NCBI GenBank assembly: GCA_938005745.1
Contig: CALLMM010000005.1
Coordinates: 33,895-97,894 of the forward strand
Length of the DNA: 64,000 bases
DNA from: an uncultured Chthonomonadales bacterium
Lineage (GTDB): Bacteria > Armatimonadota > Chthonomonadetes > Chthonomonadales > CAJBBX01
Direction of reading: 5' to 3'
In this document: piece after piece, positions 1 to 64,000 of the stretch
How positions within the stretch are numbered: position 1 is the stretch's first letter
Layout: each line of letters starts with the position of its first letter
Notes under the pieces: generated by a model
What the model saw: the letters and a program-made list of their open reading frames with translations, nothing else
What the model was told of the DNA's origin: nothing
The model's database searches: none
Translations under genes and position numbers: made by a program

Positions 1-38
1 TCCCGTTCCGAACTTCGCCTCCCGCTCCGCACCGGGTT

Positions 39-62
39 CTCCTGCGGGGCAGGAGGCTTTTT
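39..62 (+). terminator. Rho-independent terminator of a gene lying upstream of the window
   Basis: Hairpin CTCCTGC-GGG-GCAGGAG followed by GCTTTTT. Confidence 0.5.
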
Positions 63-131
63 GACGCCTGTCGAACCCCGTGACAATGGAGCCGCCAGAA
101 GGCTCCCTGCACTGTCTGCGAGGTAAGAACT

Positions 132-2672
132 ATGAGCGGCTCTCTGAGCCTCAACGGAACCTGGGACCTCCTCTTTGAGGAGCGCGCCCCGGAATACTAT
201 ACCGTCCCTCATCTGCGCGGCTGCCGCCCGCTGTCGGTCAATGTGCCCGCCCCGATCCATACGGAACTGGCGCGTCTGGGGCTGCTGGACGATCCCTACT
301 ACGGCATCAACGCGCTCAAAGCCCGATGGGTCGAGGAGCAGTTCTGGATCTACCGCCGCGATCTGCAGGCGCCGGCGGAAGCCGCCGCGCAGCACGCCTG
401 GCTGGTCTTCGACTGCCTGGAGCTGCACGCAACGGTCTGGCTAAACGGAGAGAAGGTAGGAACACATGCCAACGCCCATCGCCCCGCCCGCTTCCCGGTA
501 ACCGGTCTGCTGAAAGAGGGCGAAAACCGGCTGGTTGTACTGGTCGAGAGCGGTCTGCACGCCACGATAGACCGCAACCCGCACGAGTACGGTCCCGGCG
601 ACTGGCACTTCCTGATGACCAATCGCGTCTGGCATCGGCATCCGCAGTATCAGGCGGGCTGGGACTGGAACCCGCGCCTGCAAAATGTCGGGATACTGGG
701 CGATGTGCGGCTGGAGTGGAGCCGCGTTCCCCGGCTGGATCAGGTCGCTCTCTTTGCCGTTCCCTCTCCCGATCTCTCCCGCGCCGTCTTCACCGTCCGC
801 GCTTTTGTGGAGAACCCGCGCTCTGAACCGGCGCAGGGGACCCTGCATGCCGCCCTGATCGCCCCGGATGGAACGCGGCGCGCGCAGTCCAAAACGGTTA
901 CCCTGCCTCCAGGCGAAAGCCGGCAGGAGATCGTCTTCCTACAAAAGGAGAAGCCGCGCCTGTGGTGGCCCGTCGGGCACGGCGAACAGCCTCTCTATAC
1001 GGTGGAGGTCGCGCTAGAGACGGAGGGAGAGACGCAGTCCCTGTCGCGCAGAACCGGCGTACGCAGGGTGGAGATGGATCAGTCGCCGCATCCGGTCGAG
1101 GGGCGTTACTGCATTCTGAAGATCAACAACCGACCGGTCTTCTGCAAAGGCGGAAACTGGGTTCCCGCAGACATGCTCTACAGCCGCGTTACGCCGGAAC
1201 GCACCCGCGAACTGGTTCGACTGGCGCTGGAGGCAAACTTCAATACGCTGCGCATCTGGGGAGGCGGTCTCTATGCGGACAGGGCGCTGTGCGACGCCTG
1301 CGACGAGTCCGGGATCCTGATCTGGCACGACCTCCTCTTTGCATGCGGAAAGTATCCCGGCGACGACCCGGCTTTCTCCGCAGAAGTGCGTCGGGAGGCG
1401 GCGTATGCAGTGCGAGAGCGAGCCTGTCATCCTTCGCTGGCGGTCTGGTGCGGCAACAACGAGATCGAGTGGGGCGACTGGCACTGGGGATACGACGATC
1501 GGGCGCGCACCCATCCGCACTACGCCCTCTTCCATCACGATCTGCCGAAGATCGTTCTGGAGGAGGATCCCTCGAAACTCTACTGGATCAGCTCCCCTTG
1601 GTCGCCCGACTTCCGGCATCCCAACGATCCGACCGTCGGCGATCAGCATCCCTGGAACGTCTCCATCCTGACGGCGGGCGGCGCGGATTTCTGGGAGTAC
1701 CGCCGCTATGTAGACCGCTTCCCCAATGAAGGGGGCGTGCTGGGAGCCTCCTCCCCGGCGACCCTGCGGCAGTTTCTGCCGGAAGGGGAGCGCGTCCTGT
1801 TTTCGCCCTCCTGGGTTCATCACGACAACCCGCTCGCGCTGCAGGACGGCGTGCCCGGAGAGATGGGACACGCCTATCAGACTGTCCGCCTCTGGACCGG
1901 GTTCGATCCGATGGAGATGGACTGGGAGGAGTACGCCTTCCTGAGCGCGCTGCTGCACAGCGAGGGGCTGCAGGAGTATATTGCCAACTACCGGCGGCGC
2001 ATGTTCAGCAGCGCGTCCGCCATCTTCTGGATGTACAACGACTCCTGGCCCGTCACGCACGGCTGGACCATCGTGGACTACTACCTTCGCAAGAAGCTCT
2101 CCTACCATCCTGTGCGCCGCGCCTTCGCGCCGATCACGGTCGTGGTGGCAGAGGAGGACGGGCAGATCCTCGTCTTCGGCGTCAACGACAGCCCGAAAAG
2201 CTGGAGCGGCGATCTGCGCTGCGGACTTTTTGGGACCGCCGGACGCCTCTACGAGACGCAGGAGTGTGCGGTGAGACTTCCCGCCAACGCCTCCACGCCC
2301 CTCGCACAGATCTCCCGCGCTGCATGGGACGCGCTGGGGGTAACGCGCGCCGGGGCGTTCGCGCAGCTTCTTCGACGGGACGTTCCGGTCGCGCAGCATC
2401 GGATGCTGCGCGCGCGGTTCGGCGAACTAGAGTGGACGGAGCCGCAGATCGCCTGCGAGGTCGCGCGGGGACAGCTTACCCTGCGCTCCGAAGCCTTCGT
2501 CTGGGGCGTCTGCCTGGATGTGGACGGAGAGGCGAACTATCCGGATAACGCCTTCGACCTGCTGCCGGGTCTGCCCTGTACAATCCCCTGGCGCGCCGGC
2601 TGGGGCATGCCGAAGATCGTGCAGACCGGCAATCGGGCGATGTTGAGAGAGCGAAGAGCCGCCGGAACATAG
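132..2672 (+). CDS. Glycoside hydrolase family 2, beta-mannosidase-like
   Basis: 846-aa ORF. N-terminus LNGTWDL and LWWPVGHGEQPLY are typical of GH2 beta-mannosidases, followed by a TIM-barrel region (NTLRIWGGG, WCGNNE). All overlapping ORFs are shorter shadows. Confidence 0.85.
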   Translation: MSGSLSLNGTWDLLFEERAPEYYTVPHLRGCRPLSVNVPAPIHTELARLGLLDDPYYGINALKARWVEEQFWIYRRDLQAPAEAAAQHAWLVFDCLELHATVWLNGEKVGTHANAHRPARFPVTGLLKEGENRLVVLVESGLHATIDRNPHEYGPGDWHFLMTNRVWHRHPQYQAGWDWNPRLQNVGILGDVRLEWSRVPRLDQVALFAVPSPDLSRAVFTVRAFVENPRSEPAQGTLHAALIAPDGTRRAQSKTVTLPPGESRQEIVFLQKEKPRLWWPVGHGEQPLYTVEVALETEGETQSLSRRTGVRRVEMDQSPHPVEGRYCILKINNRPVFCKGGNWVPADMLYSRVTPERTRELVRLALEANFNTLRIWGGGLYADRALCDACDESGILIWHDLLFACGKYPGDDPAFSAEVRREAAYAVRERACHPSLAVWCGNNEIEWGDWHWGYDDRARTHPHYALFHHDLPKIVLEEDPSKLYWISSPWSPDFRHPNDPTVGDQHPWNVSILTAGGADFWEYRRYVDRFPNEGGVLGASSPATLRQFLPEGERVLFSPSWVHHDNPLALQDGVPGEMGHAYQTVRLWTGFDPMEMDWEEYAFLSALLHSEGLQEYIANYRRRMFSSASAIFWMYNDSWPVTHGWTIVDYYLRKKLSYHPVRRAFAPITVVVAEEDGQILVFGVNDSPKSWSGDLRCGLFGTAGRLYETQECAVRLPANASTPLAQISRAAWDALGVTRAGAFAQLLRRDVPVAQHRMLRARFGELEWTEPQIACEVARGQLTLRSEAFVWGVCLDVDGEANYPDNAFDLLPGLPCTIPWRAGWGMPKIVQTGNRAMLRERRAAGT

Positions 2673-2723
2673 CGCTCAAACGGAGTATCGGCGAAGGGGC
2701 GTTGGGAGTAGAGGAGACAGACT

Positions 2724-3944
2724 ATGAGAGGTTCCGTGTGTTTCCGTGTAGCAGTGACTGTCCTTCTCGGTCTGTTGTGCGCCATGTCGCAAGCGCAGCA
2801 GCTGCCTGAAGAAATCTCCGGCCAGAGGTTTCAGTTCAGGTATGAGGTTGGACGCCCGTTCCGCTACGCGATTGGGATGAGGGTCCGCCTGGATATGCAC
2901 ACGAAAGCCGGAGCCGAAGACCAGAATATGAAGATGCTCCTCGACACGCGCTATACCGTCTCTCTGACGCCCCGTTCCGAGCCGAAACAGGGGATCACCC
3001 CCGTGCGGATCGAGCCTTCCGGGATCGAAGGGGACTGGGATGTTCACAGCCCTGGCGGGCATCTCGTCGTCACTCTGCGCGGCGGGGAGATAAGGGGGAC
3101 GCATAACGGATTAATCGTTATGGATACGGCGAAAGGGGTCGGCAGAGAGCAGGCGCAGGAGTTGAAAAAGGAGCTGTTGCTTCTCACCAAGAGCGGGATG
3201 GCGGATCTGGACACTCGGGGCAACGTGAAGCAGTTTCGCGGCGATCCGGACTTCGTTCGGTTCTGGAATGAGATGCTGGAGAACCAGACGGGTCTGTTTG
3301 GTGTGATCTTCCCCGTCAAAGCTGTCGCCGTCGGCGATTCTTGGATGGAAGCCGTTACGGTCAGGAAGATGGGAGAGATGCGGCTAGAGGGGGAGGGGAT
3401 ACGCGTGGAGGCGGTATTCACGCGCCAGCCGGATGAGACGGTGCAGGACAGGCGTCTAGCGGTATTTCGCTGTTCGGCTCCCCTCAAACACAGAGAAATC
3501 GCGGGCAGCATGGCGTGGGCGGGGAGAAAGATATCCGTGAAGCTGCTGGAGTTAGATCAGCAGGCGACCGGCGTGATGAAGTATGACTTCGCGAGGGGAC
3601 TGATCTCGGAAGCCTCCGTGCAGTCGGATCGGGCGGCGACAGTGGAGCTGTCCGTTCCGGGACAGTCGCTGGCGGTGGAGATGAAAGTCCGTATGGAGAT
3701 CCGCTGGAGACTGATTCCTGACGGACCGGAGGCGCCGCCGCTGTCGTCGAAGGCGCAGGAGAGCCGGCTTCAGTCCCGACTATCCGGCGCGTTCATGCGC
3801 GCGGCGAGAAACCGGGCAGAACGCTGCAGCTCCTCGATCCCGTTCACGCCGTCCTCGATGGAGACCCAGCCGTCAAAGCCGACCCCGCGCAGGATGCGAA
3901 AGATCGCGTCAAAGTCGTTCATGCCTGTTCCGATCTCGCCGTGA
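2724..3944 (+). CDS. Hypothetical secreted protein
   Basis: Signal-peptide-like N-terminus (VAVTVLLGLLCAMSQAQQ). No recognisable family. The last ~175 nt overlap the convergent gene 3770..4654 and have shadow-like composition, so the true C-terminus is uncertain. Confidence 0.55.
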   Translation: MRGSVCFRVAVTVLLGLLCAMSQAQQLPEEISGQRFQFRYEVGRPFRYAIGMRVRLDMHTKAGAEDQNMKMLLDTRYTVSLTPRSEPKQGITPVRIEPSGIEGDWDVHSPGGHLVVTLRGGEIRGTHNGLIVMDTAKGVGREQAQELKKELLLLTKSGMADLDTRGNVKQFRGDPDFVRFWNEMLENQTGLFGVIFPVKAVAVGDSWMEAVTVRKMGEMRLEGEGIRVEAVFTRQPDETVQDRRLAVFRCSAPLKHREIAGSMAWAGRKISVKLLELDQQATGVMKYDFARGLISEASVQSDRAATVELSVPGQSLAVEMKVRMEIRWRLIPDGPEAPPLSSKAQESRLQSRLSGAFMRAARNRAERCSSSIPFTPSSMETQPSKPTPRRMRKIASKSFMPVPISP

Positions 3945-4654
3945 ATGAGCTGCGCGTAGTCCGTGACGCCCTCCGGTCCGAGGGTGATGCCGGGGCGCGG
4001 TCTGCGGTCGGAGGCGTGCATGCTGACCACGCGCCGCTTGACCCGCTCCAGCAGCTCCAGCGGGTCTTCATTGGCGAGGAGCGTATTGGAGGGATCGTAG
4101 TTCACGCCGAACCAGGGGCTTTCGATCCGCTCCACGATGGCGCAGAAGAGCCGCATCTTCTGCGCGAACTCGGGGTAGGTCCAGTAGTTGTCCTTGAAGT
4201 GGTTCTCCATCGCGAGGATGATCCCGCGCCCTGTGGCATACGGCAGCAGCGCCTCGATGCACGCGACCACCCACTCCACCCCCTGCTCCTCCGACACCTC
4301 CGGGCGACGCTGTCCGGAGAGAACCCGGCAGGTCCGCGCGCCGAAGTATGCCGCCGTCTCGATATGCCGGCGGTACCGCGCGATCTCCTCCGCGCGCTGC
4401 GCCGGGTCGGGATGCGTGAAGTCAGGGGAGGCGCAGTACATCGGCATGGCGAAGCCGGCGGTTTGCAGCGCGTCCTTCACCCGCGCCAGATAGTCCGGCT
4501 CGAGACGCTCCAGAAAGCCGGGATAGAACTCCAGACCCGTCACGCCGAACGGCTTCAGCTCCCGCTCCGCCAGCGCAATCCAGTCGAAGACGGTCATCGT
4601 CCGGCGCACGCACAGCTCGTCCATGTAGCATTTGGGGAAGGCAGCCAGTTTCAT
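3770..4654 (-). CDS. Sugar phosphate isomerase/epimerase (xylose isomerase-like TIM barrel)
   Basis: Start trimmed to MKLAAFPK (ATG at 4654-4652), which overlaps the sulfatase stop as ATGA. Typical family pattern (GLEFYPGF, ILAMENH, WVSIEDG). Confidence 0.8.
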   Translation of the reverse strand: MKLAAFPKCYMDELCVRRTMTVFDWIALAERELKPFGVTGLEFYPGFLERLEPDYLARVKDALQTAGFAMPMYCASPDFTHPDPAQRAEEIARYRRHIETAAYFGARTCRVLSGQRRPEVSEEQGVEWVVACIEALLPYATGRGIILAMENHFKDNYWTYPEFAQKMRLFCAIVERIESPWFGVNYDPSNTLLANEDPLELLERVKRRVVSMHASDRRPRPGITLGPEGVTDYAQLIHGEIGTGMNDFDAIFRILRGVGFDGWVSIEDGVNGIEELQRSARFLAARMNAPDSRD

Positions 4655-6057
4655 CGGTTTCGCCTCTGCGCCGCCTGAACGGCTTCCCGCATCTGCCGCT
4701 CGCGCTCTTCCCACGCCTCCGTCAGTCCCAGATGCGCCAGCATCTCGCCTCCGGGCAGGAAGGGATCCTGCAGGCGGGTCAGCCAGCCGGTCAGCTGTTC
4801 TGCGAGGCTCTCCTGAATCGTCCGGGCTTCCGGCAGTCCGCAGAGATTTCGCATCTGATAGGGGTCTTCATGATGGTCGAAGAGCAGCCAGGGCGACCTG
4901 CCGGGCTGCTCCACATAGGTGAACCGATCCGTTCTCACGCCGCGCCACTCCGGCATACCCTGCATCGTCGCCTCGTCACATGCCAGATAGTTTGCCAGAA
5001 AGACCGACCCCGGCTGCGGGGCGTCCGGTTCGCCGCGCAGCGCGGCGGAGAGATCGCGTCCCGGCAGATCGGGCATCCCGCTCCAGCGCAGCAGTCCGGC
5101 AAGTGTGGGCAGGATATCTATGGTTCCCATCAGGACGGGCGACACGCCTCCCGCCGGGACGACTCCGGGCAGTCGGATCAGGAAGGGGACATTCACCGAC
5201 TCTTCGTAGGGCGACTGCTTCTTCATCCAGCCGTGCGACCAGAGCATGTCGCCGTGGTCGGAGGTGAAAATAACGAAGGTGTTCTGCGTTAACTGCAGTG
5301 ACTCGAGTGTCTCGAGCAGCCGCGCCATCTGCTCGTCCAGCGCGGTGATCGCGGCGTAGTAGTCCGCCAGCGTGCCCCGGCACTCCAGATGCCGCGCCAG
5401 CGGATTGGGGGCGTCCGGCTGCATATTGGGGCGCAGGGTGAGGGAAGCCGGGTCGTACAGGGCGCGACAGGAGTCGGGAACCAGATGGTAGGGATCGTGC
5501 GGCGGTCCCCAGGAGAGAACCAGACAGAACGGCTCCGGTCGTTTCGCCTGCTCCTGCAGGAACGCGATCGCCAGATCGGTCTGTACCTGCGGCTCATAGC
5601 CTTCGGCGGTGCGAAGATCGGGCGTATCCTCAAACCAGCGGGGGCGAAAGTAGTCGTGCGCGCAGTTGTACGCCGCCCAGAACTCGAACCCCAGACGGCG
5701 CGGACCGGGGGGCGTGAAACGGTCGCGGGGCAACCCGTCCAGGTGCCACTTGCCGATATAGCCGGTGCGATAGCCGTTGTTGCGGGCAAGCGTGCCGAGA
5801 GAGGGCAGGTCGGTGCGAACCGGGAGGTCGTTGCCGGGAACCCGGTTAACAGGAGGATAGGTTCCGGTCAGCAGGACGGCGCGGTTGGGACAGCAGACCG
5901 GCGAGGTCGCGCAGCAGCGTGTCAGGCGCATGCCTTCGGACGCCAGGCGATCCAGGGTCGGCGTGAGGACTTCGCGATTGCCGGCGCAGCCCATATCCTG
6001 CCCGCGCATCTGATCCGCAAAGACAAACAGCAGGTTCGGGCGGCTGCTCAGACTCAT
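4651..6057 (-). CDS. Sulfatase (formylglycine-dependent arylsulfatase family)
   Basis: Start trimmed to MSLSSRPNLLFVFADQ (ATG 6057-6055, GGAGGAGAG Shine-Dalgarno upstream). Sulfatase signature CCPNR within SPVCCPNRAVLLTG. The longer N-terminal extension in the track runs into the tmRNA promoter. Confidence 0.88.
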   Translation of the reverse strand: MSLSSRPNLLFVFADQMRGQDMGCAGNREVLTPTLDRLASEGMRLTRCCATSPVCCPNRAVLLTGTYPPVNRVPGNDLPVRTDLPSLGTLARNNGYRTGYIGKWHLDGLPRDRFTPPGPRRLGFEFWAAYNCAHDYFRPRWFEDTPDLRTAEGYEPQVQTDLAIAFLQEQAKRPEPFCLVLSWGPPHDPYHLVPDSCRALYDPASLTLRPNMQPDAPNPLARHLECRGTLADYYAAITALDEQMARLLETLESLQLTQNTFVIFTSDHGDMLWSHGWMKKQSPYEESVNVPFLIRLPGVVPAGGVSPVLMGTIDILPTLAGLLRWSGMPDLPGRDLSAALRGEPDAPQPGSVFLANYLACDEATMQGMPEWRGVRTDRFTYVEQPGRSPWLLFDHHEDPYQMRNLCGLPEARTIQESLAEQLTGWLTRLQDPFLPGGEMLAHLGLTEAWEERERQMREAVQAAQRRNR

Positions 6058-6127
6058 CTTCTCTCCTCCGGTCGGGGAGCTTCCGACAGAACTGGCAACA
6101 GATGTCAACGCATGCGGCGTCCGCCTC

Positions 6128-6156
6128 TTGACAAAACGGAGGTTCTCCCCTATAAT
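6128..6156 (+). promoter_or_regulatory. Consensus sigma-70 promoter of ssrA
   Basis: TTGACA (6128-6133), 17-nt spacer, TATAAT (6151-6156), about 11 nt upstream of the tmRNA 5' end. Confidence 0.7.
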
Positions 6157-6167
6157 AGAGCTGTCAC

Positions 6168-6520
6168 GGGGGTGATTGGAGTCGACTCGGGCGATGACAT
6201 CTCTGGTGGCGAGCCGAGGCGCCGCTGGCCTCGTAAAAAGCGGCAAAACAATAAACGCGAACACCAATCAGTACGCGCTCGCTGCCTAATTAGGCAGCGC
6301 GTCCGCCCGTCTCCTGTTGGCCGAGACGACTGCGGGCGTCACCTATGCCAACTAACCTGACCGGGCGCGTCCGCCGCCCCGTCAGGGACATTCCAGCGTA
6401 ATAGTCCGGCGGTATCCTGTCTATGGGGGACGGCCGGATGAACCCAGAACATAGACTACGCTCGTAGATGCCCGGGGTGTGTCCTCGAGGACCGGGGTTC
6501 GAGTCCCCGCACCTCCACCA
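6168..6520 (+). ncRNA. ssrA: tmRNA (transfer-messenger RNA, SsrA)
   Basis: 5' GGGGGUGAUUGGAGUCGAC and 3' GGGGUUCGAGUCCCCGCACCUCCACCA form a tRNA-Ala-like acceptor stem with G3:U wobble and a T-arm. The internal tag frame ends ...GCG AAC ACC AAT CAG TAC GCG CTC GCT GCC TAA = ANTNQYALAA* (6257-6289). The stop lies in the perfect palindrome GCTGCCTAATTAGGCAGC. Confidence 0.93.
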
Positions 6521-6525
6521 TGTCC

Positions 6526-6569
6526 GAACCGCCGCCTGCGCAGGAAGCAGGCGGCGGTTCTACTCTTTT
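6526..6569. terminator. Bidirectional intrinsic terminator (ssrA / ddl)
   Basis: 14-bp stem GAACCGCCGCCTGC / GCAGGCGGCGGTTC with 7-nt loop, followed by TACTCTTTT. It lies between the convergent ssrA and ddl 3' ends. Confidence 0.7.
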
Positions 6570-7606
6570 GCCAGCGCGTAGGCGATCAGGCGATCCAGCA
6601 GTGCGGGGAATGGGATGCCCGCCGCCTGCGCCGCCTCCGGGAGCAGGCTGGTCGGAGTCATGCCCGGAATGGTATTCACCTCCAGCACATACGGCTGATC
6701 TGCGCGCACCATCATGTCCACTCGCGACATGCCCCGACAGCCCAGCGCCTGATGGCTGCGGATGGCGTAGTCGCGGGCAAGCGCCGCCGCCGTCTCCGAG
6801 ATACGCGCCGGGATGATGTGCGCGCTGCCCCCGGGCGCGTATTTCGCCTCGTAGTCGTAGAAGCCGCTCTTCGCCACGATCTCGATCAGCGGAAGCGCCT
6901 CCGGCTCCTCATTGCCCAACAGCCCCGCCGTGATCTCGGTCCCGCCAATATACTCCTCGATCAACGCCGTCGAGTCGTAGCGCAGCGCATCGTTCAACGC
7001 CTCCTCCAGACGATCCGGCTCGCGAACAATCGCGCATCCGATCGTGCTGCCCTCCGCGTTGGGCTTCACCACCGCCGGGAAGCCGAAGGAGCCTTCGATA
7101 CGCGCCGCCAGGTCCGCCGACTTCGGTCGCGCGGAACGGCGCACGAGGATCTCCTCCGGAACCGGTATCCCCTCGGCGCGCAGGAGCCGCTTCGCCATCG
7201 CCTTATCCATTGCCAGCGCGCTCGCCAGCACGCCGGAGCCGGTGTAGGGGATCCCAAGAAGCTCCAGCATTCCCTGAATCGTCCCGTCCTCGCCGCCTTT
7301 GCCGTGCAGCGCGATAAAGACCACATCCGGGCGCAAGCCGTCTTCAGGGATCAGCGCGGGGGAGCCGGATAACGCCGCCGGGACGAAACTGCCGAAGGCG
7401 GCGGGGTCGCTCTCCGGGAGCGGCGTCCCGCAACTGCCGGAGGAGAGCGGCGCGGTCTGCCTACCGACCAGCGCCGCCGCATCCAGCGACACGGGAAGAT
7501 ACTTCTCTCGATCCAGAGCCGCCATGATCTGCCTGCCCGTCGAGAGCGATATCTCACGTTCCGAGGAGGTTCCTCCCATCAGCACCGCGACGCGAAGCGG
7601 TTTCAC
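6560..7606 (-). CDS. ddl: D-alanine--D-alanine ligase
   Basis: 348 aa. MKPLRVAVLMGGTSSEREISLSTG N-terminus, ATP-grasp body (FIALHGKGGEDGTIQG, FPAVVKPN, EVNTIPGMT). Confidence 0.92.
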   Translation of the reverse strand: MKPLRVAVLMGGTSSEREISLSTGRQIMAALDREKYLPVSLDAAALVGRQTAPLSSGSCGTPLPESDPAAFGSFVPAALSGSPALIPEDGLRPDVVFIALHGKGGEDGTIQGMLELLGIPYTGSGVLASALAMDKAMAKRLLRAEGIPVPEEILVRRSARPKSADLAARIEGSFGFPAVVKPNAEGSTIGCAIVREPDRLEEALNDALRYDSTALIEEYIGGTEITAGLLGNEEPEALPLIEIVAKSGFYDYEAKYAPGGSAHIIPARISETAAALARDYAIRSHQALGCRGMSRVDMMVRADQPYVLEVNTIPGMTPTSLLPEAAQAAGIPFPALLDRLIAYALAKE

Positions 7607-7610
7607 GCGC

Positions 7611-9008
7611 CTATCCCCGGATGATCGCCAGCACTTCGTCGCGCTTCTGCTCCATCATCTCCTGCGACTTCGCCTCCAGGTTCAGGCGTACTACAGGGTC
7701 GTTGGCGGAGGGACGCACGTTGAAGTGCCAGTCGGGATAGAAGACCGTGATTCCGTCGAGATAGCTGATCTCGGCGTCTTTATAGCGCTCCGCCAGCCGT
7801 TCGATCACCGCCATCGTGTCGGCGACGGTCGAGTTGATCTCGCCGGAGAGGTAGTAGTCTCCCAGACTGGCGACCAGCTGCTTGAGAGAGATGCCGCTGG
7901 AGGAGAGCATCTGCAGGATGGCGAGCAGCGGAATGTAGCCGTTATCGGCGTAGTAGTGATCGCGGAAGTAGTAGTGTCCGCTCACCTCCCCGCCGAAGAT
8001 CGCGTTCTCGCGGCGCATCGTGCGCTTGATGTAGGAGTGCCCGACCCGTTCGGTGATGGGGCGTCCGCCCAGACGGATTACCCAGTCGCGCACCGCCCAG
8101 GAGGAGCGGATATCGTAGACGATGGCGGCTCCCGGCTCTCGCTCCAGAAAATAGCGGGCGACCAGGGTGGTAACAAAATCGCCGGGAATGAACCATCCGG
8201 TCTCGTCGAGGAAGTAGACCCGATCCGCGTCGCCGTCCCACGCCACGCCGAAATCGGCTCCTTCGGCGGGGACGCGCTCGATCAGTTCATGGATATTTTC
8301 GACCTCGAAGGGGTTCGCCTCGTGATTGGGGAACCGTCCGTCCGGCTCGAAGTACATCGGCGTCAGCGAGATCTGGGGGAAGCGCGCCAGCAGCGCCTCC
8401 GCCACTACGCCCCCGACGCCGTTGCCGGCGTCCGCGATGATCCTGAACGGCTTGATCTTTGAGACATCCACAAACTGCATCAGGTGATCAATATACTCAT
8501 CGAGGATATTTTCGGTTGTGCGGGTTCCGGGGCGCGGCGCATCGGTGAACGCGCCTTTCACCACCATGTCGCGCAGCTCCTCCATCCCGGCGTCTTTTCC
8601 GATCACGTGCGCCCCGGCGCGCACCATCTTCATCCCGTTGAGTTCTTTGGTACAGTGGGAGGCGGTGATCTGCACGCCGGGGATGTTGCGTTTGCCGGAG
8701 ATATAGTAGACCATGTCGGTCGTCGTCAAGCCGATGTCCAGCACATCCACGCCCTGCGACATCAAGCCTTCTGCCAGCGCGTCCGCCCAGGCGGGACTGG
8801 AGAGCCGGGTATCGCGCCCGATGGCGACCAGCTTCTCGCCGAACAGCTGCGCCAGCCCCTTCCCGATCTCCCGCACGCCTGACGGCTCGAGAGGCGCCTG
8901 AAACGCATCCGCATCGCCAACCTTCCCGAAATAGACGCTCTCCTCGTCCACCAGTTCCGGCACGATGGCGCGTATATCATAGGTACGAAAGACCTTCGGG
9001 TCTACCAT
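7611..9008 (-). CDS. Phosphomannomutase/phosphoglucomutase (alpha-D-phosphohexomutase family)
   Basis: 465 aa. FRTYDIRA N-terminus, active-site loop ITASH, metal loop AWDGDADR, sugar-binding GGEVSGH. Confidence 0.88.
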   Translation of the reverse strand: MVDPKVFRTYDIRAIVPELVDEESVYFGKVGDADAFQAPLEPSGVREIGKGLAQLFGEKLVAIGRDTRLSSPAWADALAEGLMSQGVDVLDIGLTTTDMVYYISGKRNIPGVQITASHCTKELNGMKMVRAGAHVIGKDAGMEELRDMVVKGAFTDAPRPGTRTTENILDEYIDHLMQFVDVSKIKPFRIIADAGNGVGGVVAEALLARFPQISLTPMYFEPDGRFPNHEANPFEVENIHELIERVPAEGADFGVAWDGDADRVYFLDETGWFIPGDFVTTLVARYFLEREPGAAIVYDIRSSWAVRDWVIRLGGRPITERVGHSYIKRTMRRENAIFGGEVSGHYYFRDHYYADNGYIPLLAILQMLSSSGISLKQLVASLGDYYLSGEINSTVADTMAVIERLAERYKDAEISYLDGITVFYPDWHFNVRPSANDPVVRLNLEAKSQEMMEQKRDEVLAIIRG

Positions 9009-9149
9009 CCGCTTCTACTCCTCTGTTTCGGTCTGCGCGATCTCCGGTGAATAGTCGGGGCTGTCTCCTCATCCGGATTCGAGTCTGATTTATTAGAATA
9101 CCCTGACGAAACGGGCGGGGTCAAGCAGAAGGAATCCTGCGGCGCCTTA

Positions 9150-10040
9150 GTGAAAAGTAGCGCTGTGAAGGCGGTCATCTTTAACGCCGATGACTTCGGC
9201 GTACATCCGAAGACCAATGCGGCGATCCTGCGGGCGCACACCGAGGGCGTGCTGACCAGCGCGAGCCTGATGGTGAACGAGCCGGCTGCCACAGAGGCGG
9301 CGCAACTGGCGCGAGCCTGTCCCTCGCTGGCGGTCGGGCTGCATGTAACCCTGAGCAGCGGTCGGGCGGCGCTGCCACCGGGCGTGATACCGCGCCTTGT
9401 CGGGCAGGAGGGACGGTTTCGCGAGGACCCGGCGCGCGCGGGAATGGTCTACTTCTTTTCACGGGCGGCGCGGCGCGAACTGGCGCGGGAGATCGAGGCG
9501 CAGTTTCAGCGGTTTGCGGAGACCGGACTGCCCTTCTCGCATGTGGATGGCCACCAGCATCTGCATATGCATCCGGTCGTCTGGGACTGCGTCCTGACGC
9601 AGTGCGAGGCGTATCGGGTCAGGAGGATCCGTATCCTCAACGAGGAGTTTCGCCCCGTCTCCCCGGGACGGGCGATCGGCAGACGTTTTGAGTGGCTCTG
9701 CTTTCGCGCGCTGCGCCGGCGCTGTCTGCGAAAACTGAACGGGAGAGGGTTTTTCGTGCCGGAGCGCGTCTACGGTCATCTGGAGACAGGGCGCATCTCG
9801 GCGCGGTACCTGACCGAACTGCTGCCCCGTCTGGGTGGACAGACCAACGAGATCTATCTCCATCCCGGAACTCCGCACGCGCAGCCGATGCCCGGCGGCT
9901 CTCCGGAGATGGATGTCGAACTGGACGCGCTGCTGCATCCCTCCGTCATCCTCGCGCTGGAGCAGCATCAGGTCAAAAAGATGACCTATGCGGAGGCGGA
10001 GACCTGGTCCTGTCAGGCGCGGCTATCGCACAGGAGTTAG
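9150..10040 (+). CDS. ChbG/HpnK (YdjC) family carbohydrate deacetylase
   Basis: VIFNADDFGVHP...TSASLMVN and HVDGHQHLHMHP motifs of the YdjC fold. GTG start; exact start uncertain. Confidence 0.8.
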   Translation: MKSSAVKAVIFNADDFGVHPKTNAAILRAHTEGVLTSASLMVNEPAATEAAQLARACPSLAVGLHVTLSSGRAALPPGVIPRLVGQEGRFREDPARAGMVYFFSRAARRELAREIEAQFQRFAETGLPFSHVDGHQHLHMHPVVWDCVLTQCEAYRVRRIRILNEEFRPVSPGRAIGRRFEWLCFRALRRRCLRKLNGRGFFVPERVYGHLETGRISARYLTELLPRLGGQTNEIYLHPGTPHAQPMPGGSPEMDVELDALLHPSVILALEQHQVKKMTYAEAETWSCQARLSHRS

Positions 10041-10114
10041 CTTCAGAGGCGTCGTCTCGCCGGCAGCCCTCTGCGCTCCCGCGGCAGGACGCTCCGAACA
10101 TGAGGAGTACCGAC

Positions 10115-10450
10115 ATGGTGCGGATCCTCTGCCCCCACTGCGGGGCGGGAAATCGAGACAGCCAGCAGACCGATACCTGCTGGCAGTGCGGAAAGAGCCT
10201 GTGGGAGCCGGTGCACCGGGAGACCTATGCGCTCGGAGCCATTCCTCCGCAGAGCGAAACCACCGCGCTGTCCCCCGGTTTTCTGCGTCTTCGCTCGATT
10301 GTGAACTGGCAGCTATGGATCGCTGCGCTCGCCGCCGCGCTGTCGCTGCTGCTCTTTCTCACCGCGCTTATTCTCTATCTGTTGCGTCCGAGCGAACCGG
10401 GGCTGCCCCGCTCGAACGCGCCCAGCTCCGGTCTGAACGCCACGCTGTAG
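10115..10450 (+). CDS. Small zinc-ribbon membrane protein
   Basis: MVRILCPHCGAG...CWQCGKS (two CxxC pairs) plus one C-terminal TM helix. GAGGAG Shine-Dalgarno 8 nt upstream of the ATG at 10115. In frame within track ORF 9692..10450. Confidence 0.6.
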   Translation: MVRILCPHCGAGNRDSQQTDTCWQCGKSLWEPVHRETYALGAIPPQSETTALSPGFLRLRSIVNWQLWIAALAAALSLLLFLTALILYLLRPSEPGLPRSNAPSSGLNATL

Positions 10451-10469
10451 GGGCATCCAGGGAGTCAGG

Positions 10470-12773
10470 ATGGAAGTCGGACGATGGATGGGATCGCTGC
10501 ATCCCGCTCTCATTCATTTCCCCATTGCGCTGCTTCTTCTGGCGGTTGCGCTGGAAGCGGTCGGTTTCATACGGCGGGACACCCGGTTTGTCTGGTCTGC
10601 GCGGATCTGCCTGATCGTCGGCATCGTCTCCGCGCTCTTCGCCTTTGTCTGCGGCAACTTCGCGGAGCTGTGGGCGGTGCGCAGCGGCGTCCACGAGGAC
10701 GCCGTCGAGTATCATGAGTTTCTTGCCACCATTACCAGCTGGCTCTTCGTCGGACTGACAGCATGGCGTTTACTGATGCGCCCCGAGACGCGGCGGGTCT
10801 GGCTTGGACTGTGGATTGCGGCGGCATCCTTTGCCGGCGCGCTGCTGGTCGTTACGAGCTATTATGGCGGCGTTCTGACCTACCAGCACGGCGCGGCGGT
10901 GCAGAATATCGGGATGCTCCAGAACCCGACCGACGATCACCTGCTCGTGCTGACCCAGCGGCAGGATGAAGCCAGCATCTTCTACTCCAACTTGATGCAC
11001 CATATCTTCGGCTGGGTGGTGCTGGCGCTGGCGGTTATTCTGCTGCTCGATCAGTTGTCCCAGCGAATCGGAGCATGGGCGCGGCGGGTCGGTCCGTTTC
11101 TGCTGCTGGGCGCGGGCATCTTCCTGCTCATCTTCAGCGATCAGGACGCCTGGCCCCTCTACAACGTGCGCCCCTATCGCAGCATCTTCGATAAAGAGGT
11201 CTTCCTGCATAAGACCTATGCGGCGCTGCTGATGGCGGCGGGAATCGGCGGGTTGTGGCAGATGTGGCGCCGCGGGGGGGATGCGCAGGCTTCGCGCAGC
11301 TGGAGACTGCATGACCGCTGGATGGCGGTCTTTGCGCTGGTGGGAGGCGCGCTGCTGTTCACGCACATTCACTCCGCCGCGCCCTACGCCAACATCGCTG
11401 TCGGGGTCTACATCCATCACACGGTGATGGGTTTCGTCGCACTGGCAATCGGCGCGGTCAAACTGCTGGACGACGCCCTGCCGACGCCCTCCCGGCGGCG
11501 CGCGCTGGCGTATCCCGCGCTGATGGCGCTGATGGGCGTGCTGCTGATCAACTACAACGAGGGGCTGCCCTGGTTTATGGGATACGGCAGGCTCAGCGCG
11601 AGCGCGCCGCGGGGCGGGCTGATTGCGCCGCTCGGAGACTACCGCGCCGAACTGGTCTACCATCCCGAACAGACCCGGCTGGAGATGTTCGTGATGAAAC
11701 AGGACAGCGCGGTGCCGGTGAATCTGCCTGTCTCTCTCAGTCATGCGGTGGTCTCCGTCGGCAATGAGAAGACCGAGGTTCCCCTGACCGCCGCCGACGG
11801 TCAGTCCGGCGGGGCGCATTTTGTCGGGAAAGCCAGCTTTCTGCGGGATGTCCCTCTGTTTCAGGTGCGCGCCAGCGTTCCGCTCAACGGGAAGGAGCAC
11901 ATCGCCGATTTCGAACCCTGGGTGGATATGCGTCTGGCGCAGCCCAGCCGCGCCCCCTACGTCTGCCCGATGCACCCATATATCGGGTCGGCGACGCACA
12001 GCCGATGTCCCGAGTGCGCGATGCCGCTGCAGCCGAACCGGCGTCCCGGTCCCGTCCGACAGCTTCACGCGCCGGAACTGCGGATGGATCTCCTGCCCGG
12101 CATCGAGCCGCTGCAGCCGGGGAAGACCGCCCGGCTGATCTTCACGCCGCGCCGCTGCAGCGATAACGCCATCCCTCCGCTGGAGAGCGTCCACACGCAG
12201 AAGTTTCATCTGATTATCGTCAGCCGCGATCTCTCTTTCTACGATCACCTGCACCCGCAGGAGCAGCCGGACGGCTCCTACGCGCTGGACTACGCCTTTC
12301 CTCAGCCCGGAATCTACCTGCTCTTCGCCGATGTAACGCCGGTCGGTCTGCCCAATCAGGTCTTTCGCCTGCCGGTCCGCGTGGAGGGGACGCCGCCGGC
12401 TCCTGCCCCGCTGCGAATCCCGATGGCGTATGCGAAGACGCAGGGCGACTATCGTATCGCCCTGTCGGTCTCGCCCCTGTCGCCACGCCCGCGCGAGGAG
12501 ACGATCCTGACCTTCTCCTTTACCGAAAACGGCAAGCCGGTTACCGACCTGCAGCCCTGGCTTGGCGCGCCGGGGCATTGTGTCATAATAAGCGAGGATA
12601 CGCAGGACTATCTGCACAGTCATCCGCTGCTGCTGTCTGCGCCCCCAACGCGCGCCGGTCCTTCCGTGACGTTTCATACGCTGTTTCCGCGCTCCGGTCG
12701 GTATAAAGTCTGGGGGCAGTTCATGCATCGAGGGCGGCTGCTCACGGTGGATTTTGTGGTGCGCGTCTCCTGA
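10470..12773 (+). CDS. Polytopic membrane protein with DUF2231-like N-terminus, cysteine-rich heavy-metal-binding motif and two Ig-like (YtkA/FixH-like) C-terminal domains
   Basis: 767 aa. LHPALIHFPIALLL start, about 10 predicted TM helices, YVCPMHPYIGSATHSRCPECAMPL motif. Two repeats end in ...LSFYDHLHP and ...TQDYLHSHP. Confidence 0.75.
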   Translation: MEVGRWMGSLHPALIHFPIALLLLAVALEAVGFIRRDTRFVWSARICLIVGIVSALFAFVCGNFAELWAVRSGVHEDAVEYHEFLATITSWLFVGLTAWRLLMRPETRRVWLGLWIAAASFAGALLVVTSYYGGVLTYQHGAAVQNIGMLQNPTDDHLLVLTQRQDEASIFYSNLMHHIFGWVVLALAVILLLDQLSQRIGAWARRVGPFLLLGAGIFLLIFSDQDAWPLYNVRPYRSIFDKEVFLHKTYAALLMAAGIGGLWQMWRRGGDAQASRSWRLHDRWMAVFALVGGALLFTHIHSAAPYANIAVGVYIHHTVMGFVALAIGAVKLLDDALPTPSRRRALAYPALMALMGVLLINYNEGLPWFMGYGRLSASAPRGGLIAPLGDYRAELVYHPEQTRLEMFVMKQDSAVPVNLPVSLSHAVVSVGNEKTEVPLTAADGQSGGAHFVGKASFLRDVPLFQVRASVPLNGKEHIADFEPWVDMRLAQPSRAPYVCPMHPYIGSATHSRCPECAMPLQPNRRPGPVRQLHAPELRMDLLPGIEPLQPGKTARLIFTPRRCSDNAIPPLESVHTQKFHLIIVSRDLSFYDHLHPQEQPDGSYALDYAFPQPGIYLLFADVTPVGLPNQVFRLPVRVEGTPPAPAPLRIPMAYAKTQGDYRIALSVSPLSPRPREETILTFSFTENGKPVTDLQPWLGAPGHCVIISEDTQDYLHSHPLLLSAPPTRAGPSVTFHTLFPRSGRYKVWGQFMHRGRLLTVDFVVRVS

Positions 12774-12842
12774 CATGCCGGGCGCGCGCGGTGATTTTAT
12801 CCGAGAGGTGAGAAGATAGAACCACAGGTCAGCAAACTGCAG

Positions 12843-13202
12843 GTGGTGGCGGTGATCCTGTTCGCTACGCTCTGCGTCTCGGCAGGCGAGACGCTTCTGA
12901 GCGCGGGGATGAAGATGGCGGGAAAAGAGGGGCAGACCGGCGTGCGGATTGCGCTTGCCGCCATCGCCAACTGGCGCGTGCTGTTCGGCTCGTTTCTGAT
13001 GATGGTATTCTTCGTACTCTACGCCCTGTGCCTCTCCTGGGCAGATATCAGCTTCGTCATCCCCTTCACCGCGCTCAGCTATCTCTTTGTCGCCATCTTC
13101 GCGCAGTTTTTGCTGCATGAGGATGTAACCCTGACCCGCTGGCTCGGCACGCTGCTGATCGTTCTGGGCGTGGTGGTCGTCGGACTCGGCGAGCGTCACT
13201 GA
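12843..13202 (+). CDS. Small EamA/DMT-like 4-TM membrane protein
   Basis: 119 aa, four hydrophobic helices, single-EamA-domain-like. GTG start; exact start uncertain. Confidence 0.6.
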   Translation: MVAVILFATLCVSAGETLLSAGMKMAGKEGQTGVRIALAAIANWRVLFGSFLMMVFFVLYALCLSWADISFVIPFTALSYLFVAIFAQFLLHEDVTLTRWLGTLLIVLGVVVVGLGERH

Positions 13203-13215
13203 ATCGCCTTCGCCC

Positions 13216-14358
13216 ATGTTTGCCCTGCAGGTACTTACCGGCGCGCTTCTCCTGTGCGCCTGCGTCTACTACCCGCTCTGTCTGGCGGCGGCGCGTCACT
13301 GGAGACGCACCTCCTCAGTTGCGTTGTCGCGCAATCCTCCGCCAGTCGCCATCCTCAAGCCTCTGCGGGGCGATGACCCCGAGCAGTATGCCAATTTCGA
13401 GAGCTTCTGCCGGCTGGACTATCCCGTCTATCAGATCGTCTTTGGCGCGCTCGATCCGGACGATCCGGGACTGGAGAATGCGCGACGCCTGCAAGCCGCC
13501 TACCCGCATCTGGACATCGCGATCGTCGCCGGAGGGGAGGTCTTCGGGCTGAACCGAAAGGTCTGCAACCTGCAGGGCATGCTGGACGTAACAGAGTATG
13601 ACCTGATCGTTCTGTGCGACAGCGATATGCGCGTCCGTCCCGACTACCTGCGGCGCATAACCGCTCCCTTTGACGATGAGAAGACAGGGCTGGTCACCTG
13701 TCCCTATCGCGGCTGCCACCCGCGCAGTCTGGCAACGAAACTGGAGGCTCTGGCGATAGGCTTCGACTTTCTTCCCGGCGTCTTTCTGGCGAACTGGCTG
13801 AGCGGGATTCGCTTCGCCCTGGGGGCGACCATCGCCCTGCGGCGGCGCGTGCTGGAGGAGATCGGCGGGTTCCGGTCGCTGGCGGACGAATTGGCGGACG
13901 ACTACCGGCTGGGCGAGAGGGCGGCGCGCGCCGGCTGGCGGGTGGTTCTTTCCGACTATATCGTGGACGACGTGATGGGGGCGGAGAGCTTTCGGCAGGT
14001 GTGGGCGCGCCGTCTGCGCTGGGCGAAGACGACCCGCGCCATGCAGCCGGGGGGATGGGCGGGCTACTTCGTCACCTATGGAACCGTCTCCGGACTGCTG
14101 TTTCTGGCGGCAAACCGGTTTCAGGCGGTCGGATGGATCGGACTGGGGATCGTCTGGACGCTGCGGGGACTGACCGCCCTGTTGACGGCGCGTCTCTACA
14201 CACAGGACGAGAACCTGCCGCGACGGCTGCCGCTGCTCTATCTGAGCGATCTGATCAGTGTGGCGCTCTGGGTCTGCAGCTATTGCGGCAGCACGATCTC
14301 CTGGCGCGGAGAGCGGTTCCGGCTCGGCGCAAACGGGCGTCTGGAACGCCTGTCCTAG
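13216..14358 (+). CDS. Glycosyltransferase, ceramide-glucosyltransferase/HpnI-like (GT2/GT21)
   Basis: 380 aa. N-terminal TM, PPVAILKPLRGDD, CDSDMRV (DxD), C-terminal TM helices, RLRWAKT (Q/RxxRW-like). Confidence 0.8.
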   Translation: MFALQVLTGALLLCACVYYPLCLAAARHWRRTSSVALSRNPPPVAILKPLRGDDPEQYANFESFCRLDYPVYQIVFGALDPDDPGLENARRLQAAYPHLDIAIVAGGEVFGLNRKVCNLQGMLDVTEYDLIVLCDSDMRVRPDYLRRITAPFDDEKTGLVTCPYRGCHPRSLATKLEALAIGFDFLPGVFLANWLSGIRFALGATIALRRRVLEEIGGFRSLADELADDYRLGERAARAGWRVVLSDYIVDDVMGAESFRQVWARRLRWAKTTRAMQPGGWAGYFVTYGTVSGLLFLAANRFQAVGWIGLGIVWTLRGLTALLTARLYTQDENLPRRLPLLYLSDLISVALWVCSYCGSTISWRGERFRLGANGRLERLS

Positions 14359-14391
14359 AGGCTCACTTCACTACCTGCGAGGTATCTTTCG

Positions 14392-15483
14392 ATGAAAACC
14401 GGTTATCTTCGGTCTCTGTTGATACTGGGCGGAGCCATTGTGATGGTCGGGATGGTGGTTCCCAATCTGCGTCTCTCCTGGCGCGAGCCTCGCGCCGTCG
14501 CCACGCCTCCCGGAGGGGTGGACCCCGCCTCCATTCACCCGGAGGAGATCTTTGCGCGCGCCGCCGCCCTTGCCAGTCCCTCCGTCGTGAACATAGACAC
14601 GGAGAGGCGCGTCCGTTTGCGCGGCTCGCTGCTGGAGGAGGAGTTTTTCGGTCCGCGCTATCAGCGGGTCGCCGGCTCCGGCTCCGGCGTGATCATCAAT
14701 GCGGAGGGTGACATCATCACCAACGAGCATGTCGTCTCCGGGGCGGAGCGGATCGTGGTGACGCTGGCGGACGGCAGGCAGTTCGACGGGCGCGTGATCG
14801 GGGGCGACCGGCGCACCGATGTCGCGCTGATCAAGATCGAGGGCAGCAAGCTGCCGGTCGCTAAACTCGGCTCCTCGGCGAAACTGATTCCTGGACAGAT
14901 CTCCGTCGCGATCGGCAACCCGCTGGGCTTGCGCTTTACGGTTACGCAGGGGATCGTCAGCGCGCTGGGGCGTCCGATCCGGGTCGGAGACCGCATCTAT
15001 GAAGACCTGATTCAGACCGACACCGCCATCAATCCCGGCAACTCCGGCGGCGCGCTGGTGGACCGCGAGGGAAAGGTGATCGGGATCAACACGCTGGTAG
15101 ACCAGCAGGCGCACGGGATCGGGTTCGCCATCCCGATAGATACCGCCATGCGGATCGTCCGGCAGTTGAAGCAGTACGGCAAGGTCAAACGCCCCTGGAC
15201 CGGGATCTATGCCATGCCCATCACCCGCATCATTCAGGTGCGCTTCGGGGTGGATTTTACGGAGGGCGCCTTTGTGCAGGGGCTGGACCGCGGCAGTCCG
15301 GCGGATGAAGCCGGCATCCTTCCCGGCGACGTGGTGCTGGAACTTAACGGCGAAAAGGTGCGCGATCCCGACTCGCTGCGTCAGATCACCGATAAGCTGA
15401 AGATCGGGCAGACGGTTCCCATCCTCATCTATCGTCAGGGAGAGCGCCTGAAGGGGGAGATTACCCTGCGCGAGGCTCCCTGA
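14392..15483 (+). CDS. HtrA/DegP-family serine protease with PDZ domain (S1C)
   Basis: Signal anchor. Catalytic triad context TNEHVV / DVALIK / GNSGGAL. C-terminal PDZ (GILPGDVVLELNG). Confidence 0.9.
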   Translation: MKTGYLRSLLILGGAIVMVGMVVPNLRLSWREPRAVATPPGGVDPASIHPEEIFARAAALASPSVVNIDTERRVRLRGSLLEEEFFGPRYQRVAGSGSGVIINAEGDIITNEHVVSGAERIVVTLADGRQFDGRVIGGDRRTDVALIKIEGSKLPVAKLGSSAKLIPGQISVAIGNPLGLRFTVTQGIVSALGRPIRVGDRIYEDLIQTDTAINPGNSGGALVDREGKVIGINTLVDQQAHGIGFAIPIDTAMRIVRQLKQYGKVKRPWTGIYAMPITRIIQVRFGVDFTEGAFVQGLDRGSPADEAGILPGDVVLELNGEKVRDPDSLRQITDKLKIGQTVPILIYRQGERLKGEITLREAP

Positions 15484-15671
15484 GCGGAGCGTGCCGGAGG
15501 CTCGCAATAACGGGTACAATAATGATCAGGCAGGAGACACCGCCACAACTGTTGAATCGAAAGCGGAAGCCGGTGTTGAATGTGCAGCAAAGACGCTGAA
15601 CGCAGCGGTTTTTTACATAATCCTTCGGCGGAGGAGTGACGGCGCGCCGCCGACGGAAAGGAGATTTAACG

Positions 15672-16631
15672 ATGATCGTACCGACCCGTGTTCTTTTTGA
15701 GCACGCATATGGGAAGTACGCTCTCGGAGCGTACAACATCAACAACCTGGAACAGGCGATGGGTCTCTTCCGGGGGAATATGGATTCGCAGGCGCCCTTC
15801 ATCATTCAGATCAGCAAAGGCGCGCGCGGCTACACCGACAAGCGGATGCTGGAAGCCATCATTCGCACCGCCGATACCATCTGGCCCGACGCCCTTTTCG
15901 CCGTGCATCTGGATCATGGCGATGAGGAGACCTGCTACGAGTGCATCGAGAGCGGCTTCTACTCCTCCGTGATGATTGACGGCTCTCACCTGCCCTACGA
16001 AGAGAACATCGCCACCACCGCCCGTGTGGTGGAGGCGGCGCACAAGCGCGGCGTCAGCGTCGAGGCGGAGCTGGGCATCCTCGGCGGCGTCGAAGAGCAT
16101 ATCAAGGTGGACGAGAAGGACGCCCGCCTGACCGATCCGGACGAGGCGAAGGACTTCGTTGAGAGAACCGGCTGCGACAGCCTCGCCTGCGCGATCGGAA
16201 CCAGTCATGGAGCCTACAAGTTCTCCGGCTCTCAGGGCATCCATCTGGAGCGGATTGCCGAGATCCAGAAGCGGCTGCCGGGCTTCCCGCTGGTGATGCA
16301 CGGCTCCTCTTCCGTTCCGCAGGACGAGGTTGAGCGGATCAATGCGGCGGGCGGCGCGATCAAAAACGCCAGCGGCGTGGATCCCTCCAAGTACCTGCCT
16401 GCCGCCCGGCTGGGCGTCTGCAAGGTGAACATTGACACTGACGGGCGTCTGGTCTGGTGCCGCGTGCATCGCGAGTTCTTCCGCGACAATCCCGCCAAGT
16501 TCGACCTGCGCGATCCGGGCAAGATCTTCATGAGCGAGTATGCGAAGTTCATCGCCTCCCGCAACGAGCTGCTCGGCTCCGCCGGTCAGCTCGCCGCCGC
16601 CCGCGAGCATGTGATGGCGTCCGCCAAGTAG
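15672..16631 (+). CDS. fba: Class II fructose-bisphosphate aldolase
   Basis: Start trimmed to MIVPTRVLFEHAYGKYALGAYNINN (GGAAAGGAG Shine-Dalgarno). HLDHG, GTSHGAYKF and LVMHGSS motifs. Confidence 0.92.
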   Translation: MIVPTRVLFEHAYGKYALGAYNINNLEQAMGLFRGNMDSQAPFIIQISKGARGYTDKRMLEAIIRTADTIWPDALFAVHLDHGDEETCYECIESGFYSSVMIDGSHLPYEENIATTARVVEAAHKRGVSVEAELGILGGVEEHIKVDEKDARLTDPDEAKDFVERTGCDSLACAIGTSHGAYKFSGSQGIHLERIAEIQKRLPGFPLVMHGSSSVPQDEVERINAAGGAIKNASGVDPSKYLPAARLGVCKVNIDTDGRLVWCRVHREFFRDNPAKFDLRDPGKIFMSEYAKFIASRNELLGSAGQLAAAREHVMASAK

Positions 16632-16657
16632 CGCAGACAGGCGATCAGAAGCGGAAC

Positions 16658-16692
16658 GGGGCAGGCGAGAAAATCGCCTGCCCCGTCTCTTT
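16658..16692. terminator. Bidirectional intrinsic terminator between fba and the convergent 1231-aa gene
   Basis: GGGGCAGGCGA-GAAAA-TCGCCTGCCCC followed by GTCTCTTTG. Confidence 0.7.
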
Positions 16693-16706
16693 GCGCGCCC
16701 GTCGCG

Positions 16707-19700
16707 CTATCGCTCCAGCGTGATCGCCAGGATGTTCAGACCGGGTTCGTTGGGCAGCGTGATCGCCGAGAGCTTTTTCGCCTCAGGGATGCGGAATGAG
16801 TACCGGTACACCGAAACCGGCATCGCGGCGTCATCCCCGAACCGCGTGCGCGTAAAACGGCTGGTGAACGCCGTCTCTTCGCCGTAGGCAGGCGGCTTGT
16901 CCCATCGGCTGACCGGGAAGGAGGTGTACTGCTCCGAGCCGTCCACAAAGACCAGCGTCAGGGCGGCGCGGACATTGTCTTTCGTTGCCGCCGCCAGCAC
17001 GTGGACCGTTGTGAAGACCTCCGCCCGGCGCGCATCGGCGGCTACCGGAATGCGCTGTCCCACGCACTGCAGGACGTTCCTCTCCTGCGTTCCTTTCGGT
17101 CCCCAGCGGAAGCTGATACGCCGGGTCGCATCCAGTCCCGTGCCCCGCATCGGCAGCCAGAGCGTGCTGGCGGTCGTCTCGTCGTTGGCGAACGGCGGAA
17201 CCAGTTCTGCCGGAAGCGAGCGCCCCAGTCCGTCGAAGTTGCCGTCGGCGCGTTCGGTCTCTGCCGCGATCCCGTCCACATTGTAGTGGCGGTCCAGGTC
17301 CACAAAGTGCAGCCGCCCGCGCACCACCTGAATGCGATGGACGCGGGTCTCAAACGGGCGCGCGCTGGGCATGGTGGAGACCCAGACATCCCCCACCTTC
17401 AGATCCCAGACCAGCCAGTAGATGCCGTCGTCCGGCGGCGCGGTCACCCAGGCGGTCATCTCGACGTTTTCGCCCGGAGCCAGGTCTCTGGGAAGGGGCG
17501 TCGTCTCGTTCTCCCAGAGCGCCTCCGTGCCGTCTTGGAAGTACCAGTGATAGCCGATCCGGACGCCGTCCTTCTTCCAAATCTGCGGTCCGCGGTTGCG
17601 CAGCCCGATGGTGACCGGAATGCGCAGCTTTGCGGGCAGCGAGGGGGGGGTCTGATCGGCGGAAAACTGGATGCCGGCGTCCATCTCGTTGAGCGCAAAC
17701 GCCTCCGGGTCGCTCACCGCGCCCTGCGTTCCGTCCTCGCTGGCGGAGATCTCCCACCGCAGATGATAGCTGACCCCGTCCGCCTCTGCGCCGGTCGTAA
17801 CCTCCAGCGGAACGCCGTCGGGGCGGCTGAAGGTGATGGGCACGCTCAGAGTCGCCGCCTGTCCGGGCGGCACGTCGTTGGCGAGTTCCGCGCTGGCGTC
17901 CGCCATCTCGACCGGCTCATAGCTCTCCGGCTTTCCTGCCCGGTTCAGCGGCGACACATAGCGCCAGACCCGCGCAACCACCCGCATCCCCTCCGATTTT
18001 ATCCAGGCCTTTGCGCCGTCGTTGCGCACGGCGATCCGCGCCGTATAGGTTCCGCCCGACTCCAGCGTCTTGGGCAGATCGCTGTAGATCAGCGAGATGC
18101 CGTAGTCCGGGAGTTTCGGATCGCTGCCGGCGGTTACCAGCACCGAGGCGGTCAGGGGAACGTTGCCCAGCCCGCTGAAGTAAGCCGTCACATCGCCCTT
18201 TCTGCCGACCTGCGCCAGGTCCACCACCAGGGTGTAGGCTCCCGCCTCCGCAGGAACCGCCAGCGGAAAGTCCAGCGCGAGCACCCTGCCCGGAATAATG
18301 GGGGTTCGCATGGGGAAGAAGCGCGGCTGCCCGACCTCGCTGCCGTCCGCGCGTCTCCAGCGATAGATGAGCGAGAACGCCTCCGGGGTCCAGATCGCGC
18401 TGCCGGAGTTGAGTACTCGCACCGAGACGAAGCAGGTGGTCTTCGCGGGAACCGCGCGCGGCACATTGTGCGAGATGACGGCGGCGCGAAGCTGCCCGGT
18501 GTTGGCGAAGCTGTAGGAGAGGGCGCGGGTCAGGTCGGCGTAGGTGATGCCGTGCTCCTGCGTCGGCGCAATCTCGTTGCCGGTGGAGAAGTCGTTCCAG
18601 CTGTTGAGGATGATCCACTGCGCCTGTCGGCTGAGAGCCTCCCGCCAGCCCCGTTTATAGACCTCGCCTCCGGCGCGGGTCAGCAGCGTCGGAGCGCTGT
18701 TCTCCGCGCGCGCGCTCTGCGCGGAGGCGAGCGATGCGCCGTCGCGCTCCGCCGCCTGTCGGGTCTCGGAGGGAGCGGAGACCGAGATCACCGCCGGGCG
18801 AATCCAGCCCTCCGAATCCATCTGAAAGCCGTAGGCGCGGGGATCGCCGATATAGCCGTCGAGCTTCGCCCTGCCCTTGAAATCGCTGCCGCCCAGAATC
18901 AGCAGGTCTGCGCCAAAGTCGGAGAGGAACTGCTTGCGGCAGTAGTCCACGAAGGCGGAGTCGAGATCGGAGAACGCGGAGGCGGTGGAGAGCACGACGA
19001 CATGCGCCACGCCGCCCCCGTTTTTCGCCTCCAGCGGGATGGAGGCGCGATAGGTCTGCGGGATCGCCAGATAGAACTCCTTGATGGCGGCGTAGAGCCG
19101 CGCCTGCGCGGACGGTTCGCGCAGGTCCAGCCTTCCGCCAAAGGCGTTGGTCAGGGTTGGCGTCTCCAGATAGAGACCGATCAGCGGGTAGTCCAGGTTG
19201 GACGCCTCCATCGAGCGCAGCGCGCCCGCCAGCACGGTCAGTCCGCGCAGAGTTCGCAGCCGCTCGTTCTCTCCGGCGCGTACCGTCGCCAGTGCGACGT
19301 GGATGCCCGCCTGACGCATTCCGTTCAACTGCGCCCGATGCCAGTCTACCCGGTCGTAGCTGAACCAGGGACCGGCTCCCTCCAGCGGGTGAGTCTTCAG
19401 CAGCGAGGCGCCGTTGGCGGCGCGCACCGGAGAGACCGGCATGGCTTTGCGCGGGTCCGCCTGGTAGTGAAGCTGGTAGAGCGAGAAGATCAGCGCGGGA
19501 ACGCTCTGCGGGGTTCGCGGCGTCAGCGCGACTTCGCGTCGCGCAGGAGGCATGATCGGCGGACGCGGCGGCTTCAGGGTAACGCTGGGCGCAACGCGGG
19601 GCGTTACGGCGGCGGGCGCGACGGCGACCGCGCCTCCGCCCGTCTCCGTTTCGGCAAATGCAAAGGAGGTGAGCGAGTTCCACTCACCCTGACTGATGAT

Positions 19701-20402
19701 GCCGTTGATGACGGGGCGCGCTGTGAAGACGCGGGCGCAGACCTTCGCCTCCGGTGCGCTGGCGATCCGGTTGACGGCGGCATCCACAAAGATCATCTCT
19801 CCCCACAGCGACGGGTTCAGCGCGTCTGCCGGGGTCTTCACGCCGGGAAAGAGGCTGAGGAGCGGGAAGGTGTCAGAGGCGGCGCTGTAGGCGACGACAT
19901 TGAAGCGGACGCGCTGACCGATGGGGGGCTGTCCGCCCAGTTCGATCCAGGGGATCGCCATCTCGACGGTATAACCGTTACCGGCGTTGGGTCTGCCTAT
20001 CTCGCCGCGAGGCTCGACGCCGTATTTGAACGGGATCCGAACGCCGTCCGCCGTGAGGAAGTCCTGAAAGCCCCGCAGGGGCGTCGCCTGCGGACCGCGA
20101 TAGAGCTGCGCGCCGCCCGCCACACTGACCGCCATCACGATCATGCGCGCCGGCTTATCGCCTTCGCCCTCGCGCTGAAGATAGACCGCTACCGAATCGT
20201 CTTTCAGCGGATCACCGAACGGGTTCGCCTGGGTTCCCTGCAGGGTCGGCTTGTCCACCACCGCCGCAATATACAGAAAGTTTTCATCGAAAGCCGTATA
20301 GCAGGTAATGCGACTTTTGCCCTGCGCGTGCAGTGGGACGCTCCACAGAAACACGCCCAGAAGCGCCGCGATAAGAAACAGCGCCTTTGCCGGCGGACGC
20401 AT
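16707..20402 (-). CDS. Very large secreted protein (about 1231 aa) with a CBM9/DOMON-like N-terminal domain and three internal Ig-like repeats
   Basis: Start trimmed to MRPPAKALFLIAALLGVFLWSVPLHAQG (AAGGAG Shine-Dalgarno). Three repeats contain V/L-R-N/L-N-x-G-x-x-x-W ... Y-x-W (VRVLNSGSAIW..IYRW; VRNDGAKAW; LRNRGPQIW..GYHWY). The equally long + strand ORF 17001..20489 is its shadow. Confidence 0.75.
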   Translation of the reverse strand: MRPPAKALFLIAALLGVFLWSVPLHAQGKSRITCYTAFDENFLYIAAVVDKPTLQGTQANPFGDPLKDDSVAVYLQREGEGDKPARMIVMAVSVAGGAQLYRGPQATPLRGFQDFLTADGVRIPFKYGVEPRGEIGRPNAGNGYTVEMAIPWIELGGQPPIGQRVRFNVVAYSAASDTFPLLSLFPGVKTPADALNPSLWGEMIFVDAAVNRIASAPEAKVCARVFTARPVINGIISQGEWNSLTSFAFAETETGGGAVAVAPAAVTPRVAPSVTLKPPRPPIMPPARREVALTPRTPQSVPALIFSLYQLHYQADPRKAMPVSPVRAANGASLLKTHPLEGAGPWFSYDRVDWHRAQLNGMRQAGIHVALATVRAGENERLRTLRGLTVLAGALRSMEASNLDYPLIGLYLETPTLTNAFGGRLDLREPSAQARLYAAIKEFYLAIPQTYRASIPLEAKNGGGVAHVVVLSTASAFSDLDSAFVDYCRKQFLSDFGADLLILGGSDFKGRAKLDGYIGDPRAYGFQMDSEGWIRPAVISVSAPSETRQAAERDGASLASAQSARAENSAPTLLTRAGGEVYKRGWREALSRQAQWIILNSWNDFSTGNEIAPTQEHGITYADLTRALSYSFANTGQLRAAVISHNVPRAVPAKTTCFVSVRVLNSGSAIWTPEAFSLIYRWRRADGSEVGQPRFFPMRTPIIPGRVLALDFPLAVPAEAGAYTLVVDLAQVGRKGDVTAYFSGLGNVPLTASVLVTAGSDPKLPDYGISLIYSDLPKTLESGGTYTARIAVRNDGAKAWIKSEGMRVVARVWRYVSPLNRAGKPESYEPVEMADASAELANDVPPGQAATLSVPITFSRPDGVPLEVTTGAEADGVSYHLRWEISASEDGTQGAVSDPEAFALNEMDAGIQFSADQTPPSLPAKLRIPVTIGLRNRGPQIWKKDGVRIGYHWYFQDGTEALWENETTPLPRDLAPGENVEMTAWVTAPPDDGIYWLVWDLKVGDVWVSTMPSARPFETRVHRIQVVRGRLHFVDLDRHYNVDGIAAETERADGNFDGLGRSLPAELVPPFANDETTASTLWLPMRGTGLDATRRISFRWGPKGTQERNVLQCVGQRIPVAADARRAEVFTTVHVLAAATKDNVRAALTLVFVDGSEQYTSFPVSRWDKPPAYGEETAFTSRFTRTRFGDDAAMPVSVYRYSFRIPEAKKLSAITLPNEPGLNILAITLER

Positions 20403-20586
20403 CCGGTTCTCCTTTCGTCCTTCAGAAACCCCCATCTACCCCTCTCTCCGTTCCTGCAGGCTGCACGTCCGCGATGGTCTCCCCACTGAGACGTTGCTGT
20501 TCAGAGGAGGGTTCGGAGGAACGGTCCAAGACAGCCTGTCTGCCTGTTTGAGACGGCAGAATCTTCAAACTATTATGACACACAAA

Positions 20587-20620
20587 CAGGGCGCTCCGAC
20601 GGACGGGTCAGAGCGCCCTG
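20587..20620 (-). terminator. Candidate terminator hairpin downstream of 20640..21578
   Basis: 10-bp stem CAGGGCGCTC / GAGCGCCCTG with 14-nt loop. Only a weak U-tract on the minus strand. Confidence 0.35.
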
Positions 20621-20639
20621 CAGGCGGACCGGGACGGTC

Positions 20640-21578
20640 TCACCGCCCCAGCAGGCTGGAGCCGCCGGTGTCGGTCTGAATATCGAAGTCTTTGCGTATG
20701 CGGAACCGGTCGCAGACAGCGGCTAACTCCTCATCGGCGGCGACGGCGGCGTCTCCAATCTCTTTAGAAGCCGACCCCATTCCGGAGCCGCGCATCTCGT
20801 TGAGGCTCTCCAGCGCCTTCTGCGGGTCGCCGCCCAGCGCCTGTCCGAACGCGCTGGCGACCGCGTTCATGGAGGTCGTCGTCTTCCCCAGCAGATCGTA
20901 GTACTTGTCGCGCAGGGCGACACAGGTCTGCGGCGCAGGTTTGGAGAGAAACCTCTGGCTGAGCGCGTCCCACTCCTGCGACCACTTCGCCATCATCCGC
21001 TGAAAATTATCGTAGGTCGCTTTGTACTGCTGCTCCGGCTCGTTGGTTGTCCAGTCCGCCATGCCGCCCGGATAGGTCAGGTCGCGGCTCTGCGCGAGCA
21101 GTTCGCTGGTCTGCCGTTTGGCTAGCAGGATCCGCTCCCGCTCGATCTCCTTGAGGAACTTCAGGTAGTCAATCACGTCCACCGGTTCGGAGGGCGAGGG
21201 CGTGGAGAGACCGGGCTTCTCGGTCAGGCTGCCGGGATCGCCCAGACGCGCGTTGCGGTCGGTCAGCGGACCGCCGACGCCCGGACCGCCCTGCGCCTGC
21301 ACCAGCCGGCTGCCGTCGCCGGTCTTCGCGGAGCGTCCCAGCAGCCCGCTCTTCGCCAGTCCAAAACCCAGCGCCCCCAATAGCAGCAGTCCGACGACCG
21401 CTCCTAAGACCAGTTTTTTCCGGGAACCGGTCTGCGGCGGAGCGACGAGGGTCGTTGTCGCCGCCGGCGTTGTCGCCGCCGGCATCGCGCCGGCGCGTCC
21501 CGCCGCTACCGGCGTTCCGCACTGCAGACAGAACTGCGCGTTCCCGGGAAGCTCCGCAGAGCATCGCGCACATCTCAT
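20640..21578 (-). CDS. Zinc-ribbon domain membrane-anchored protein
   Basis: Start trimmed to MRCARCSAELPGNAQFCLQCGTPV (double CxxC), one TM helix (LVLGAVVGLLLLGALGFGL), and an extracytoplasmic C-terminal domain of unknown family. Confidence 0.65.
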   Translation of the reverse strand: MRCARCSAELPGNAQFCLQCGTPVAAGRAGAMPAATTPAATTTLVAPPQTGSRKKLVLGAVVGLLLLGALGFGLAKSGLLGRSAKTGDGSRLVQAQGGPGVGGPLTDRNARLGDPGSLTEKPGLSTPSPSEPVDVIDYLKFLKEIERERILLAKRQTSELLAQSRDLTYPGGMADWTTNEPEQQYKATYDNFQRMMAKWSQEWDALSQRFLSKPAPQTCVALRDKYYDLLGKTTTSMNAVASAFGQALGGDPQKALESLNEMRGSGMGSASKEIGDAAVAADEELAAVCDRFRIRKDFDIQTDTGGSSLLGR

Positions 21579-21966
21579 GGCTCTACCCTCGCTGAAAGCG
21601 GAAAGGCGCGGGTCGCCCCGCGCAGGCACGTCTCTGATAGCATGAACCCCTGCCGCAAAAAACAGGTTACCCGACAGGGAGGAGGACACAGCCTCTTCTG
21701 AGGAGGACACAGCCTCTTCTGAAGATAATACGTGTCAGAAGCGCTTTCGTTTCGGTCAAAATTCGCATGAAAAAGTGAAGGGCGTCGGGGATTGGGGGTC
21801 GGCGCTGCCCGCACGTTTTTTTTTGCGGCGTCCTGTGAAAATGAGTCCGGATGCCGCTGTTCTGATGTGCAACTACAGCGATGGAATGGACCCATCGCTG
21901 TAGTTGCTGCAGATCACATGCAGCCCCGAAAAGCGATTCGCGGGCTGCCCGGAGGTATGCAGATCG

Positions 21967-23019
21967 CTAATCCAGCGCGAAGAACTCCACCTGACGTCCT
22001 TTGCCATCGGCGGTCTCCATCAAGACAAAGACGCCGGTCTGTTTGGAGCCTTTGGGGTCGGTTCCCAGGGCGACATCCACCACCTTGCCCGCCAGTTTGG
22101 GGCTGCGCCAGATCGGTTTGACATCTCCCCCGCCGCCCAGAGCCAGCGCGGAGATGTCGGCGACGATGATCGCCGGACCGTCGTTATCCTGCCAGGTCAG
22201 CAGGGCATAGAGGTTTTTGTCGGCGCGCGGGTCGAAGCCGGCGGCAAAGCCTGCCTTCTGCGCCTGCTCCGGCAAGCCCAGCGCGCTCATGAACTCCGGC
22301 GCCAGATGGACGGAGAGGTAGGAGTAGAGGCCCGCTCCCTGATCGGGCGGAACCAGCTCGCGCCCGAAAGTGATCGGTTTCTCTGCAGAGAGGTCCACGC
22401 TCCAGACGTCCGGGACGCCGCCCGCGAAGAAGAAGAAGCACTCCTCGCCGTCGGCGAAGCGTACCTGTCCGGTGATGTCGGAGACGTCGGGTGCCTCCTT
22501 TTTCGCATACCTGTCGCCGTCGCGATAGTGTATAGCGCCCGGCACAACGATCACCGCCGGCTTGCCTTTGGCGAAGTGTCCGACGGCGATCTGCTTGCTC
22601 TTATCCCCCAGAGCGATGGTCGCCTCCACCTCAACGCCGTTTTCGCCGACCCTATGAACCGCCAGATTATGGTCGCTGCTGAGCGTCAGCAGGCGCGGGG
22701 TCTTATCGCCCGTCACGTCCGCCACAAAGATGCGGGTCGTGTTCTCCTTGACGGGCAGCGTCCAGGCGGATTTGAAGGCGGGTGGCCCGGTCTTTTTGGG
22801 TTTTGCGCCCATCACCTTCTCTTCGTCATAGCCTTCAAACGAGTAGTTGTGCATCTGGTAGTAGATGCCGCGCGGATTGCGCGGTCCGCCTCCTGCCGGG
22901 TTAATGTGGCAGTAGGCGCAGTTTTTATTCTCCTTCTGGGCATATTCCGGTTTGGCTTGCGCGGCTCCCGCCAGCAGCGCTGCCCCGGCGGTTACGGCAA
23001 GACAGAGAGATAGACGCAT
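21967..23019 (-). CDS. Secreted protein with a single CxxCH motif and FG-GAP-like segments
   Basis: Start trimmed to MRLSLCLAVTAGAALLAGAAQA (AAGGAG Shine-Dalgarno). NCAYCH heme-c-type motif right after the signal peptide. ADVTGD / beta-propeller-like body. Confidence 0.65.
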   Translation of the reverse strand: MRLSLCLAVTAGAALLAGAAQAKPEYAQKENKNCAYCHINPAGGGPRNPRGIYYQMHNYSFEGYDEEKVMGAKPKKTGPPAFKSAWTLPVKENTTRIFVADVTGDKTPRLLTLSSDHNLAVHRVGENGVEVEATIALGDKSKQIAVGHFAKGKPAVIVVPGAIHYRDGDRYAKKEAPDVSDITGQVRFADGEECFFFFAGGVPDVWSVDLSAEKPITFGRELVPPDQGAGLYSYLSVHLAPEFMSALGLPEQAQKAGFAAGFDPRADKNLYALLTWQDNDGPAIIVADISALALGGGGDVKPIWRSPKLAGKVVDVALGTDPKGSKQTGVFVLMETADGKGRQVEFFALD

Positions 23020-23123
23020 ACGTTTCTCCTTTAACAGTGTGTGAGTGTCGAATGCTGTTTCCGATAGTGAGTTCGCAAGCAGGCAGTTCTTTTCCTGCCG
23101 GGATTCCGCCCCGGGAGAGGAAT

Positions 23124-24356
23124 TCATCGTTGAAAGGTGTCTCCCAGAATCCATCCCATGACATAGGCGGGAAAGATGATATTTCCGCCGAAGAGCAGCA
23201 GGTTGACCGCGCTGTCGGGGCGCGCCAGCATGAACAGCGCGATCAGGCAGAAACTGGCGCCGAAGGCGCGCAGGACGGAGCGGGAGGTCGTCTCCTGCAG
23301 GTAGCCGATCAGCAGGTAGAGCGAGAGCGAGGCGTAGAACCAGACGAGCGAAAAAAAGACCAGCGCCGTGCCCAGTGAGATGGTAAAACGTCTGGCGCGA
23401 CCGGCAGCCCTGAGCGAAAGCTCCTCCTGCGCGCTGTGCAAGAAGCCGTTCAGAGACATCAGCAGACCGCCCATGAATCCGGAGATGCCGAGCGCAAAGA
23501 GGGTCATGCCGTTCCAGTGGAGAGGCAGAAGCTCCTTTGCCGCCGTTTCGCTGTTGGTCATCACCAGCAGTGCGAGGAACAGGATCAGCGCGATCCCGAC
23601 GCCGGTAACTGCCATACGCAGCCGCGGAGAGAGGGAGACGGAGGAGGCGCCGCGCGCCCGGGCGTTGCGCGCGGCGTTGCCTGCCATGGTGGGACCGGTT
23701 CTCGCGCCCACGAGCCGGTCAAACTTCTCATGCAGCGCGGAGTTGCGCGGGTCCAGCTGCAGCGCATAGCTGTACATGGCGATCGCTTCGTCCAGATGAC
23801 CGCGCATCCGGTGAATGTCTCCCAGCATCTCCATCGCGACGGGATGGGGGCGTCGGCGGTTGACCTGCCGGCAGAGACGCTCCGCCTCCCGGTAGTTCAT
23901 GCTGCGAAAAGCCGCCTGCGCCTGCGCGATCAGCGTATCCGCCGACCCTCCAGGAGCATGAGCGCGGCTCGTTCCGCCGCTGCCCGCGCTGCGCGCGGAC
24001 CTCTGCGCGCCGCCAGATGTCTGCCCGCCGGAGGATGCGGGGCGCGCGCCTGCGCCGGATGCGCCGGAGGAGGCTGTCGCCGGACGCGATGGCGAGGGCG
24101 GAGGGGGCGGGGTAGACGGAGAGGGGCGCTGCCGGCTCTGCGTGAAGGCGCGCTCCGTGTCGTAGGCGGCGCGCTTTTGCGGATCGGAGAGCACCTGATT
24201 GGCTTCGTTAATCCGTTTGAACGTTTCGGCGGCGTCGGCGGAGCGGGAGATGTCGGGATGGTAGCGGCGCGCGAGATCGCGATAGCGTCGCTTGATCTGT
24301 TCCTGCGTGGCATCCTGCGGCACGCCGAGGATCTCGTAGTAGTCGGGCGTTTTCAT
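23124..24356 (-). CDS. J-domain (DnaJ-like) protein with TPR segment and C-terminal transmembrane region
   Basis: DYYEILGV...RRYHPD J-domain, a P/S/G-rich linker, a TPR-like segment (YREAERL...AIAMYSYALQLDP), then 4-5 hydrophobic helices. Confidence 0.8.
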   Translation of the reverse strand: MKTPDYYEILGVPQDATQEQIKRRYRDLARRYHPDISRSADAAETFKRINEANQVLSDPQKRAAYDTERAFTQSRQRPSPSTPPPPPSPSRPATASSGASGAGARPASSGGQTSGGAQRSARSAGSGGTSRAHAPGGSADTLIAQAQAAFRSMNYREAERLCRQVNRRRPHPVAMEMLGDIHRMRGHLDEAIAMYSYALQLDPRNSALHEKFDRLVGARTGPTMAGNAARNARARGASSVSLSPRLRMAVTGVGIALILFLALLVMTNSETAAKELLPLHWNGMTLFALGISGFMGGLLMSLNGFLHSAQEELSLRAAGRARRFTISLGTALVFFSLVWFYASLSLYLLIGYLQETTSRSVLRAFGASFCLIALFMLARPDSAVNLLLFGGNIIFPAYVMGWILGDTFQR

Positions 24357-24417
24357 CTCTCAGGTACGCGCCGGTCGTAATCGGCGCACGCGGAGCAGTT
24401 CGGAGAGCCGGAGGCTG

Positions 24418-25710
24418 CTACTCTCCTCCGTCGTAGATGCCGTTGAGCGCGCCTCCGCCGATCGAGCCGTATCCGCCCGACAGCGCGAACTTGATGACCG
24501 CGTAGCCGACCATCAGGGCGACCATCAGGTAGATGGCGGTCGCAAAGACATGCGCGTAGAGGTATGCCTTGCTTTCGGCTTCCCCCTCCAGGTACTCCGC
24601 GACCTTGTTCATCATGGCGTCCAGATTGCCCGTCTGTTCGCCGGTGTGGAGCATATCAATGACGATCTTCGGAAAGACGCCGGTCTCCTGAAACGCCTGC
24701 GAGAGCAGCGCGCCGCGCTCCGTCGCCAGCATCGCCCGTCCGGTTGCGCGGGCGATCATCCGGCTTCCGCTGGCGTTGCCGCCCACGCGAATCGCCAGAT
24801 TGATCGGCAGTCCGGCGGCGTACATCGCGCCGAACGCGCGCCCGAACTTCGCCAGCGCAAACCCGCGTATGACCGCGCCAAGCCAGGGAAGCGACATCTT
24901 CAGACGCTCATACGACTCCCGCGCCGTGTCGGACTGAAACAGGGTGATCCGGCAGAAGGCGACGACCGCAAACCCGATCAACAGGGCTATCGCCAGAAAG
25001 CCGGCGGTATCTATCAGATACTGCCCTCCGGAGTAGCTGCCCTGTCCCATCCAGGCGATGATCAGGCGGGAGATGGCGGGCGTGCCGTCCAGAAAGAACC
25101 GCGGTCCCAGAATGAACAGGGCGGAGAGGACGACGATCTTCGGATAGAGCGTCAGACGGCTGATCAACCGTCGCAGGGAAAGCTCCTGCTCCAGATAGTC
25201 GGCGATGCGGTGAAGCATGTCCTCCAGCATTCCACCGTACTCCGCCGCCCGCAGCATCTCCATCTGCAGCTCGCTAAAGACCCAGGGATAGGCGGCGAAC
25301 ACATCCGACAGCTTTCCTCCCGCCTGCACCTGCCTCTGGCTTGCCCGGATGATCTCCTTGAGCCGGCTGTTTTTCGTCTGCGATTCCAGCGTGACCAGCG
25401 CCTGATAGAGCGGGAAGCCGGCATGGATCAGCGTGGCGAACTGGCGGTAGAAGAGGGCAAGCTCCTTCAGAGAGACGCCGGAGACGACCGGAAACAGCAG
25501 ATTCTCTTGAAACCGGCGCGCCAGCCTGACCTGCTGCACGGGAGCGGCGCCGGCGCGCTCGCGCGCCGCCTGCTCAACGGAGCGAACCTTCTCGACCTCA
25601 TACCCCATCTGGCGCACCTTCCCCAGCGCCAGCGCCGAGTTGTCCGCGACGATGGTTCCTTCCACGATTCTGCCCTGCCTGTCCCGGGCGATATAGGTGT
25701 ACTCAGGCAT
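24418..25710 (-). CDS. Type II secretion / type IV pilus platform protein (GspF/PilC family)
   Basis: 430 aa. Duplicated T2SSF domain pattern (FFRQFATLIHAGFPLYQAL; FGRAFGAMYAAGLPI...) with three TM segments. Confidence 0.85.
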   Translation of the reverse strand: MPEYTYIARDRQGRIVEGTIVADNSALALGKVRQMGYEVEKVRSVEQAARERAGAAPVQQVRLARRFQENLLFPVVSGVSLKELALFYRQFATLIHAGFPLYQALVTLESQTKNSRLKEIIRASQRQVQAGGKLSDVFAAYPWVFSELQMEMLRAAEYGGMLEDMLHRIADYLEQELSLRRLISRLTLYPKIVVLSALFILGPRFFLDGTPAISRLIIAWMGQGSYSGGQYLIDTAGFLAIALLIGFAVVAFCRITLFQSDTARESYERLKMSLPWLGAVIRGFALAKFGRAFGAMYAAGLPINLAIRVGGNASGSRMIARATGRAMLATERGALLSQAFQETGVFPKIVIDMLHTGEQTGNLDAMMNKVAEYLEGEAESKAYLYAHVFATAIYLMVALMVGYAVIKFALSGGYGSIGGGALNGIYDGGE

Positions 25711-25730
25711 CGTTCCGGTTCCTTTGCGCG

Positions 25731-26951
25731 CTAATTCATGCTGAATTCACGGTCCACAAACTCAAAGATGCCCGTGAAGTAGCTCTTCACCAGAATGATG
25801 AACAGGATTCCGGTAGTCAGAATAAAGAGGCTGATCCCGATCCGGTACATCCAGAACCGGGCGTGATGGAAGGCGCGTTCCACACTGTCCTGGTAGTATT
25901 CGGCGACTCGATCCAGCATCTGCGTCATCTGCCCGCTGACGAAGCCGGTTGCCAGCAGCGCCTCCGTCTCATCGGCGAAGAGTCCCGTCCGGGCGAAGGC
26001 GTCGTGCATCGGCACATTGCCGGTCTCGATCTGCTTGAGGGCTTCGGTCAGCTTCTCCCGGATCACCGTGTTGGGAACGACGTTCATCGCCCCTTCCCAG
26101 GCGATCATCGGACCGATCCCCGCCGCATAGAGGCGGCGCAACATCCGCACGAAAGCCGCCAGTGACCGTTGACGCGCCAGACGGCCGAAGACGGGCATCT
26201 TCAAGAGGAGCGCGTCGCGACGTTCATGATACTGCGGCTGCCGCATCCGCCGCAGCAAGAGGTGCGCCAGCAGAAAGATCAGTCCCAGGATCGGCAGGTT
26301 CCGCAGGAAGACCAGCTTCAGAAACTCCAGAAACTGCGCGTTGGGGAAGAGAGTCGGGAAGGCGGGCTGACCGACGGCGATGGCGATCAGCGCCTGCGCG
26401 ACCAGCGCCTTCGGCAGCCACATCCCCTTATAGAAGGCGATCTCCTGCTCATACTCCAGCGCGATCTCGTCCAGCGCGATCTCCAGGAAGCCGCCCAGCT
26501 CTCCGGCGCGCACCGTCCCGACGACGTGGGGCGCGTAGAGGCGCGGGTAGCGCTCCATCACGTCCGAAATGCGTCCGCCGGAGCGCGCCGCCTCCCGCAT
26601 CTCCGTCACCGTATGCGCGAGGGAGGGATGCCGGGTTCGGGGCTGCAGATGATCCAGCGCCTGATAGAGCGAGATGCCGGAGCGAACCAGTGCGGCGAAC
26701 TGCCGGAAGAAGAGGGCGTTTTCGCGGGGCGTCGCGCCCTTCAGATTCGCGATGAGGGGCTGCGTGACGGCTGCGGTCTTTGCCGAGGCGCGGCGTTTTC
26801 CCGCGCGGTTTCGGGGAGAGGGCTTGACCCACTGCGCCTGATAGCCCATCTGCGACAGGCGAGCGGTTACCATCGCCTCATCGGGAGCGTCCATCGCTCC
26901 GTTGACTACCTTCCCGGAGCGATCCACCGCCTCATAGAGATAGAGTGACAT
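25731..26951 (-). CDS. Type II secretion / type IV pilus platform protein (GspF/PilC family), second paralog
   Basis: 406 aa, FFRQFAALVRSGISLYQAL etc. Its start overlaps the folK stop (TGATG). Confidence 0.85.
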   Translation of the reverse strand: MSLYLYEAVDRSGKVVNGAMDAPDEAMVTARLSQMGYQAQWVKPSPRNRAGKRRASAKTAAVTQPLIANLKGATPRENALFFRQFAALVRSGISLYQALDHLQPRTRHPSLAHTVTEMREAARSGGRISDVMERYPRLYAPHVVGTVRAGELGGFLEIALDEIALEYEQEIAFYKGMWLPKALVAQALIAIAVGQPAFPTLFPNAQFLEFLKLVFLRNLPILGLIFLLAHLLLRRMRQPQYHERRDALLLKMPVFGRLARQRSLAAFVRMLRRLYAAGIGPMIAWEGAMNVVPNTVIREKLTEALKQIETGNVPMHDAFARTGLFADETEALLATGFVSGQMTQMLDRVAEYYQDSVERAFHHARFWMYRIGISLFILTTGILFIILVKSYFTGIFEFVDREFSMN

Positions 26952-27445
26952 CAGAGTTCCACCCGTCGAACCGTCTGCTCCAGCACCTGCGGGTTTTGGA
27001 GCCGCTCCGCCAGCGAAACGCCGTCGGCGAGCACCAGATCGGGGGCGATCTCCGCCAGCGGGATCAACGCGAAGGCGCGCTCCATCAGGCGGGGATGCGG
27101 GAGCGTCAGCCGCTCCGTCTGCAGGGTGATGCCGTCGTAGAGAAGGATATCCACGTCAATGACTCGCGGACCCCAGCGAAAGGTCGGCTCTCTGCCGATC
27201 TCCTTCTCCACCTTCTGTATGTAATCTAATAGCGCAAGCGGGGGCAGTAAAGTTTCCACGCTCACCGCGCAGTTGATATAGTCGGGAACCGGCTCCGGGG
27301 TCTCGCCGACCGGCAGGGTCTCATAGAAGCTGGAGACTCCTGTCAGACGTATCTGCGGCGGTCTGTGCAGCCGTTCGATAGCGGCGCGCAGGTTGGCGGG
27401 GCGATCCCCCAGATTGGAACCCAGGCTGAGATAGACCGTATGCAT
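26951..27445 (-). CDS. folK: 2-amino-4-hydroxy-6-hydroxymethyldihydropteridine diphosphokinase
   Basis: 164 aa. VYLSLGSNLGDR...SSFYETLPVG...RWGPRVIDVDILLY are classic HPPK motifs. Confidence 0.92.
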   Translation of the reverse strand: MHTVYLSLGSNLGDRPANLRAAIERLHRPPQIRLTGVSSFYETLPVGETPEPVPDYINCAVSVETLLPPLALLDYIQKVEKEIGREPTFRWGPRVIDVDILLYDGITLQTERLTLPHPRLMERAFALIPLAEIAPDLVLADGVSLAERLQNPQVLEQTVRRVEL

Positions 27446-27569
27446 CGCTGTTACAGGGCGAAAGTTGATCGAATGCCGGTATTATACTCGGTTAATCGGG
27501 GACTGTCCATCAGAACGCGCGCCGCCGTTTCTGTTTACGGTCTGCCTTCGGAAAGCCGCGGGGAAGAGG

Positions 27570-27598
27570 TTGACAAACCGGCAGGGCGTTGATAGAAT
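27570..27598 (+). promoter_or_regulatory. Near-consensus sigma-70 promoter upstream of rsgA
   Basis: TTGACA (27570-27575), 17-nt spacer, TAGAAT (27593-27598). Confidence 0.55.
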
Positions 27599-27833
27599 AG
27601 TTGCGTTATTCTTCCGTCAACCTCACGGTCAGGGAGGTGATCTGCTATGCGAAAAATGTCTTTTGACAACTCAACGCATGATCTTCTGCGCGCGGATCGC
27701 CTGCCTCTCTCCAGGAACCGTCTCCCGTAGCGGCAATGACTGCAACCCGTCTCTGCACGTATCGGCGTCCTCTCTCTTCCACCGGCGTCATGATCCCCGC
27801 GCGCACCGTTTTATCGAGGAGCAACGCAGCTAC

Positions 27834-28784
27834 GTGAAAGAAGGCATCGTTCTGCAGGCTGTCAGCGGCTTATACACCGTCCACGCGCGCGATCAGGTGT
27901 ACGACTGCACGCTGCGCGGCAATCTCAAGAAAGAGTTAAACTACACCACCAGCGCCAGCTTTGCCCGGCGCGTGACCAGCGCACGCCGTCCCTTCGCCCG
28001 AGATGTCTTATCGGTTGGGGATCGGGTGCGCTTTGTCGTTACCAAGCCCGGCGCAGGCGTCATCGAGGAGGTGCTTCCGCGCCGGTCGCGGTTTGTGCGC
28101 GCAGGCTTTCGCGGACGCGAGCAGACCATCGTCAGCAATCTCGACCTGCTGGTGATCGTCTTTGCCTGCGCGGAGCCGAACCCCGATCTGTGGAAGCTGG
28201 ATCGTTTTCTGGCGGCGGCGGAGCAGGAGGGGCTGGAGCCGCTGATCGTCGCCAACAAGCGCGACCTGGTCAGCGAAGAGCAGCAGCGCGAGACGTTTCG
28301 GGAGTATGAGGCGCTGGGCTATCGCGTTTTGCCGACTAGCGTCCGGGAGTCACTCGGACTGGACGCCCTGCGCGACGCGCTGAAGGAGCGGGTTGCGGCG
28401 TTTGTGGGACCGTCGGGCGTCGGCAAGTCCAGTCTGCTCAACGCGATGCATCCGGGACTCAATCTCGCCACCGCCGACATCGGCTATACTACCTACAAGG
28501 GACGGCATACCACCACCGCCGCCCGGCTGATCCCGCTTCCGTCCGGGGGCTGGGTCGCCGATACGCCGGGGCTGCGGCAGCTGGAGCTTTTCGAGTGTTC
28601 GCGGGAGGAGCTGGAGGGGTGCTTCCCGGAGTTTCGCGCTCACATCGGACGCTGTAAGTTCGACGACTGCCGTCACGATACGGAGCCGGGCTGCGCCATC
28701 AAGCGCGCCGTCGAGGAGCAGCGCATCTCTGAGCGGCGTTACCGCAGTTTTCTGGCGCTGGCAGCAGAGGTGAGCCGGCGGTGA
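27834..28784 (+). CDS. rsgA: Ribosome small-subunit-dependent GTPase A
   Basis: Start trimmed to GTG 27834 (VKEGIVLQAVSGLYTV). OB-fold, circularly permuted GTPase (ANKRDL before GPSGVGKSSL), C-terminal zinc cluster CKFDDCRHDTEPGC. Confidence 0.9.
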   Translation: MKEGIVLQAVSGLYTVHARDQVYDCTLRGNLKKELNYTTSASFARRVTSARRPFARDVLSVGDRVRFVVTKPGAGVIEEVLPRRSRFVRAGFRGREQTIVSNLDLLVIVFACAEPNPDLWKLDRFLAAAEQEGLEPLIVANKRDLVSEEQQRETFREYEALGYRVLPTSVRESLGLDALRDALKERVAAFVGPSGVGKSSLLNAMHPGLNLATADIGYTTYKGRHTTTAARLIPLPSGGWVADTPGLRQLELFECSREELEGCFPEFRAHIGRCKFDDCRHDTEPGCAIKRAVEEQRISERRYRSFLALAAEVSRR

Positions 28785-29500
28785 GGCGGCTGCGAACCAT
28801 GCTGCCGGCGGTTCTGACGGCTGCGGGAGCAGCGGCTGCGCTGGCTCTCCACGCAGGAGGGGGGATGAGAGAAGCCGCTCGTCCGCGCACGGTCGTGCAG
28901 GTGCTGCAACGGTACGGGGCGCAGACCCGCGCCGCATACGAGCCGATCTGCCGGGCGCAGGGGATCGCCTGGACCCCGAAGCGGCTGGCGATCCTGGCTT
29001 TCAAGGAGGAGAGGCGGCTGGAGGTCTGGGTCGCCAACAACGCCGGACCGTATCGCCGGCTCGCGACCTACCCCATTCTGGCGGCGAGCGGCGGACCCGG
29101 TCCCAAGCTGCGCGAGGGCGATCTGCAGGTCCCCGAAGGGTTCTATCGTCTGACCGATCTCAATCCCAACAGCCGCTTTCATCTATCTATTCGGATCAAC
29201 TATCCGAACGCCGAGGATATCCGGCACGCGGTCGTTCCCCGCGATCAGATGGGGGGCGACATCTTCCTGCACGGTCGGAGCGTCTCGATCGGCTGTCTGG
29301 CGATCGGCGATCCGGCGATCGAAAAGGTTTTCTGTCTGGCGGCGCAGATTCCGTCGTCCCGGCGCGCGATCTATATCGCGCCGAGAGACTTCCGGAGCCG
29401 TCCCGCCTCCTCGCTGCAGCCGGAGTCTGCCCGGATGCGCGACCTCTATCGGCGTCTGGAGCAGCGTCTCCGCGCCTTTCCAACGGGCGAGCAGCCGTGA
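28781..29500 (+). CDS. L,D-transpeptidase catalytic-domain family protein
   Basis: Signal peptide. GDLQVPEGFYRL...IFLHGRSVSIGCLAI (YkuD-type His/Cys motif). Start overlaps the rsgA stop. Confidence 0.75.
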   Translation: MRRLRTMLPAVLTAAGAAAALALHAGGGMREAARPRTVVQVLQRYGAQTRAAYEPICRAQGIAWTPKRLAILAFKEERRLEVWVANNAGPYRRLATYPILAASGGPGPKLREGDLQVPEGFYRLTDLNPNSRFHLSIRINYPNAEDIRHAVVPRDQMGGDIFLHGRSVSIGCLAIGDPAIEKVFCLAAQIPSSRRAIYIAPRDFRSRPASSLQPESARMRDLYRRLEQRLRAFPTGEQP

Positions 29501-30111
29501 GGGCGCTGGCGTTATGTCTGGCGCTGGTCGGGATCGGGAAAGCGCAGACGTCCCCTCCGCCGATGCCCGCGCTCATCGTCAACCCGCGCACGACCGCCGA
29601 AAAGATCGTCAACGGGGCGAAGCGCGAGGTGCTGCGAGGGGTGCGTTACGATCCCGGCTACTACCGCATCGCCTATCCCGGCGGAGATGTTCCGGCAAAT
29701 CGGGGAGCCTGCACCGATGTGATTGTGCGCGCGCTCCGGCACGCTGGGTACGATCTTCAGCGGCTGATGCATGAGGATATGCGCCGCAGCTTCTCCCGCT
29801 ATCCGCGGCGTTACGGGCTGCGTCGTCCCGATCCCAATATTGACCATCGCCGCGTGCCCAATCAGATGACCTTCTTCCGGCGGTTCGGGCGCGTCCTGCC
29901 GACCGCCGTCACCGGCTCCGCCGCGCAGACGTGGAAGCCGGGCGACTTCGTCTACTGGAAGCTGGACAGCGGACTGGATCACGGCGGCGTGCTCTCAGAT
30001 GAGCGGGGAAGCAGCGGTCTGCCGCTCGTAATCCACAATCTTGGGGGCGCAGCGCAGGAGGATGTGCTGACGCGCTGGAAGATTATCGGGCACTTTCGCT
30101 ACCCGAAATAG
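29497..30111 (+). CDS. DUF1287 domain protein
   Basis: YDPGYYRIAYPGGDVP...GACTDVIVRALR...GDFVYW...HGGV pattern. Start overlaps the previous stop. Confidence 0.75.
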   Translation: MRALALCLALVGIGKAQTSPPPMPALIVNPRTTAEKIVNGAKREVLRGVRYDPGYYRIAYPGGDVPANRGACTDVIVRALRHAGYDLQRLMHEDMRRSFSRYPRRYGLRRPDPNIDHRRVPNQMTFFRRFGRVLPTAVTGSAAQTWKPGDFVYWKLDSGLDHGGVLSDERGSSGLPLVIHNLGGAAQEDVLTRWKIIGHFRYPK

Positions 30112-30117
30112 CCGCGT

Positions 30118-31323
30118 TCAGAAGTGGTCCGGGGCGGGGATAAACGGGGCGCGTCGGGGGAACAGAGCGGCGGCGAGAGCCGCCGTCGCCTCGGAGTAGG
30201 CGCGCAGTCGCCGCATCGCAAGCGAGTCCTCCAGACTGTGGTAGCCGAAGAAGACCTGCGACCAGGCGCGCACGTCCCCCTCGATCCGGTGGCGCGGATT
30301 CGCCGACTCGCCTCCGGCGCGAATATGTGTCGCCTTGCCGTCGCCTTCAATCGTCGTCATCGTCGGCGCGGACTGCATCAGTGAATCGTGTATGACCAGC
30401 GTGACGGCTCCGCGAAATCCGGCGAAGTTGGGGGCGAGCGTCTGCAGGGCGACCTGTGGATCTACGATCCGGAACATGACCCCCGGCATCGCCTCCGTAT
30501 AGAGTCCGCCCATCGCCTCCCGTCCCGGCTGCAGCAGACCGCTCTCCTGAAGCCCGGTCATGTCGGTGATATACTCGATCTCTTCCGCCTCGGAGCGACC
30601 GGCGAGGTAGCCGATCAGACCGCGCTGCGCCGCCTCGGACAGCGTCTTCATCTCCAGCAGCTTCAACGTCTGGCGTCCCTCCACGCCCTGCTGAAGATCG
30701 AACAGCAGATAGCCCTCCGCCTTCTTACGCCGATAGACAACCTTCCTCTTCGCATACTCGAAAAGGTAGGTCCACCGTTTGCGATCCCGCAGGCAGGAGC
30801 CGGTGCGCTCGCGGCTGGTCTGGTCATAGATCTGCTGCATCTCGGCGAGGTCGGAGGGGAGCGCGGGGCGAACGTGGCGCGAGTCGGCGAAAGCCGGCAG
30901 CAGGTTCGGCGCGGTGGAGACCCGTAGCTGCGTCCCGGCGTGTTCCCAGCCGAACCGGCGGTAGTAGTCGTAGGAGAAGGGAAAGAGGGCGGAGAAGGGG
31001 CAGCGCTGTTCGCGCAGAGTGCGGAGCGTCTGCTCCAGCAGACGCCCCGCATAGCCGTTTCGCCGGTGCGAGGGGCGCGTCGCAACGCCCGCCACCCCGC
31101 CGACCTGCGCCGCCGCCGCGCCGATCCACATGCGCGTCTCCATGATGGTCAGGCAGGAGATGATCTCGCCGTCTTCCAGCAGGACGCGCTTCTTCTCGAT
31201 GTCGAAGTAGGGGTCTTTATAGAAGAGGTCGCGGGCGGAGGCGAAGGGGAGCATGAACGACTCGCACATGACGGCGAGCATGGCGTCTAGCTCTTCATGA
31301 TGGACGGCGCGTATCTCCTGCAT
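30118..31323 (-). CDS. GNAT N-acetyltransferase, Eis-like (GNAT + SCP2-like C-terminus)
   Basis: 401 aa. Acetyl-CoA loop RPSHRRNGYAGRLL. Overall three-domain length typical of Eis-family enzymes. Confidence 0.75.
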   Translation of the reverse strand: MQEIRAVHHEELDAMLAVMCESFMLPFASARDLFYKDPYFDIEKKRVLLEDGEIISCLTIMETRMWIGAAAAQVGGVAGVATRPSHRRNGYAGRLLEQTLRTLREQRCPFSALFPFSYDYYRRFGWEHAGTQLRVSTAPNLLPAFADSRHVRPALPSDLAEMQQIYDQTSRERTGSCLRDRKRWTYLFEYAKRKVVYRRKKAEGYLLFDLQQGVEGRQTLKLLEMKTLSEAAQRGLIGYLAGRSEAEEIEYITDMTGLQESGLLQPGREAMGGLYTEAMPGVMFRIVDPQVALQTLAPNFAGFRGAVTLVIHDSLMQSAPTMTTIEGDGKATHIRAGGESANPRHRIEGDVRAWSQVFFGYHSLEDSLAMRRLRAYSEATAALAAALFPRRAPFIPAPDHF

Positions 31324-31344
31324 GGCGAGTGGCGGGTTCCGGCG

Positions 31345-31875
31345 TCAGGGAAGCTCGTCTATCAGTATCCTGTCGTTGGTGAAGACGCATATCTCGGAGG
31401 CGATCCGCATCGCCTCTTCGACGATTTTGCGCGCCGAGAGGTCGGTATTGGCGATCAGCGCCTTCGCCGCCGCCATCGCATAGGTTCCTCCGGAGCCGAT
31501 CGCCGCCACGCCGTCGTCCGGTTCCAGCACGTTGCCGTCTCCGGTCAGCAGATAGAGCTTCTCCGCATCGGCGACGATCATGAGCGCCTCCATCCGGCGC
31601 AGGATCCGGTCGGAGCGCCACTCCTTGGCGAACTCGATGGCGGCGCGGGTCAGGTTGCCGCTGGAGGCTTCCAGCTTTGCCTCAAACTTATCCGCCAGCG
31701 CCTGCGCGTCCGCGACCGATCCGGCGAAGCCTGCCAGCACCTTATTCTGATACATCCGCCGAATTTTGCGAGCGGAGTGTTTGACGACCGTATACTCCAT
31801 CGTTACTTGACCATCGCCGGCAAGCGCGACCTTCCCCTCTCGACGAACGGCGACGATGGTGGTTGATCTGATCAT
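31345..31875 (-). CDS. hslV: ATP-dependent protease subunit HslV
   Basis: 176 aa. STTIVAVRREGKVALAGDGQVT, GFAGSVADA, GSGGTYA motifs. Confidence 0.9.
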   Translation of the reverse strand: MIRSTTIVAVRREGKVALAGDGQVTMEYTVVKHSARKIRRMYQNKVLAGFAGSVADAQALADKFEAKLEASSGNLTRAAIEFAKEWRSDRILRRMEALMIVADAEKLYLLTGDGNVLEPDDGVAAIGSGGTYAMAAAKALIANTDLSARKIVEEAMRIASEICVFTNDRILIDELP

Positions 31876-31997
31876 TCCCCATCCTTTTCAAAAAAACAAC
31901 TCTGCCCGACAGATTTCTTCATCCGTCGGGCAGAGTCCTGCTTTCCATCACTGCGCTGCTTCCACCGCATACAGTCTATTCCGGCTGCAGAGCGTCT

Positions 31998-32219
31998 CTA
32001 TTGCATTCTTCTTCGTGCGGCATAAAGCTCCATTAAGAACATCTCGGCATCCTGCTCGGTCAGATATGCCCAGAGAAACGGGTAGTCCATCAACTCTGCA
32101 GCGCTCTGAACCTGCCGTCCATGTCGGGGCGGCACGGGGATCTCCTCGCGATTGTAAGCGGCGACAACGTCTAGATAGTGCCGAATGCCGGACTGCGATT
32201 TCTCGGACATTGTTGTCAC
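31998..32219 (-). CDS. Hypothetical small protein (73 aa)
   Basis: ORF only. Lower-GC codon usage; no recognisable family. Confidence 0.35.
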   Translation of the reverse strand: MTTMSEKSQSGIRHYLDVVAAYNREEIPVPPRHGRQVQSAAELMDYPFLWAYLTEQDAEMFLMELYAARRRMQ

Positions 32220-32458
32220 CTCTTTCTGTTGATCTGTTCTATGAATGTCTACATATGCTATAACGGCGATTGATCGCTTCCTGAGGGTGGCAGTATTAAC
32301 AATATCGGCGTTTCCGACGCATATCTTCTTCTCTTCTCAAGAGGATCGCTCCGCAGATCAGCCCTCATGCTTCCTATACGCATAATCCGTGCCACAAATT
32401 CCTTGCGTCGTTTTCGCCGACGGAAGCGGACTGCAGGGGTACAATACCTGAAGAGGCG

Positions 32459-35400
32459 ATGTTTGCCCAACTCAACGGTTTGAGGTACGCCATGTATAAA
32501 CATCCGGAACTGACGATGGCGCGCATCGAGCGCTTCCTTCGCAATGAGATACACCCCCGGCTCTGGAGTCGGCAGGCGCCCCTGCGGGCGGAGGTCTATC
32601 GCCCGGAGGCTCCCGCGCCCTATGCGCACGGGCTGCAGGGGCGACGGGAGACCGGTCCGCCGGCGAACGCCGAATTTCAGCCGGTCGAGTCCGGGTTCGC
32701 CTGGGGACCGATCTGGACGGACGCCTGGTTCCGTTTCTCCGGCGCGATCCCTGCAGAGTGGCGCGGGGAGAAGGTCGTTGCCCGGATTGACTGCGGAGCG
32801 GAGGCGATCGTATGGGACGGAGACGACCCGAAGCAGGGGCTGGACGCCAACCACGGCGAGTATCGTCTGACGGATGCGGCGCAGGGAGGCGAGCCGATCA
32901 CGCTCTATGTGCGCGCCAACGGCATGAACCCGCATGTGAGCGTGGATGCAAAGCCGATCGTTCCGCCGGAGAAGCCCTTTACCTTTCAGCACGCCTTTCT
33001 GGCGGTCTATGACGAGGAGTTGTGGGCGCTCTTTCACGATATGAAGATCGCGGGGCTGGTGATGAAGGAGCAGCCGGAGAACACGCCCCGCAGGGGGCAG
33101 CTTCTCTACGCGCTGAATGAGGCGGTCAACGCCTACGACCCGGAGGATCGCGCCTCGATCGCCCGCTGCCGGCAGATTATCGCCGAGACCTACCGGAAGC
33201 CCGCGCACGCCTCCGCCCATCAGATCAGCGCGATCGGGCACGCCCACATAGACACCGCCTGGCTCTGGTCCCTGGAGCGCACGCAGCAGAAGTGCTTGCA
33301 CACCTTTGCCACCGCCACCCGCATGATGGACGAGTATCCCGAATATAAGTTCATCTGTTCGCAGGCGCAGCAGTACGCCTGGGTCAAGCAGATGGCCCCG
33401 AAGCTCTACGAGCGAATCAAGGAGAAGATCGCGGCGGGACAGTGGGAGGTAACCGGCTCGATGTGGGTCGAGGCGGACTGCAACATCTCCTCCGGCGAAT
33501 CGCTGGTGCGTCAGGTGCTGCATGGCAAGAACTTCTTTCTGGATGAGTTCGGCATCGAGACGCGCGACCTCTGGCTGCCGGATGTGTTCGGCTATGCCGC
33601 CTGTCTGCCGCAGATCCTCAAGAAGGCGGGCATAGACTACTTCCTCACGCAGAAGATCTCCTGGAATCAGATCAACAAGTTTCCGCATCACACCTTCCTG
33701 TGGCAGGGAATTGACGGCACGCGCATCTTCACGCACTTCCCGCCCGCCGACACCTACAACGCCATGATGACGCCGCAGGAGCTGGCGTACAATGTCTGCA
33801 ACTTCCGGGAGAACGATCGCGCCACCCGCTCGCTCTACGTCTACGGGTATGGGGATGGGGGCGGGGGACCGACCGCCGAGATGCTGGAGAACGCCCGACG
33901 CCTGCAGGATGTCGAGGGGATGCCGAAGGTAACGCTGGAGTTTGCGCGCGACTTCTTCGAGAAGGCGGTGGAGGATGCGCGCGACCTGCCGCTGTGGGTC
34001 GGCGAACTCTATCTGGAGCTGCATCGCGGGACCTACACCACGCAGGCGCGCAATAAGTTCCACAACCGCCGCAGCGAGTTTCTCCTGCGCGAAGCGGAGT
34101 TTCTCGCCTGTATCCGTCCGGAGGGGCTGGCGGCTTATCCCGCGCAGGAGCTGGACACCGCCTGGAAACTGGTGCTGCTCAACCAGTTCCATGACATCAT
34201 TCCCGGCTCGTCCGTCAACGAGGTCTATCGCGACTCGGAGCGCGACTATGCAGTCGTGCGCGGCATCGCCGAAAAGATCATCGCCGGGTCGCTGGCGTCC
34301 ATCGGCGCGGCGGTCAACACGGTCGGCATGAAGATGCCCGTGCTGGTGGTTCGCAACTACGACAACTGGGCGTGGAGCCAGCATGTCGCCGTGCCGCTGC
34401 CGGAGGGTGTGAATCCGCAGGCGGTCTACTACGCGGATGAGGAGGAGTTCTCGGCAGAGGGGGTTCCGATGGCGGGTCCCGTGCAGATCGTCGAGGAGAA
34501 CGGTCAGCGGTATGCGCTCTTTGAGGAGGCGACGCCGGACGATGTGCACGGCTATACGGTCTACGATATGAGCGAAGAGGCGGTCGAACTGGAGAACCCG
34601 TTCGAGGTTTCGCCCAGGCTGCTGGACAACGGCTGGCTTCGCGTGGAGTGGGACGAGAACGGGCTGATCTCCCGCATCTACGACTACCGCGAGGAGCGGG
34701 AGGTGATGAACCCGGGCGAGAAGGGCAACCAGCTGCAGCTGTTTGAAGACAAACCGCTCTTCTGGGACGCCTGGGATGTGGATATCTTCTACCAGGAGAA
34801 GGGAACCGTTCTGAACCGCCTGGATTCTGCAGAGGTAGTCGAGACCGGTCCGGTGCGCGCGGCGATCCGGCAGACCCGTACCTTCGGCAGCTCCCGCATC
34901 ACGCAGACAATCCGTCTGCATGCCCACAGCAAACGGCTGGAGTTTGTGACGGAGGTAGACTGGCACGAGGAGCGGAAGCTGCTCAAAGCCGCGTTCCCGG
35001 TCGCCGTCAACAGTCCCCGCGCCACCTACGAGATTCAGTACGGGCATGTGGAGCGACCGACCCACTACAACACCAGCTGGGACCTGGCGCGCTTTGAGGT
35101 GGCGGCGCAGAAGTGGGTGGATCTGAGCGAGGGCGACTACGGCGTCGCGCTGCTCAACAACGGCAAGTACGGGCACGACACGTTCGGCAATACCCTGCGC
35201 ATCACGCTGCTGCGCGCGCCGAAGGCTCCCGATCCTGAAGCCGATATGGGACGGCATACCTTCACCTACGCCCTGCTGCCGCACGGGGGCGACCTGCGTT
35301 CCGGCGAGGTGGTGGAGCAGTCCTACTACCTGAATACGCCGCCGCGCGCGATCCTGCTCGCGCCGGGACAGACGGGAGATCAGCCGCGCGAGATCGGCTA

Positions 35401-35656
35401 CTTCGATACGGATCGTCAGGGGGTTGTGATCGAGGCGATCAAGAAAGCGGAACGGGAGGACGCGATCATTGTGCGGCTGTATGAAGCCTACAACTCTCGC
35501 GGACCGGTGGTGCTGCGCACCTCGCTTCCGGTCGCTTCGGCGCATCTGTGCGACCTGATGGAGCGCGATCTGCAGGAGCTTCCGGTCGAAGAGGGAGAGG
35601 TGGAGTTCTTCGTACACCCGTTTGAGATCGTTACGATCAAACTGCGTCTCTCGTAG
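32459..35656 (+). CDS. Alpha-mannosidase, glycoside hydrolase family 38
   Basis: 1065 aa. GHAHIDTAWLW metal/catalytic motif, WLPDVFGY, NQFHDIIPGS. The minus-strand 1161-aa ORF is a shadow. Exact start (32459 vs 32492) uncertain. Confidence 0.9.
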   Translation: MFAQLNGLRYAMYKHPELTMARIERFLRNEIHPRLWSRQAPLRAEVYRPEAPAPYAHGLQGRRETGPPANAEFQPVESGFAWGPIWTDAWFRFSGAIPAEWRGEKVVARIDCGAEAIVWDGDDPKQGLDANHGEYRLTDAAQGGEPITLYVRANGMNPHVSVDAKPIVPPEKPFTFQHAFLAVYDEELWALFHDMKIAGLVMKEQPENTPRRGQLLYALNEAVNAYDPEDRASIARCRQIIAETYRKPAHASAHQISAIGHAHIDTAWLWSLERTQQKCLHTFATATRMMDEYPEYKFICSQAQQYAWVKQMAPKLYERIKEKIAAGQWEVTGSMWVEADCNISSGESLVRQVLHGKNFFLDEFGIETRDLWLPDVFGYAACLPQILKKAGIDYFLTQKISWNQINKFPHHTFLWQGIDGTRIFTHFPPADTYNAMMTPQELAYNVCNFRENDRATRSLYVYGYGDGGGGPTAEMLENARRLQDVEGMPKVTLEFARDFFEKAVEDARDLPLWVGELYLELHRGTYTTQARNKFHNRRSEFLLREAEFLACIRPEGLAAYPAQELDTAWKLVLLNQFHDIIPGSSVNEVYRDSERDYAVVRGIAEKIIAGSLASIGAAVNTVGMKMPVLVVRNYDNWAWSQHVAVPLPEGVNPQAVYYADEEEFSAEGVPMAGPVQIVEENGQRYALFEEATPDDVHGYTVYDMSEEAVELENPFEVSPRLLDNGWLRVEWDENGLISRIYDYREEREVMNPGEKGNQLQLFEDKPLFWDAWDVDIFYQEKGTVLNRLDSAEVVETGPVRAAIRQTRTFGSSRITQTIRLHAHSKRLEFVTEVDWHEERKLLKAAFPVAVNSPRATYEIQYGHVERPTHYNTSWDLARFEVAAQKWVDLSEGDYGVALLNNGKYGHDTFGNTLRITLLRAPKAPDPEADMGRHTFTYALLPHGGDLRSGEVVEQSYYLNTPPRAILLAPGQTGDQPREIGYFDTDRQGVVIEAIKKAEREDAIIVRLYEAYNSRGPVVLRTSLPVASAHLCDLMERDLQELPVEEGEVEFFVHPFEIVTIKLRLS

Positions 35657-35713
35657 GCGGGCAGGGGAAGCCGATCCATAGCCGGAGAGGCTTCCTCGTA
35701 CCTGACACTCCGG

Positions 35714-35890
35714 GATTGCTTCGGTCGCTGCGCTCCCTCGCAATGACAGAGAGCGACGCCTGCCGCCTCCCTCGCAATGACAGAGGGGGTCGCCTGTCGC
35801 CTCCCTCGCAAGGACAGAATGGGAGGCTCGACCGTTTCAGTTATGCGCAATATGTTCTCAGACTGTCATTGCGAGCGCAGCGAAGCAATC
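35714..35890. repeat. Composite REP/MITE-like intergenic element, copy A
   Basis: Left arm GATTGCTTCGGTCGCTGCGCTCCCTCGCAATGACAG, inverted right arm CTGTCATTGCGAGCGCAGCGAAGCAATC. The CTCCCTCGCAAKGACAG unit occurs three times in tandem (starts 35733, 35767, 35801; 34-nt period). A second copy lies at 47809..47928. Confidence 0.8.
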
Positions 35891-36000
35891 TTCTTCTTTC
35901 CGGGAGAAGAGGAGATCAGCTCTGTCGCAGGCGACAGGAGAGATACGGCGGGGCAGAGGAATACGTTCTGACAGGGATCGAAGGGGTTTTCGGCACACTT

Positions 36001-37404
36001 ATGTTTATCAATCGGACGAAACTCATCCGGGACAATCCTGTGCAGCTTAACTACGGCGTGGCGGTGCTGGATGTGGATGGCGACGGCGCGCTGGAGCTGT
36101 TCGTCGCGGGATACGGCTCCGCGAATCTGGCGTTGAAATGGGACGGTCGTCAGTTCGTGGACATCGCGGACCCCGCTCTGAAGTCTCCGCAGCGACAGGC
36201 GATCGGAGTCGCCGCCGGAGACATTGACGGGGATGGGCGCGAAGAGATCTATGTGCTGAATACCGACACCTTCGCCGGGGAGAAGCGGTTCGGAGATCAC
36301 CTGTTCAGCTTCCATGACGGCAGATGGGTGGACCTCTTTGCGCTTCCGCACAACGCCCGCGTCGCCAATCATATCGCCGGTCGCTCGGTCGCCTGTGTGG
36401 ATCGGGAAGGGAACGGGGTCTACGGTCTGCTGGTCGCCAACTATGGCGGTCCCCTGCGGATGTATGAGACGCTGGACGGAATGCATCTGGTGGATGTCGC
36501 CCCGGAGGTGGGGCTGGACTATATCACCGGCGGACGGGCGCTGCTGTCACTGCCCCTGGTGAGTGACCGGATGGACATCTTCGCCGCCAACGAGAACAGC
36601 CAGAACTTTCTCTTCGTCAATCGCGGCGACGGCAAGTTCGACGAGATGGCGGAGGAGCTGGGAGTGGCGGACCCGCATGAGCATGCGCGGGGCGTCGCCG
36701 CGCTGGATGCCGACGGGAACGGGCGTTTTGATCTGGTGGTGGGCAACTGGGAGGGACCGCATCGTCTCTTCCTGCAGTCGCTGACCGGCGGTTATATGGA
36801 CGCGGCGCCCCCGGAGATGGCGGAGCCTTCCCGCGTTCGCACGGTGATCGCCGCCGACTTTGACAATGACGGGTACGAGGAGATCTTCTTCAACAATATC
36901 GGGCAGCCGAACCGCCTCTTCGCCCTGCGTGATAGGGGAGACGATCCTCTGTGGCAGACAGGCGAATGGGTCGGGGTGGATGTGGGCGATGCGCTGGAGC
37001 CATGGGGACTGGGAACCGGAGCCGCGGTCGGCGACTTCGACGGCGACGGTCGGCTGGAACTGATCATCTCGCACGGGGAGGCGCAGCCGCAGCCGCTCTC
37101 GCTCTATCACACCCCCGAAAATGGCAACGACTGGCTGCGCATCATGCCGTTGACGCCGAGAGGCGCGCCGGCGCGGGGCGCGGTCGTCATTCTTACCACC
37201 CGCAGCCGCATTCTGCGCCGCGCAATTGACGCCGGAAGCGGCTATCTCTGCCAGATGGAGCCGGTCGCCCATTTCGGGCTGGGGATGGGGATGGAACTGG
37301 AGCAGCTGGAGATCCGCTGGCCCGACGGCATGTCGCTGATCCTGGACGATCCGCGCAACTTCCCGCCGCGCAATACGCTCTATATCCCGCATCCGGAGAC
37401 CTGA
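36001..37404 (+). CDS. CRTAC1-family protein (FG-GAP/VCBS repeats + ASPIC/UnbV C-terminal domain)
   Basis: Start trimmed to MFINRT (ATG 36001), because the upstream part of track ORF 35716.. translates the repeat element. Repeated DxDGDG motifs (VLDVDGDGALE, GDIDGDGREE, ALDADGNGRFD, ADFDNDGYEE, GDFDGDGRLE). GSGYLCQMEPVAHFGLG UnbV motif. Confidence 0.85.
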   Translation: MFINRTKLIRDNPVQLNYGVAVLDVDGDGALELFVAGYGSANLALKWDGRQFVDIADPALKSPQRQAIGVAAGDIDGDGREEIYVLNTDTFAGEKRFGDHLFSFHDGRWVDLFALPHNARVANHIAGRSVACVDREGNGVYGLLVANYGGPLRMYETLDGMHLVDVAPEVGLDYITGGRALLSLPLVSDRMDIFAANENSQNFLFVNRGDGKFDEMAEELGVADPHEHARGVAALDADGNGRFDLVVGNWEGPHRLFLQSLTGGYMDAAPPEMAEPSRVRTVIAADFDNDGYEEIFFNNIGQPNRLFALRDRGDDPLWQTGEWVGVDVGDALEPWGLGTGAAVGDFDGDGRLELIISHGEAQPQPLSLYHTPENGNDWLRIMPLTPRGAPARGAVVILTTRSRILRRAIDAGSGYLCQMEPVAHFGLGMGMELEQLEIRWPDGMSLILDDPRNFPPRNTLYIPHPET

Positions 37405-37418
37405 CCGGGCGGAGAGAA

Positions 37419-38564
37419 CTATTCGATCAACGCCAGGTTATCGCGATGGATAACCTCCTCATAGGAGCGGTAGCCGAGAACCGCCTCGAACTGATCGCTG
37501 CGCAGTCCCTGAATGCGGCGCAGCTCCGCCGCGCTGTAGTTGGTCAAGCCGCGCGCCAGGCAGGTTCCGGTTTCGCTGAAGACTTCGATCAGGTCACCGC
37601 TCTCGAACGCTCCTTCTACGGCGACTACTCCCACCGCCAGCAGGCTCACACCCTCGGATAGGAGTCTCTGCGCGGCGCGTTCGTTGATGCGGACGCTGCC
37701 GCGCGGTCGGGAGCCTGCGGCGATCCACCGTTTGCGTCCCCGCTGGCGTCCCGGACGCGGCAGGAAGGTGGTTCCGACGGGTCTTCCGGAGACCACCTCC
37801 TCCACCACCTTTTCGCGGCGTCCGTGCGCAATGACCGTGCGGATGCCGAACGCGGTCGCGATGCGCGCCGCCTCGATCTTGGTGCGCATTCCTCCGGTTC
37901 CAACTCCCCCGGCGGCTCCTCCCGCCAGCGCCTCGATGGAGGCGTCAATCTTCGCCACCTCGCGGATCGGCACTGTGCCCGGTTCTTTTTCGGAAGGAAA
38001 CCGCGCAAATAGCCCCTCCACATCGGAGAGGATCAGCAGCAGGTCGGCTTCCGCAAGGACGGCGACCCGCGCCGCAAGCGTATCGTTATCGCCGAAGCGG
38101 ATCTCATCCACCGCGACGGTGTCGTTCTCGTTGATGATGGGAACCACGCCCAGCGAGAGCAGGGCGGTCAGGGTATTGCGTGCGTTGAGAAAGCGTCGGC
38201 GGTCCGCCAGGTCGTCGCGGGTGAGCAGCACCTGCGCCACCGTAACATCGCGCCAGGCGAAAGCCTCCGTGTAGGTGTGCAACAGCAGCCCCTGTCCCAC
38301 CGCCGCCGCCGCCTGTTTGTAGGGGAGGGTGTTTGCGTCCGCGCTGGCGTGCGAAGCGGGGGAGGCGGCGCGCAGCTCCAGGCGTTCGCGACCGGCGCGT
38401 ATCGCCCCGGAGGTTACCAGGATCACCTCTCTGCCTGCGGCGCGCTGCGCGGCAAGCTGCGCCGTCAGGTCGGCGATATATCCGCGATGGATCCGTCCCT
38501 GCGGGTCGGTCAGCGTGCTGGTTCCGACCTTGACGACCAGTCTTCGCGGCGGCTGATCATGCAT
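37419..38564 (-). CDS. proB: Glutamate 5-kinase with PUA domain
   Basis: Start trimmed to MHDQPPRRLVVKVGTSTLTD. VTSGAI, GDNDTLAA motifs. C-terminal PUA (GDLIEV...ARGLTNYS). Overlaps the obg stop by 8 nt. Confidence 0.9.
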   Translation of the reverse strand: MHDQPPRRLVVKVGTSTLTDPQGRIHRGYIADLTAQLAAQRAAGREVILVTSGAIRAGRERLELRAASPASHASADANTLPYKQAAAAVGQGLLLHTYTEAFAWRDVTVAQVLLTRDDLADRRRFLNARNTLTALLSLGVVPIINENDTVAVDEIRFGDNDTLAARVAVLAEADLLLILSDVEGLFARFPSEKEPGTVPIREVAKIDASIEALAGGAAGGVGTGGMRTKIEAARIATAFGIRTVIAHGRREKVVEEVVSGRPVGTTFLPRPGRQRGRKRWIAAGSRPRGSVRINERAAQRLLSEGVSLLAVGVVAVEGAFESGDLIEVFSETGTCLARGLTNYSAAELRRIQGLRSDQFEAVLGYRSYEEVIHRDNLALIE

Positions 38565-39873
38565 CACGCTCCATCTCCTCCGCCTCTTCGTCCTGGTAGT
38601 CGAACTCCGCGCTGCCGATCCGCACCGTGTCACCGTCTTTTGCGCCGCGCGCCTTCAGTTTGCGATGGACGCCCAGCTTCTCCAGCAGCCGCTGCAGCCG
38701 GCGCACCGCGTATTCATTGTCCAGGTCGGTCATGGCGATCCGACGCTCCAGCCCTCTGCCTTCGATCACCCACTCTCCCGGCGCGGGCTGCAGGATCTCA
38801 AACCGCTTCAGATCGCGGTCACGCTCCGCCCGGATATGCACGATCGGCTCCGCCGGCTGCGCGGCGATCTCGGCTTTCGTCCGCTCCAGCTGGTCCCAGA
38901 CGGCGTAGAGCAGCGGCTCCAGCCCCTGGCGGGTCGCGGCGGAGATCCGATAGACCGGGTAGCCCTCGTCGTGCAGCGTCTGCTCCAGTCGGCGGACGCT
39001 CTCCAGGTCGGTCGCCACATCCATCTTGTTGAGGGCGACGATCTGCGGCAGGCTCGCCATCTTTTCGCTGTAGAGCGAGAGTTCGCGGTTGATGACGCGA
39101 AAATCGTCCAGCGGATCGCGCCCGCTGAGACCGCTGACATCCAGCAAGTGCACCAGAACGCGGGTACGCTCGACATGGCGCAGAAACTGCGTTCCCAGCC
39201 CGACGCCCTGATGCGCTCCCTCGATCAGTCCCGGAAGGTCCGCCATGACAAACGACTGATGGTTGTCCATGTAGACGACGCCCAGGTTGGGGATCAGGGT
39301 GGTGAAGGGGTAGTCTGCGATCTTCGGGCGGGCCGCGGAGACGGCGGCGATCAGCGTGGATTTGCCGACGCTCGGATATCCGAGCAGCCCGACATCCGCC
39401 AGCAGTTTCAACTCCAGACGCAGAGATCGGTGTTCGCCCGGTTCGCCCTTTTCGGCGAACTTCGGCGCCTGCTGCACGGAGGTGGCGAAGTGCGCGTTAC
39501 CGCGTCCTCCCGCGCCGCCCTTTGCCACCACCTCCCGCTCTCCCGGCGCGGTCAGGTCCGCCAGGAGCGCGCCGGTATCGCGGTCATAGATGGCGGTTCC
39601 CGGCGGAACCTTCAGGATCAGGTCTGCGCCGTCTTTGCCGTACATATTCTTGTGCTGACCGTCGCCGCCGCGCTCCGCTTTATAGTGGCGTTTATAGCGA
39701 AAGTCGAGCAGCGTGGAGAGGTGGGGGTCCACCTCAAAGATCACGCAGCCGCCGCGTCCGCCGTCCCCGCCGTCGGGTCCGCCGTTGGGGACATACTTCT
39801 CCTTGCGGAAGGTGACGGCGCCGTTGCCGCCGTCGCCCGCGCTGACTTCGATCTCTACCTGATCTACAAACAT
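38557..39873 (-). CDS. obg: GTPase Obg/CgtA
   Basis: Start trimmed to MFVDQVEIEVSAGDGGNG. Glycine-rich Obg fold, G1 GYPSVGKST, G4 NKMD, C-terminal OCT domain. The 85-aa N-terminal extension in the track is spurious. Confidence 0.92.
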   Translation of the reverse strand: MFVDQVEIEVSAGDGGNGAVTFRKEKYVPNGGPDGGDGGRGGCVIFEVDPHLSTLLDFRYKRHYKAERGGDGQHKNMYGKDGADLILKVPPGTAIYDRDTGALLADLTAPGEREVVAKGGAGGRGNAHFATSVQQAPKFAEKGEPGEHRSLRLELKLLADVGLLGYPSVGKSTLIAAVSAARPKIADYPFTTLIPNLGVVYMDNHQSFVMADLPGLIEGAHQGVGLGTQFLRHVERTRVLVHLLDVSGLSGRDPLDDFRVINRELSLYSEKMASLPQIVALNKMDVATDLESVRRLEQTLHDEGYPVYRISAATRQGLEPLLYAVWDQLERTKAEIAAQPAEPIVHIRAERDRDLKRFEILQPAPGEWVIEGRGLERRIAMTDLDNEYAVRRLQRLLEKLGVHRKLKARGAKDGDTVRIGSAEFDYQDEEAEEMERDA

Positions 39874-39937
39874 CGTCTGCTGCCTGTTCTGCTCGGAGAC
39901 GCGCGCAGAATCGGTCTCCGGGAAGCGTTGCGGGATG

Positions 39938-39977
39938 GAAAAGACAAAAAGCCCGACGGCGGAAAGCGCGTCGGGCG
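39938..39977 (-). terminator. Intrinsic terminator/attenuator between rpmA and obg
   Basis: On the minus strand GCCCGACG-10 nt loop-CGTCGGGC followed by TTTTTGTCTTTT. Confidence 0.65.
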
Positions 39978-39994
39978 GAATGTACGGTCGCTGA

Positions 39995-40315
39995 CTACTC
40001 GGCGGCGGCTTCGACGGTCCCGGCGGGAGTTGCGGGTTCGGCGGGAGCCGACGCCTCTGCGGGCAGTTCCGGATAGACGCTGACGCGCCGCTTGTTTTTC
40101 GGTCCTTCGAAGACGACGATGCCGTCAATCAGCGAAAACAGGGTGTGGTCTTTGCCCAGCCCGACGTTCTTACCGGGATGGAAGGGCGTGCCGCGCTGAC
40201 GTACCAGGATCGCGCCGCAGCGAACGGTATGTCCGCCGAACTCCTTGACGCCAAGCCGCTTGGCTTTGCTGTCGCGTCCGTTGCGCGAGCTTCCAACGCC
40301 TTTCTTATGTGCCAT
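39995..40315 (-). CDS. rpmA: 50S ribosomal protein L27
   Basis: [16 protein letters not shown]...ILVRQRGT. About 20-aa Ala/Pro/Glu-rich C-terminal tail. Confidence 0.95.
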
Positions 40316-40396
40316 CTCTCTATCCTCCGGGAGTCGCTGCGAAGACGCAACAGGGCGCGCCAGCCGGCGCGCACGCAGCCTGCGCCCGGGACTCCT

Positions 40397-40708
40397 TTAT
40401 GATTCGATCTTCTCCACCTGCAGGCGGGTCTGCCACTGGCGATGTCCGTAGTGGCGTTGAATATTCTTTTTGGGCTTGTAGGTATAGCCCCGGATCTTGG
40501 CGCCTTTGGCGGTCTCCAGCACGCGGGCGGTAACCTTCGCGCCGGGAACAACGGGCGCGCCGACCTTCACCGCGTCGCCGTCAACCAGCATCAGCACTTC
40601 GGTCAGCTCCACGGTTTCACCGGCGTCCGCCTCGAGCTTCTCGACCGTAAAGACCGTCTTCTCAGAGACTTTATACTGCTTGCCTCCGGTGCGAACGATT
40701 GCGTACAT
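40397..40708 (-). CDS. rplU: 50S ribosomal protein L21
   Basis: [14 protein letters not shown]...GHRQ pattern. Confidence 0.95.
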
Positions 40709-40808
40709 AGGAAGCCTCTTCTCACAAGAAGGACGCCCCTTCGCGAGCGAAGGAGCGTCCTGGTTCTCTTTTTCAGGTAGCCCCGAACTTGATCGGTCGA
40801 AGATAATA

Positions 40809-42695
40809 TCATATTACCTCGGTTTTGTCAAGGGGGCGGTTGGTTCCGGGAATGATGCTGGCTTCGGCATAGGAGCGATGAATGTTCTGAATCTTCGCCT
40901 TCACCTTCTGACCGACCAGCTTCTTTCCGTCGTTGAGCACGATCAGATAGCCGTCTGTCCATCCGACGACGCCGGGCTCCGGCAGGACATGGGAGCGCGC
41001 GATGCGGCACTCCACCACCTGCGCCCGCCGAAAACCGCCGATGCGTTTGTCCAGATCGGCGATGTCTCCGGGCGTAACGGTGAACTTTTCGATGTGCAGT
41101 TCATGATCAGCGCGAACATAGACCGCGCAGCCGATCTCGCGCTCTATCTGATCTACGGTCGCCCCGTCCGGACCGACCAGCAGCTCCGCCACGTCCGGAT
41201 GACAGGTAACCAGAAGCGCGTCCCGCTCCTTCTTGCCGGTGCGGACGCATCGGCGCAGTTCACGCTCCACCATCATGCTGACGGTATCCGCCGAGGGCAG
41301 TTTTCCGCGTCCTCCGCAGTAGGGGCAGGCTTCGGTCATGAAGTCCGTGATCGTCTCGCCGGTACGCTTGCGGGTCATCTCCACCAGTCCCAGCGGGCTG
41401 ATGTTGGAGATCTTGGTGCGCGAACGGTCGCGTTTGAGGGCGGTCTCCAGCGCGCGAACCACCTGCTGCTTGTCGCGGGGATTGTTCATGTCAATGAAGT
41501 CAATGACGATGATCCCGCCGATGTCGCGCAGTCGGAGCTGACGGGCGATCTCGTTGGCTGCGTCCAGATTGGTCTTCAGGATCGTCTCGGAGAGGCTGCC
41601 GCCGCCGACGAATTTTCCCGTATTGATGTCAATGACCGTCAACGCCTCCGTCTCATCGAAGATCAGATAGCCTCCGGAACGGAGCCAGACCTTGCGCTTG
41701 AGGGAGCGTTCTATCTCGTTTTCGATGTTGAACTGATCGAACAGGGGCGTGTCGCCGGTGTAGAGTTGAATACGGCCTCGCAGCTTGGGAGAGACCATCT
41801 CCAGAAGTTCGTTGGCTTTTTCATACTCCTGCGGGTCGTCAATGACCAGCCGATTCACATCCGAACCGAACACATCGCGCAGCGTCTTGTAGACCAGCGT
41901 CAGGTCCTGATGGATCAACGCGGGGGCGCGGGACTTGCGGGCGTTCTCCTGAATCTGTTTCCAGAGCTTCAGCAGGAACTCTTTGTCCGCCATCAACTCC
42001 TGCTCGGTCTTATCCTCCGCCTCGGTGCGGATGATGATGCCGAAGCCCGGCTCCCGCAGCTTCTCTCCGATCTTCTTGAGACGGTCGCGCTCTTTGCCGT
42101 CCTCCACTTTTCGGGATACGCCGATGTTGTCCGCTTCGGGCATCAGTACCAGATAGCGTCCCGGCAGAGAGATTCGAGTGGAGACCCGTGCGCCTTTGGA
42201 GCCGCGCGGTCCTTTGATGACCTGAACCAGAAGCTCCTGTCCCTCTTTCAGCACATCTTTGATCTTCTGCTGCCGCAGATAGGAGCGTCGCGTTGAGGGG
42301 CGACGCGCGGGTCTTCGACCTGCCGATGAGGGTTCGCCCGGCAGCATGACGACCTGTGCCTCTTCGCCCTCTTCGTCTTCCTCTTCGCTCTCGGAGTCCT
42401 CCTCCGCGCCGTTTTCGGCGTCCTCCGAAAAGGTCTCGCGCTCGGAGGCGCCGTTGGAGGATTCGGCATCGGCGTTGGGAAGGATATCTCCGACATAGAG
42501 GAAGGCGTTGCGCTCCAGACCGATGTCCACAAACGCGGCGTCCATTCCGGGAAGGATGTTCTCCACGCGCGCCTTGTAGAGACTGCCGACGACACGCTCT
42601 TCGCGTTCGATGTGCAGCTCCGCCAGCTTCCCATCTTCGAGGACGGCGATGCGCGTCTCACGCGCCCCGACATTGACCATAATCTCTTTGGTCAA
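40809..42695 (-). CDS. Ribonuclease E/G family endoribonuclease
   Basis: 628 aa. S1 domain (GSLYKARVENILPGMDAAFVDIG), DNase-I-like core (IIVIDFIDM), Zn-link CPYCGGRG. Carries a ~70-aa acidic/basic insertion in the S1 region. Confidence 0.9.
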   Translation of the reverse strand: MTKEIMVNVGARETRIAVLEDGKLAELHIEREERVVGSLYKARVENILPGMDAAFVDIGLERNAFLYVGDILPNADAESSNGASERETFSEDAENGAEEDSESEEEDEEGEEAQVVMLPGEPSSAGRRPARRPSTRRSYLRQQKIKDVLKEGQELLVQVIKGPRGSKGARVSTRISLPGRYLVLMPEADNIGVSRKVEDGKERDRLKKIGEKLREPGFGIIIRTEAEDKTEQELMADKEFLLKLWKQIQENARKSRAPALIHQDLTLVYKTLRDVFGSDVNRLVIDDPQEYEKANELLEMVSPKLRGRIQLYTGDTPLFDQFNIENEIERSLKRKVWLRSGGYLIFDETEALTVIDINTGKFVGGGSLSETILKTNLDAANEIARQLRLRDIGGIIVIDFIDMNNPRDKQQVVRALETALKRDRSRTKISNISPLGLVEMTRKRTGETITDFMTEACPYCGGRGKLPSADTVSMMVERELRRCVRTGKKERDALLVTCHPDVAELLVGPDGATVDQIEREIGCAVYVRADHELHIEKFTVTPGDIADLDKRIGGFRRAQVVECRIARSHVLPEPGVVGWTDGYLIVLNDGKKLVGQKVKAKIQNIHRSYAEASIIPGTNRPLDKTEVI

Positions 42696-42753
42696 TCTGG
42701 TATCACCTCCTTTTCAATATGTGATTTTCAGGGTGCAGACAGATAAGATCGCA

Positions 42754-42787
42754 GGCGGGGAGAGGGGAGGATCGTCCCCTCCCGCCC
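42754..42787 (-). terminator. Candidate terminator hairpin downstream of 42814..43101
   Basis: GGCGGG(GAG)AGGGGA-loop-TCCCCTCCCGCC GC-rich hairpin. Weak U-tract. Confidence 0.4.
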
Positions 42788-42813
42788 GTTAAGATCGACA
42801 GAAGGCGCTCTTG

Positions 42814-43101
42814 TTAAGACTTGCCTCCCTGCTTCTTGAGCGCAGCCTTGATCTTCGCCTCTTTCTCTTTCGCGGACAGTTTGTCAAACGCGGGCTTGCA
42901 GCCCGGGCAGCAGAAGTTTACTCTGTATCTGCCAAAGGTGGAGCTTCCGCCGGAGGGGCTGGCTTTCTCCAGCTCCATAGGGCAGATGTTTACCACGATG
43001 GGTTTGGGGTTCGCCTTCGGCTTATTCTGCGGCGCGCCCGCGAAGGCGGCGCCCGCCAGGAAGACGGCGGCGACGGTCATTGTAAGAGCTTTTTTCAGCA
43101 T
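42814..43101 (-). CDS. Small secreted cysteine-rich protein, YHS/TRASH-like putative metal-binding domain
   Basis: Start trimmed to MLKKALTMTVAAVFLAGAAFA (GGAGGTCTCT Shine-Dalgarno). ICPM...FCCPGC cysteine pattern. Lys-rich tail. Confidence 0.6.
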   Translation of the reverse strand: MLKKALTMTVAAVFLAGAAFAGAPQNKPKANPKPIVVNICPMELEKASPSGGSSTFGRYRVNFCCPGCKPAFDKLSAKEKEAKIKAALKKQGGKS

Positions 43102-43641
43102 AGAGACCTCCAGAGTTGAGCGTAGTGCAGGGACTGCGGGAGACGAGGCACGAAGGTGGAGCGCAGGGCGCAAAGACAGAGGGCGGCAGCAAGAAGCGCA
43201 GAAGCCTGAAAACATTCACACATACCGCTTTTCAACCGCATCTCCCTCGCCGTGCGTCCTCTCTGCGCGGTGTGCGCGCCGGGGGCAGGAATAGAGACGC
43301 GCCGGACAGCGACAGACTCCTGACGATATCCTGCGCCTTCATCTAAGTATACATAAAGTTGGTAGTAAAATCAATCCATGCAAAAGAATGCAGGGAATGC
43401 CTGTCCCGGCGACCGATAATGAAAATAGAGGCAAGTCATGTCCGGTTGTCGAAAAAATATTTAGTCTAGCTAATATTCTGGCACGATTTATGCAAAAATG
43501 CAATGTATACTGGCTCCTCCGCGTGGGAGTCCTGTTTGCGAGTTTGACGCAATATATGGAAAAAAATCTGGATGAACTGCCCTCCTGCGCGCTGACCGTT
43601 AGAGGCGGCGCGCAGGACTACACGACCGGGAACCGCATCCG

Positions 43642-44850
43642 TTGAAGGCTGATACTCGCCCGATCCGTGCGCTCTTTGTCAATACGCGCAGCCGTCTCGG
43701 CGCCGATGTCGCCGTACACCTGCAGCTTATTCGCAGTTTCGACCCGGAGCAGTGTCAGGTAACGCTGGCGACCAACAGCCGCGCCCCAGACATGGAACGT
43801 GTCCTGCAGGCGGTTCGCGGGGTTCCGGGACTGCAGGTCGTAGCCCTGAACCTGGGGTATGAGCTGTACGGGCGGGGGTGTATCGGCAGGTGGATCGGGG
43901 CGGCGGGCAATGCGCTGGCGCTGCTGTGGAGCGTGATGCGGCTTGCGGCGTTGATACGCCTCCGGAAGATTGATGTTCTGCACAGCACGGATCGTCCGCG
44001 CGATGCGCTGGTCTCCACGCTGCTGGCGCGGCTGACCGGGCGGCGCAATCTGCTGCATATCCACATCAAGTGGACGCCGCATATGGGGCGCGCCACGCGC
44101 TGGGCGATGGAGCGCTGCGATGCGGCGCTGGCGATCAGTCAGTTTGTCCGACGTTCGCTGCTGGAAGGGGGAGTCCCCGAAAGGAAGATATATACCGTCC
44201 TGAACGCGACCGACGCCGGAGTGTTTGATCCAGGCAGGCATCCGCCCGGCAGTTTTCGCGCCCGATGGCGGATTGCGCCGCAGACGCCTCTGCTGGGGAT
44301 TATCGCGCGGGTGATGGTCTGGAAGGGGCATCTAGAGTTGATCGAGGCGCTGGCGAAGGTGCGCGAGCGGTTTCCGGAGGTTCGCCTCGCCATTGTCGGG
44401 GAGGTGGATCACCTGATGAGTCAGGGCGGAGAGAGCTACTACGAGCAGCTTCTGCAGCGCATTGACGCGCTGGGGTTGACGGAGAACGTCCTGTGGGTCG
44501 GCTGGCAGGACGATGTCCCCGGAGTGATGGCGGATCTGGATGTGGTCTGCGTACCCAGCGTAGAGGAGCCGTTCGGACTGGTGATCACCGAGGCGATGGC
44601 GATGGAGCGTCCGGTGGTCGGGTTCGCGTCGGGGGCGCAGCCGGAGATCATCACGGACGGCGAAAACGGTCTGCTGGTTCCCCCGGGGGACTGTGAGGCG
44701 CTGGCGGAAGCGATCCTGCGGCTGCTGGAGGATGAGACGCTGCGTCAGCGGCTGGGGAGGCGCGCCCGTCAGACGGTGATCGAACGGTTTTCGCCCGCTC
44801 GACAGGCGGACGAGATGCTGAGAGTCTATCGTTCTGTTCTGAGCGTATGA
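43642..44850 (+). CDS. Glycosyltransferase family 4 (GT-B, GT1-type fold)
   Basis: 402 aa. C-terminal EEPFGLVITEAMAMERPVV (E-x7-E motif). TTG start, uncertain. Confidence 0.8.
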   Translation: MKADTRPIRALFVNTRSRLGADVAVHLQLIRSFDPEQCQVTLATNSRAPDMERVLQAVRGVPGLQVVALNLGYELYGRGCIGRWIGAAGNALALLWSVMRLAALIRLRKIDVLHSTDRPRDALVSTLLARLTGRRNLLHIHIKWTPHMGRATRWAMERCDAALAISQFVRRSLLEGGVPERKIYTVLNATDAGVFDPGRHPPGSFRARWRIAPQTPLLGIIARVMVWKGHLELIEALAKVRERFPEVRLAIVGEVDHLMSQGGESYYEQLLQRIDALGLTENVLWVGWQDDVPGVMADLDVVCVPSVEEPFGLVITEAMAMERPVVGFASGAQPEIITDGENGLLVPPGDCEALAEAILRLLEDETLRQRLGRRARQTVIERFSPARQADEMLRVYRSVLSV

Positions 44851-44938
44851 ACTTATGCCTGCCCTCTTTCGTACAGCTAAGTACGAAAGAGGGGTTTTCC
44901 TGTCGTGTTGGCGTGTCGTGAGGTGAGGAGACTGTTGG

Positions 44939-46540
44939 ATGCGTTCGCTTTTTGTGGTCAATCCGCCGGCGAGACCGGGATATACGACCGAGAGGTCGCA
45001 GTCCGCCGGGATCGGCGTGTCGCGGAAACTGAAGCCCTGGGAGAAGGACTATCTGCTCCTGCCGGCTCCCGACATTCTGCTGACGGCAGCCGTCGGCGAG
45101 CAGTGCGGGCTGAAGACGGCGATCCTCGATCTGGTGCTGGAGCGTCTTTACGGGCAGAAGGCGGTGGATTTTGTCGTGGAGCGCATCCGCAGGGAGACGG
45201 GACCGGAGGATGAGGTCTGGGTCTGCGTGCGCCTCTCCATCCCGACCATGCTTCCCGACCTGCGTTTTGCCGATCAGATCAAGGAGCGTCTGCCGCATGT
45301 GCGTCTCTTCTTGATCGGTACGGTGATTATGGCGACGCTGGATAACTGGGTTGGTCAGACGAAGGCGGACGCCGTCATCTACGGCGAGCCGGAGGCGGTG
45401 GTCGGTCCGATGTTTCAGGCGGAGGGCGATGCCTGGAAGCGGCAGAAGGGGGTGATAGACCCCCGCCGCTATATTCCGCTGACCGGGGACGCGCTCTACG
45501 ACGGCTCCGCGCAGTCGCGCTTCAAGGACTGGGTGCTCGTCAAGAATCTGGCGGAGATACCCTTTCCCGCCTACCATCTGCTGCCGCTGGAGCGGTACAG
45601 CCCGACCGGAAAGACGGAGGATGTCGCGACCTACGTGACCGCCAGCCGGGGCTGTCCGATCGGCTGCACGATGTGTCCCTACATGCTGCTGGAGGGGCGT
45701 CCGCTGCGAATCAGCACGGCGGATCGGGTGGTAGATGAGATCGAGTATCTGAACCGCAACTGGGGCATCCACAAGATTCGGTTCCGCGACCCCAACTTCG
45801 GGTTCAACCGTAAGCAGGTGCGCGAGATCCTGACGAAGGTGATCGAGCGGAAGGTGAAGCTGCATGCGACCGTCGAGGTGAGCCTGGAGGTGGTGGACGA
45901 CGACCTGATCGCGTTGATGGCGAAGGCGGGCGTCCATACCATCACGACCGGCGTCGAGACCGCCGACGAAGAGTGCATGGAGAGCATCGGACAGAAGATC
46001 AAGGTCAACGACATCCTGGCGCAGAAGATCGCGCTGGCGGACTCGCTGGGAATCCATGTCTATGGAACGTTTGTGGTCGGTTCGCCGGAGGAGAGCTGGG
46101 AGACGGTGGAGAAGACGATCAACTACTCCAAACAGCTTGCGTGCGAGTGCGCCTTCACGGTGATGACGCCCTTCCCCGGCACGCCCCTCTACTATCGGGC
46201 GATACAGGAGGGGCTGCTCGACAAGGAGATGACCTACGAGAAGTGGAACAGTTACACCGCGACGGTGCGCTCACGCTTTCTGACGGCGGAGGACCTCGAT
46301 CTGGCGCGTCTGTGGGCGCGTCTGGAGTTGATCATCCCCTACCGCATTAATCGAGCGCGCAAATATGGCGTCAAAGAACTGATCAAGACTCATATCAAGA
46401 TGCTCCCCCGCCGTCTGGCGCTGATCTATGTGCGCGCCCGGGTGGCTGCCCGGAGGCGGAGAGGCTCACCGATCGTGAATATGCCGGAGAATATGACCAA
46501 GCCCATCGAGAAGATCCCGCTGGCGGCAAAAGGCGAGTAG
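44939..46540 (+). CDS. B12-binding-domain radical SAM protein (class B)
   Basis: 533 aa. N-terminal Rossmann-like B12-binding region, then YVTASRGCPIGCTMCPY (CxxxCxxC cluster). Confidence 0.85.
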   Translation: MRSLFVVNPPARPGYTTERSQSAGIGVSRKLKPWEKDYLLLPAPDILLTAAVGEQCGLKTAILDLVLERLYGQKAVDFVVERIRRETGPEDEVWVCVRLSIPTMLPDLRFADQIKERLPHVRLFLIGTVIMATLDNWVGQTKADAVIYGEPEAVVGPMFQAEGDAWKRQKGVIDPRRYIPLTGDALYDGSAQSRFKDWVLVKNLAEIPFPAYHLLPLERYSPTGKTEDVATYVTASRGCPIGCTMCPYMLLEGRPLRISTADRVVDEIEYLNRNWGIHKIRFRDPNFGFNRKQVREILTKVIERKVKLHATVEVSLEVVDDDLIALMAKAGVHTITTGVETADEECMESIGQKIKVNDILAQKIALADSLGIHVYGTFVVGSPEESWETVEKTINYSKQLACECAFTVMTPFPGTPLYYRAIQEGLLDKEMTYEKWNSYTATVRSRFLTAEDLDLARLWARLELIIPYRINRARKYGVKELIKTHIKMLPRRLALIYVRARVAARRRRGSPIVNMPENMTKPIEKIPLAAKGE

Positions 46541-46594
46541 ACGCAGGACTGGCTGGTATGAATCGGGGAGCGTTTCTCCACAGTTTACAGGGAG

Positions 46595-47779
46595 ATGAGA
46601 ATGCTGTTTGACTCTATACAGGAGCAGTATCGAAAACTAAAAGAGAATGATGCGTTCGGCGTGCTGCTGCACCCGAAGGTGGTGAAGAACTACCTGCTCT
46701 ACCAGAAAGAGTTCAAAGAGCAGCCCCTCGAGATGAAGAGCCAGCCCCCGAACATCGAAATCGAGATGACCAACCGGTGCAATCTCGCCTGCGTGCAGTG
46801 CCTGCGTTCGGTCGGCTTGAAGCCCTACAAGCTCGGCGATATGGATCCGGAGAACTACAAACGGATCCTGGCTCAGTTTCCGTATGCGATGCACATCTCG
46901 CTCAACGGCTTCGGTGAGCCGACGATGTACCGTCACTTCTTCGATATCGTCGCCTATACCCGACAGGAGCGTCCCTGGGCGAAGATCACCATCTACACCA
47001 ACGGGCAGTTGATAGATGAGGCGATGGCGCAGCGTATCATCGAGAGCGGTCTGACGGAGGTCAACATCAGCATTGACGCGGCGCGTCCGGAGACCTATCG
47101 GCGCGTTCGACGCGGCGGGAAGCTGGAGCCGCTGCATGACAACATCCGCCGGCTGGTGCGGATGCGCCGGGAGGCTGGCGCGCGGCTTCCGATGATCGGG
47201 CTGAACTACGTGATGGTGAACGACAACGAGGGCGAACTGGTACCCTTTGTCGAGCAGGCGGCGGAGTTTGGCGTGGACTTCATCAACTGCATCTCCTGGG
47301 CGGCTTACGACTGGGGCTTCAAGAACCGACGCACCCGCGAGTCCTATCTTCGGGAGCTGGAGGCGGGAAAGCAGCGAATTGACGAACTGGGCATTCGCTG
47401 CCGCTCCTTCCCGGACATCAGCACCCGCTGGACCGACCCGACCAAGCCCTTCTTCTGCGACTTCTACTGGGGCGAGCAGTTTCGCGTCACCTACAACGGC
47501 GATATTACGCTGGGCTGCTGCACGCCCTTCGCCGAGACCTACTCCTACGGCAATCTGCTGGAGCAGGACTTCTGGGAGATCTGGAACGGTCCGAAGTTCC
47601 GCAAGAACCGCGAGATGGCAAAGCGGAACATCGCGCCCAACAGAACCTGCGCCTCCTGCGATATGTTCTGTAAGAGCTTCTTCTCGACGGCGGAGGGAGG
47701 CGGTTCACCCGCCGTTATACCCCTGTCTCCCGCCGGCGCGATGGCTCCGGGAGTCGTCGAAGAGAAGCTGACCGCCTGA
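46595..47779 (+). CDS. Radical SAM protein with C-terminal SPASM domain
   Basis: 394 aa. EMTNRCNLACVQC (CxxxCxxC), GFGEP, C-terminal cysteine clusters (FFCDF...LGCCTPF...CASCDMFC). Confidence 0.85.
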   Translation: MRMLFDSIQEQYRKLKENDAFGVLLHPKVVKNYLLYQKEFKEQPLEMKSQPPNIEIEMTNRCNLACVQCLRSVGLKPYKLGDMDPENYKRILAQFPYAMHISLNGFGEPTMYRHFFDIVAYTRQERPWAKITIYTNGQLIDEAMAQRIIESGLTEVNISIDAARPETYRRVRRGGKLEPLHDNIRRLVRMRREAGARLPMIGLNYVMVNDNEGELVPFVEQAAEFGVDFINCISWAAYDWGFKNRRTRESYLRELEAGKQRIDELGIRCRSFPDISTRWTDPTKPFFCDFYWGEQFRVTYNGDITLGCCTPFAETYSYGNLLEQDFWEIWNGPKFRKNREMAKRNIAPNRTCASCDMFCKSFFSTAEGGGSPAVIPLSPAGAMAPGVVEEKLTA

Positions 47780-47808
47780 ACCGGCAGATCGCAGACTGTC
47801 TGCTTTGA

Positions 47809-47928
47809 GATTGCTTCGGTCGGCTTGCGCCTCCCTCGCAATGACAGCAGGGGGAGCGGTTTCGCCTCCCTCGCAATGACAGTTTGGGACGCCCTCAACC
47901 TGTCATCGCGCGTGTCAGCGAAGCAATC
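47809..47928. repeat. Composite REP/MITE-like intergenic element, copy B
   Basis: Left arm GATTGCTTCGGTCGGCTTGCGCCTCCCTCGCAATGACAG. The CTCCCTCGCAATGACAG unit occurs twice (starts 47831, 47866). Degenerate inverted right arm CTGTCATCGCGCGTGTCAGCGAAGCAATC. Confidence 0.8.
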
Positions 47929-48034
47929 TAAAACCTCATTCTGCAATTGACGACCGCCACGATACCTCGTATACTGTCTGCATGAACGCTGCCCCACATG
48001 AAAACGTCTCCTGCGTTCGGCGGAGGCGCGGCTG

Positions 48035-48847
48035 ATGGACTCCATGCTGCGACCGGTTGAGATGACGCGCTGGGAGGGGGAGAGCGCACAGCGCCGTCAG
48101 GACCTGCTGGTGGTGGAGGAGCCGCTGGAGATTCGCGCCAACGATCTCAGTCTGGTCATCACCATGCGCACGCCCGGACAGGACGACGCGCTGGCGGTCG
48201 GATTTCTCGTGACGGAGGGAATCCTGCGTTCTCCGGATGACCTCTACGACATCACGCAGTGCGCCGACCCTGAAAATCCGGATCTGCGCAACACGATCAC
48301 CGTCTATCTGCCCCCGGAGCGAATCGGCGAAGACCTGCAGACAGGTCGTCAGCGCTACGCCAGTTCAAGCTGCGGACTGTGCGGCAGGGCGACCATCCAG
48401 ATGATGCGCGCCGCCGCCGAGCCGTTTGCCACGCTGTCTCCACTCTCCGCCGCCGTCATTCGGTCTCTCCCGGATCGTCTGCGCGCCGGTCAGCGGGTCT
48501 TTGAGCGCACCGGCGGTCTGCATGCGGCGGGACTGTTCGACCGCGACGGCAGGCTGCTGTTTGTGGAGGAGGACATCGGGCGGCATAACGCGGTGGATAA
48601 GCTGATCGGGCGCGCGCTGCTGGAAGGACGCCGGTCGCTGGAGGAGACGCTGATGATGGTCAGCGGACGCGCCGGGTTTGAGATCGTACAGAAGGCTCTC
48701 ATGGCGCGTATTCCGGTGGTCTGTTCGGTCTCTGCGCCTTCGAGCCTCGCCGCCGACCTCGCCCGCGAGACGGGAATGGTCCTGATCGGTTTCCTGCGCG
48801 GCGATACCATGAATATCTACTCCGGCGCAGAGTATATCATAGACTGA
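48035..48847 (+). CDS. fdhD: Formate dehydrogenase accessory sulfurtransferase FdhD
   Basis: 270 aa. SSCGLCG active-site loop, GGLHAAG, DIGRHNAVDK. Confidence 0.9.
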   Translation: MDSMLRPVEMTRWEGESAQRRQDLLVVEEPLEIRANDLSLVITMRTPGQDDALAVGFLVTEGILRSPDDLYDITQCADPENPDLRNTITVYLPPERIGEDLQTGRQRYASSSCGLCGRATIQMMRAAAEPFATLSPLSAAVIRSLPDRLRAGQRVFERTGGLHAAGLFDRDGRLLFVEEDIGRHNAVDKLIGRALLEGRRSLEETLMMVSGRAGFEIVQKALMARIPVVCSVSAPSSLAADLARETGMVLIGFLRGDTMNIYSGAEYIID

Positions 48848-48890
48848 TCCGCCTCGTGTCTCTCTTCTCACGAAAGGGAGTTCCAGCGAT

Positions 48891-50390
48891 ATGAAGCCGT
48901 TCTCCTCTACTAACTCCTCTGTCCGCCCGAAGCCTCTGCAAAGCGCCGCCTGGCGGGCTGCGTGGATTCTGCTGCTGTGTCTGACCGCTTCGCCTCTCTT
49001 TGCGCGGGAGGGCGCGCGCGAGAGACAGGCGACGCTGTCGGAGCATTGCGAGCGCATCCTGTCCGATCCAGGTCTGAAGGGCGGCTTTCAGGGGGTCTCT
49101 ATTGTGTCGCTGCGGGACGGGCGTACTCTGTATGCGCACAATGAGGATACACTGTTTCTGCCCGCCTCCAGCCAGAAGCTCATCACCTCCGCCGCCGCGC
49201 TCGACGCGCTCGGTCCGGACTGGCGGTATGTGACGCGGGTACTGCGCGCCGGCACGGTGGACCCGGACGGAACGCTGCAGGGCGATCTCTACCTTCAGGG
49301 ATCGGGAGATCCTCTGCTGGAGACAGCGGACCTGGATGCGCTGGCGCAGGCGGTGAAACGGGCGGGAATCCGGCGAGTTCGGGGCTGGGTCTTCGGCGAC
49401 GGCAGTCGTTTCGACCGTCAGCGGTACGGACCGGGCTGGGAGTGGGACGATATGCCTTTCTACTACGCCGCCCCGGTCAGCGGTCTTAACCTCAACAAGA
49501 ACCTGGTGCGGGTGGAGGTGAAGCCGGGGATGCGTGTCGGCGATCCGGTGCAGGTCGTGGTGGAGCCGGAGACGATGCGCGTGCTGGTCTCCGTGCGCGC
49601 CAGGACGGGAGAGAAGGGGACTTCCTCCACGCTGACGATCGGTCGGGAGACCGGCAGGAGCGTGATCACGGTGGAGGGAACGCTGGCGATAGACGCGCAG
49701 CCCGGAGCGCAGACCTCGCAGGCGGTGACGGTGGAGGAGCCGGCTCTCTATGCGGCGGAGCTGTTCCACCAACGCCTGAAGGCGGCGGGAGTGGCGGTAG
49801 AGGGGCTGTCCGGCGAAGGCGTAACGCCCGTCGGGGCGGCGGAGATCGCCCGGCATGAGAGCCTTCCGCTCTCCGCGCTGCTCGCGCGTCTCAATAAACC
49901 CAGCGATAATCTAGTGGCGGAGTGTCTGCTGAAGACGCTGGCGGCGGAGAGGACCGGACAGGGCAGCTGGAGCAACGGGCGCAGGCTGGCGACGGAGCGG
50001 CTGATCGGCATGGGTCTGCCGTCAGACGGCTTTCGTATTGCGGACGGCTCCGGGCTTTCCCGTCACAACTATCTGTCGGCGCGCAGTATGACGCGGCTGC
50101 TGGAGGCGATGTATCGGCGCCCCGATGGCAAAGCGTTCATTGACTCTCTGCCGATTGCGGGAGTGGATGGTACGCTGCGGAACCGGATGCGGGAGACGCC
50201 CGCCGCCGGAAACTGCCGTGCCAAGACCGGAACCATGTCCAGCGTCAGCAGTCTGTGCGGCTATGTCGTCACGAAGCGGGGCGAAACGCTGGCATTTGCG
50301 ATCCTGATGAATAACCATCCCTCCAACGAGCAGGCGCGGATCGCGCAGGACAGGATCGCTGCGCTGCTGGCGGAATGGGATGAAAAATAG
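48891..50390 (+). CDS. dacB: D-alanyl-D-alanine carboxypeptidase/endopeptidase (PBP4, peptidase S13)
   Basis: Signal peptide. PASSQKL (SxxK), DGSGLS (SxN-like), KTGT motif. Confidence 0.88.
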   Translation: MKPFSSTNSSVRPKPLQSAAWRAAWILLLCLTASPLFAREGARERQATLSEHCERILSDPGLKGGFQGVSIVSLRDGRTLYAHNEDTLFLPASSQKLITSAAALDALGPDWRYVTRVLRAGTVDPDGTLQGDLYLQGSGDPLLETADLDALAQAVKRAGIRRVRGWVFGDGSRFDRQRYGPGWEWDDMPFYYAAPVSGLNLNKNLVRVEVKPGMRVGDPVQVVVEPETMRVLVSVRARTGEKGTSSTLTIGRETGRSVITVEGTLAIDAQPGAQTSQAVTVEEPALYAAELFHQRLKAAGVAVEGLSGEGVTPVGAAEIARHESLPLSALLARLNKPSDNLVAECLLKTLAAERTGQGSWSNGRRLATERLIGMGLPSDGFRIADGSGLSRHNYLSARSMTRLLEAMYRRPDGKAFIDSLPIAGVDGTLRNRMRETPAAGNCRAKTGTMSSVSSLCGYVVTKRGETLAFAILMNNHPSNEQARIAQDRIAALLAEWDEK

Positions 50391-50424
50391 CCGATCCAGA
50401 AGAGAGGAAGGGGAGACGCCGTCC

Positions 50425-51507
50425 ATGATTCGCGCAGCCGTCATACCGGAGCCGCATCAGCCGATCGAGATCCGCACATTTCCGGAGCCGGAGATCGAGC
50501 CGGGGGCAGTGATACTGAAGACGCTGGCTTCGGAGGTATGCGGAACCGATGTGCATCTGTGGCACGGGCGGCTCTCCGGCGTCCCCTATCCGCTGCTGCC
50601 GGGGCATGTCAGCGTGGGCGAGGTGGCGGCGACAGGAGGAGAGGTTACGGACATCGAAGGCGCGACGGTGCGCGTCGGCGATATCGTTACCTTTCTGGAC
50701 GTGCACGAGACCTGCCACCACTGCTGGTACTGTCTGGTCGGGCGCGCCACGACCCGTTGTCCGAAACGCCGTGTCTACGGCATCACCTACGGGGCGGAGG
50801 AGGGGCTGCTCGGCGGCTGGTCGGAGCGAATCTATCTGAAGCCCGGCGTGAAGATCGTCCGGCTCAGGCAGGGAGTTACGCCGGAGCTGTGGATCGCGGG
50901 AGGGTGCGGACTGCCGACCGCCCTGCATGCGGTAGACCTGGCGCAGATACGCCTTGGGGATCGGGTTGTCATTCAGGGAGCGGGTCCGGTCGGGCTGAAC
51001 GCCTGCGCGCTGGCGCTGGCGAGCGGCGCGGGATGGGTCGGCGTGGTGGACGCGGCGGCGCATCGGCTGGAGGCGGCGAAGGCGATGGGCGCGGACGCCT
51101 GCATCGCGCTGGAGGACGACCCTGTGCGGGCGGTGCGCGCCGCGACGGAGGGACGGGGCGCGGATGTAACGGTCGAGGCGAGCGGAAATCCCGCCGCCGT
51201 CGCGCAGGGGTGCGAGATGACCAGAGACGGCGGTCGTTATATCGTCGTCGGGCAGTACACCGACAACGGTCCCGCCGAGATCAATCCGCATCTGCATCTC
51301 AACCGAAAGCATCTGAGCCTGCAGGGATGCTGGGGTTCCGACTTCTCCCACTTCTGGCGCGCCATGGAGATACTCTCCCGGTTTCACGCGCGCTATCCCT
51401 GGGAGCGGATCGTCTCGCGCCGCTATACGCTGACCGAGATTCCGGATGCGCTGTCGGATGTGGAGGCTCGGCGCGTCGTCAAGGCGGTGATCCTGCCGAA
51501 CGGATAA
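50425..51507 (+). CDS. Zinc-dependent alcohol dehydrogenase family oxidoreductase (MDR)
   Basis: Start trimmed to MIRAAVIPEP. CGTDVH, GHVSVGEV, structural-zinc CHHCWYCLVGRATTC, Rossmann GAGPVG. Confidence 0.85.
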   Translation: MIRAAVIPEPHQPIEIRTFPEPEIEPGAVILKTLASEVCGTDVHLWHGRLSGVPYPLLPGHVSVGEVAATGGEVTDIEGATVRVGDIVTFLDVHETCHHCWYCLVGRATTRCPKRRVYGITYGAEEGLLGGWSERIYLKPGVKIVRLRQGVTPELWIAGGCGLPTALHAVDLAQIRLGDRVVIQGAGPVGLNACALALASGAGWVGVVDAAAHRLEAAKAMGADACIALEDDPVRAVRAATEGRGADVTVEASGNPAAVAQGCEMTRDGGRYIVVGQYTDNGPAEINPHLHLNRKHLSLQGCWGSDFSHFWRAMEILSRFHARYPWERIVSRRYTLTEIPDALSDVEARRVVKAVILPNG

Positions 51508-51712
51508 TCTTCCGGGTTTTCAGAAAAAGGATAGAGATTATGGTGAAACTATCCATAATCGAATACGTCCAATAGATTAGAGGGAAACCTTACGTCCCAT
51601 TTCCGGGTTTAATGCATAAGAGTTATCCGTTCGGGAGCGCGCCGCGTCGCCGCTCTCGCGTTTTGCCACACAACCCGAAAGGTTGGCTGCCTGCACTGAA
51701 GGAGGTGTCAGG

Positions 51713-51955
51713 ATGGCAGTGGAAGATGCCTATCAAACTCGGATGGTACAGCATGAGTTGAGCCGCCGCTGTGTAGACATGTCACTGGTGGATGTGCGCG
51801 TGATTCACGGGGTCTGCTATCTGCGCGGAGTCATGAAGCGCCTGCGCTCTCATCCGGAGGTGGATCTGGAGCATGAGGCGGAGGTGATCCGCAAGATCCT
51901 GCGTCAGCGCGTCGGTATCCGCGATGTGGTCTGGGAGGTTCAAACGAAACAGTAG
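51713..51955 (+). CDS. Small BON-like domain protein
   Basis: GAAGGAGGT Shine-Dalgarno 6 nt before the ATG at 51713. VDVRVIHGVCYLRGVM...GIRDVVWEV resembles a BON domain. Confidence 0.5.
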   Translation: MAVEDAYQTRMVQHELSRRCVDMSLVDVRVIHGVCYLRGVMKRLRSHPEVDLEHEAEVIRKILRQRVGIRDVVWEVQTKQ

Positions 51956-52151
51956 AGGGCGGAAGAGATACCCGCAAACTCGCTCCCGGCAGACAGGACC
52001 ACAGACCCGATTCCCTTGATCGCAATCATCCATTCCAGAGCCGTCGGCAAGAGCGTGTGATTTGGGGGCAGCCTGTTCAACCTTCTCTGCGTTATGACAG
52101 CGCGCACGTCGGGGCGGGGCATGGTCTCCAGAAAGCGGCAGGAGCCATGTA

Positions 52152-52180
52152 TTGACAGATATGCGGTCTGCGCCTATAAT
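52152..52180 (+). promoter_or_regulatory. Consensus sigma-70 promoter of the TetR-family gene
   Basis: TTGACA (52152-52157), 17-nt spacer, TATAAT (52175-52180). Followed by ATGACT...AGTCAT inverted repeat. Confidence 0.6.
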
Positions 52181-52224
52181 GACTGAAAAACTAGATTGGT
52201 CAAAAGTCATAACCCCCACCGCAT

Positions 52225-52830
52225 ATGAAAAGTACGACGCTGCGCCAGGACGTTCGCGATTCGATACTGGATGCCGCTGAGCGGCTGTTCCGGCGATATG
52301 GCTATAAGAAGACGACCATAGACGATCTGGCGCGGGAAGCCGGGATCGGCAAGGGAACCGTCTATCTCTATTTTGACAGCAAGGAGAGCGTGGCGCTCTC
52401 GGTGGTTGATCTGGAGTTTGATCGCATCCGGGACCGGCTGCAGAGGATCGGTCGTTCGCGCGGACAGCCCGCCGCCCGGCTCCGTCAGATGCTGGTAGAG
52501 CGTGTGATGCTGCGTTTTGATGTGGCAGCAGGCTACTCGCAGACTCTCGACGAGGTGTTCAGCAGCGTTCGCATTCCGTTCCTGGAGCGTCGGGAACAGT
52601 TTTTAAAGATCGAAGCGCAGGTCTGTGCGGAGGTTCTACTGGATGGCAGACAGCGGGAGATCTTTGAGTTTGAGGATGCTCTAGAAACCGCCATGCTGCT
52701 GATGCGCGCAACCGGTTCGCTGCTTCCTCTGACGCTGACCCCGCATCAGATGAGCCGCCGTGAAGAGATACAGGAGACCGCCGGACAGATCGCGGACCTG
52801 CTGCTTCGCGGTCTGCTGAAACGCGGTTAA
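52225..52830 (+). CDS. TetR/AcrR family transcriptional regulator
   Basis: N-terminal HTH (ILDAAERLFRRYGYKKTTIDDLAREAGIGKGTVYLYF). Confidence 0.88.
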   Translation: MKSTTLRQDVRDSILDAAERLFRRYGYKKTTIDDLAREAGIGKGTVYLYFDSKESVALSVVDLEFDRIRDRLQRIGRSRGQPAARLRQMLVERVMLRFDVAAGYSQTLDEVFSSVRIPFLERREQFLKIEAQVCAEVLLDGRQREIFEFEDALETAMLLMRATGSLLPLTLTPHQMSRREEIQETAGQIADLLLRGLLKRG

Positions 52831-52940
52831 CACATATGGACGGTGATCCGCTTCAGAGGCGCGGGGTCTGATCGCCGCATTCATACCTGCCCGTTTTTAT
52901 GACTGGTTGACCGTTTCGGTCATCAGTCAGCAAAGGAGAC

Positions 52941-53582
52941 ATGCCCATGCTACACGACATGGTCCCCCCGGAGAACGAGAATGGCTGCGCCCGGCAGCAG
53001 GAGTTCGAGGCGCTCTATCGTAGAAACCGGCAGAGAGCCTACAACCTCGCCTATCGCCTGCTGGGTAACCGCGCGGAAGCCGAGGACGTTGCGCAGGACG
53101 CCTTCGTGCGCGCATGGCACAGTTTTGCTCAGTACGACCGCGCGCGACCGTTTGAGAGCTGGCTGATGCGGATCGTCACCAATCTGGTGATTGACCGGCG
53201 CCGCCGCCAGAAGCGGGTGAACATCTGTTCGCTGGACGCTCCCGCCGCCTCCGGCACGGACGGCTCCTCCATGTTGCTGGAGCTTCCGGACTCCTCGCGG
53301 GAGCCGGAGAGCCTGCTGATGGCGGGCACCTATGAGGAGTCGCTGCAGCAGGCGCTGTCGTTGCTGCCTCCCCGCTATCGCGAGCCGGTGCTGCTGGCGG
53401 ATGTAGAGGAGCTGTCCTATGAGGAGATCGCCGCGCTCCTCAACTGTCCGGTCGGCACGGTTCGCTCCCGGATCCATCGCGCCCGTCTGATGCTGCGCGA
53501 TACGCTGATGGGCAACGCCTCCCGGCGTCGCAGGAAGGGAGGCGCGGTCAGCCATAGCGCGGCGTCCCCGGTGCGCGCATAA
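52941..53582 (+). CDS. ECF-type RNA polymerase sigma-70 family factor
   Basis: Region 2 (AEDVAQDAFVRAW...FESWLMRIVTNLVIDRRR) and region 4 (LSYEEIAALLNCPVGTVRSRIHRAR). AAGGAG Shine-Dalgarno. Confidence 0.88.
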   Translation: MPMLHDMVPPENENGCARQQEFEALYRRNRQRAYNLAYRLLGNRAEAEDVAQDAFVRAWHSFAQYDRARPFESWLMRIVTNLVIDRRRRQKRVNICSLDAPAASGTDGSSMLLELPDSSREPESLLMAGTYEESLQQALSLLPPRYREPVLLADVEELSYEEIAALLNCPVGTVRSRIHRARLMLRDTLMGNASRRRRKGGAVSHSAASPVRA

Positions 53583-53966
53583 CGCAGAGCCGCCTGTCAG
53601 AACGGCGCGGATCGCCGCTTATCCCTCATGAGAGAGCGAAAAAGCCCATTTTGAACTGAATTTTCTCTGGTACCAGAAGTCACATCCGCCCGAAATTCGT
53701 GTCGTGGTCTGCTCCAGGGATAGGGCAGTTCTGTCATCCTTTGCGGCAGAGGGTGGGGTAAGGAAGCTTCTTTCGAAAGGCGAGTTTTGGGGAGTCCGGA
53801 AGGATGAAATGGTCTCCCCAAAAACTGCCCCCTAGGCTGTCCCCCCTCTGGCGCAAGGAGGTCTATAGCGCCACTCCGGCTGTGTCCGCCGAAAGGAGTG
53901 CTGCCCACTCCAGCGCTGAACCGCAACTCATCGGAGTGAGGGAATAGAAGTGAGGAGTAAGAGGCG

Positions 53967-54036
53967 CCCCTCTCTTCTCTCTCTCCTCTTCCCTCTCTTC
54001 CCCCAACGGAGGCGTTTTCTCTCCCCTCTCTTCTCT
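53967..54036. repeat. Polypyrimidine (CT-rich) low-complexity tract
   Basis: 38-nt pure C/T run (53967-54004) and a 22-nt C/T run (54015-54036), preceded by a purine-rich stretch GGAATAGAAGTGAGGAGTAAGAGG. Confidence 0.8.
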
Positions 54037-54135
54037 AGTGTGAAGGAATCCCCCCAAGGAACAGATAATCTCTCCTCTGTAGAAGAAGTGCGATTCCAAA
54101 AGGACGGTCGCACTGCTATATAACCGAGGGGAAAG

Positions 54136-55104
54136 ATGTATCCAGAGACCACAGACACTCGTGAAGATGCCCTCCCTTTCTCACTTCTGCCTTCGGTACC
54201 CTCCTTTGCCGGACATCAGACATTTCCTTTTCGATCTGGATGGCTTAAAAAAGGGTTAGATGCGCTGCAATCTCCTGAGTTGGGAGTAGGCGCGCTGTTT
54301 ACGCGCGAGGATGCTCTGACCATCCTAGGGGTCGGCAAGAATATGACGCAGAGTATTCGTCACTGGCTGCTGACAACACGCATGGCTTGCGAGCGAACTA
54401 CTGGGACAAGACGTACCCTTGAACCAACAGCTCTGGGGAAAGCGGTTTTTGGCTCTCCGGAAATGGAGGGTTTCGATCCCTATCTCGAAGATGACTCCAC
54501 GCTTTGGCTATTGCACTGGATGCTCACCGGACCGGGTAGTTTAGCTTTTACATGGGTATGGGCTTTCCACTTCTTTCGAGAATATGAATTCACCAGAGAG
54601 TCCTTAACTGACGCGATCTATAACGCTGCCCATAACCGTATCACGAAACCTCCCTCTCGTGAAACCGTTGGTCGTGATGTGCAGTGTTGCCTACACACAT
54701 ACATTACGACTGAGCCCAGCGCAGTTCTTGAAGATACCCTCGACCGTCCACTAAACGCCCTCAATCTGATTCTGCCAAGATACGCGATGCACTATCGGTT
54801 TCAGATTGGAGCCAAGCATACGCTGCCTACGGCGATATTCTGTTACGCCCTGTTGGAATTCTGGCAGTGGAAGCATCCTCGTGCAGATACGCTCTCCCTG
54901 TGGGAAATTGCACACGCACAAGGCAGCCCCGGCGTGGCGTTTAAGCTTGACGAAGACTCGGTTCTGGAGTACCTCGACGAGATTGAAATGACAACGCAGG
55001 GAGCCTGGAGATTCGAAGATACGGCGTTGGTACGGCAGGTGGTGCGCACGAGCCTGCAGCCACTCAACGGGCTACTTCTCTTGCAGAGACACTATCATGG
55101 ATAG
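54136..55104 (+). CDS. DUF4007-family protein (SspB-like component of phosphorothioation-type systems)
   Basis: 322 aa. N-terminal FAGHQTFPFRSGWLKKG motif that I recognise as the DUF4007 signature. GAGGGGAAAG Shine-Dalgarno. Its 3' end overlaps the next gene by 8 nt. Confidence 0.75.
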   Translation: MYPETTDTREDALPFSLLPSVPSFAGHQTFPFRSGWLKKGLDALQSPELGVGALFTREDALTILGVGKNMTQSIRHWLLTTRMACERTTGTRRTLEPTALGKAVFGSPEMEGFDPYLEDDSTLWLLHWMLTGPGSLAFTWVWAFHFFREYEFTRESLTDAIYNAAHNRITKPPSRETVGRDVQCCLHTYITTEPSAVLEDTLDRPLNALNLILPRYAMHYRFQIGAKHTLPTAIFCYALLEFWQWKHPRADTLSLWEIAHAQGSPGVAFKLDEDSVLEYLDEIEMTTQGAWRFEDTALVRQVVRTSLQPLNGLLLLQRHYHG

Positions 55105-58100
55105 ACCTGTCTTCCTAGCTGATGTGATTGAGGTACGCAGCCGTTTCCAGCGTTCTGTACACCTGGAGCGAGACTACAACACCTGCGCAGATGGTTATCA
55201 TCCCACTGAGTCAGCTCTTCAAGCGCTGCGAGCCGTAGACCGCGCTCTGGGCTATCCGACAGATCGGGCAATGACCCTGATCGGGCCCTATGGCGCGGGG
55301 AAGAGCGCCTTTTGCGTTCAACTTGCGCATCTGCTGGAGCATCGCACGTTCCAGCCCTGGCTGCAGGCGGCAGGTTCGCTAAATGGCAGCCTGGCACGAC
55401 TCTTTCAGAGTGACGATCGCGCACTCATCCCAATACTCCTCGTCGGTTCGCGCCAATCGCTGGCGTCAAGTTTGACAGCAGCGCTTACGCAGGGACTGCA
55501 GCGCCGCAGTCATGTTCGGCTGCTGGAACATCTGAAGAGAGAGTCGGAGGCGTTAAGATGTCCTGCGCCTTCCCCGCGTCAGACGGCAGATCTATATCAT
55601 ATGGCGGCATCTCATGCGGTGCTAGAGGGAGCGTACGGAGTTGTCTTGATCGTTGATGAGATGGGCAAATTCCTTGAGCATGCGGCGTTGCATCCACAAG
55701 AGGGCGACATCTTCGTACTTCAGGAACTGGCGGAAGCAGCGGCGAGAAGCGGTGAACATCCCCTCATTGTGATGACGGTTTTGCATCAGAGTGCAGAAGC
55801 CTATGCTCAGAAGTTAGGTCGCACATTCCAGGCAGAGTGGTCGAAAATCGGCGAACGTTTCCGACAGATCGCATTTTTCCCTTCCGATATGGAGAGGATC
55901 GAAATGGTCGGGCTCGCCTTAAAACAGAACAACGACCTGCATCGCGACGCGATCGTAGAACGTCTGAGCCTGCTATGTGTAGAACGGAAATTGACGCCAC
56001 CGGGTTTGGAGGAACGGTTTCCTGCGCTCGCCTGTGCCGCCTACCCCCTGCACCCAGTCTCGCTGCTGACACTTCCGGCGCTCTTTCGCAAGATCGGGCA
56101 GAGTCACCGCAGCCTCTTTGCTTTCCTGTCCGGTGATGAACCGCACGCGCTCGGTCGTTTTCTTCGCGAAACGCCCTATGTATCAGACAGCCCTCCCCTC
56201 TATATGCCGGACTCAGTCTTTGATTATGCGGCGGAGGCGCTTCGAGGCTCTTGGAACGCCCCGGGAGCTGCGCGGTTATGGGCGGAAGCGGTAGACACAG
56301 TAGACCGTGCCTTCGACCTCCCGGAACTTCCAAGGCGAGTTCTGAAGGTGATTGCTCTGCTGGGGATCCTCAAAGACCCGCGTCTGACCCCCTCTCAGAG
56401 TACTCTGGAGTGCGCGTTGACAACCGGTAGCGGCGAATACCCTGACATTTCTGATGCGCTTTTGGAGCTTCAGGAACGCCGACTCATCGTCTACAGCCGC
56501 ACGTACAACACCTACCGACTGTGGGAAGGCGGGGATGTGGATATCGAGGCAGAGATGGCGGCTGCACGCGCCGCGCTGCCGGCAGGAATCTCCCTGCACG
56601 TCGCCTCAAACCTGTGTCCGCCGCCCAAACTGATTGCACGCAGACACTCCTACGAGACCGGTACCGTTCGCGCCGTCACGTCGGTCCCCTGCGGAGTGAT
56701 GGATTTGAAAAAAACGGCTGCGGAGCATTCTTCTCAGCTAACCGTGTTGTTGTGTCTGGTGACTTCGCAGGAGGAGGTGGAGCAGGCAGAAACGACTGCA
56801 CGATCCTGTGATCAGTCGCAGACACTTATCGCCATTGCTCGCGAGACCGATACCTTGCGAGAGGCGGCGCAGGAGATTGCAGCTGCACAACGTGTTGCAC
56901 AAGAGACCCCTGGACTCGCCTCTGACCGTGCTGCGCGCCGTGAACTGGCTACGCGACGACAAGAGGCGGAGACGGCGTTCCGTCAGGAGTGGAACCGTCT
57001 CTTCATGCCGGATCAAAAAGCGCGCAGTGAAACGTCGTGGTTTTACCAGCGCCAGCGAATAGAGATAGTAGGTACGCGGAAATTCTCGGCGCATCTGTCC
57101 CGCATGGCAGATCTAACCTTTCCAGACGCCCCGCGTCTACGCAATGAGCTGATCAACCGCCAGACTCTCTCTTCGGCGGCGGCGGCAGGACGCAGAGAGC
57201 TGATCGAGGCGATGCTGACTCATTCAGCAGAGCAACGTCTCGGCATTCGGGGCTTTCCCCCCTCTGCTAGTATGTACGAGTGTCTGTTACGGGCAACAGG
57301 GATCCATCAGGAGGTGGCGCCAGGACGATGGGGTTTCGCATCTCCCTCCAGAGCTCCCCTGTCAGACCCTGCGCGTCTGCTCCCATGCTGGCAAGCGTTA
57401 GAGAGGATGATCTTCCGTGAGCCTCCAGAGCCGCGACCGCTGCGAGAGGTCTATGCCGCGCTCAGTGCGCCTCCGTATGGCATCACTGCCGGGGTAATGC
57501 CGGTACTGTTGTGCGCTTTCCTTCTGGCTCACCCGGACGAGACGACCCTCTACCGGGAGGACACATTCATCGCGGAACCTACTACTGCGGACTGGGAGGT
57601 GCTGCTTCGACGACCGGAGCTTTTTGCCGTTGCCGGATGCCGGGTGAGCGGCGATCGGGCGGCGGTCGTGCAGCGTCTGGCGCGGGGGTTGAAGTGCGCG
57701 CCGGCGCTCGTGCCCGTTGTCCGTGCGCTGTTACGTATGGTTCGCAGTCTGCCTGAGCACTCCTGGAAGACACGGCGCCTGCCCGAGCATGTGTTGGCGT
57801 TGCGCGATGCGATGCAGCGCGCCCGATCCCCCGAAAGCCTGCTGTTTCGCGATCTGCCCGCCGCTTTGGGCATCATCGTGCTCTCTGGTCAGGAGGTAGA
57901 CGACGCACATGTAGAGGAGTTCTTTCGGGCGCTGAACGCCGCCCTGCAGCAATGGAGCCGCGCTACCCCGGATGTAGTTGCTCAGGCGCGTGACGCCCTG
58001 CTGCTGGCATGCGGACTGAATCCTGGCAGCGCGGGGTTCCACACGCTGCGTGAGCAGGCGGCTGTGATGGAGCCGCAGGTAATGGACCCGCGACTACTGC

Positions 58101-58465
58101 CCCTTGTTCGACGAGCCGCACAACCGGGTGACGATCAAACGGTACTTGAGAGCGTTCTTGCGCTTGTCGCCGACCGTCCTCCCCGTACCTGGACAGACGC
58201 CGACGCCGACCGCTTCCATGCGCAGACGAAAGCGATCGGGGCAGTTTTCCGGCGGGAATGGATGCGGGCAGAAGAGTTAGCATCCTCATCCTTGTCGCCG
58301 GATGAGGAGACGCATAGCCGGCAGCTACTGGAGAGCCTGCGCCAGTACCTGAGGACACAACCAGCCTATGCACAGATGCCACCCCGCGTTCTGCGCGCTG
58401 CCCTCTCGGCGCTATTGCAGGAGGTGGACCGTAACGAAATGAATGAAGGAGTACAGACCGAGTGA
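55097..58465 (+). CDS. Large P-loop ATPase, SspC / BrxC(PglY) / DUF499-like
   Basis: 1122 aa. Walker A LIGPYGAGKSAF, Walker B VVLIVDEMGKF, downstream YPLHPVSLLTLPALFRKIGQSHRSLFAFL motif typical of BrxC/DUF499-type ATPases. Confidence 0.75.
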   Translation: MDRPVFLADVIEVRSRFQRSVHLERDYNTCADGYHPTESALQALRAVDRALGYPTDRAMTLIGPYGAGKSAFCVQLAHLLEHRTFQPWLQAAGSLNGSLARLFQSDDRALIPILLVGSRQSLASSLTAALTQGLQRRSHVRLLEHLKRESEALRCPAPSPRQTADLYHMAASHAVLEGAYGVVLIVDEMGKFLEHAALHPQEGDIFVLQELAEAAARSGEHPLIVMTVLHQSAEAYAQKLGRTFQAEWSKIGERFRQIAFFPSDMERIEMVGLALKQNNDLHRDAIVERLSLLCVERKLTPPGLEERFPALACAAYPLHPVSLLTLPALFRKIGQSHRSLFAFLSGDEPHALGRFLRETPYVSDSPPLYMPDSVFDYAAEALRGSWNAPGAARLWAEAVDTVDRAFDLPELPRRVLKVIALLGILKDPRLTPSQSTLECALTTGSGEYPDISDALLELQERRLIVYSRTYNTYRLWEGGDVDIEAEMAAARAALPAGISLHVASNLCPPPKLIARRHSYETGTVRAVTSVPCGVMDLKKTAAEHSSQLTVLLCLVTSQEEVEQAETTARSCDQSQTLIAIARETDTLREAAQEIAAAQRVAQETPGLASDRAARRELATRRQEAETAFRQEWNRLFMPDQKARSETSWFYQRQRIEIVGTRKFSAHLSRMADLTFPDAPRLRNELINRQTLSSAAAAGRRELIEAMLTHSAEQRLGIRGFPPSASMYECLLRATGIHQEVAPGRWGFASPSRAPLSDPARLLPCWQALERMIFREPPEPRPLREVYAALSAPPYGITAGVMPVLLCAFLLAHPDETTLYREDTFIAEPTTADWEVLLRRPELFAVAGCRVSGDRAAVVQRLARGLKCAPALVPVVRALLRMVRSLPEHSWKTRRLPEHVLALRDAMQRARSPESLLFRDLPAALGIIVLSGQEVDDAHVEEFFRALNAALQQWSRATPDVVAQARDALLLACGLNPGSAGFHTLREQAAVMEPQVMDPRLLPLVRRAAQPGDDQTVLESVLALVADRPPRTWTDADADRFHAQTKAIGAVFRREWMRAEELASSSLSPDEETHSRQLLESLRQYLRTQPAYAQMPPRVLRAALSALLQEVDRNEMNEGVQTE

Positions 58466-59286
58466 ACACGCCTGAACCGACCTTAGCCAAGCCTGTACGA
58501 CATATCCTCTCCCTCTCCGGAGGAAAAGACAGCACCGCCCTCGCTATCTACATGCGCGACAAAGTGCCACAGATGGAGTATGTGTTCTGTGATACTGGCG
58601 AGGAGATGATAGAGACATATGAATACCTTGATAAATTGGAAGCTTATCTAGGATGTTCGATTACACGCCTGAATCCTGAAAGACCGTTCAATCATTATCT
58701 TGAAATTTATCGCGGTGTTTTACCTGACGCCAGGACAAGATGGTGTACCCGTATGCTCAAAATTAGGCCTTTTGAGAAGTATGTTGGCGACGACCCGGTC
58801 ATCAACTATATCGGGATCCGCGCCGATGAGAACCGCAAAGGGTACCTCTCCAGCAAGCCCAATATTCAGGCGCGCTATCCCTTCATCGAAGACGGCATTC
58901 GTAAAGAGGATGTGATGCGCATTCTGGAGGAGAGCGGACTCGGTCTACCGGACTACTACCGGTGGCGTTCACGTTCGGGATGCTACTTCTGTTTCTTTCA
59001 ACAGAGAATTGAGTGGGTTGGGCTTCTGGAGAATCATCCCGATCTGTTCGAGAAAGCACATATGTATGAGAAATTCGATTTAGCATCAGGAAAGCGTTAT
59101 ACTTGGTGTCAAAAGGAGAGTCTTCGAGAGTTATCGGATCCAGCCAGATTGGCACAAATCAAAGCTGATTATGAGAAACGAATCTCAGACCAGCAACGGT
59201 TCAAAAGCGGTCGTTCGTTAGGGGAAGTTCTGTCTGATGAGGAAGAAGCAGAATTTGAAAGAGCCTGCCTGATTTGTGAATTGTAG
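58462..59286 (+). CDS. PP-loop ATP pyrophosphatase, PAPS-reductase fold (DndC/SspD-like)
   Basis: 274 aa. SLSGGKDS PP-loop. GTG start overlaps the ATPase stop (GTGA). C-terminal cysteines (SGCYFCFF, CLICEL). Markedly AT-richer than the rest of the window. Confidence 0.8.
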   Translation: MNTPEPTLAKPVRHILSLSGGKDSTALAIYMRDKVPQMEYVFCDTGEEMIETYEYLDKLEAYLGCSITRLNPERPFNHYLEIYRGVLPDARTRWCTRMLKIRPFEKYVGDDPVINYIGIRADENRKGYLSSKPNIQARYPFIEDGIRKEDVMRILEESGLGLPDYYRWRSRSGCYFCFFQQRIEWVGLLENHPDLFEKAHMYEKFDLASGKRYTWCQKESLRELSDPARLAQIKADYEKRISDQQRFKSGRSLGEVLSDEEEAEFERACLICEL

Positions 59287-59321
59287 CCTAAATGAGATAT
59301 TAAACCTACCAGGAGAATTAC

Positions 59322-59566
59322 TTGATTTTAGACGATCTAAATAGATTTTGGGCTTCCATAAACAAGCTGAAACGGGGTAGTCAGTCAGGGAGGCTTAAGC
59401 CGCACAAGCTCGCATGCTACTAGCTGTCCTTGACCTCGCGGAAGACGGGTTTATGAAAGAGAATCGGATATATTATGACGAGGCATTGATCGCACGCTTC
59501 AAGCGTAACTTCAGGCTTCTATCCGATAGGTCGGATTGATGTCAACCTGGTCCCCCGTTTTTTCAC
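59322..59566 (+). pseudogene. Disrupted 5' part of the next gene: DNA-reading head domain (PHK..LLLAVLDL / PFFHL..DFWH type) broken by a frameshift and an in-frame TGA
   Basis: AGGAG Shine-Dalgarno, 6 nt, then TTG at 59322 gives LILDDLNRFWASINKLKRGSQSGRLKPHKLA and stops at TAG 59421. The sequence continues in the -1 frame from about 59415 as (M)LLLAVLDLAEDGFMKENRIYYDEALIARFKRNF...SD, then TGA 59537-59539. It continues in the same frame as CQPGPPFFHLRTSDFWHH into track ORF 59567..60574. Confidence 0.6.
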
Positions 59567-60574
59567 TTGCGCACATCGGATTTCTGGCATCACAAGATAA
59601 AACCCGATCGGCTGGAAGAATATTCTATGTTGGACACGAGTGGAGGTGTTTCCAAACGCACAGTTGACAATATCGAGTATGCCTATTTAAGCGACTATGC
59701 TTTTGCCTGCGTCCTAGATCCCGATAGTCGTCAGATTATCCGACAAAACATCATGAACATCAACAAGTTAGCATTAGCTTTCAACGAAACACTTCCCTTC
59801 AGAAGGTCTTCACTCTCACAAGTTTTGAGAAAATACTCTACTGGTGGAAAAATTACATTCGAAAAACTGTGCAATCATACCACACTAGGTACCAGTGAAG
59901 TTAAAGCTGTTCGAAGAATTTCATATGGCACAGGTTTGATTGATCAATATCATCAGATCACTCCCTTTGGAAAGGTTGTTACAGAACACGATCCAAACTT
60001 CAGTCGAGAATCGACCCAATGGCTCCTGCACTATCATATGTGTGCGCCGCACCGTACCGGTCCGGCGTTCTGGCACCATCTGGTAACGACTCAGCTTCAC
60101 CTCGGCGATGAGCTGAGCTCGCGACAGGTCGCGGAGAGTATACGGGAGTTCTCTCTGCAGGCGGGAGAGAAGGAGCTGAAGTTCGAAACCTACCAGCAGG
60201 CGGCGACGATTTTCCTCGGAACCTACAGCAGTCCGGACGGACTGGGAGACCTGGGCATTCTGAAGCGTGGGGAGGGACCGGCGGTCTATAAGGTTACTCA
60301 GCCGGAGCTGCCCGCGCCGGAGGTTGTCGCCTATGTCGTCGCGGACTACTGGGAGGGCGTATGGCCAACTCTGCTGAGCATAGACTTCAGCCAGTTGACC
60401 GGTGCGGAGGGACCGGCGGCGCTCCTTCTGATGAGAAGCGGCGACATGTTCGAGATGCTGCGTAAGATGCAGGCGGATCACCTGATCCTGCTGGAGCGCG
60501 CCACCCGTCCCTGGAAGGTGAAGCGGCTGTGGGGAGATACACATGAGCTTCTCGAGCGGGTCTTCGCACGATAA
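59567..60574 (+). CDS. DUF4007-like protein (paralog of 54136..55104), possibly the surviving part of an interrupted gene
   Basis: Central region LGTSEVKAVRRISYGTGLID...ESTQWLLHYHMCAPHRTGPAFWHHLV parallels LGVGKNMTQSIRHWLLTTRMA...DSTLWLLHWMLTGPGSLAFTWVWAF of the first DUF4007 protein. It lacks the FxGHxTFPFR N-terminal motif. A functional start, if any, could be TTG 59567 or ATG 59627. Confidence 0.55.
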   Translation: MRTSDFWHHKIKPDRLEEYSMLDTSGGVSKRTVDNIEYAYLSDYAFACVLDPDSRQIIRQNIMNINKLALAFNETLPFRRSSLSQVLRKYSTGGKITFEKLCNHTTLGTSEVKAVRRISYGTGLIDQYHQITPFGKVVTEHDPNFSRESTQWLLHYHMCAPHRTGPAFWHHLVTTQLHLGDELSSRQVAESIREFSLQAGEKELKFETYQQAATIFLGTYSSPDGLGDLGILKRGEGPAVYKVTQPELPAPEVVAYVVADYWEGVWPTLLSIDFSQLTGAEGPAALLLMRSGDMFEMLRKMQADHLILLERATRPWKVKRLWGDTHELLERVFAR

Positions 60575-61043
60575 CCTCTCTGCCTCGGAACTGGTGCAGC
60601 GTCTGCGAAGCCGTACCCTGCGCAATCGTACCGGGATCCTGCTTCTGCCCCCAACCGCGCTCCAGCAGATTGAGGACATCGCGGCAAGGCTGGGGATTCA
60701 GTCTGTTGACTACCGAAGGCTGGTACTGCAAAGAGTGCCGCCGGGCTCCCGCTACGCCGGCATTAGTGTTGATGCGGAGCGGCAGACCATTGACGCGCTT
60801 TTAGAGGACACGCTGGGAAAAGACTGCGTTCTGCTCTACTATCTTGACCTGATCCTGGCGCGTCTGGAGTACGCAGAGCGGCAGCGTCTCTGGACTATTC
60901 TATTTCGTGAGACGTCTAACCGAAGCCGCGCCCTCGTGTTGGCAATGCCCGCAACGGCGAAGCATCTGCTGCCCTCAGCAGATGCGCTGTGTGATTGGAA
61001 GAAGGATGCGCGCGTCGCACTTTACGCCTCCGAACGTCCATAA
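60543..61043 (+). CDS. Hypothetical 166-aa protein of the second module
   Basis: ORF only. Overlaps the preceding gene by 32 nt and ends 10 nt before the next ATG. No family recognised. Confidence 0.45.
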   Translation: MSFSSGSSHDNLSASELVQRLRSRTLRNRTGILLLPPTALQQIEDIAARLGIQSVDYRRLVLQRVPPGSRYAGISVDAERQTIDALLEDTLGKDCVLLYYLDLILARLEYAERQRLWTILFRETSNRSRALVLAMPATAKHLLPSADALCDWKKDARVALYASERP

Positions 61044-61053
61044 CATCCCTATC

Positions 61054-64000
61054 ATGAGGCTGACCGACATGTTAATTAAAGAGATCGTATCACATGACAG
61101 TTTTGCCAACTTTGAAAACGACGTTCAGATCGGCTGGTACCCGAAAGATCCTCGGAACCTACGTATGGTGGAGAGCTACATCTTCACCAACCAGGCGACA
61201 CAGGGGAAGAAATCGTCGCTGGAGATCCTGGATCTGATCCGGCTCTCCTACATCCACAGTCGGGAAAACCGCTTTGTGGTGATGGCGACATATGGTCACG
61301 GCAAAAGCCACCTTGCCCTGACCATGGCCAACTTTTTCGGTCAACCTGCCGACTCACCGGAGGTTCGCGCTATTCTGGGCAAGATTGAGCACTGTTCTAG
61401 CCCTTCGCGCGCACAGGGGTTCCGGGACTTCAAGGAGGGAAACGCCCCGTTTCTCGTCGTGCGTCTGCGCGGAGACAAAGCACCTAAGCTGCCGCAGCAG
61501 TTTCTGCATGGTCTGCAGACCGCCCTGCATGAGCAGGAGGCGACCCGCGATGCGCACCTGCCCTTCTGGTTCGAGCAGGCTGCCGGTTATCTGCAAAAGA
61601 TACAGGATAACTCTCATCAGCTCGCTGCAGCCAACGCCTTTCTGGAGCGGCAGTCCCAGCATCCCTCCATTCGTGACGTCCCGGCGCTTCTGCGGGAAGT
61701 GCAGAACAGCAACCCGTCGGTGCATGAGCTTTGCCGATCGCTCTCAGCAGAGATGAACCATGGCGTGCCGCTGGACTTCGGGGGATCCATAAGCCTGCAG
61801 TATGCGCTGGAGCGGGTTGTAGACGACTATTGCGGTACAGGCAAACCCTACCGTGGCATACTGATCCTATTCGACGAGTTGAGCGCTTTTGTGCGCGACT
61901 ACGCGCAGTCGTCTGGAGTGGGACATGGCAACGCCCTGCAGGATATCCTCGAAGGGGTACGCAACCGTCTGGGACGCGCAACCTTCGTCGCCTTCTCACA
62001 ACACGACCCCCTGGAGACCGCCGAAAACTTCTTCAAGATAGGCACTGCTTCGCATCAACGTGAGACGCTGATGCATCAACTGCAGCGGCTGCCTAAAGAC
62101 CAGAAATACCAGCTCTACTCCTCGCTGGAAATGGTGCTGGACTCCTACCTGAAACAGGAGGAGACTGGTTGGGAACTCCTTTGTGAACAGGCGAGCGATG
62201 CGCTGGATAAAGCGAGCGGCGTCACTATGAACCTCTTCCAGGATCGGTACAATCATGCGCAGGGATGGGACCTTGAAGATATTGACGAGATTCTGACCAA
62301 AGGCTGCTTCCCGCTGCATCCGCTTACGACCGCCCTGCTATGCAGCGTTGAGTTTCGCGAGGTTACCAGTCCGCGCTCCGTACTTGGTTTCCTGCAGGAG
62401 GCTCTCAGCCGATGGGGCGACCAGCCTGCATTGAAAGGCAGCGCCCCCAACTGGCTCTATCCCGTCGAGCTAGTGGACTGGTTTGGCGAGATGCTGGCGG
62501 ATGAGGAGTACCAGCAGTATCGCAGCGCCTGTCTCTCCGCGGGTGCGGATGTCACACCGGAGCAGACCGCCATCCTGAAGGCGATGCTGCTGCAGAGCGT
62601 GGCAAGGTTGAGTACCGAGCGCTATCGCCACTTGCAGCTCATGCATCTGCTGACCGGTCTACCAGAAAAGCAGTGTCAGCAGGCGTTGGAGGGGCTAAGC
62701 AGCCGCCAGGTGATCCGCTCGGACGAGAGCGCCTTCTCCTTCTGGCCTCCAGGCGTAGACGGCAGCCGCCTCGAGCAGGAGGTCAATCGGATCGTTCAGA
62801 CACGCATTTTCAACCTCAACGTTCTGGAGAATATCAATCGGGATTGGCAGGCGAGCCGATTGCAGGCTATCCGGGTAGATGCTCTCTCCTGGGCTAACGA
62901 TGCTGACTTCTCCGCCCGTCAGATTCTGGTCACTCACGAAGCCTTCTCGCCGGAGTTTCTGCGTAGACAGATCAAGACTTTCCGAAGCTCCGGAGACCTG
63001 GACACTCCCCGCGGCTTTGTGTTCTGGCTAGTCGCTCAGACCCACGATCAGATTCTGGACTACATCGAACGGGCGGAGCAGGTGCTGGAGGAGGCGTTAA
63101 AGGGGATAGAATCTCCTCCCCCCGTTCTGATTGGGGTGCCTGAAACCCCTACTCCAGAGTTCGAAAAGCTGGTACTGAAGGAGGATGTCATCAACAATCT
63201 TCCGCAAAATATCATACGCAACTCCGACTCGTCGGTCCTCTTTCAAATGAAAGAGGACTACAAAAAGAGGGTGTCTGCTGCTCTGACAACTCTTAAGGAG
63301 AAAGCGGACTTCCACGTACCCCTTCGCTACCGATCGCACGTCAAAATCCGATCTCCCCACAGACGCTGCGAGACCATGCTGCCAGCCTGTTATGAAGCCG
63401 CCTACCGACTGGGTCCGCCAGCGTTTCGTAAGCAGACACCTTTCACAAATCCGTCTCTGCGCAAGGCGGTTGGATTACTTGCCGAAGGGCTATCCAAAAA
63501 CAACCTCCACTTGCCCGAGCATGCATGGCGCAAAGACAAAGTCGCCGATGAGATTATGAATAAGTTTCTGCGTATAGGTGGGATCTCCTCGTGGAGACTG
63601 GTCGGCGCGGACTACGCGGTGTGCGAGCCGGGTGACGCTAACATACGCGAGGCATGGGACTACCTGAACCGTCATTTCGAGCCAGGCAAAGGCGCTGTGC
63701 CGATCCGGGACGCCGTCCTGACACTGATGGATCCTCCCTACGGCTACGACCCGAACCATGTGACCCTGCTTCTGTCCGCCTGGTACGGCTATCACCGGCA
63801 CGAAGTAAAGCTGCGCGAGGATCACTGCTACACAACGCTGGACACTCTCTTCAAGCACCCCTTCAAGACGGAGGATTTCCTGAAACGACTCCTGGACCGG
63901 ATAAATACCCTCTATATCGAAAGAGTGGATCGGGGTGAGACGATCCGACAGGCGGAGAAGCTCGCGAATATGGTCGTTAAGGGAGGCAAAAAATTCACTC
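61054..64000 (+). CDS. Second large P-loop ATPase, BrxC/PglY/DUF499-like (3'-partial, runs off the window)
   Basis: Not in the ORF track because no stop is reached. I translated 61054 to 64000 by hand and found no stop (more than 980 codons). Motifs: MVESYIFTNQ, Walker A VMATYGHGKSHLAL, Walker B GILILFDELSAF, CFPLHPLTTALLCSVEFREVTSPRSVLGFL (paralogous to the YPLHP motif of 55097..58465). Start is ATG 61054 or ATG 61069 (GAGG 8 nt upstream). Confidence 0.7.
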   Translation, partial: MRLTDMLIKEIVSHDSFANFENDVQIGWYPKDPRNLRMVESYIFTNQATQGKKSSLEILDLIRLSYIHSRENRFVVMATYGHGKSHLALTMANFFGQPADSPEVRAILGKIEHCSSPSRAQGFRDFKEGNAPFLVVRLRGDKAPKLPQQFLHGLQTALHEQEATRDAHLPFWFEQAAGYLQKIQDNSHQLAAANAFLERQSQHPSIRDVPALLREVQNSNPSVHELCRSLSAEMNHGVPLDFGGSISLQYALERVVDDYCGTGKPYRGILILFDELSAFVRDYAQSSGVGHGNALQDILEGVRNRLGRATFVAFSQHDPLETAENFFKIGTASHQRETLMHQLQRLPKDQKYQLYSSLEMVLDSYLKQEETGWELLCEQASDALDKASGVTMNLFQDRYNHAQGWDLEDIDEILTKGCFPLHPLTTALLCSVEFREVTSPRSVLGFLQEALSRWGDQPALKGSAPNWLYPVELVDWFGEMLADEEYQQYRSACLSAGADVTPEQTAILKAMLLQSVARLSTERYRHLQLMHLLTGLPEKQCQQALEGLSSRQVIRSDESAFSFWPPGVDGSRLEQEVNRIVQTRIFNLNVLENINRDWQASRLQAIRVDALSWANDADFSARQILVTHEAFSPEFLRRQIKTFRSSGDLDTPRGFVFWLVAQTHDQILDYIERAEQVLEEALKGIESPPPVLIGVPETPTPEFEKLVLKEDVINNLPQNIIRNSDSSVLFQMKEDYKKRVSAALTTLKEKADFHVPLRYRSHVKIRSPHRRCETMLPACYEAAYRLGPPAFRKQTPFTNPSLRKAVGLLAEGLSKNNLHLPEHAWRKDKVADEIMNKFLRIGGISSWRLVGADYAVCEPGDANIREAWDYLNRHFEPGKGAVPIRDAVLTLMDPPYGYDPNHVTLLLSAWYGYHRHEVKLREDHCYTTLDTLFKHPFKTEDFLKRLLDRINTLYIERVDRGETIRQAEKLANMVVKGGKKFT

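Follow-up and report, generated by a model that had tools for sequence, protein, structure and literature searches.

Type 4 BREX systems are built on a core of BrxP, BrxC, PglZ and BrxL (Goldfarb 2015, as cited in later work; PMC12914056; PMC12839542), in which phosphorothioate (PT) chemistry replaces methylation by PglX. BrxP is a fusion of SspD and SspB, the type 4 BrxC is a homologue of SspC, and in B. salyersiae brxP and brxC are enough for PT synthesis (PMC12914056). SspB, SspC and SspD also form the writer set of the SspABCD-SspE and SspABCD-SspFGH systems, in which a PT writer is coupled to an adjoining restriction partner (Xiong 2020, as cited in later work; Wang et al. 2021, PMC8092258). 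Type 1 BREX has the gene order brxA-brxB-brxC-pglX-pglZ-brxL and a core complex of BrxB, BrxC and PglZ (PMC13326643). The structures of BrxA and SspB are related (PMC9240713); BrxA and DUF4007 proteins have a multi-HTH fold in common, and the STAND NTPase BrxB lacks activity (PMC12839542). One protein set performs both modification and exclusion in type 1 BREX as in canonical type 4 BREX, and how BREX tells self from non-self is a long-standing question.

Loci that combine these elements have already been filed under PT-based type 4 BREX by two genomic surveys. Yuan et al. 2026 reported that in 40 genomes sspBCD operons are found in the neighbourhood of brxCZL genes, cautioning that neighbouring systems can work independently (PMC12914056). 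Rakesh et al. 2026 placed an Abditibacterium PglZ in their alignment of type 4 BREX PglZ proteins, alongside Hymenobacter, Anaerolinea, Thermomicrobium and Deinococcus species, and counted cases with unfused PAPS-reductase and DUF4007 proteins as type 4 (PMC12839542). The Abditibacterium locus is a member of the locus family studied here.

The window is a stretch of 64,000 nucleotides from an uncultured Chthonomonadales bacterium. All six open reading frames reported in an earlier note on this DNA, from 54136 to the window end, are present where it placed them. A longer contig, L001, is base-for-base identical to the window across 13,458 bases and extends to the genes that the window lacks, among them the PglZ that the earlier note suspected past the window end, and a BrxL too. 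The region is probably the first three quarters of a predicted eight-gene, PT-based BREX-type defence operon, of which pglZ and brxL lie beyond the window:

54136..55104, + strand: sspB, DUF4007 protein (Pfam DUF4007 7e-74; PADLOC SspB 1.5e-86)
55097..58465, + strand: sspC, 1122-aa P-loop ATPase (PADLOC SspC 9e-298, full length)
58462..59286, + strand: sspD, predicted sulfur-transfer enzyme with a PP-loop PAPS-reductase fold (PADLOC SspD 6e-116; Pfam PAPS_reduct 1.6e-13; motif SGGKDS)
59322..59752, + strand: decayed gene for a sulfur-binding domain (SBD), a reader of PT-DNA; its 3' part shares the reading frame of gene a
59753..60574, + strand: a, diverged SspB paralogue, DUF4007-like, with a BrxA-like multi-wHTH architecture; start placed at ATG 59753 from the family
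60543..61043, + strand: b, P-loop-like protein of 166 aa that lacks Walker motifs and occupies the BrxB position
61069..64000, + strand: c, SspC/BrxC-like ATPase with a coiled-coil tail; the first 977 of 1404 aa lie in the window
window-equivalent 65288-67486 (L001 14746-16944): pglZ (PADLOC PglZ PDLC02549 7e-78, full length)
window-equivalent 67503-68927 (L001 16961-18385): brxL (PADLOC BrxL 9e-208)

By these profile matches, the first three genes are a textbook SspB/SspC/SspD set, as the earlier note had proposed. sspB and sspC overlap by 8 nt. SspC carries the Walker A motif GPYGAGKS, the Walker B motif VDEMGK and YPLHP, read in the translation and invariant in the alignment; it also matches the full-length PADLOC BrxC model PDLC02478 at 1e-197, and is the equivalent of BrxC of canonical type 4 BREX. 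SspD matches the PADLOC BrxP model at 1.3e-8, spanning just 166 residues of the 779-position profile.

Downstream, the earlier note had recognised a second DUF4007/ATPase pair, and genes a and c are indeed paralogues of sspB and sspC. The pairwise alignment that it suggested was marginal, with a BLAST E value of 0.002 for each pair; comparison of family profiles by hhalign was decisive, giving a probability of 99.7% both for a against SspB (E 5.8e-27, 269 columns) and for c against SspC (E 4.8e-27, 804 columns). Pfam DUF4007 matches 59567-60574 weakly (4e-13), and the a family profile matches the SspB structure 6JUF at 1.3e-8. The AF2 model of a (pLDDT 88) superposes on the SspB crystal structures 6JUF and 6LB9 (TM 0.62-0.68, E 8e-9), while BrxA is not among its Foldseek matches and Pfam gives no match to DUF1819 (BrxA). 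The N-terminus of the a family aligns to M43 of the 315-aa open reading frame; other possible starts lie at 59627 and 59567.

Gene c was called on L001 with a start at 61069, as against 61054 in the earlier note, and a stop at window-equivalent 65283. Its product matches PADLOC SspC profiles colinearly (2.5e-20; 5.5e-20 for the stretch from 61054 to the window end), and the family keeps Walker A ATYGHGKSH and Walker B FDE without variation. Across the SspC and c families, Walker A (GAGKS/GHGKS), Walker B (DE) and PLHP...RS..FL are invariant or nearly so; the coiled-coil extension of c, of approximately 400 aa, has no counterpart in SspC. The BREX-like arm is thus partly made of diverged copies of SspB and SspC. 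In PADLOC and Pfam, none of the models for BrxA, BrxB and BrxC picks up a, b or c.

The product of b has no sequence match in Pfam, PADLOC, NCBIfam or the PDB, and 35 of its homologues match neither DUF1819 (BrxA) nor DUF1788 (BrxB) in Pfam even at E values up to 5. The top Foldseek matches of its AF2 model (pLDDT 88) are AAA+ alpha/beta domains of NSF, FtsH and ORC (E ~3e-4, TMq 0.45-0.5), with no BrxB structure among them. The model suggests an inactive STAND/AAA+-like protein, and a BrxB role can be assigned to it provisionally, from fold class and gene position. In 48 loci the gene is flanked by a and c, and diverged forms are found in another 13. Of the two distal genes, pglZ scores slightly below the 25-bit cutoff of Pfam PglZ (24.7 bits, 2.6e-5), and brxL matches BrxL_ATPase at 1e-92 and BrxL_N at 4e-18. 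At 474 aa this BrxL is short, with no space for a C-terminal protease domain.

The 'DNA-reading head' that the earlier note assigned to a derives from a PT-reading SBD, but is here the C-terminal part of a decayed SBD gene rather than an intact domain. The gene is disrupted by a 1-nt deletion after PHKL (~59412) and by a TGG to TGA stop at 59537-59539; the window and both Logan assemblies carry frameshift and stop, and an independent assembly shares these lesions. The window open reading frame covers only positions 89-155 of the SBD profile and retains no sulfur-cavity residue. In relatives the SBD is a separate gene at nine loci and is fused intact to a at two (L018, L044). Among the 120 database homologues listed, at least 11 are 407-457 aa long, spanning the window open reading frame including the remnant. 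A profile built from intact homologues at eight loci matches SBDHga (PDB 8H0L, E 1.1e-37), whose H-K and P...H cavity positions align with invariant residues of these homologues. In relatives, the SBD beside or fused to a probably reads the PT mark directly. Compared with the SBD-containing PT-dependent restriction enzymes (ScoMcrA, SprMcrA and Hga; PMC10602919), these domains are close homologues of SBDHga but have no nuclease domain attached; they stand alone or form part of a DUF4007-like fusion protein, and the DNA of their own system would be expected to carry PT.

The order sspB-sspC-sspD-a-b-c-pglZ-brxL on a single strand is found in 41 of 80 related loci from at least eight phyla, most of the remaining 39 being cut by contig ends. 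The related loci span Armatimonadota, Chloroflexota, Acidobacteriota, Deinococcota, Planctomycetota, Bacteroidota, Cyanobacteriota, Desulfuromonadaceae and Heliobacteriaceae. A cysteine desulfurase (Aminotran_5 1e-84; PADLOC DndA/SspA 1e-147) lies within approximately 50 nt 3' of brxL at 28 of the 41 full-order loci, and at 34 loci overall; therefore, PT-writing genes bracket the BREX-like genes. In seven Nostocales loci, a-b-c-pglZ-brxL lies beside dndD without ssp genes, and six of the seven also have dndC. At one or more loci with ample flanks (L069), no PT writer was found within the fetched DNA. The source locus is one conserved, predicted anti-phage operon, with SspBCD beside a BREX-like exclusion arm.

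In class terms it is a sub-form of type 4 BREX and not a new kind of system, so that the statement in the earlier note that no canonical layout fits was too strong. With canonical type 4 BREX it shares a predicted PT chemistry in place of PglX, the PAPS-reductase and DUF4007 domains, the SspC-like ATPase, PglZ and BrxL, and, often in its relatives, an added cysteine desulfurase. It differs in that two proteins, SspB and SspD, take the place of the fused BrxP, that a, b and c are added between the writer genes and pglZ, giving two DUF4007/ATPase pairs rather than one, and that relatives add an SBD. The duplicated pair, a stand-alone b and the SBD are not described in the texts of the two surveys (PMC12914056, PMC12839542). 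Gene for gene, the locus matches neither the four-gene type 4 core nor the SspE and SspFGH systems. It has in common with the latter the writer set and its coupling to an adjoining partner; here, however, the partner is BREX-like, and its gene content is unlike the published description (PMC8092258). SspE, SspF, SspG and SspH had no PADLOC match in the eight locus proteins, although the library may hold no such models, and none of these proteins has an SspH-type FtsK-like C-terminus. With type 1 BREX the locus shares an order of multi-wHTH binder, small inactive P-loop protein, large AAA+ protein, PglZ and BrxL. Unlike type 1, it has no PglX, PT being written by what is predicted to be a separate three-gene module, its BrxL is short, and DUF1819 and DUF1788 have no sequence match, so that the likeness is one of fold class and order only. 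Taken together, the locus is a real and coherent variant whose defence role is predicted.

The duplication of the pair probably assigns writing and exclusion to different proteins. On the model of tested homologous systems, SspB, SspC and SspD would add PT to host DNA in a sequence-specific way, with sulfur presumably supplied by a cysteine desulfurase that is not encoded beside the operon on this contig. By its anatomy, and by analogy with the biochemistry of type 1 BREX, the effector arm would consist of a as an SspB-fold, BrxA-like DNA binder, b as an inactive STAND-like adaptor in the BrxB position, and c as an active AAA+ ATPase of the SspC/BrxC kind that ends in a coiled coil, all three assembling with PglZ and the short BrxL. 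Such a complex would inspect DNA for PT and keep unmarked phage DNA from replicating. We tentatively suggest, as a possibility somewhat short of even, that a-b-c-pglZ-brxL is a portable, PT-reading BREX effector arm that plugs into Ssp (single-strand) or Dnd (double-strand) writers, with the SBD and a as its mark-reading head. The earlier note's picture of a modification arm with a cognate sensing or restriction arm fits the co-linear, conserved order and the SBD of relatives. If the portable-arm reading is correct, writer and reader/effector reside on separate paralogues, making the self/non-self question in BREX genetically dissectable.

It might be argued instead that two independent systems, an orphan SspBCD and an incomplete, methyltransferase-less BREX, lie side by side. 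Defence genes do cluster, neighbouring systems can act independently (Yuan et al., PMC12914056), the island has a lower and patchy GC content (0.49-0.61 against ~0.63), and a gap of 280-466 nt, here occupied by the SBD remnant, separates two translationally coupled gene blocks. This explanation is nevertheless very improbable, given that 41 loci of at least eight phyla keep the order and the strand, that a desulfurase follows brxL in 28 of these, that dnd genes adjoin where ssp is missing, that the BREX-like arm has a PT reader attached, and that this arm never has its own methyltransferase inside the cassette. Only slightly less improbable is that a and c are a second PT-writing pair of different specificity, sharing SspD and leaving only PglZ and BrxL as effectors. 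True paralogy to SspB and SspC, the intact ATPase motifs of c, the sufficiency of brxP and brxC in B. salyersiae and PT writing by the single pair of canonical type 4 BREX would all suit such a role; a second PAPS-reductase is absent, however, the Nostocales arm occurs without SspD, c has a coiled-coil extension that SspC lacks, the domain to which a is joined time and again is one that reads PT and not one that writes it, and b takes the very place between a and c that brxB takes between brxA and brxC in type 1 BREX.

A separate matter, compatible with a PT-based BREX-type operon as the explanation for the family, is the state of the operon in the source genome. It may be decaying in this lineage, since the SBD is a pseudogene, tblastn found no SspA-like cysteine desulfurase anywhere in the 64-kb window, unlike the 34 related loci with an adjacent one, and in a sister assembly (99.87% identical) a 1-nt insertion causes a frameshift in c. 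That it is already a non-functional relic is nonetheless rather unlikely: sspB, sspC, sspD, a, b, c, pglZ and brxL are full-length with conserved motifs, the SBD is accessory, as it is missing from most related loci, and housekeeping desulfurases commonly stand in for SspA/DndA (PMC12914056, PMC12839542). Pfam and PADLOC found no methyltransferase among the eight locus genes; a methyltransferase-like accessory gene flanks 19 related loci, the source locus not being among them. On the longer contig, an ECF sigma gene lies 3' of brxL.

The genes at 54136-64000 belong to a class that is already known, type 4 BREX, in which phosphorothioate (PT) chemistry stands in place of PglX. All six open reading frames (ORFs) listed for this region in the earlier note are present, and the first three, the PT writer genes sspB, sspC and sspD, are unambiguous, with overlaps of 8 and 4 nt between neighbours. 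They are followed by a second, BREX-like module of three genes, here termed a, b and c. The b protein is encoded on two public contigs. One of these, the longer contig L001, is identical to the window across all 13,458 shared bases (window position = L001 position + 50542) and carries the remainder of the operon.

Genes of the operon, in window coordinates unless stated
54136-55104, SspB: Pfam DUF4007 7e-74, PADLOC SspB 1.5e-86
55097-58465, SspC: PADLOC SspC 9e-298 over the whole profile, PADLOC BrxC PDLC02478 1e-197
58462-59286, SspD: PADLOC 6e-116, PAPS_reduct 1.6e-13, PP-loop SGGKDS
59322-59752, broken gene for a sulfur-binding domain (SBD)
59567-60574, ORF of a: DUF4007 match of only 4e-13
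60543-61043, ORF of b: no match
61054-end, ORF of c: SspC profiles 5.5e-20, no BrxC model
Start at 61069 according to L001, complete c: 1404 aa
3' of c on L001, PglZ: 732 aa, PADLOC 7e-78 over its full length
3' of pglZ on L001, BrxL: 474 aa, PADLOC 9e-208, Pfam BrxL_N and BrxL_ATPase

The guess that PglZ might follow beyond the window end was right, as it is encoded on L001 after c. At 474 aa, BrxL leaves no space for a C-terminal protease domain; the next gene on L001 encodes an ECF sigma factor. SspE and SspFGH were also considered as partners, and were rejected on the basis of PADLOC searches and published descriptions. A tblastn search with an SspA-like query found no cysteine desulfurase in the 64-kb window.

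Module 2 is far more diverged than module 1, and pairwise BLAST of one module against the other is marginal (E 0.002 for both pairs); family alignments were therefore built from related loci. When these were compared using hhalign, the c family matched SspC with a probability of 99.7% (E 4.8e-27), colinear across 804 columns, and the a family matched SspB with the same probability (E 5.8e-27) over 269 columns, essentially full length. Both ATPase families keep the Walker A, Walker B and PLHP...RS..FL motifs with little or no variation. The a profile also finds the solved SspB structure 6JUF (1.3e-8), and the AlphaFold2 prediction for a (pLDDT 88) can be superposed on 6JUF and 6LB9 with TM 0.62-0.68 (E 8e-9). 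Thus, the two modules are paralogous, as had been proposed, and it is the profile-profile comparison of families rather than pairwise BLAST that shows it. A coiled-coil C-terminal tail of ~400 aa distinguishes c from SspC; in a PDB search it matches only fibrinogen-like chains. The full-length 1404-aa c has no PADLOC or Pfam match, whilst its first 700-1000 residues do give matches, an effect probably explained by the tail. Most c homologs are ~1400 aa long, but a subset (P0011, P0015, P0023-P0026 and others) is 1600-1880 aa long and has an extra region.

The 166-aa b protein has no match in Pfam (35 homologs, E up to 5), PADLOC, NCBIfam or a PDB sequence-profile search, and its sequence relatives are confined to its own family; only its predicted fold is informative. 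The model (pLDDT 88, pTM 0.83) is a five-stranded alpha/beta/alpha domain whose best matches are the AAA+ ATPase cores of NSF, FtsH, ORC and RFC (E ~3e-4, TMq 0.45-0.5), and it has neither a Walker A motif nor the C-terminal helical bundle. BrxB has been described as an inactive STAND NTPase (Rakesh et al. 2026, PMC12839542). On the basis of that published description, b and BrxB share a fold class and a gene position, a likeness that does not imply homology, and the stand-alone b may be a BrxB-like component. Such a component, fused to the N-terminus of PglZ, has been reported from only 64% of the taxa with type 4 BREX (Rakesh et al., PMC12839542).

A separate gene encoding ~165 aa lies between sspD and a in 9 related loci, and is fused in frame to a in two (L018 from Armatimonadota and L044 from Hymenobacter), giving proteins of 422-423 aa. 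Among the 120 a homologs listed, at least 11 are 407-457 aa long and cover the window ORF with its remnant of this gene. A profile of the gene matches the sulfur-binding domain of PDB 8H0L (SBDHga) with an E of 1.1e-37. SBDHga binds PT DNA through a sulfur cavity formed by H25, K26, L75, P76 and H79 (PMC10602919). In the HMMER alignment its PHK and LPYYH motifs fall on PHK and PPFFH of the profile, with the H, K, second P and H positions invariant in 8/8 intact homologs. The earlier note had read the start of the a ORF as a DNA-reading head; in this genome it is a pseudogene remnant from which the cavity residues have gone. One base has been lost directly after the PHKL codons (~59412), and a conserved Trp codon has become TGA (59537-59539). 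Because the gene is broken, the ORF that runs from TTG 59567 covers no more of the profile than positions 89-155 and has lost every cavity residue. The 3' end of the broken gene is in frame with a, the retained segment is of low confidence in the structure model, and ATG 59753 matches the conserved N-terminus of a-family proteins. Sequencing error is ruled out as the source of the lesions, since both recur in an independent assembly with 26 SNP differences.

A scan of 185,579 species-representative genomes, one per species, revealed 147 loci; 80 of these were retrieved and their ORFs searched with the eight proteins. The order sspB-sspC-sspD-a-b-c-pglZ-brxL on one strand was found in 41/80, and the majority of the remaining loci are truncated by contig ends. 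The locus has its closest relatives in Armatimonadota MAGs, so the source organism probably belongs to this phylum; carriers also include Chloroflexota, Acidobacteriota, Deinococcota, Planctomycetota, Bacteroidota, Cyanobacteriota, Desulfuromonadaceae and Heliobacteriaceae. Cultured carriers include Abditibacterium utsteinense LMG 29911, Levilinea saccharolytica KIBI-1, Hymenobacter piscis NST-14 and Fibrella aquatica GW2-5. A cysteine desulfurase gene (Aminotran_5 1e-84; PADLOC DndA/SspA ~1e-147) begins no more than ~50 nt after brxL in 34 loci, of which 28 are complete, so that genes for PT synthesis bracket the BREX-like ones. Seven Nostocales loci without ssp genes have dndD beside a-b-c-pglZ-brxL, along with dndC in six. 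The conserved order, the bracketing by desulfurase and the pairing with dnd argue strongly for one functional unit, and the pattern suggests that the BREX-like arm is able to pair with either PT writer, Ssp or Dnd. In at least one locus with ample flanks (L069), the fetched DNA holds no PT writer.

Several loci carry additional features. In three from Stenomitos and Leptolyngbyales (L066 15438-20180, L067 and L071), PglZ is ~1580 aa long with a Ser/Thr-kinase-like N-terminal region; its matches to PADLOC mad6 (7.5e-95) and PglW (4.8e-62) make this a type 2 BREX or MADS feature grafted onto a PT-linked cassette. A protein of 485-717 aa with a SAM-methyltransferase-like motif, FDYGCGQGGD, flanks 19 loci, both Ssp- and Dnd-linked (e.g. 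L071 1092-3245, minus strand). It has no significant Pfam or PADLOC match, and may correspond to a methyltransferase noted beside the Fischerella cluster by Yuan et al. 2026 (PMC12914056). Five loci (L080 7242-8639, L053, L060, L061 and L074), one from Acidobacteriota and the other four cyanobacterial, encode an HTH_3 + HNH_4 endonuclease-like protein of ~465 aa directly upstream of a; this recalls the mcrA-like gene inside the type 4 BREX operon of B. salyersiae.

The sub-form has been touched on by two 2026 surveys (PMC12914056; PMC12839542). Rakesh et al. (PMC12839542) count the desulfurase as a sixth component, and their type 4 PglZ alignment places the Abditibacterium protein with sequences from Hymenobacter, Anaerolinea, Thermomicrobium and Deinococcus. 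In the Abditibacterium locus (L012), sspC and sspB are on the opposite strand, and sspD, a and b were not detected. In the portions of the searched literature available to us, we found no description of a duplicated DUF4007/ATPase pair, with one copy for writing and a diverged one as effector, of a stand-alone inactive P-loop protein between the effector pair, of recurrent SBD attachment, or of a cassette swap between Ssp and Dnd; the search also found no experimental work on this sub-form.

Judged from homologous systems that have been tested, SspBCD would write the PT marks, with a desulfurase provided from elsewhere in the genome. An SspD-SspB fusion (brxP) and an SspC homolog (brxC) suffice for PT synthesis (Yuan et al., PMC12914056). 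The order and fold classes of a-b-c match those of brxA-brxB-brxC in type 1 BREX, where BrxA is structurally related to SspB (PMC9240713) and BrxB, BrxC and PglZ form a core complex (PMC13326643). Because of these parallels it is proposed that b, c and PglZ would make up the effector core, that a, with the SBD where intact, would read the modification state, and that BrxL would help to block replication of unmarked DNA. The trigger of the effector arm could be either unmarked DNA, as in BREX, or sensed PT, as for SspE.

A 2021 survey left ~85% of sspBCD loci without a known restriction partner (PMC8092258); the a-b-c-pglZ-brxL cassette is one such partner. BrxC and its partners act in both host modification and restriction, which is one reason why the BREX block to phage is hard to explain (PMC13326643). 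Here these jobs appear to be split between the paralogous pairs, with SspB/SspC writing and a/c serving exclusion. The exclusion arm of relatives also bears a recognisable sulfur reader, and it should thus be possible to separate the two functions cleanly by experiment. Annotation has a gap here: PADLOC 2.0 and Pfam do not recognise a, b and c as BREX proteins, their database homologs are all labelled hypothetical or DUF4007, and at least 450 proteins of the collection searched belong to the c family, none with an informative functional name.

This genome has a dead SBD and lacks an adjacent desulfurase; the other eight genes are intact. The locus may work without this accessory domain, which is absent from most related loci, or it may be beginning to decay. 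A sister assembly (SRR27723350, L002) is 99.87% identical across 20.5 kb, and has a 1-nt insertion at window 61338 (L001 10796) that splits c into ORFs of 106 and 1274 aa, which may be population-level decay or an assembly error.

Genes around the island, in window coordinates unless stated
132-2672, GH2 glycosidase
32459-35656, GH38 alpha-mannosidase
44939-46540, radical SAM protein
48891-50390, PBP4-type D-Ala-D-Ala carboxypeptidase
52225-52830, TetR, upstream of the island
52941-53582 and L001 18720-19361, ECF sigma genes on both sides of the island

The GC content of the island (54000-64000) is 0.49-0.61 against ~0.63, lowest over sspD and the SBD remnant, with most 2-kb bins elsewhere in the window at 0.60-0.67 (lowest 0.588), which is consistent with horizontal acquisition. 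On one side the island is flanked by a TetR/ECF-sigma pair and on the other by a further ECF sigma gene, and glycoside hydrolases are abundant in this chromosomal region. Since the surrounding genes are ordinary chromosomal ones, the island is in the chromosome, with no obvious mobile element. The two ECF sigma factors are only 29% identical and so do not reflect a recent duplication around an insertion, and no direct repeats marking an insertion site were found flanking the island. Promoter- and terminator-like sites are no commoner than in shuffled sequence. Between brxL and the ECF sigma gene, ~210 nt downstream of brxL at L001 18597-18632 (equivalent to window 69139-69174, outside the window), there is a perfect inverted repeat of 16 nt, its arms 4 nt apart, which could be a terminator stem or an operator.

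Follow-up and report, generated by a model that had tools for sequence, protein, structure and literature searches.

The window analysed here, a stretch of 64,000 nt, contains three consecutive genes on the forward strand, sspB, sspC and sspD, which encode a DUF4007 protein (54136-55104; 322 aa, ATG start), an ORC/Cdc6-type P-loop ATPase of the BrxC/PglY family (55097-58465; 1122 aa, ATG start) and a PP-loop ATP pyrophosphatase with a PAPS-reductase fold (58462-59286; 274 aa, GTG start), respectively. SspB, which in characterised Ssp systems is the subunit that recognises and nicks DNA, matched the DUF4007 model of Pfam (E = 7.1e-74), the SspB model of PADLOC (1.5e-86) and the solved structure ‘SspB protein’ (PDB 6JUF/6LB9; 5.5e-31). 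The PADLOC model of SspC was matched over its full length (8.9e-298, model positions 1-1049 of 1054) by the second protein, in which the Walker A (GPYGAGKS, residue 63) and Walker B (VLIVDE, residue 183) motifs are both intact. SspD matched its own PADLOC model over the full length (5.6e-116, positions 1-276 of 277) and also Pfam PAPS_reduct (1.6e-13). The initial annotation had described in this protein an SGGKDS loop together with the cysteine pairs CYFC and CLIC, and these motifs were found as described (residues 19-24, C174/C177 and C269/C272, respectively); SGGKDS, C95 and the four paired cysteines are invariant across 72-80 relatives. Its assignment of the protein to a joint DndC/SspD type stood, end to end, for SspD and fell away for DndC, of which the PADLOC model gave a weak match (2.5e-4) over 36 residues only. 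The proposed check on whether the protein belongs with assimilatory CysH/CysD, and not with the DndC/SspD/BrxP clade, spoke against CysH (NCBIfam PRK02090, 26.1 bits, far under the cut-off of 154), and the match to BrxP was partial (1.3e-8), SspD having 274 aa versus ~780 aa for the BrxP fusion. As judged from these sequence matches, sspB-sspC-sspD is confirmed as a genuine SspBCD DNA phosphorothioation (PT) module.

The three genes overlap as initially described: sspB and sspC share 8 nt (ATGGATAG, with sspB ending ...CAT GGA TAG and the ATG of sspC at 55097), and sspC and sspD share the 4 nt GTGA (58462-58465), inside which lies the GTG start of sspD. The stretch from the preceding in-frame stop to the PP-loop of sspD has no start codon other than this GTG at 58462, and a Shine-Dalgarno sequence, GAAGGAG, is found ~10 nt 5′ of the GTG. 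The stoichiometric co-expression that had been read into these overlaps goes beyond what they can show. Short gene overlaps are ordinary; elsewhere in the window, gene pairs share 4 or 11 nt (at 28781, 29497 and 50380), and among the relatives, by a method that favours overlaps, ~36 of 59 sspB-sspC and 22 of 59 sspC-sspD junctions were readable as such. The sspBCD overlaps therefore fit operon packing with possible translational coupling. The left edge of the island coincides with the intergenic region 5′ of sspB (53583-54135, forward strand), as defined by sequence reading and by a drop in GC content from 0.63-0.65 to 0.51-0.56, the GC content of the island being below that of its flanks. This region contains a CT-rich low-complexity tract (~53,960-54,040) and the Shine-Dalgarno sequence of sspB (GAGGGGAAAG); a promoter scan 5′ of sspB gave nothing above chance, and neither a tRNA nor flanking direct repeats were found at the island.

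The identity of the SspBCD module was correctly recognised in the initial annotation, but the module does not stand alone: the genes from 59.6 kb onwards constitute a BREX-like partner in the same operon that had been overlooked. Immediately downstream of sspD lies a pseudogene (59322-59764, forward strand, read in three frames) whose intact form encodes a free-standing sulfur-binding domain (SBD) that reads phosphorothioate. It has a TTG start with AGGAG 7 nt upstream, a 1-nt deletion at ~59,413 (after KPHKLA), a TGG-to-TGA change at 59,537-59,539 and no stop codon of its own, its 3′ end continuing in frame into the next gene; both lesions are identical in the independent assembly of a sister strain (L002). 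Seven relatives (L003, L004, L007, L009, L010, L012 and L083) have an intact SBD gene of ~165 aa at the corresponding place, with sspD before it and the second DUF4007 gene after it, and a profile of these intact genes matched PDB 8H0L ‘SBDHga1’ with an E-value of 2.5e-41. The pseudogene and the intact relatives share the PHK and PFFHL motifs with the SBDs of PT-dependent nucleases (ScoMcrA/SprMcrA; SBDHga, PDB 8H0L), whereas the SBD of the Ssp/BREX operons stands alone without a nuclease and is inactivated here. Since the SBD gene is missing from most complete relatives, it is an accessory of the operon.

The second DUF4007 gene (‘sspB-prime’, BrxA-like; 59753-60574, forward strand) was assigned its start by homology to the N-termini of its relatives, gene callers having placed it at 59,627 or 60,038. 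Its product is divergent from SspB (Pfam DUF4007, 4.1e-13; PADLOC SspB, 4e-16), and its homologues are stand-alone proteins of 268-290 aa. The codons of residues 1-90 lie within a block of low GC content and those of residues 91-273 in GC-rich DNA, with the GC step at ~60,000, and identity to the protein of L082 rises from 30-40% over residues 1-90 to 67-80% thereafter; by its composition and identity profile, the gene is a recombinant. It is followed by a gene for a 166-aa protein of an unannotated family (P166; 60543-61043, forward strand), which had no sequence match in Pfam, PADLOC or the PDB, even by profile, and homologues of which form 112 clusters, all of 150-170 aa. An AlphaFold2 model of P166 (pLDDT 90.1) predicts an AAA+ alpha/beta core that lacks Walker A, and Foldseek matched it to Yta7, ORC4/5, DnaA and Hda (E-values 3e-4 to 4e-3) with modest TM-scores of 0.37-0.52. 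BrxB-like inactive STAND modules and BrxA-like DUF4007 proteins have been described in type 4 BREX (PMC12839542), and the predicted fold makes P166 a candidate BrxB-like ‘inactive STAND’ subunit. A second BrxC/SspC-like ATPase gene, brxC-prime, starts at 61069 on the forward strand and runs through the window end at 64000 to window-equivalent 65,283; its full length (1404 aa) was taken from positions 10527-14741 of a contig (L001) that coincides with the window, without mismatch, along 13,458 nt. Its first 982 aa matched PADLOC SspC (5.5e-20), the full-length protein gave no PADLOC match, and BLASTP against SspC returned an E-value of only 0.002, which indicates remote kinship; Walker A (GHGKS) and Walker B (LILFDE) motifs are present.

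Contig L001 continues with pglZ (PADLOC, 7.3e-78; Pfam, 24.7 bits, just below the cut-off of 25) and brxL (PADLOC, 9.3e-208; Pfam BrxL_N and BrxL_ATPase), the latter encoding a short form without the Lon protease domain (474 aa versus a 482-position PADLOC model). A strong terminator, consisting of a 16-bp hairpin (-31.8 kcal/mol) followed by TTTTGT, lies 3′ of brxL. From head to tail the operon reads sspB, sspC, sspD, dead SBD, second DUF4007, P166, second brxC-like gene, pglZ and short brxL, with spacing, the pseudogene stretch apart, from a 32-nt overlap to a 16-nt gap. All eight reading frames other than the SBD, including those of 1122 and 1404 aa, are intact, as are the catalytic motifs. 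PADLOC on the neighbouring proteins gave only SspB, SspC, PglZ and BrxL, and the partner of SspBCD here is BREX-like, in contrast to the known SspE and SspFGH systems; the scanned neighbours included no recognisable SspE (DUF262/DUF1524) or SspFGH.

A survey with SspD yielded 79 related loci, of which 21, from several phyla, have the same Ssp/BREX gene order; the order sspB-sspC-sspD is shared by 59 relatives. The full order is carried by members of Sphaerobacter, Anaerolineae, Chthonomonadales, Bryobacterales, Caldilineales and Phycisphaerae, by Levilinea saccharolytica KIBI-1 and likewise by Anaerolinea thermolimosa, and when loci are ranked by SspC similarity, 17 of the top 20 have the BREX-like module. 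Judged by this shared gene order, sspBCD would form the first half of a conserved Ssp/BREX-type anti-phage operon of eight genes. The operon type has already been noted: it matches the ‘sspBCDB-brxCZL type’ islands, which Yuan et al. (Nat Commun 2026, PMC12914056) recorded in 40 strains by neighbourhood analysis, and of which the present locus is a new member.

No cysteine desulfurase was found in the whole 64-kb window, or on L001 up to window-equivalent 71,043 (~7 kb past the window), by tblastn with the desulfurases of related loci or by a home-made HMM built from them. The initial report that no SspA/DndA/IscS-like desulfurase lies between 53.6 and 64 kb was borne out, and the suggested look for an sspA homologue downstream ended equally empty up to the same point on L001. 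The significance attached to this absence was not sustained: only 2 of 35 plain sspBCD relatives have a desulfurase nearby. In sspBCD relatives with the BREX-like genes, a desulfurase is the last gene, 3′ of brxL, in 11 of 12 assessable loci and also in L083 (PF00266, Aminotran_5, by Pfam). L011 also lacks this terminal gene, and at the studied locus its place is taken by the terminator and an ECF sigma gene, with no desulfurase remnant. It has been reported that IscS can replace SspA and that the sspBCD of E. coli 3234/A was used without sspA (PMC8092258); PMC12914056 defines the minimal set as sspBCD, because host IscS is able to substitute, and describes brxP, brxC and host SufS as enough for PT synthesis. 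It is usual for an sspBCD module to have no linked desulfurase, and no new chemistry need be invoked; a housekeeping desulfurase as the sulfur source is the published norm for such modules, and we assume it here.

We considered whether the locus could instead hold two independent neighbours in a defence island, namely an orphan SspBCD modification module and a self-sufficient BREX-like module. Defence genes often cluster, neighbouring island systems can act independently (PMC12914056), the BREX-like genes of L019 are convergent relative to sspBCD, and the two halves are exchangeable, as the recombination breakpoint within sspB-prime shows. We nevertheless regard two separate systems as unlikely: the genes are tightly co-linear in ~20 loci of several phyla, the desulfurase of the relatives lies beyond brxL, the presence of the BREX half tracks SspC similarity, and this half itself encodes no modifying enzyme. 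The locus could also be a decaying remnant, its genes recognisable but no longer conferring DNA modification or defence in this organism. The genome has lost two accessories that its relatives keep, the stand-alone SBD reader, of which a pseudogene is left, and the desulfurase after brxL, which is absent without a remnant, and these losses could mean that the system is decaying. The SBD frameshift and nonsense codon recur in two independent assemblies, and the second brxC of sister strain L002 is split by a frameshift, one T having been added to a T5 run. Against this stand the intact reading frames and catalytic motifs of the eight other genes, the accessory nature of the SBD and the locus L011, which does without the terminal desulfurase too, and decay of the whole system is about as improbable as two separate ones.

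An SspD-type enzyme that installs a mark other than phosphorothioate, an option left open by the initial annotation, is disfavoured. It would accommodate the lack of a dedicated sulfur donor nearby, and alternative chemistry has been raised for Dnd-like systems without some of their parts (PMC10853773), but that argument concerns systems without a PP-loop enzyme, and this locus encodes one. SspD fits its model over the full length and has every invariant cysteine, and non-PT chemistry is unlikely because the sister operons encode Aminotran_5 desulfurases and phosphorothioate-reader domains, of which this operon retains a dead copy; we give a different mark very little weight.

A single Ssp/BREX-type operon resembles several known systems in part. 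Its gene order, with sspB, sspC, sspD, a second sspB-like DUF4007 gene, brxC, brxZ (pglZ) and brxL, is that of the sspBCDB-brxCZL islands, which PMC12914056, in its accessible part, treats by neighbourhood only and without mention of the 166-aa gene, the stand-alone SBD or the post-brxL desulfurase; from relatives of this type the present locus differs in having no desulfurase and a dead SBD. Homologous SspB, SspC and SspD occur in the same order in SspABCD-SspE of Vibrio cyclitrophicus FF75 and IscS-SspBCD-SspFGH of Vibrio anguillarum FF-93, and, as in FF-93 and E. coli 3234/A, which rely on IscS, there is no linked SspA (PMC8092258). BREX type 4 (brxP-brxC-pglZ-brxL; Bacteroides salyersiae) likewise combines a PAPS-reductase fold, DUF4007, a BrxC-family ATPase, PglZ and BrxL, and for this type PT synthesis was shown genetically, with only 56% of taxa having a desulfurase (PMC12914056, PMC12839542). 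Type 4 has BrxP as an SspD-SspB fusion, a single BrxC and an inactive AAA+ module fused to PglZ, whereas here SspD and SspB are separate, DUF4007 proteins and BrxC-family ATPases are each present twice, and the putative inactive AAA+ module has a gene to itself (P166). The downstream half has parts analogous to those of BREX type 1 (brxA-brxB-brxC-pglX-pglZ-brxL) in the same order (brxA-like, brxB-like, brxC, pglZ, brxL) minus the PglX methyltransferase, although BrxL is short and the BrxA and BrxB equivalences hold at the fold level only.

Overall, we consider it probable that sspBCD is the phosphorothioate ‘writer’ in a defence operon of composite Ssp/BREX type, the PT mark, its motif and phage exclusion being projected from homologous systems. 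By analogy with characterised homologues, SspB would recognise a short motif and nick there, SspC would provide ATPase activity, and the PP-loop and five invariant cysteines of SspD would transfer persulfide sulfur to the DNA backbone; as no desulfurase gene belongs to the operon, a housekeeping IscS/SufS/NifS-type enzyme encoded elsewhere would presumably be the donor. The downstream genes would form a reader/excluder half that blocks replication of DNA without the PT mark. More tentatively, and at slightly under even odds, the eight to ten genes may make up one PT-based BREX variant, in which SspB and SspC (with SspD) write PT, the diverged duplicate DUF4007 and BrxC proteins with the BrxB-like AAA+ protein, PglZ and short BrxL read and exclude unmarked DNA, and the SBD is an optional sensor.

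The proposed operon bears on how BREX systems discriminate self from non-self and arrest phage replication; to our knowledge, PT-based BREX genetics has so far been confined to Bacteroides. If separate pairs of paralogous proteins write and read, in some loci alongside a dedicated SBD reader, the two activities would be separable genetically, and Anaerolinea thermolimosa and Levilinea saccharolytica KIBI-1 are cultured carriers of the complete operon suited to such testing. Should the duplicated-pair PT-BREX variant be real, the genome studied here would be a natural test case in which the sensor and the dedicated desulfurase are both dispensable.

On sequence comparison, the three overlapping plus-strand genes are identified as sspB (54136-55104; 322 aa, DUF4007), sspC (55097-58465; 1122 aa, P-loop ATPase) and sspD (58462-59286; 274 aa, GTG start, PP-loop). 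SspB matched Pfam DUF4007 (7e-74), the PADLOC SspB model (1.5e-86) and the solved SspB structure 6JUF/6LB9 (5.5e-31), and SspC matched the PADLOC SspC model across its whole length (8.9e-298) with Walker A and Walker B intact. The sole start codon of sspD 5' of the PP-loop is GTG 58462, preceded by GAAGGAG; its product carries SGGKDS at residues 19-24 and the cysteine pairs C174/C177 and C269/C272, all of which, together with C95, are invariant among 72-80 relatives. The initial annotation had read this protein as a sulfur-inserting enzyme of the DndC/SspD type rather than an assimilatory CysH, and the comparison places it with SspD: the PADLOC SspD model was covered end to end (5.6e-116), matches to the DndC and BrxP models were weak and partial, and the CysH model scored 26 bits, below its cut-off of 154. 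The reported overlaps were both read directly, 8 nt at the sspB/sspC junction (ATGGATAG) and 4 nt (GTGA) at the sspC/sspD junction. Overlaps of 4 or 11 nt also occur between other gene pairs in the window, and many sspB-sspC and sspC-sspD junctions of relatives are likewise compatible with overlaps of 1-14 nt. We regard the overlaps as operon packing that permits translational coupling; the stoichiometric co-expression drawn from them earlier goes further than they allow, since such overlaps are common and do not demonstrate fixed stoichiometry.

The island extends well beyond these three genes. In L001, a public contig that shares 13,458 nt with the window at full identity, island genes run on past sspBCD without real gaps; L002, a second public contig with the same island, is 99.87% identical. 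A divergent second DUF4007 gene (273 aa from ATG 59,753; Pfam DUF4007 4e-13) overlaps by 32 nt the gene for a conserved 166-aa protein (P166), and is followed by a second brxC (window 61,069 onward; L001 10527-14741), which encodes a 1404-aa P-loop protein with Walker A GHGKS and Walker B LILFDE and is weakly SspC/BrxC-like (PADLOC 5.5e-20 on the first 982 aa). The full-length protein gave no PADLOC match, probably an effect of search filters. Next in L001 come genes for PglZ (PADLOC 7.3e-78) and BrxL (474 aa, without a protease domain; PADLOC 9.3e-208; Pfam BrxL_N and BrxL_ATPase). Direct folding revealed a perfectly paired 16-bp hairpin and a T tract 3' of brxL, followed by an ECF sigma gene; a promoter and terminator consensus scan performed at chance level and missed this evident hairpin.

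Ordinary host genes (TetR, ECF sigma, alcohol dehydrogenase, S13 peptidase and FdhD) lie upstream of the island, and GC content is 0.43-0.65 within it against 0.62-0.67 in the flanks. The ECF sigma genes on either side (52,941-53,582 and L001 18,720-19,361) were considered as a target duplication, which was rejected as they share 29% identity and are paralogues; neither a tRNA nor convincing direct repeats were found flanking the island. A search of the window for RNA genes returned a tmRNA gene and nothing else, tRNAs included; this gene (6,168-6,520; Rfam 189.7 bits, tag peptide ANTNQYALAA) lies 47 kb from the island. A CT-rich low-complexity tract (CTCTCTTCTCTCTCTCCTCTTCCCTCTCTTCCCCC...) occupies 53,960-54,040 in the 550-nt region 5' of sspB.

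A scan with SspD, limited to one genome per species, returned 79 loci at 57-70% identity, the top match (70%) being a Sphaerobacter MAG. By tblastn with eight island proteins, the same co-linear order was found in 21 of them, from Chloroflexota (Sphaerobacter, Anaerolineae, Caldilineales and Levilinea saccharolytica KIBI-1), Armatimonadota (Chthonomonadales), Acidobacteriota and Planctomycetota, and when loci are ranked by SspC similarity, 17 of the top 20 have the BREX-like half. Where sequence continued beyond brxL, a cysteine desulfurase lay directly 3' of it in 11 of 12 loci; this terminal gene is missing from the source genome and from the related locus L011. The cultured Anaerolinea thermolimosa (DF967967.1) has the full ten genes in the order sspB, sspC, sspD, SBD (sulfur-binding domain), DUF4007, P166-like, brxC, pglZ, brxL and Aminotran_5, its terminal desulfurase being annotated as PF00266 Aminotran_5. 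A phage-type integrase lies immediately upstream of this operon, and the split of its sspC in two is only apparent, being an assembly gap of Ns. Because this desulfurase belongs to the modification side, its place at the distal end, beyond the BREX genes, is an argument for reading the complete array as a single unit.

The observation that no cysteine desulfurase is present at our locus held and could be extended. In place of a motif search, in which regular expressions for the PLP-lysine and active-site cysteine motifs gave nothing credible in all six frames of the window, we applied an HMM, built from the cysteine desulfurases of related loci, to all ORFs of 60 aa or longer. There was no match in the 64-kb window, nor in L001 or L002, both of which reach window-equivalent 71,043, and tblastn at relaxed thresholds found no desulfurase remnant. 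Of 35 plain sspBCD loci with sufficient flanking sequence, just 2 had a desulfurase within 10 kb. A missing linked desulfurase is normal in the literature: an IscS orthologue can take over the function of SspA, sspBCD of E. coli 3234/A was employed without sspA (PMC8092258), and only 56% of taxa with type 4 BREX have a desulfurase (PMC12839542).

The 340-nt apparent spacer 3' of sspD proved to be a pseudogene, as two of its frames together encode a ~145-aa domain that shows the motifs KPHK...LLAVLDL and PFFHLR..FW. Its start is TTG 59322, with AGGAG 5' of it, and it is disrupted by the loss of 1 nt near 59,413 and by a nonsense change from TGG to TGA at 59,537-59,539. Both lesions recur in L002 and hence are not assembly errors. 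Intact genes of ~165 aa occupy the same position in A. thermolimosa and six other related loci (L003, L004, L007, L009, L010 and L012), and a profile of their products matched the solved SBDHga1 (PDB 8H0L) at 2.5e-41, SBDs being readers of phosphorothioate (PT). Plain sspBCD loci carry the SBD as part of larger proteins, joined to an HNH nuclease in L045, to a NERD/kinase protein in L016 and to a P-loop NTPase in L028; these fusions are candidate PT-sensing effectors. In these three loci and in L046, the SBD sits directly 3' of sspD or of the desulfurase. The initial annotation had left a choice between a housekeeping sulfur donor and a chemistry other than phosphorothioation. The donor option is supported by the substitution by IscS; the other has little support and is very improbable, because the dedicated desulfurases and sulfur readers of sister operons leave phosphorothioation as the only well-supported chemistry for the clade.

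The dead SBD ORF continues in frame into the second DUF4007 gene, with a shift in composition at 60,000, and gene-calling programs place the start of the latter differently (335, 315 or 178 aa). Of the candidates 59,567, 59,627, 59,753 and 60,038, homology favours ATG 59,753. We found no support for the gene being the remnant of a BrxP fusion, as all homologues stand alone. Low GC (0.38-0.54) marks a block at 58,500-60,000 that takes in sspD, the SBD pseudogene and the 5' third of the second DUF4007 gene, between DNA of GC 0.57-0.66 on both sides. Against a closer relative (L082), identity of the second DUF4007 protein is 30-40% in residues 1-90 and rises to 67-80% beyond them, with the breakpoint at the conserved motif STQWLLHYHMCAPHRTGPAFW. 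These patterns mark the gene as a recombinant and suggest that the sspD-SBD cassette stems from a different lineage.

P166 had no sequence match in Pfam, PADLOC or PDB, even with an 18-sequence profile, and belongs to a family of 112 clusters, whose members are 150-170 aa long, stand alone and are labelled 'hypothetical'. AlphaFold with 6 sequences reached a pLDDT of 54.7, and a usable AlphaFold2 model (pLDDT 90.1) required a 57-sequence alignment. In Foldseek this model matched the alpha/beta core of AAA+ proteins (Yta7, ORC4/5, DnaA and Hda; E 3e-4 to 4e-3, TM-scores 0.37-0.52), and P166 has no Walker A motif. The predicted fold makes P166 a candidate BrxB-like module of the 'inactive STAND' kind, for which fusion with PglZ has been found in 64% of type 4 BREX systems, and DUF4007 has been described as BrxA-like (PMC12839542). 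If these fold-level equivalences hold, the downstream half would have the order brxA-brxB-brxC-pglZ-brxL and would amount to type 1 BREX lacking the methyltransferase, sspBCD serving as writer.

By analogy with characterised homologues (PMC8092258 and PMC12914056), SspB would recognise and nick DNA, SspC would hydrolyse ATP, SspD would activate the site and transfer sulfur from a persulfide supplied by a housekeeping desulfurase, and the BREX-like half would exclude unmarked DNA. That the array consists instead of two independent systems side by side draws some support from the recombination breakpoint in the second DUF4007 gene and from the convergent related locus L019; synteny and the desulfurase as terminal gene speak against it, and we consider it unlikely. 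Just as unlikely is that the locus is decaying and inactive, which would account for the dead SBD, the missing desulfurase and a frameshift in L002, and is opposed by eight intact ORFs with intact motifs. In L002, a sister strain, the T5 run of the second brxC (window 61,333-61,337) is T6 (at about 10,791), dividing the gene into products of 106 aa and 1274 aa; possible causes are decay, phase variation and a sequencing error in the homopolymer.

The locus is a member of the sspBCDB-brxCZL type described in PMC12914056, where BrxP (an SspD-SspB fusion), BrxC and host SufS are shown to yield PT. It differs from type 4 BREX, whose definition it fails on the fused BrxP, and from Ssp systems with SspE or SspFGH, neither of which was recognised among the neighbouring proteins scanned. 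Our literature search found no functional study of an Ssp/BREX hybrid. The two local losses, of the SBD and the terminal desulfurase, amount to curiosities and are no discovery in themselves. Three features of the type may so far have gone undescribed: a conserved small protein that is BrxB-like, an SBD gene standing alone in some of the operons, and the terminal position of the desulfurase.

Follow-up and report, generated by a model that had tools for sequence, protein, structure and literature searches.

A putative sulfur-binding head, interrupted by two lesions, on a second SspB-like (DUF4007) protein of a phosphorothioate and BREX-like island

The window, i.e., the whole stretch of 64,000 nucleotides that was analysed, contains the 5' portion of an island with the gene order sspB-sspC-sspD-(SBD-DUF4007)-small-large ATPase-pglZ-brxL, in which the gene studied here is the fourth (Table 1). 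The locus L049 continues beyond the window and contains the complete large ATPase gene followed by those for PglZ (E 7e-78) and BrxL (E 9e-208). Thus a PAPS-reductase protein, an SspC-type ATPase, PglZ and BrxL are all located on the contig of the window. In this strain the rest of the island is intact, with full-length genes for the small protein, the large ATPase, PglZ and BrxL. An earlier sequence-only reading had placed a phosphorothioate (PT) writer next to the gene, and PADLOC indeed recognised SspB, SspC and SspD directly upstream. The sspB product is, by family assignment, the DNA-recognition/nickase subunit of this writer; the sspC product covers positions 1–1049 of the 1054 in the PADLOC SspC profile, and the sspD product matches both PADLOC SspD (E 6e-116) and Pfam PAPS_reduct (E 1.6e-13).

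Downstream of the gene, the small protein had no family or PDB sequence match in Pfam, PADLOC and profile searches against PDB. Its AF2 model has a pLDDT of 55 and gave no Foldseek match below E 0.1, the weak top matches being AAA+/ORC cores. The first 982 aa of the large P-loop protein match PADLOC SspC (E 5.5e-20), while no PDB sequence match was found. Since the PADLOC scan of the full-length protein was empty despite the 982-aa match, its designation as a distant SspC/BrxC-like ATPase is tentative.

We analyzed gene order in 38 species genomes, using as denominators the genomes with enough flanking sequence. The neighbours were sspD in 32 of 35, the large ATPase gene in 32 of 33, pglZ in 28 of 29 and brxL in all 26, and the same island order was revealed in 26–32 species genomes with enough flank. 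In 32 of the 36 loci compared, the small protein is encoded after that second DUF4007 gene. The ECF sigma-factor genes bordering the island were considered as flanking repeats and rejected, being only 29% identical.

Table 1. Location of the island genes and of the features of the interrupted gene in the window.
Feature	Position	Strand	Basis or remark
sspB, first DUF4007 gene, intact	54136..55104	+	Pfam DUF4007 E 7e-74; PADLOC SspB E 1.5e-86
sspC, BrxC/PglY-related PT-writer ATPase, intact, 1122 aa	55097..58465	+	PADLOC SspC E 9e-298
sspD, PAPS-reductase-type sulfur transferase of PT writer, intact, 274 aa	58462..59286	+	
Shine-Dalgarno, spacer and TTG start	59311..59324	+	Read directly; alignment with homologue Met
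SBD head fragment 1, residues 1–30 and two bases of the Ala31 codon	59322..59413	+	
1-nt deletion site (third base of Ala31 codon)	59413..59414	+	Register of 16 homologues; identical in L049 and L050
SBD head fragment 2, residues 32–72, frame one base back	59414..59536	+	Alignments
In-frame TGA replacing Trp73	59537..59539	+	Homologue column; both strains
SBD head fragment 3, residues 74–135	59540..59725	+	Gap-free 8H0L alignment, residues 8–135
Linker and DUF4007 triple-wHTH body, residues 136–417, frame open	59726..60574	+	Pfam; homologue model
Mosaic junction at conserved TQWLLHYH motif	60005..60016	+	DNA identity and GC3 step
Small protein, 166 aa, BrxB position	60543..61043	+	Conserved 3' of second DUF4007 gene
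Large P-loop protein, 5' part	61054..64000	+	Open to window end; 1404 aa in full

The fourth gene begins with an AGGAG sequence (59311–59315), a spacer of 6 nt and a TTG codon (59322–59324), read directly from the sequence, and this TTG lines up with the Met of the homologues. The frame that it opens, LILDDLNRFWASINKLKRGSQSGRLKPHKLA, includes ...GRLKPHKLA and, if extended without a break, runs through ...ACY to a TAG at 59421–59423, so that translation starting at this TTG would now give a peptide of 33 residues. One base back, the second frame reads from 59414 as MLLAVLDLAEDGFMKENRIYYDEALIARFKRNFRLLSDRSD, including MLLAVLDL. Past the TGA at 59537–59539 the same frame continues as CQPGPPFFHLRTSDFWHH... 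and is closed by TAA at 60574; the ORF 59567..60574 is present in the list of open reading frames. The start, the change of frame, the stop codon and the downstream ORF are thus all found in the sequence as the earlier reading had described them.

The lesions were placed by alignment with 16 intact homologues. All 16 keep the register KPHKL-x-MLLAVLDL and the window lacks one base between 59413 and 59414, from which it follows that exactly one base is gone, the third of the Ala31 codon (GCN); the deletion formerly suggested near 59415 is thereby confirmed and its position refined. It sits in the context CTCGC|ATGCT, which contains no homopolymer, two codons past the His-Lys pair of the sulfur cavity. 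The column of the TGA, codon 73 of the read-through, is occupied by Trp in 13 of the 16 homologues and by Leu in the other three, and this predominance makes a TGG to TGA change most likely. Trp73 is equivalent to R70 of SBDHga, a residue contacting the DNA backbone. The conceptual read-through of 417 aa requires no further correction of indels or stops. It aligns end to end with homologues of 415–456 aa (best full-length match E 5e-109) and without gaps to PDB 8H0L over both lesion sites. These matches (E 5e-109, and E 1e-26 to 8H0L) are far beyond what chance would give.

Could the two lesions be errors of sequencing or assembly in a gene that is intact in the organism? This was one of the two explanations offered earlier, together with the low G+C of the region, and it appears very improbable. 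The data are at the level of contigs, and the G+C of the region is below that of its flanks. However, a Logan contig from run X1 is identical to the window over 58400–61100 at a depth of about 22, and the contig of a second run, L050, which differs from the window's strain by 26 substitutions and one indel in 20.5 kb, is identical to the window across the head. Both lesions, the 59413|59414 deletion and the TGA at 59537–59539, therefore interrupt the coding sequence of the sulfur-binding head in L049 and L050 alike, and we consider them real because they recur in contigs assembled independently from two runs (of different accession series) that represent two differing strains. This support comes from assembled contigs, which drop rare variants, and a minority intact allele may exist. 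The lower G+C is insufficient as a cause, the deletion lies outside a homopolymer, and a G-to-A substitution is atypical of assembly artefacts. It should be noted that a SNP-free tract of 4.6 kb surrounds the head between the two strains; it was dropped as uninformative, since difference-free tracts of 3–4 kb occur elsewhere in the 20.5 kb.

The retention of both lesions in two strains and the open frame downstream of them would also be expected if the full-length protein were produced by programmed recoding, with a –1 frameshift at codon 31 and read-through of the TGA or its decoding as selenocysteine. We regard this as the least credible explanation of all. The sequence CUC GCA UGC has no slippery heptamer, and programmed frameshifting was rejected on this ground. 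None of the 41 clusters of full-length homologues needs recoding, having ordinary codons at these places (Ala/Val/Ile/Leu and Trp/Leu, respectively). TGA is a genuine stop in this genome, terminating sspC, and two independent events inside 125 nt would be unprecedented.

The head had been likened to the PT-sensing SBD of ScoMcrA, and this identification stands. In the conceptual read-through, to which the comparison applies, residues 8–135 match chain A of 8H0L (SBDHga) without gaps (phmmer E 1.1e-26, 97 bits). The sulfur cavity of SBDHga is formed by H25, K26, L75, P76 and H79 (PMC10602919), which correspond to H28, K29, P78, P79 and H82 of the window. Four of the five (H28, K29, P79 and H82) are identical, and the replacement of Leu75 by P78 is found subfamily-wide. 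His28 and Lys29 are encoded by the first head fragment, while Pro78, Pro79 and His82, as well as Thr85, are encoded by the third.

Structural comparison was made with the AF2 model (pLDDT 91) of the closest intact homologue, P0001, whose head is 60% identical to that of the window. Its N-terminal 149 aa match 8H0L with a TM score of 0.89 and an rmsd of 1.8 Å in Foldseek, and the model also matches the SBD structures of SprMcrA (7CC9/7CCD) with a probability of 1.0, as the suggested comparison with McrA-type SBDs had anticipated. Homology and the predicted fold thus support the view that the head of the intact form is a PT-recognising SBD; PT binding by this subfamily, with one cavity residue changed from Leu to Pro, is putative. 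A Pfam scan of the head alone gave no match even at E 10; this negative carries no information, as the local Pfam copy also reports no SBD for P0051, where the precomputed annotation lists one. NCBIfam gave a sub-threshold match to 'phosphorothioated DNA-binding restriction endonuclease' (E 0.039). No HNH, PD-(D/E)XK, SRA or other nuclease domain was detected by Pfam, NCBIfam and PADLOC in the 417-aa read-through or in P0001. The protein is therefore not a ScoMcrA-type enzyme and does not itself belong to the McrA-like restriction enzymes.

The DUF4007-like nature of the body, also recognised before, was confirmed by Pfam (residues 190–390; 49 bits, the cut-off being 27), by PADLOC SspB (E 8e-16) and by structure, the C-terminal ~300 aa of the P0001 model matching SspB (6LB9/6JUF) with E 6e-9 and TM 0.60–0.62 over ~305 columns. 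The Foldseek matches of this model included no BrxA structure. Two internal ATG codons could serve as starts of the body: that at 59627, chosen by gene callers and giving 315 aa, and that at 59753 (Met145), which corresponds to the start point of natural headless proteins. Neither is preceded by a convincing Shine-Dalgarno sequence, and the weak ribosome-binding sites make expression of the body uncertain.

Intact full-length homologues form 41 clusters (97–100% coverage), with about 16 clusters of fused SBD-DUF4007 proteins at the 50% identity level; one intact member is P0014 of Hymenobacter aquaticus. Intact orthologues are encoded next to the same ATPase, as the earlier reading had asked. 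By locus, the head is fused in two cases, split in 10 and absent in 26. In split loci the head is an ORF of its own of 159–178 aa, followed by the body ORF, often with its own Shine-Dalgarno sequence. The second DUF4007 paralogue is diverged, e.g., in L011 it shares 23% identity with the SspB encoded first in that locus. As the headless state is the commonest, the head appears to be an optional PT reader. That a toxic restriction arm was inactivated, the alternative proposed earlier, is at most conjectural, the rest of the restriction module being intact and most relatives headless.

It has to be considered whether the whole second DUF4007 gene (the product of which we call B') is dead, the BREX-like restriction arm decaying and SspBCD being left as an orphan PT writer. 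We judge this unlikely, although it is the strongest of the competing explanations. Besides the poor ribosome-binding sites of the internal ATGs, the read-through carries non-consensus residues in 12 of the 82 highly conserved columns, towards the upper limit of what the family shows (0–19), and one of the changes is His155 to Asn within an FHE motif that is 98% conserved; on sequence grounds, the whole gene could be drifting. Moreover, an additional T within a T5 run shifts the reading frame of the second strain's large ATPase gene, which hints either at decay of the whole module or at an error. Against this, the T5/T6 difference may be just such an error, the frame of the body runs for 345 codons without a stop, and the two substitutions separating the strains within it are both synonymous. 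The small protein, large ATPase, PglZ and BrxL genes remain full length in the window's strain, and headless or split bodies with the same start position represent the natural majority.

The gene is of mosaic origin. Its nearest relatives are headless, and the likeness to them is confined to the region downstream of ~60010. DNA homology begins abruptly at 60009/60010, downstream of which the nearest relatives share 86% and 73% DNA identity and upstream of which there is no DNA similarity. The proteins of L052 and L051 are 82% and 71% identical to the read-through after residue 224, and 31% and 36% identical before it. At the junction GC3 steps up from 0.23 to at least 0.60. A dip in G+C spans sspD and the head, but L011, L015, L051 and L052 share it, so that by itself it is no sign of a foreign patch; it is the coincidence of the GC3 step with the abrupt end of DNA homology that supports the mosaic. 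Judged from these sequence comparisons, the head-bearing 5' segment and the 3' two-thirds of the gene are of different origins, which suggests that the head is part of an exchangeable cassette; the window's host probably did not need it, or it fitted poorly there. The left boundary of the exchanged segment was sought and not located, and per-segment identity to distant homologues revealed no discordant relatives.

Taken together, the data are best explained if the intact protein is a two-part PT reader of a BREX-like island whose head has been knocked out in the window's lineage (probability about 0.8). SspBCD would write PT on host DNA, and B' would be the DNA-scanning subunit of a BREX-like restriction module composed of the large ATPase, PglZ and BrxL. 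The SBD, where present, would hold the PT sulfur in a hydrophobic pocket and let the module read PT at a site as self DNA; the body is an SspB-like triple winged-helix unit. In the window's lineage the head has been lost through the missing base in codon 31 and the TGG to TGA change at codon 73. The body may still be produced from ATG 59627 or 59753; if so, the island would resemble the majority of headless islands, and if not, it would have no B' at all.

From gene order and co-occurrence we infer that B' acts on the restriction side rather than in modification. Its gene lies directly 3' of sspD, it is an SspB paralogue, the notation sspBCDB is used in the literature, and PT systems mark only a fraction of their sites (PMC12914056), all of which would suit an SBD-bearing B' that binds existing PT sites and guides or limits SspBCD (maintenance, spacing). 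We find such a role improbable, however: no second B is needed for modification in classical sspABCD-sspE systems, the near-constant partners of B' are the small protein, large ATPase, PglZ and BrxL, and B' diverges as fast as these partners, its identity to L001 being 37–44% as against 57–72% for SspBCD.

A more speculative extension of the restriction-side reading, to which we attach little weight, is that the SBD and the first winged helix form a swappable reader cassette telling the BREX-type effector the PT state of the DNA, with recombination at the 3' end of sspD and at the TQWLxHYH motif. Such exchange can be likened to the shuffled target-recognition domains of type I systems, and the window would then represent a silenced swap. 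If so, the head would have entered a headless lineage and been silenced as harmful, the reader being mismatched to the resident PT pattern, and the SBD would serve self-recognition beside its own writer and not attack on PT-DNA.

We know of no characterised sulfur-binding domain that does not belong to a nuclease attacking PT-DNA. A reader fused to, or encoded beside, an SspB/BrxA-like subunit of a PglZ/BrxL module within a PT-writer operon is a testable candidate for the sensor with which PT-based systems, and BREX systems more widely, would discriminate self from non-self, in a setting where PT marks only part of its sites (PMC12914056). The earlier idea of a PT-reading sensor beside a PT writer holds as regards domains and context, but not as regards a nuclease role. 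A natural series of variants is available (fused, split, absent and, in the window, broken). The window copy suggests that the reader can disappear while the rest of the island remains intact, and that the 5' part of the gene moves between lineages. Databases label such proteins only 'DUF4007 family protein', and the reader domain has therefore been overlooked.

Comparison with known systems revealed both likenesses and differences. Hga is a PT-dependent PD-(D/E)XK endonuclease of Hahella ganghwensis, the SBD of which was solved as 8H0L (PMC10602919). It resembles the window head over ~128 gap-free residues (E 1e-26), with the His-Lys and Pro...His elements of the cavity and Thr85 conserved. 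In Hga, however, the SBD is joined to a nuclease and attacks PT-DNA, whereas in the window family it is joined to an SspB-like body that is no nuclease, and a PT writer is encoded in the same operon; in addition, the window subfamily has Pro in place of the cavity Leu75 and Trp in place of the backbone-contacting Arg70, and the window copy is broken. ScoMcrA and SprMcrA, type IV PT-dependent HNH endonucleases, have the SBD fold in common with it, and SBDs of the same subclade are fused to HNH_2 in P0048, P0150 and P0164. In contrast, HNH, SRA and other nuclease domains are absent from the window protein and its full-length homologues, which are co-encoded with the writer, i.e., the logic is reversed. 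No paper that we came across reports an SBD on an SspB-like protein, so the domain combination of the intact relatives is new to the literature found.

SspB of the SspABCD-SspE system (6LB9/6JUF) shares with the body the DUF4007 signature and the SspB fold, as well as adjacency to sspC and sspD, but B' in the window is a diverged second paralogue with an extra N-terminal SBD and is tied to pglZ/brxL. The equivalence of the body to BrxA of type 1 BREX is positional and indirect, via SspB and the literature, where DUF4007 is portrayed as a BrxA-like DNA-binding triad (PMC12839542). The island type has been published under the name 'sspBCDB-brxCZL', and BREX type 4 synthesises PT (PMC12914056); an SBD on the second DUF4007 protein is not mentioned in PMC12914056 or PMC12839542, while in B. 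salyersiae a separate mcrA gene occupies a comparable position (PMC12914056; PMC12839542). Like BREX type 4 and 'sspBCDB-brxCZL', the island combines a PAPS-reductase protein, DUF4007, a BrxC-like ATPase, PglZ and BrxL, often with a cysteine desulfurase. Canonical BREX type 4, however, has a fusion of PAPS reductase and DUF4007 (BrxP) and a single ATPase (PMC12914056; PMC12839542), whereas in the window island the writer and the effector each have a DUF4007 protein and an ATPase of their own.

In the window, the sulfur-binding domain (SBD) carried by the SspB-like second B protein (B') of a phosphorothioate (PT)-writing, BREX-like island has undergone a real, recent and specific inactivation, and the gene is pseudogenised. 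Direct reading revealed that the unrepaired frame from TTG 59322 ends at TAG 59421–59423, while the frame one base back gives, from 59414, MLLAVLDLAEDGF...RLLSDRSD and, after TGA at 59537–59539, CQPGPPFFHLRTSDFWHH... up to TAA 60574. The 16 aligned intact homologues contain the motifs KPHKL-x-MLLAVLDL and D-W-CQPGPPFFHLR. Since all read the first motif, exactly one base, the third of the Ala31 codon, has been lost between 59413 and 59414. The TGA most likely arose from TGG, because this column is occupied by Trp in 13 of the 16. The conceptually repaired 417-aa product (the read-through) aligned end-to-end with proteins of 415–456 aa, further repair being unnecessary, and without gaps to the crystal-structure sequence (8H0L) over both lesion sites. 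TGA is an ordinary stop in this genome (sspC terminates on it), and no slippery sequence was found at the frameshift site. Thus the head broken by a 1-nt frameshift and an in-frame TGA, as described in the sequence-only reading, was borne out by direct reading and by the alignment.

That reading had left assembly errors as an alternative. An independent Logan assembly of the window's run contains a 27.8-kb contig identical over 58400–61100 (word depth 22). Look-up of the neighbouring 166-aa protein revealed this contig again (L049, identical to the window) and, in a second run, contig L050. Over 20.5 kb, 26 substitutions and one indel separate L050 from L049, so L050 is another strain; it matches L049 exactly over 55804 to 60436, both lesions included. 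Since the same lesions occur in contigs assembled independently from two runs and strains, and the deletion site lies outside any homopolymer, these assembled contigs make an assembly error very unlikely, and the lesions are older than the split of the two strains.

Every other island gene is full length in the window's strain. The coding substitutions between the strains classified within 50380–65268 (the island plus its immediate upstream genes) comprise six synonymous and two non-synonymous changes; the body of the broken gene has two, both synonymous, numbers too small to prove selection. At the equivalent of window position 61338, L050 has TTTTTT instead of TTTTT, which splits its large ATPase gene into 106 + 1274 aa; the extra T may be a genuine frameshift, through decay of the effector or its phase variation, or an error in the homopolymer.

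Residues 8–135 of the read-through matched PDB 8H0L chain A (E 1.1e-26), the SBD of the PT-dependent endonuclease Hga in complex with PT-DNA (PMC10602919). The sulfur cavity of SBDHga consists of H25, K26, L75, P76 and H79 (PMC10602919); the window equivalents are H28, K29, P78, P79 and H82 (chain offset three), so that four of the five are identical, and the Leu to Pro change is subfamily-wide. The frameshift lies two codons past the cavity His-Lys, and the TGA aligns with R70 of SBDHga, which contacts the DNA backbone. A structure model was made for P0001, the closest intact homologue (identity 45% over the whole protein and 60% within the head; 48-sequence alignment, pLDDT 91). In Foldseek searches against PDB, its N-terminal 149 residues matched 8H0L (TM 0.89, rmsd 1.8 Å), and the model also matched the SprMcrA SBD structures (probability 1.0). 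The proposed membership of the head in the PT-sensing SBD class of ScoMcrA is therefore supported, on the read-through by the 8H0L match and on P0001 by the structural comparisons.

The C-terminal part of the read-through matched Pfam DUF4007 (49 bits vs threshold 27) and PADLOC SspB models, and the ~300 residues after the head in the P0001 model matched the SspB crystal structures 6LB9/6JUF (E 6e-9, Foldseek vs PDB). Domain and profile scans, including Pfam and PADLOC, revealed no nuclease domain in the window protein or P0001, and a McrA-type nuclease identity was therefore rejected. The sequence-only reading, with its PT-reading head on a DUF4007-like body, was correct in its observation and main interpretation. 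Of 82 highly conserved columns, the read-through differs from the consensus in 12, a count that is high for the family but inside its range (0–19). Four of these departures affect the SBD region that contacts DNA, and another replaces His155 of the FHE motif by Asn. Natural body-only proteins start at the position of residue 140–150, with which ATG 59753 (Met145) coincides. It is preceded by no recognisable Shine-Dalgarno, and the start chosen by gene callers is ATG 59627.

As the sequence-only reading had it, the gene adjoins a PT-type writer, and intact orthologs beside the same ATPase were found: the genes next to the intact homologues of an Armatimonadota MAG, a metagenomic lineage and Hymenobacter aquaticus are in the same order, with cysteine desulfurase usually last. 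A one-genome-per-species scan gave 38 loci, and the neighbour tallies count only those with enough flank.

Features of the island and their occurrence as neighbours in species loci
Feature	Coordinates	Strand	Remark	Neighbour in loci with enough flank
sspB	54136–55104	+	intact, upstream of broken gene	29/31
sspC	55097–58465	+	intact, upstream of broken gene	29/31
sspD	58462–59286	+	intact, directly upstream of broken gene	32/35
Shine-Dalgarno AGGAG; TTG start of broken gene	59311–59315; 59322	+	opens frame encoding LILDDLNRFWASINKLKRGSQSGRLKPHKLA	
Conserved 166-aa small protein	60543–61043	+	downstream of broken gene	32/36
Large P-loop protein (large ATPase)	from 61054, past window end	+	first 982 residues vs SspC models E 5.5e-20 (PADLOC)	32/33
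PglZ				28/29
BrxL				26/26
Desulfurase				21/25

L049 contains the whole large gene (1404 aa) and, after it, pglZ (PADLOC E 7e-78) and brxL (E 9e-208). Unlike its first 982 residues (window 61054–63999), the complete large protein (L049 10527–14741) had no PADLOC match at E 0.001, probably due to filters; because of this empty full-length scan we call it BrxC-like only tentatively. In the window's organism the island stops after brxL (L049 18386–18720, past the window end) without the cysteine desulfurase found there in 21 of 25 related islands, so the sulfur source would have to be a housekeeping desulfurase. The G+C content of the whole island is 0.50–0.60 vs 0.62–0.68 in the flanking genome (window ~54000–64000, on to ~68900 on L049), as horizontal acquisition would predict. 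Two flanking ECF sigma-factor genes were rejected as duplicated ends, being only 29% identical.

The size of the effector proteins differs a good deal among islands. In the Armatimonadota relative (L001/L011) the large ATPase (11112–16712) has 1866 aa vs 1404 aa, and BrxL (18754 onward) has an additional DUF4145 domain. In the isolate genome of H. aquaticus (L006 5812–9177) sspC is annotated as two ORFs of 246 and 860 aa, and in the related locus L015 tblastn covers sspC in part only; H. aquaticus may have a broken writer ATPase beside an intact SBD-DUF4007 gene. A 152-bp contig (depth 2) from a soil metagenome run, X2, is 100% identical to the sspD stretch 58930–59081; the window's own run is labelled marine metagenome. 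This could reflect a low-abundance presence of the organism in that sample, or else sharing of the sspD segment.

Among the 38 species loci, a truly fused head-body gene was found in two. In ten, mostly Chloroflexota (L012–L014, L017, L018, L021, L024, L032, L033, L039), the SBD is an ORF of its own (159–178 aa), a free-standing protein within the PT-BREX island, followed in another frame or past an in-frame stop by a body ORF of 269–301 aa, often with its own Shine-Dalgarno. The remaining 26 are headless, the body beginning a few codons past sspD. In agreement with this, the best 150 clusters of an exhaustive P0001 search comprised ~16 fused, ~20 SBD-sized, 7 SBD with another domain and ~105 body-only proteins. 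We infer that the head is an accessory that can be exchanged as a module.

The closest relatives of the small protein are encoded on contigs L052 (81% identical) and L051 (70%), the latter without a head, MEKLGISFH... beginning nine codons after the sspD stop. From 60009/60010 onward, within the conserved TQWLLHYH motif (60005–60016), their DNA abruptly becomes similar to that of the window, with 86% for L052 and 73% for L051; upstream of this junction the DNA of both is unrelated to the window. Protein identity is 82% and 71% after residue 224, vs 31% and 36% before it, and GC3 rises at the same junction from 0.23 to 0.60 and above. By these comparisons, the second DUF4007 gene of the window is a mosaic. 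Lower G+C 5' of the motif was also found in L051, L052, L011 and L015. It is therefore a property of the variable 5' part in all lineages examined, as expected for an exchangeable cassette, and does not prove which lineage is recombinant; the left boundary of the exchanged segment could not be located in the comparison with L051/L052.

When intact, the second B probably acts as the subunit with which the PglZ/BrxL module scans DNA, its SBD signalling whether that DNA carries PT. Losing the head would leave the window's gene in the headless state common among relatives, or else abolish the protein altogether. A harmful effect of the head in this background is a possible but unsupported reason for its silencing.

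Islands of the "sspBCDB-brxCZL type" have been named in 40 strains, and BREX type 4 proteins make PT (PMC12914056). DUF4007 has been described as a BrxA-like triple DNA-binding module (PMC12839542), and BrxA is structurally similar to SspB (PMC9240713). The island type is thus already known, while the combination of an SBD with a SspB-like domain was found in no available paper: neither these three works nor the SBD survey (PMC10602919) mention such a domain for the second DUF4007 protein, and literature searches gave none. The SBD partners in that survey are HNH, SRA-HNH, unknown-domain-HNH, kinase and PD-(D/E)XK. In the classical ScoMcrA-like architecture, SBDs of the same subclade are fused to HNH_2, as in P0048, P0150 and P0164, whereas the window protein joins its SBD, without HNH_2, to a SspB-like body.
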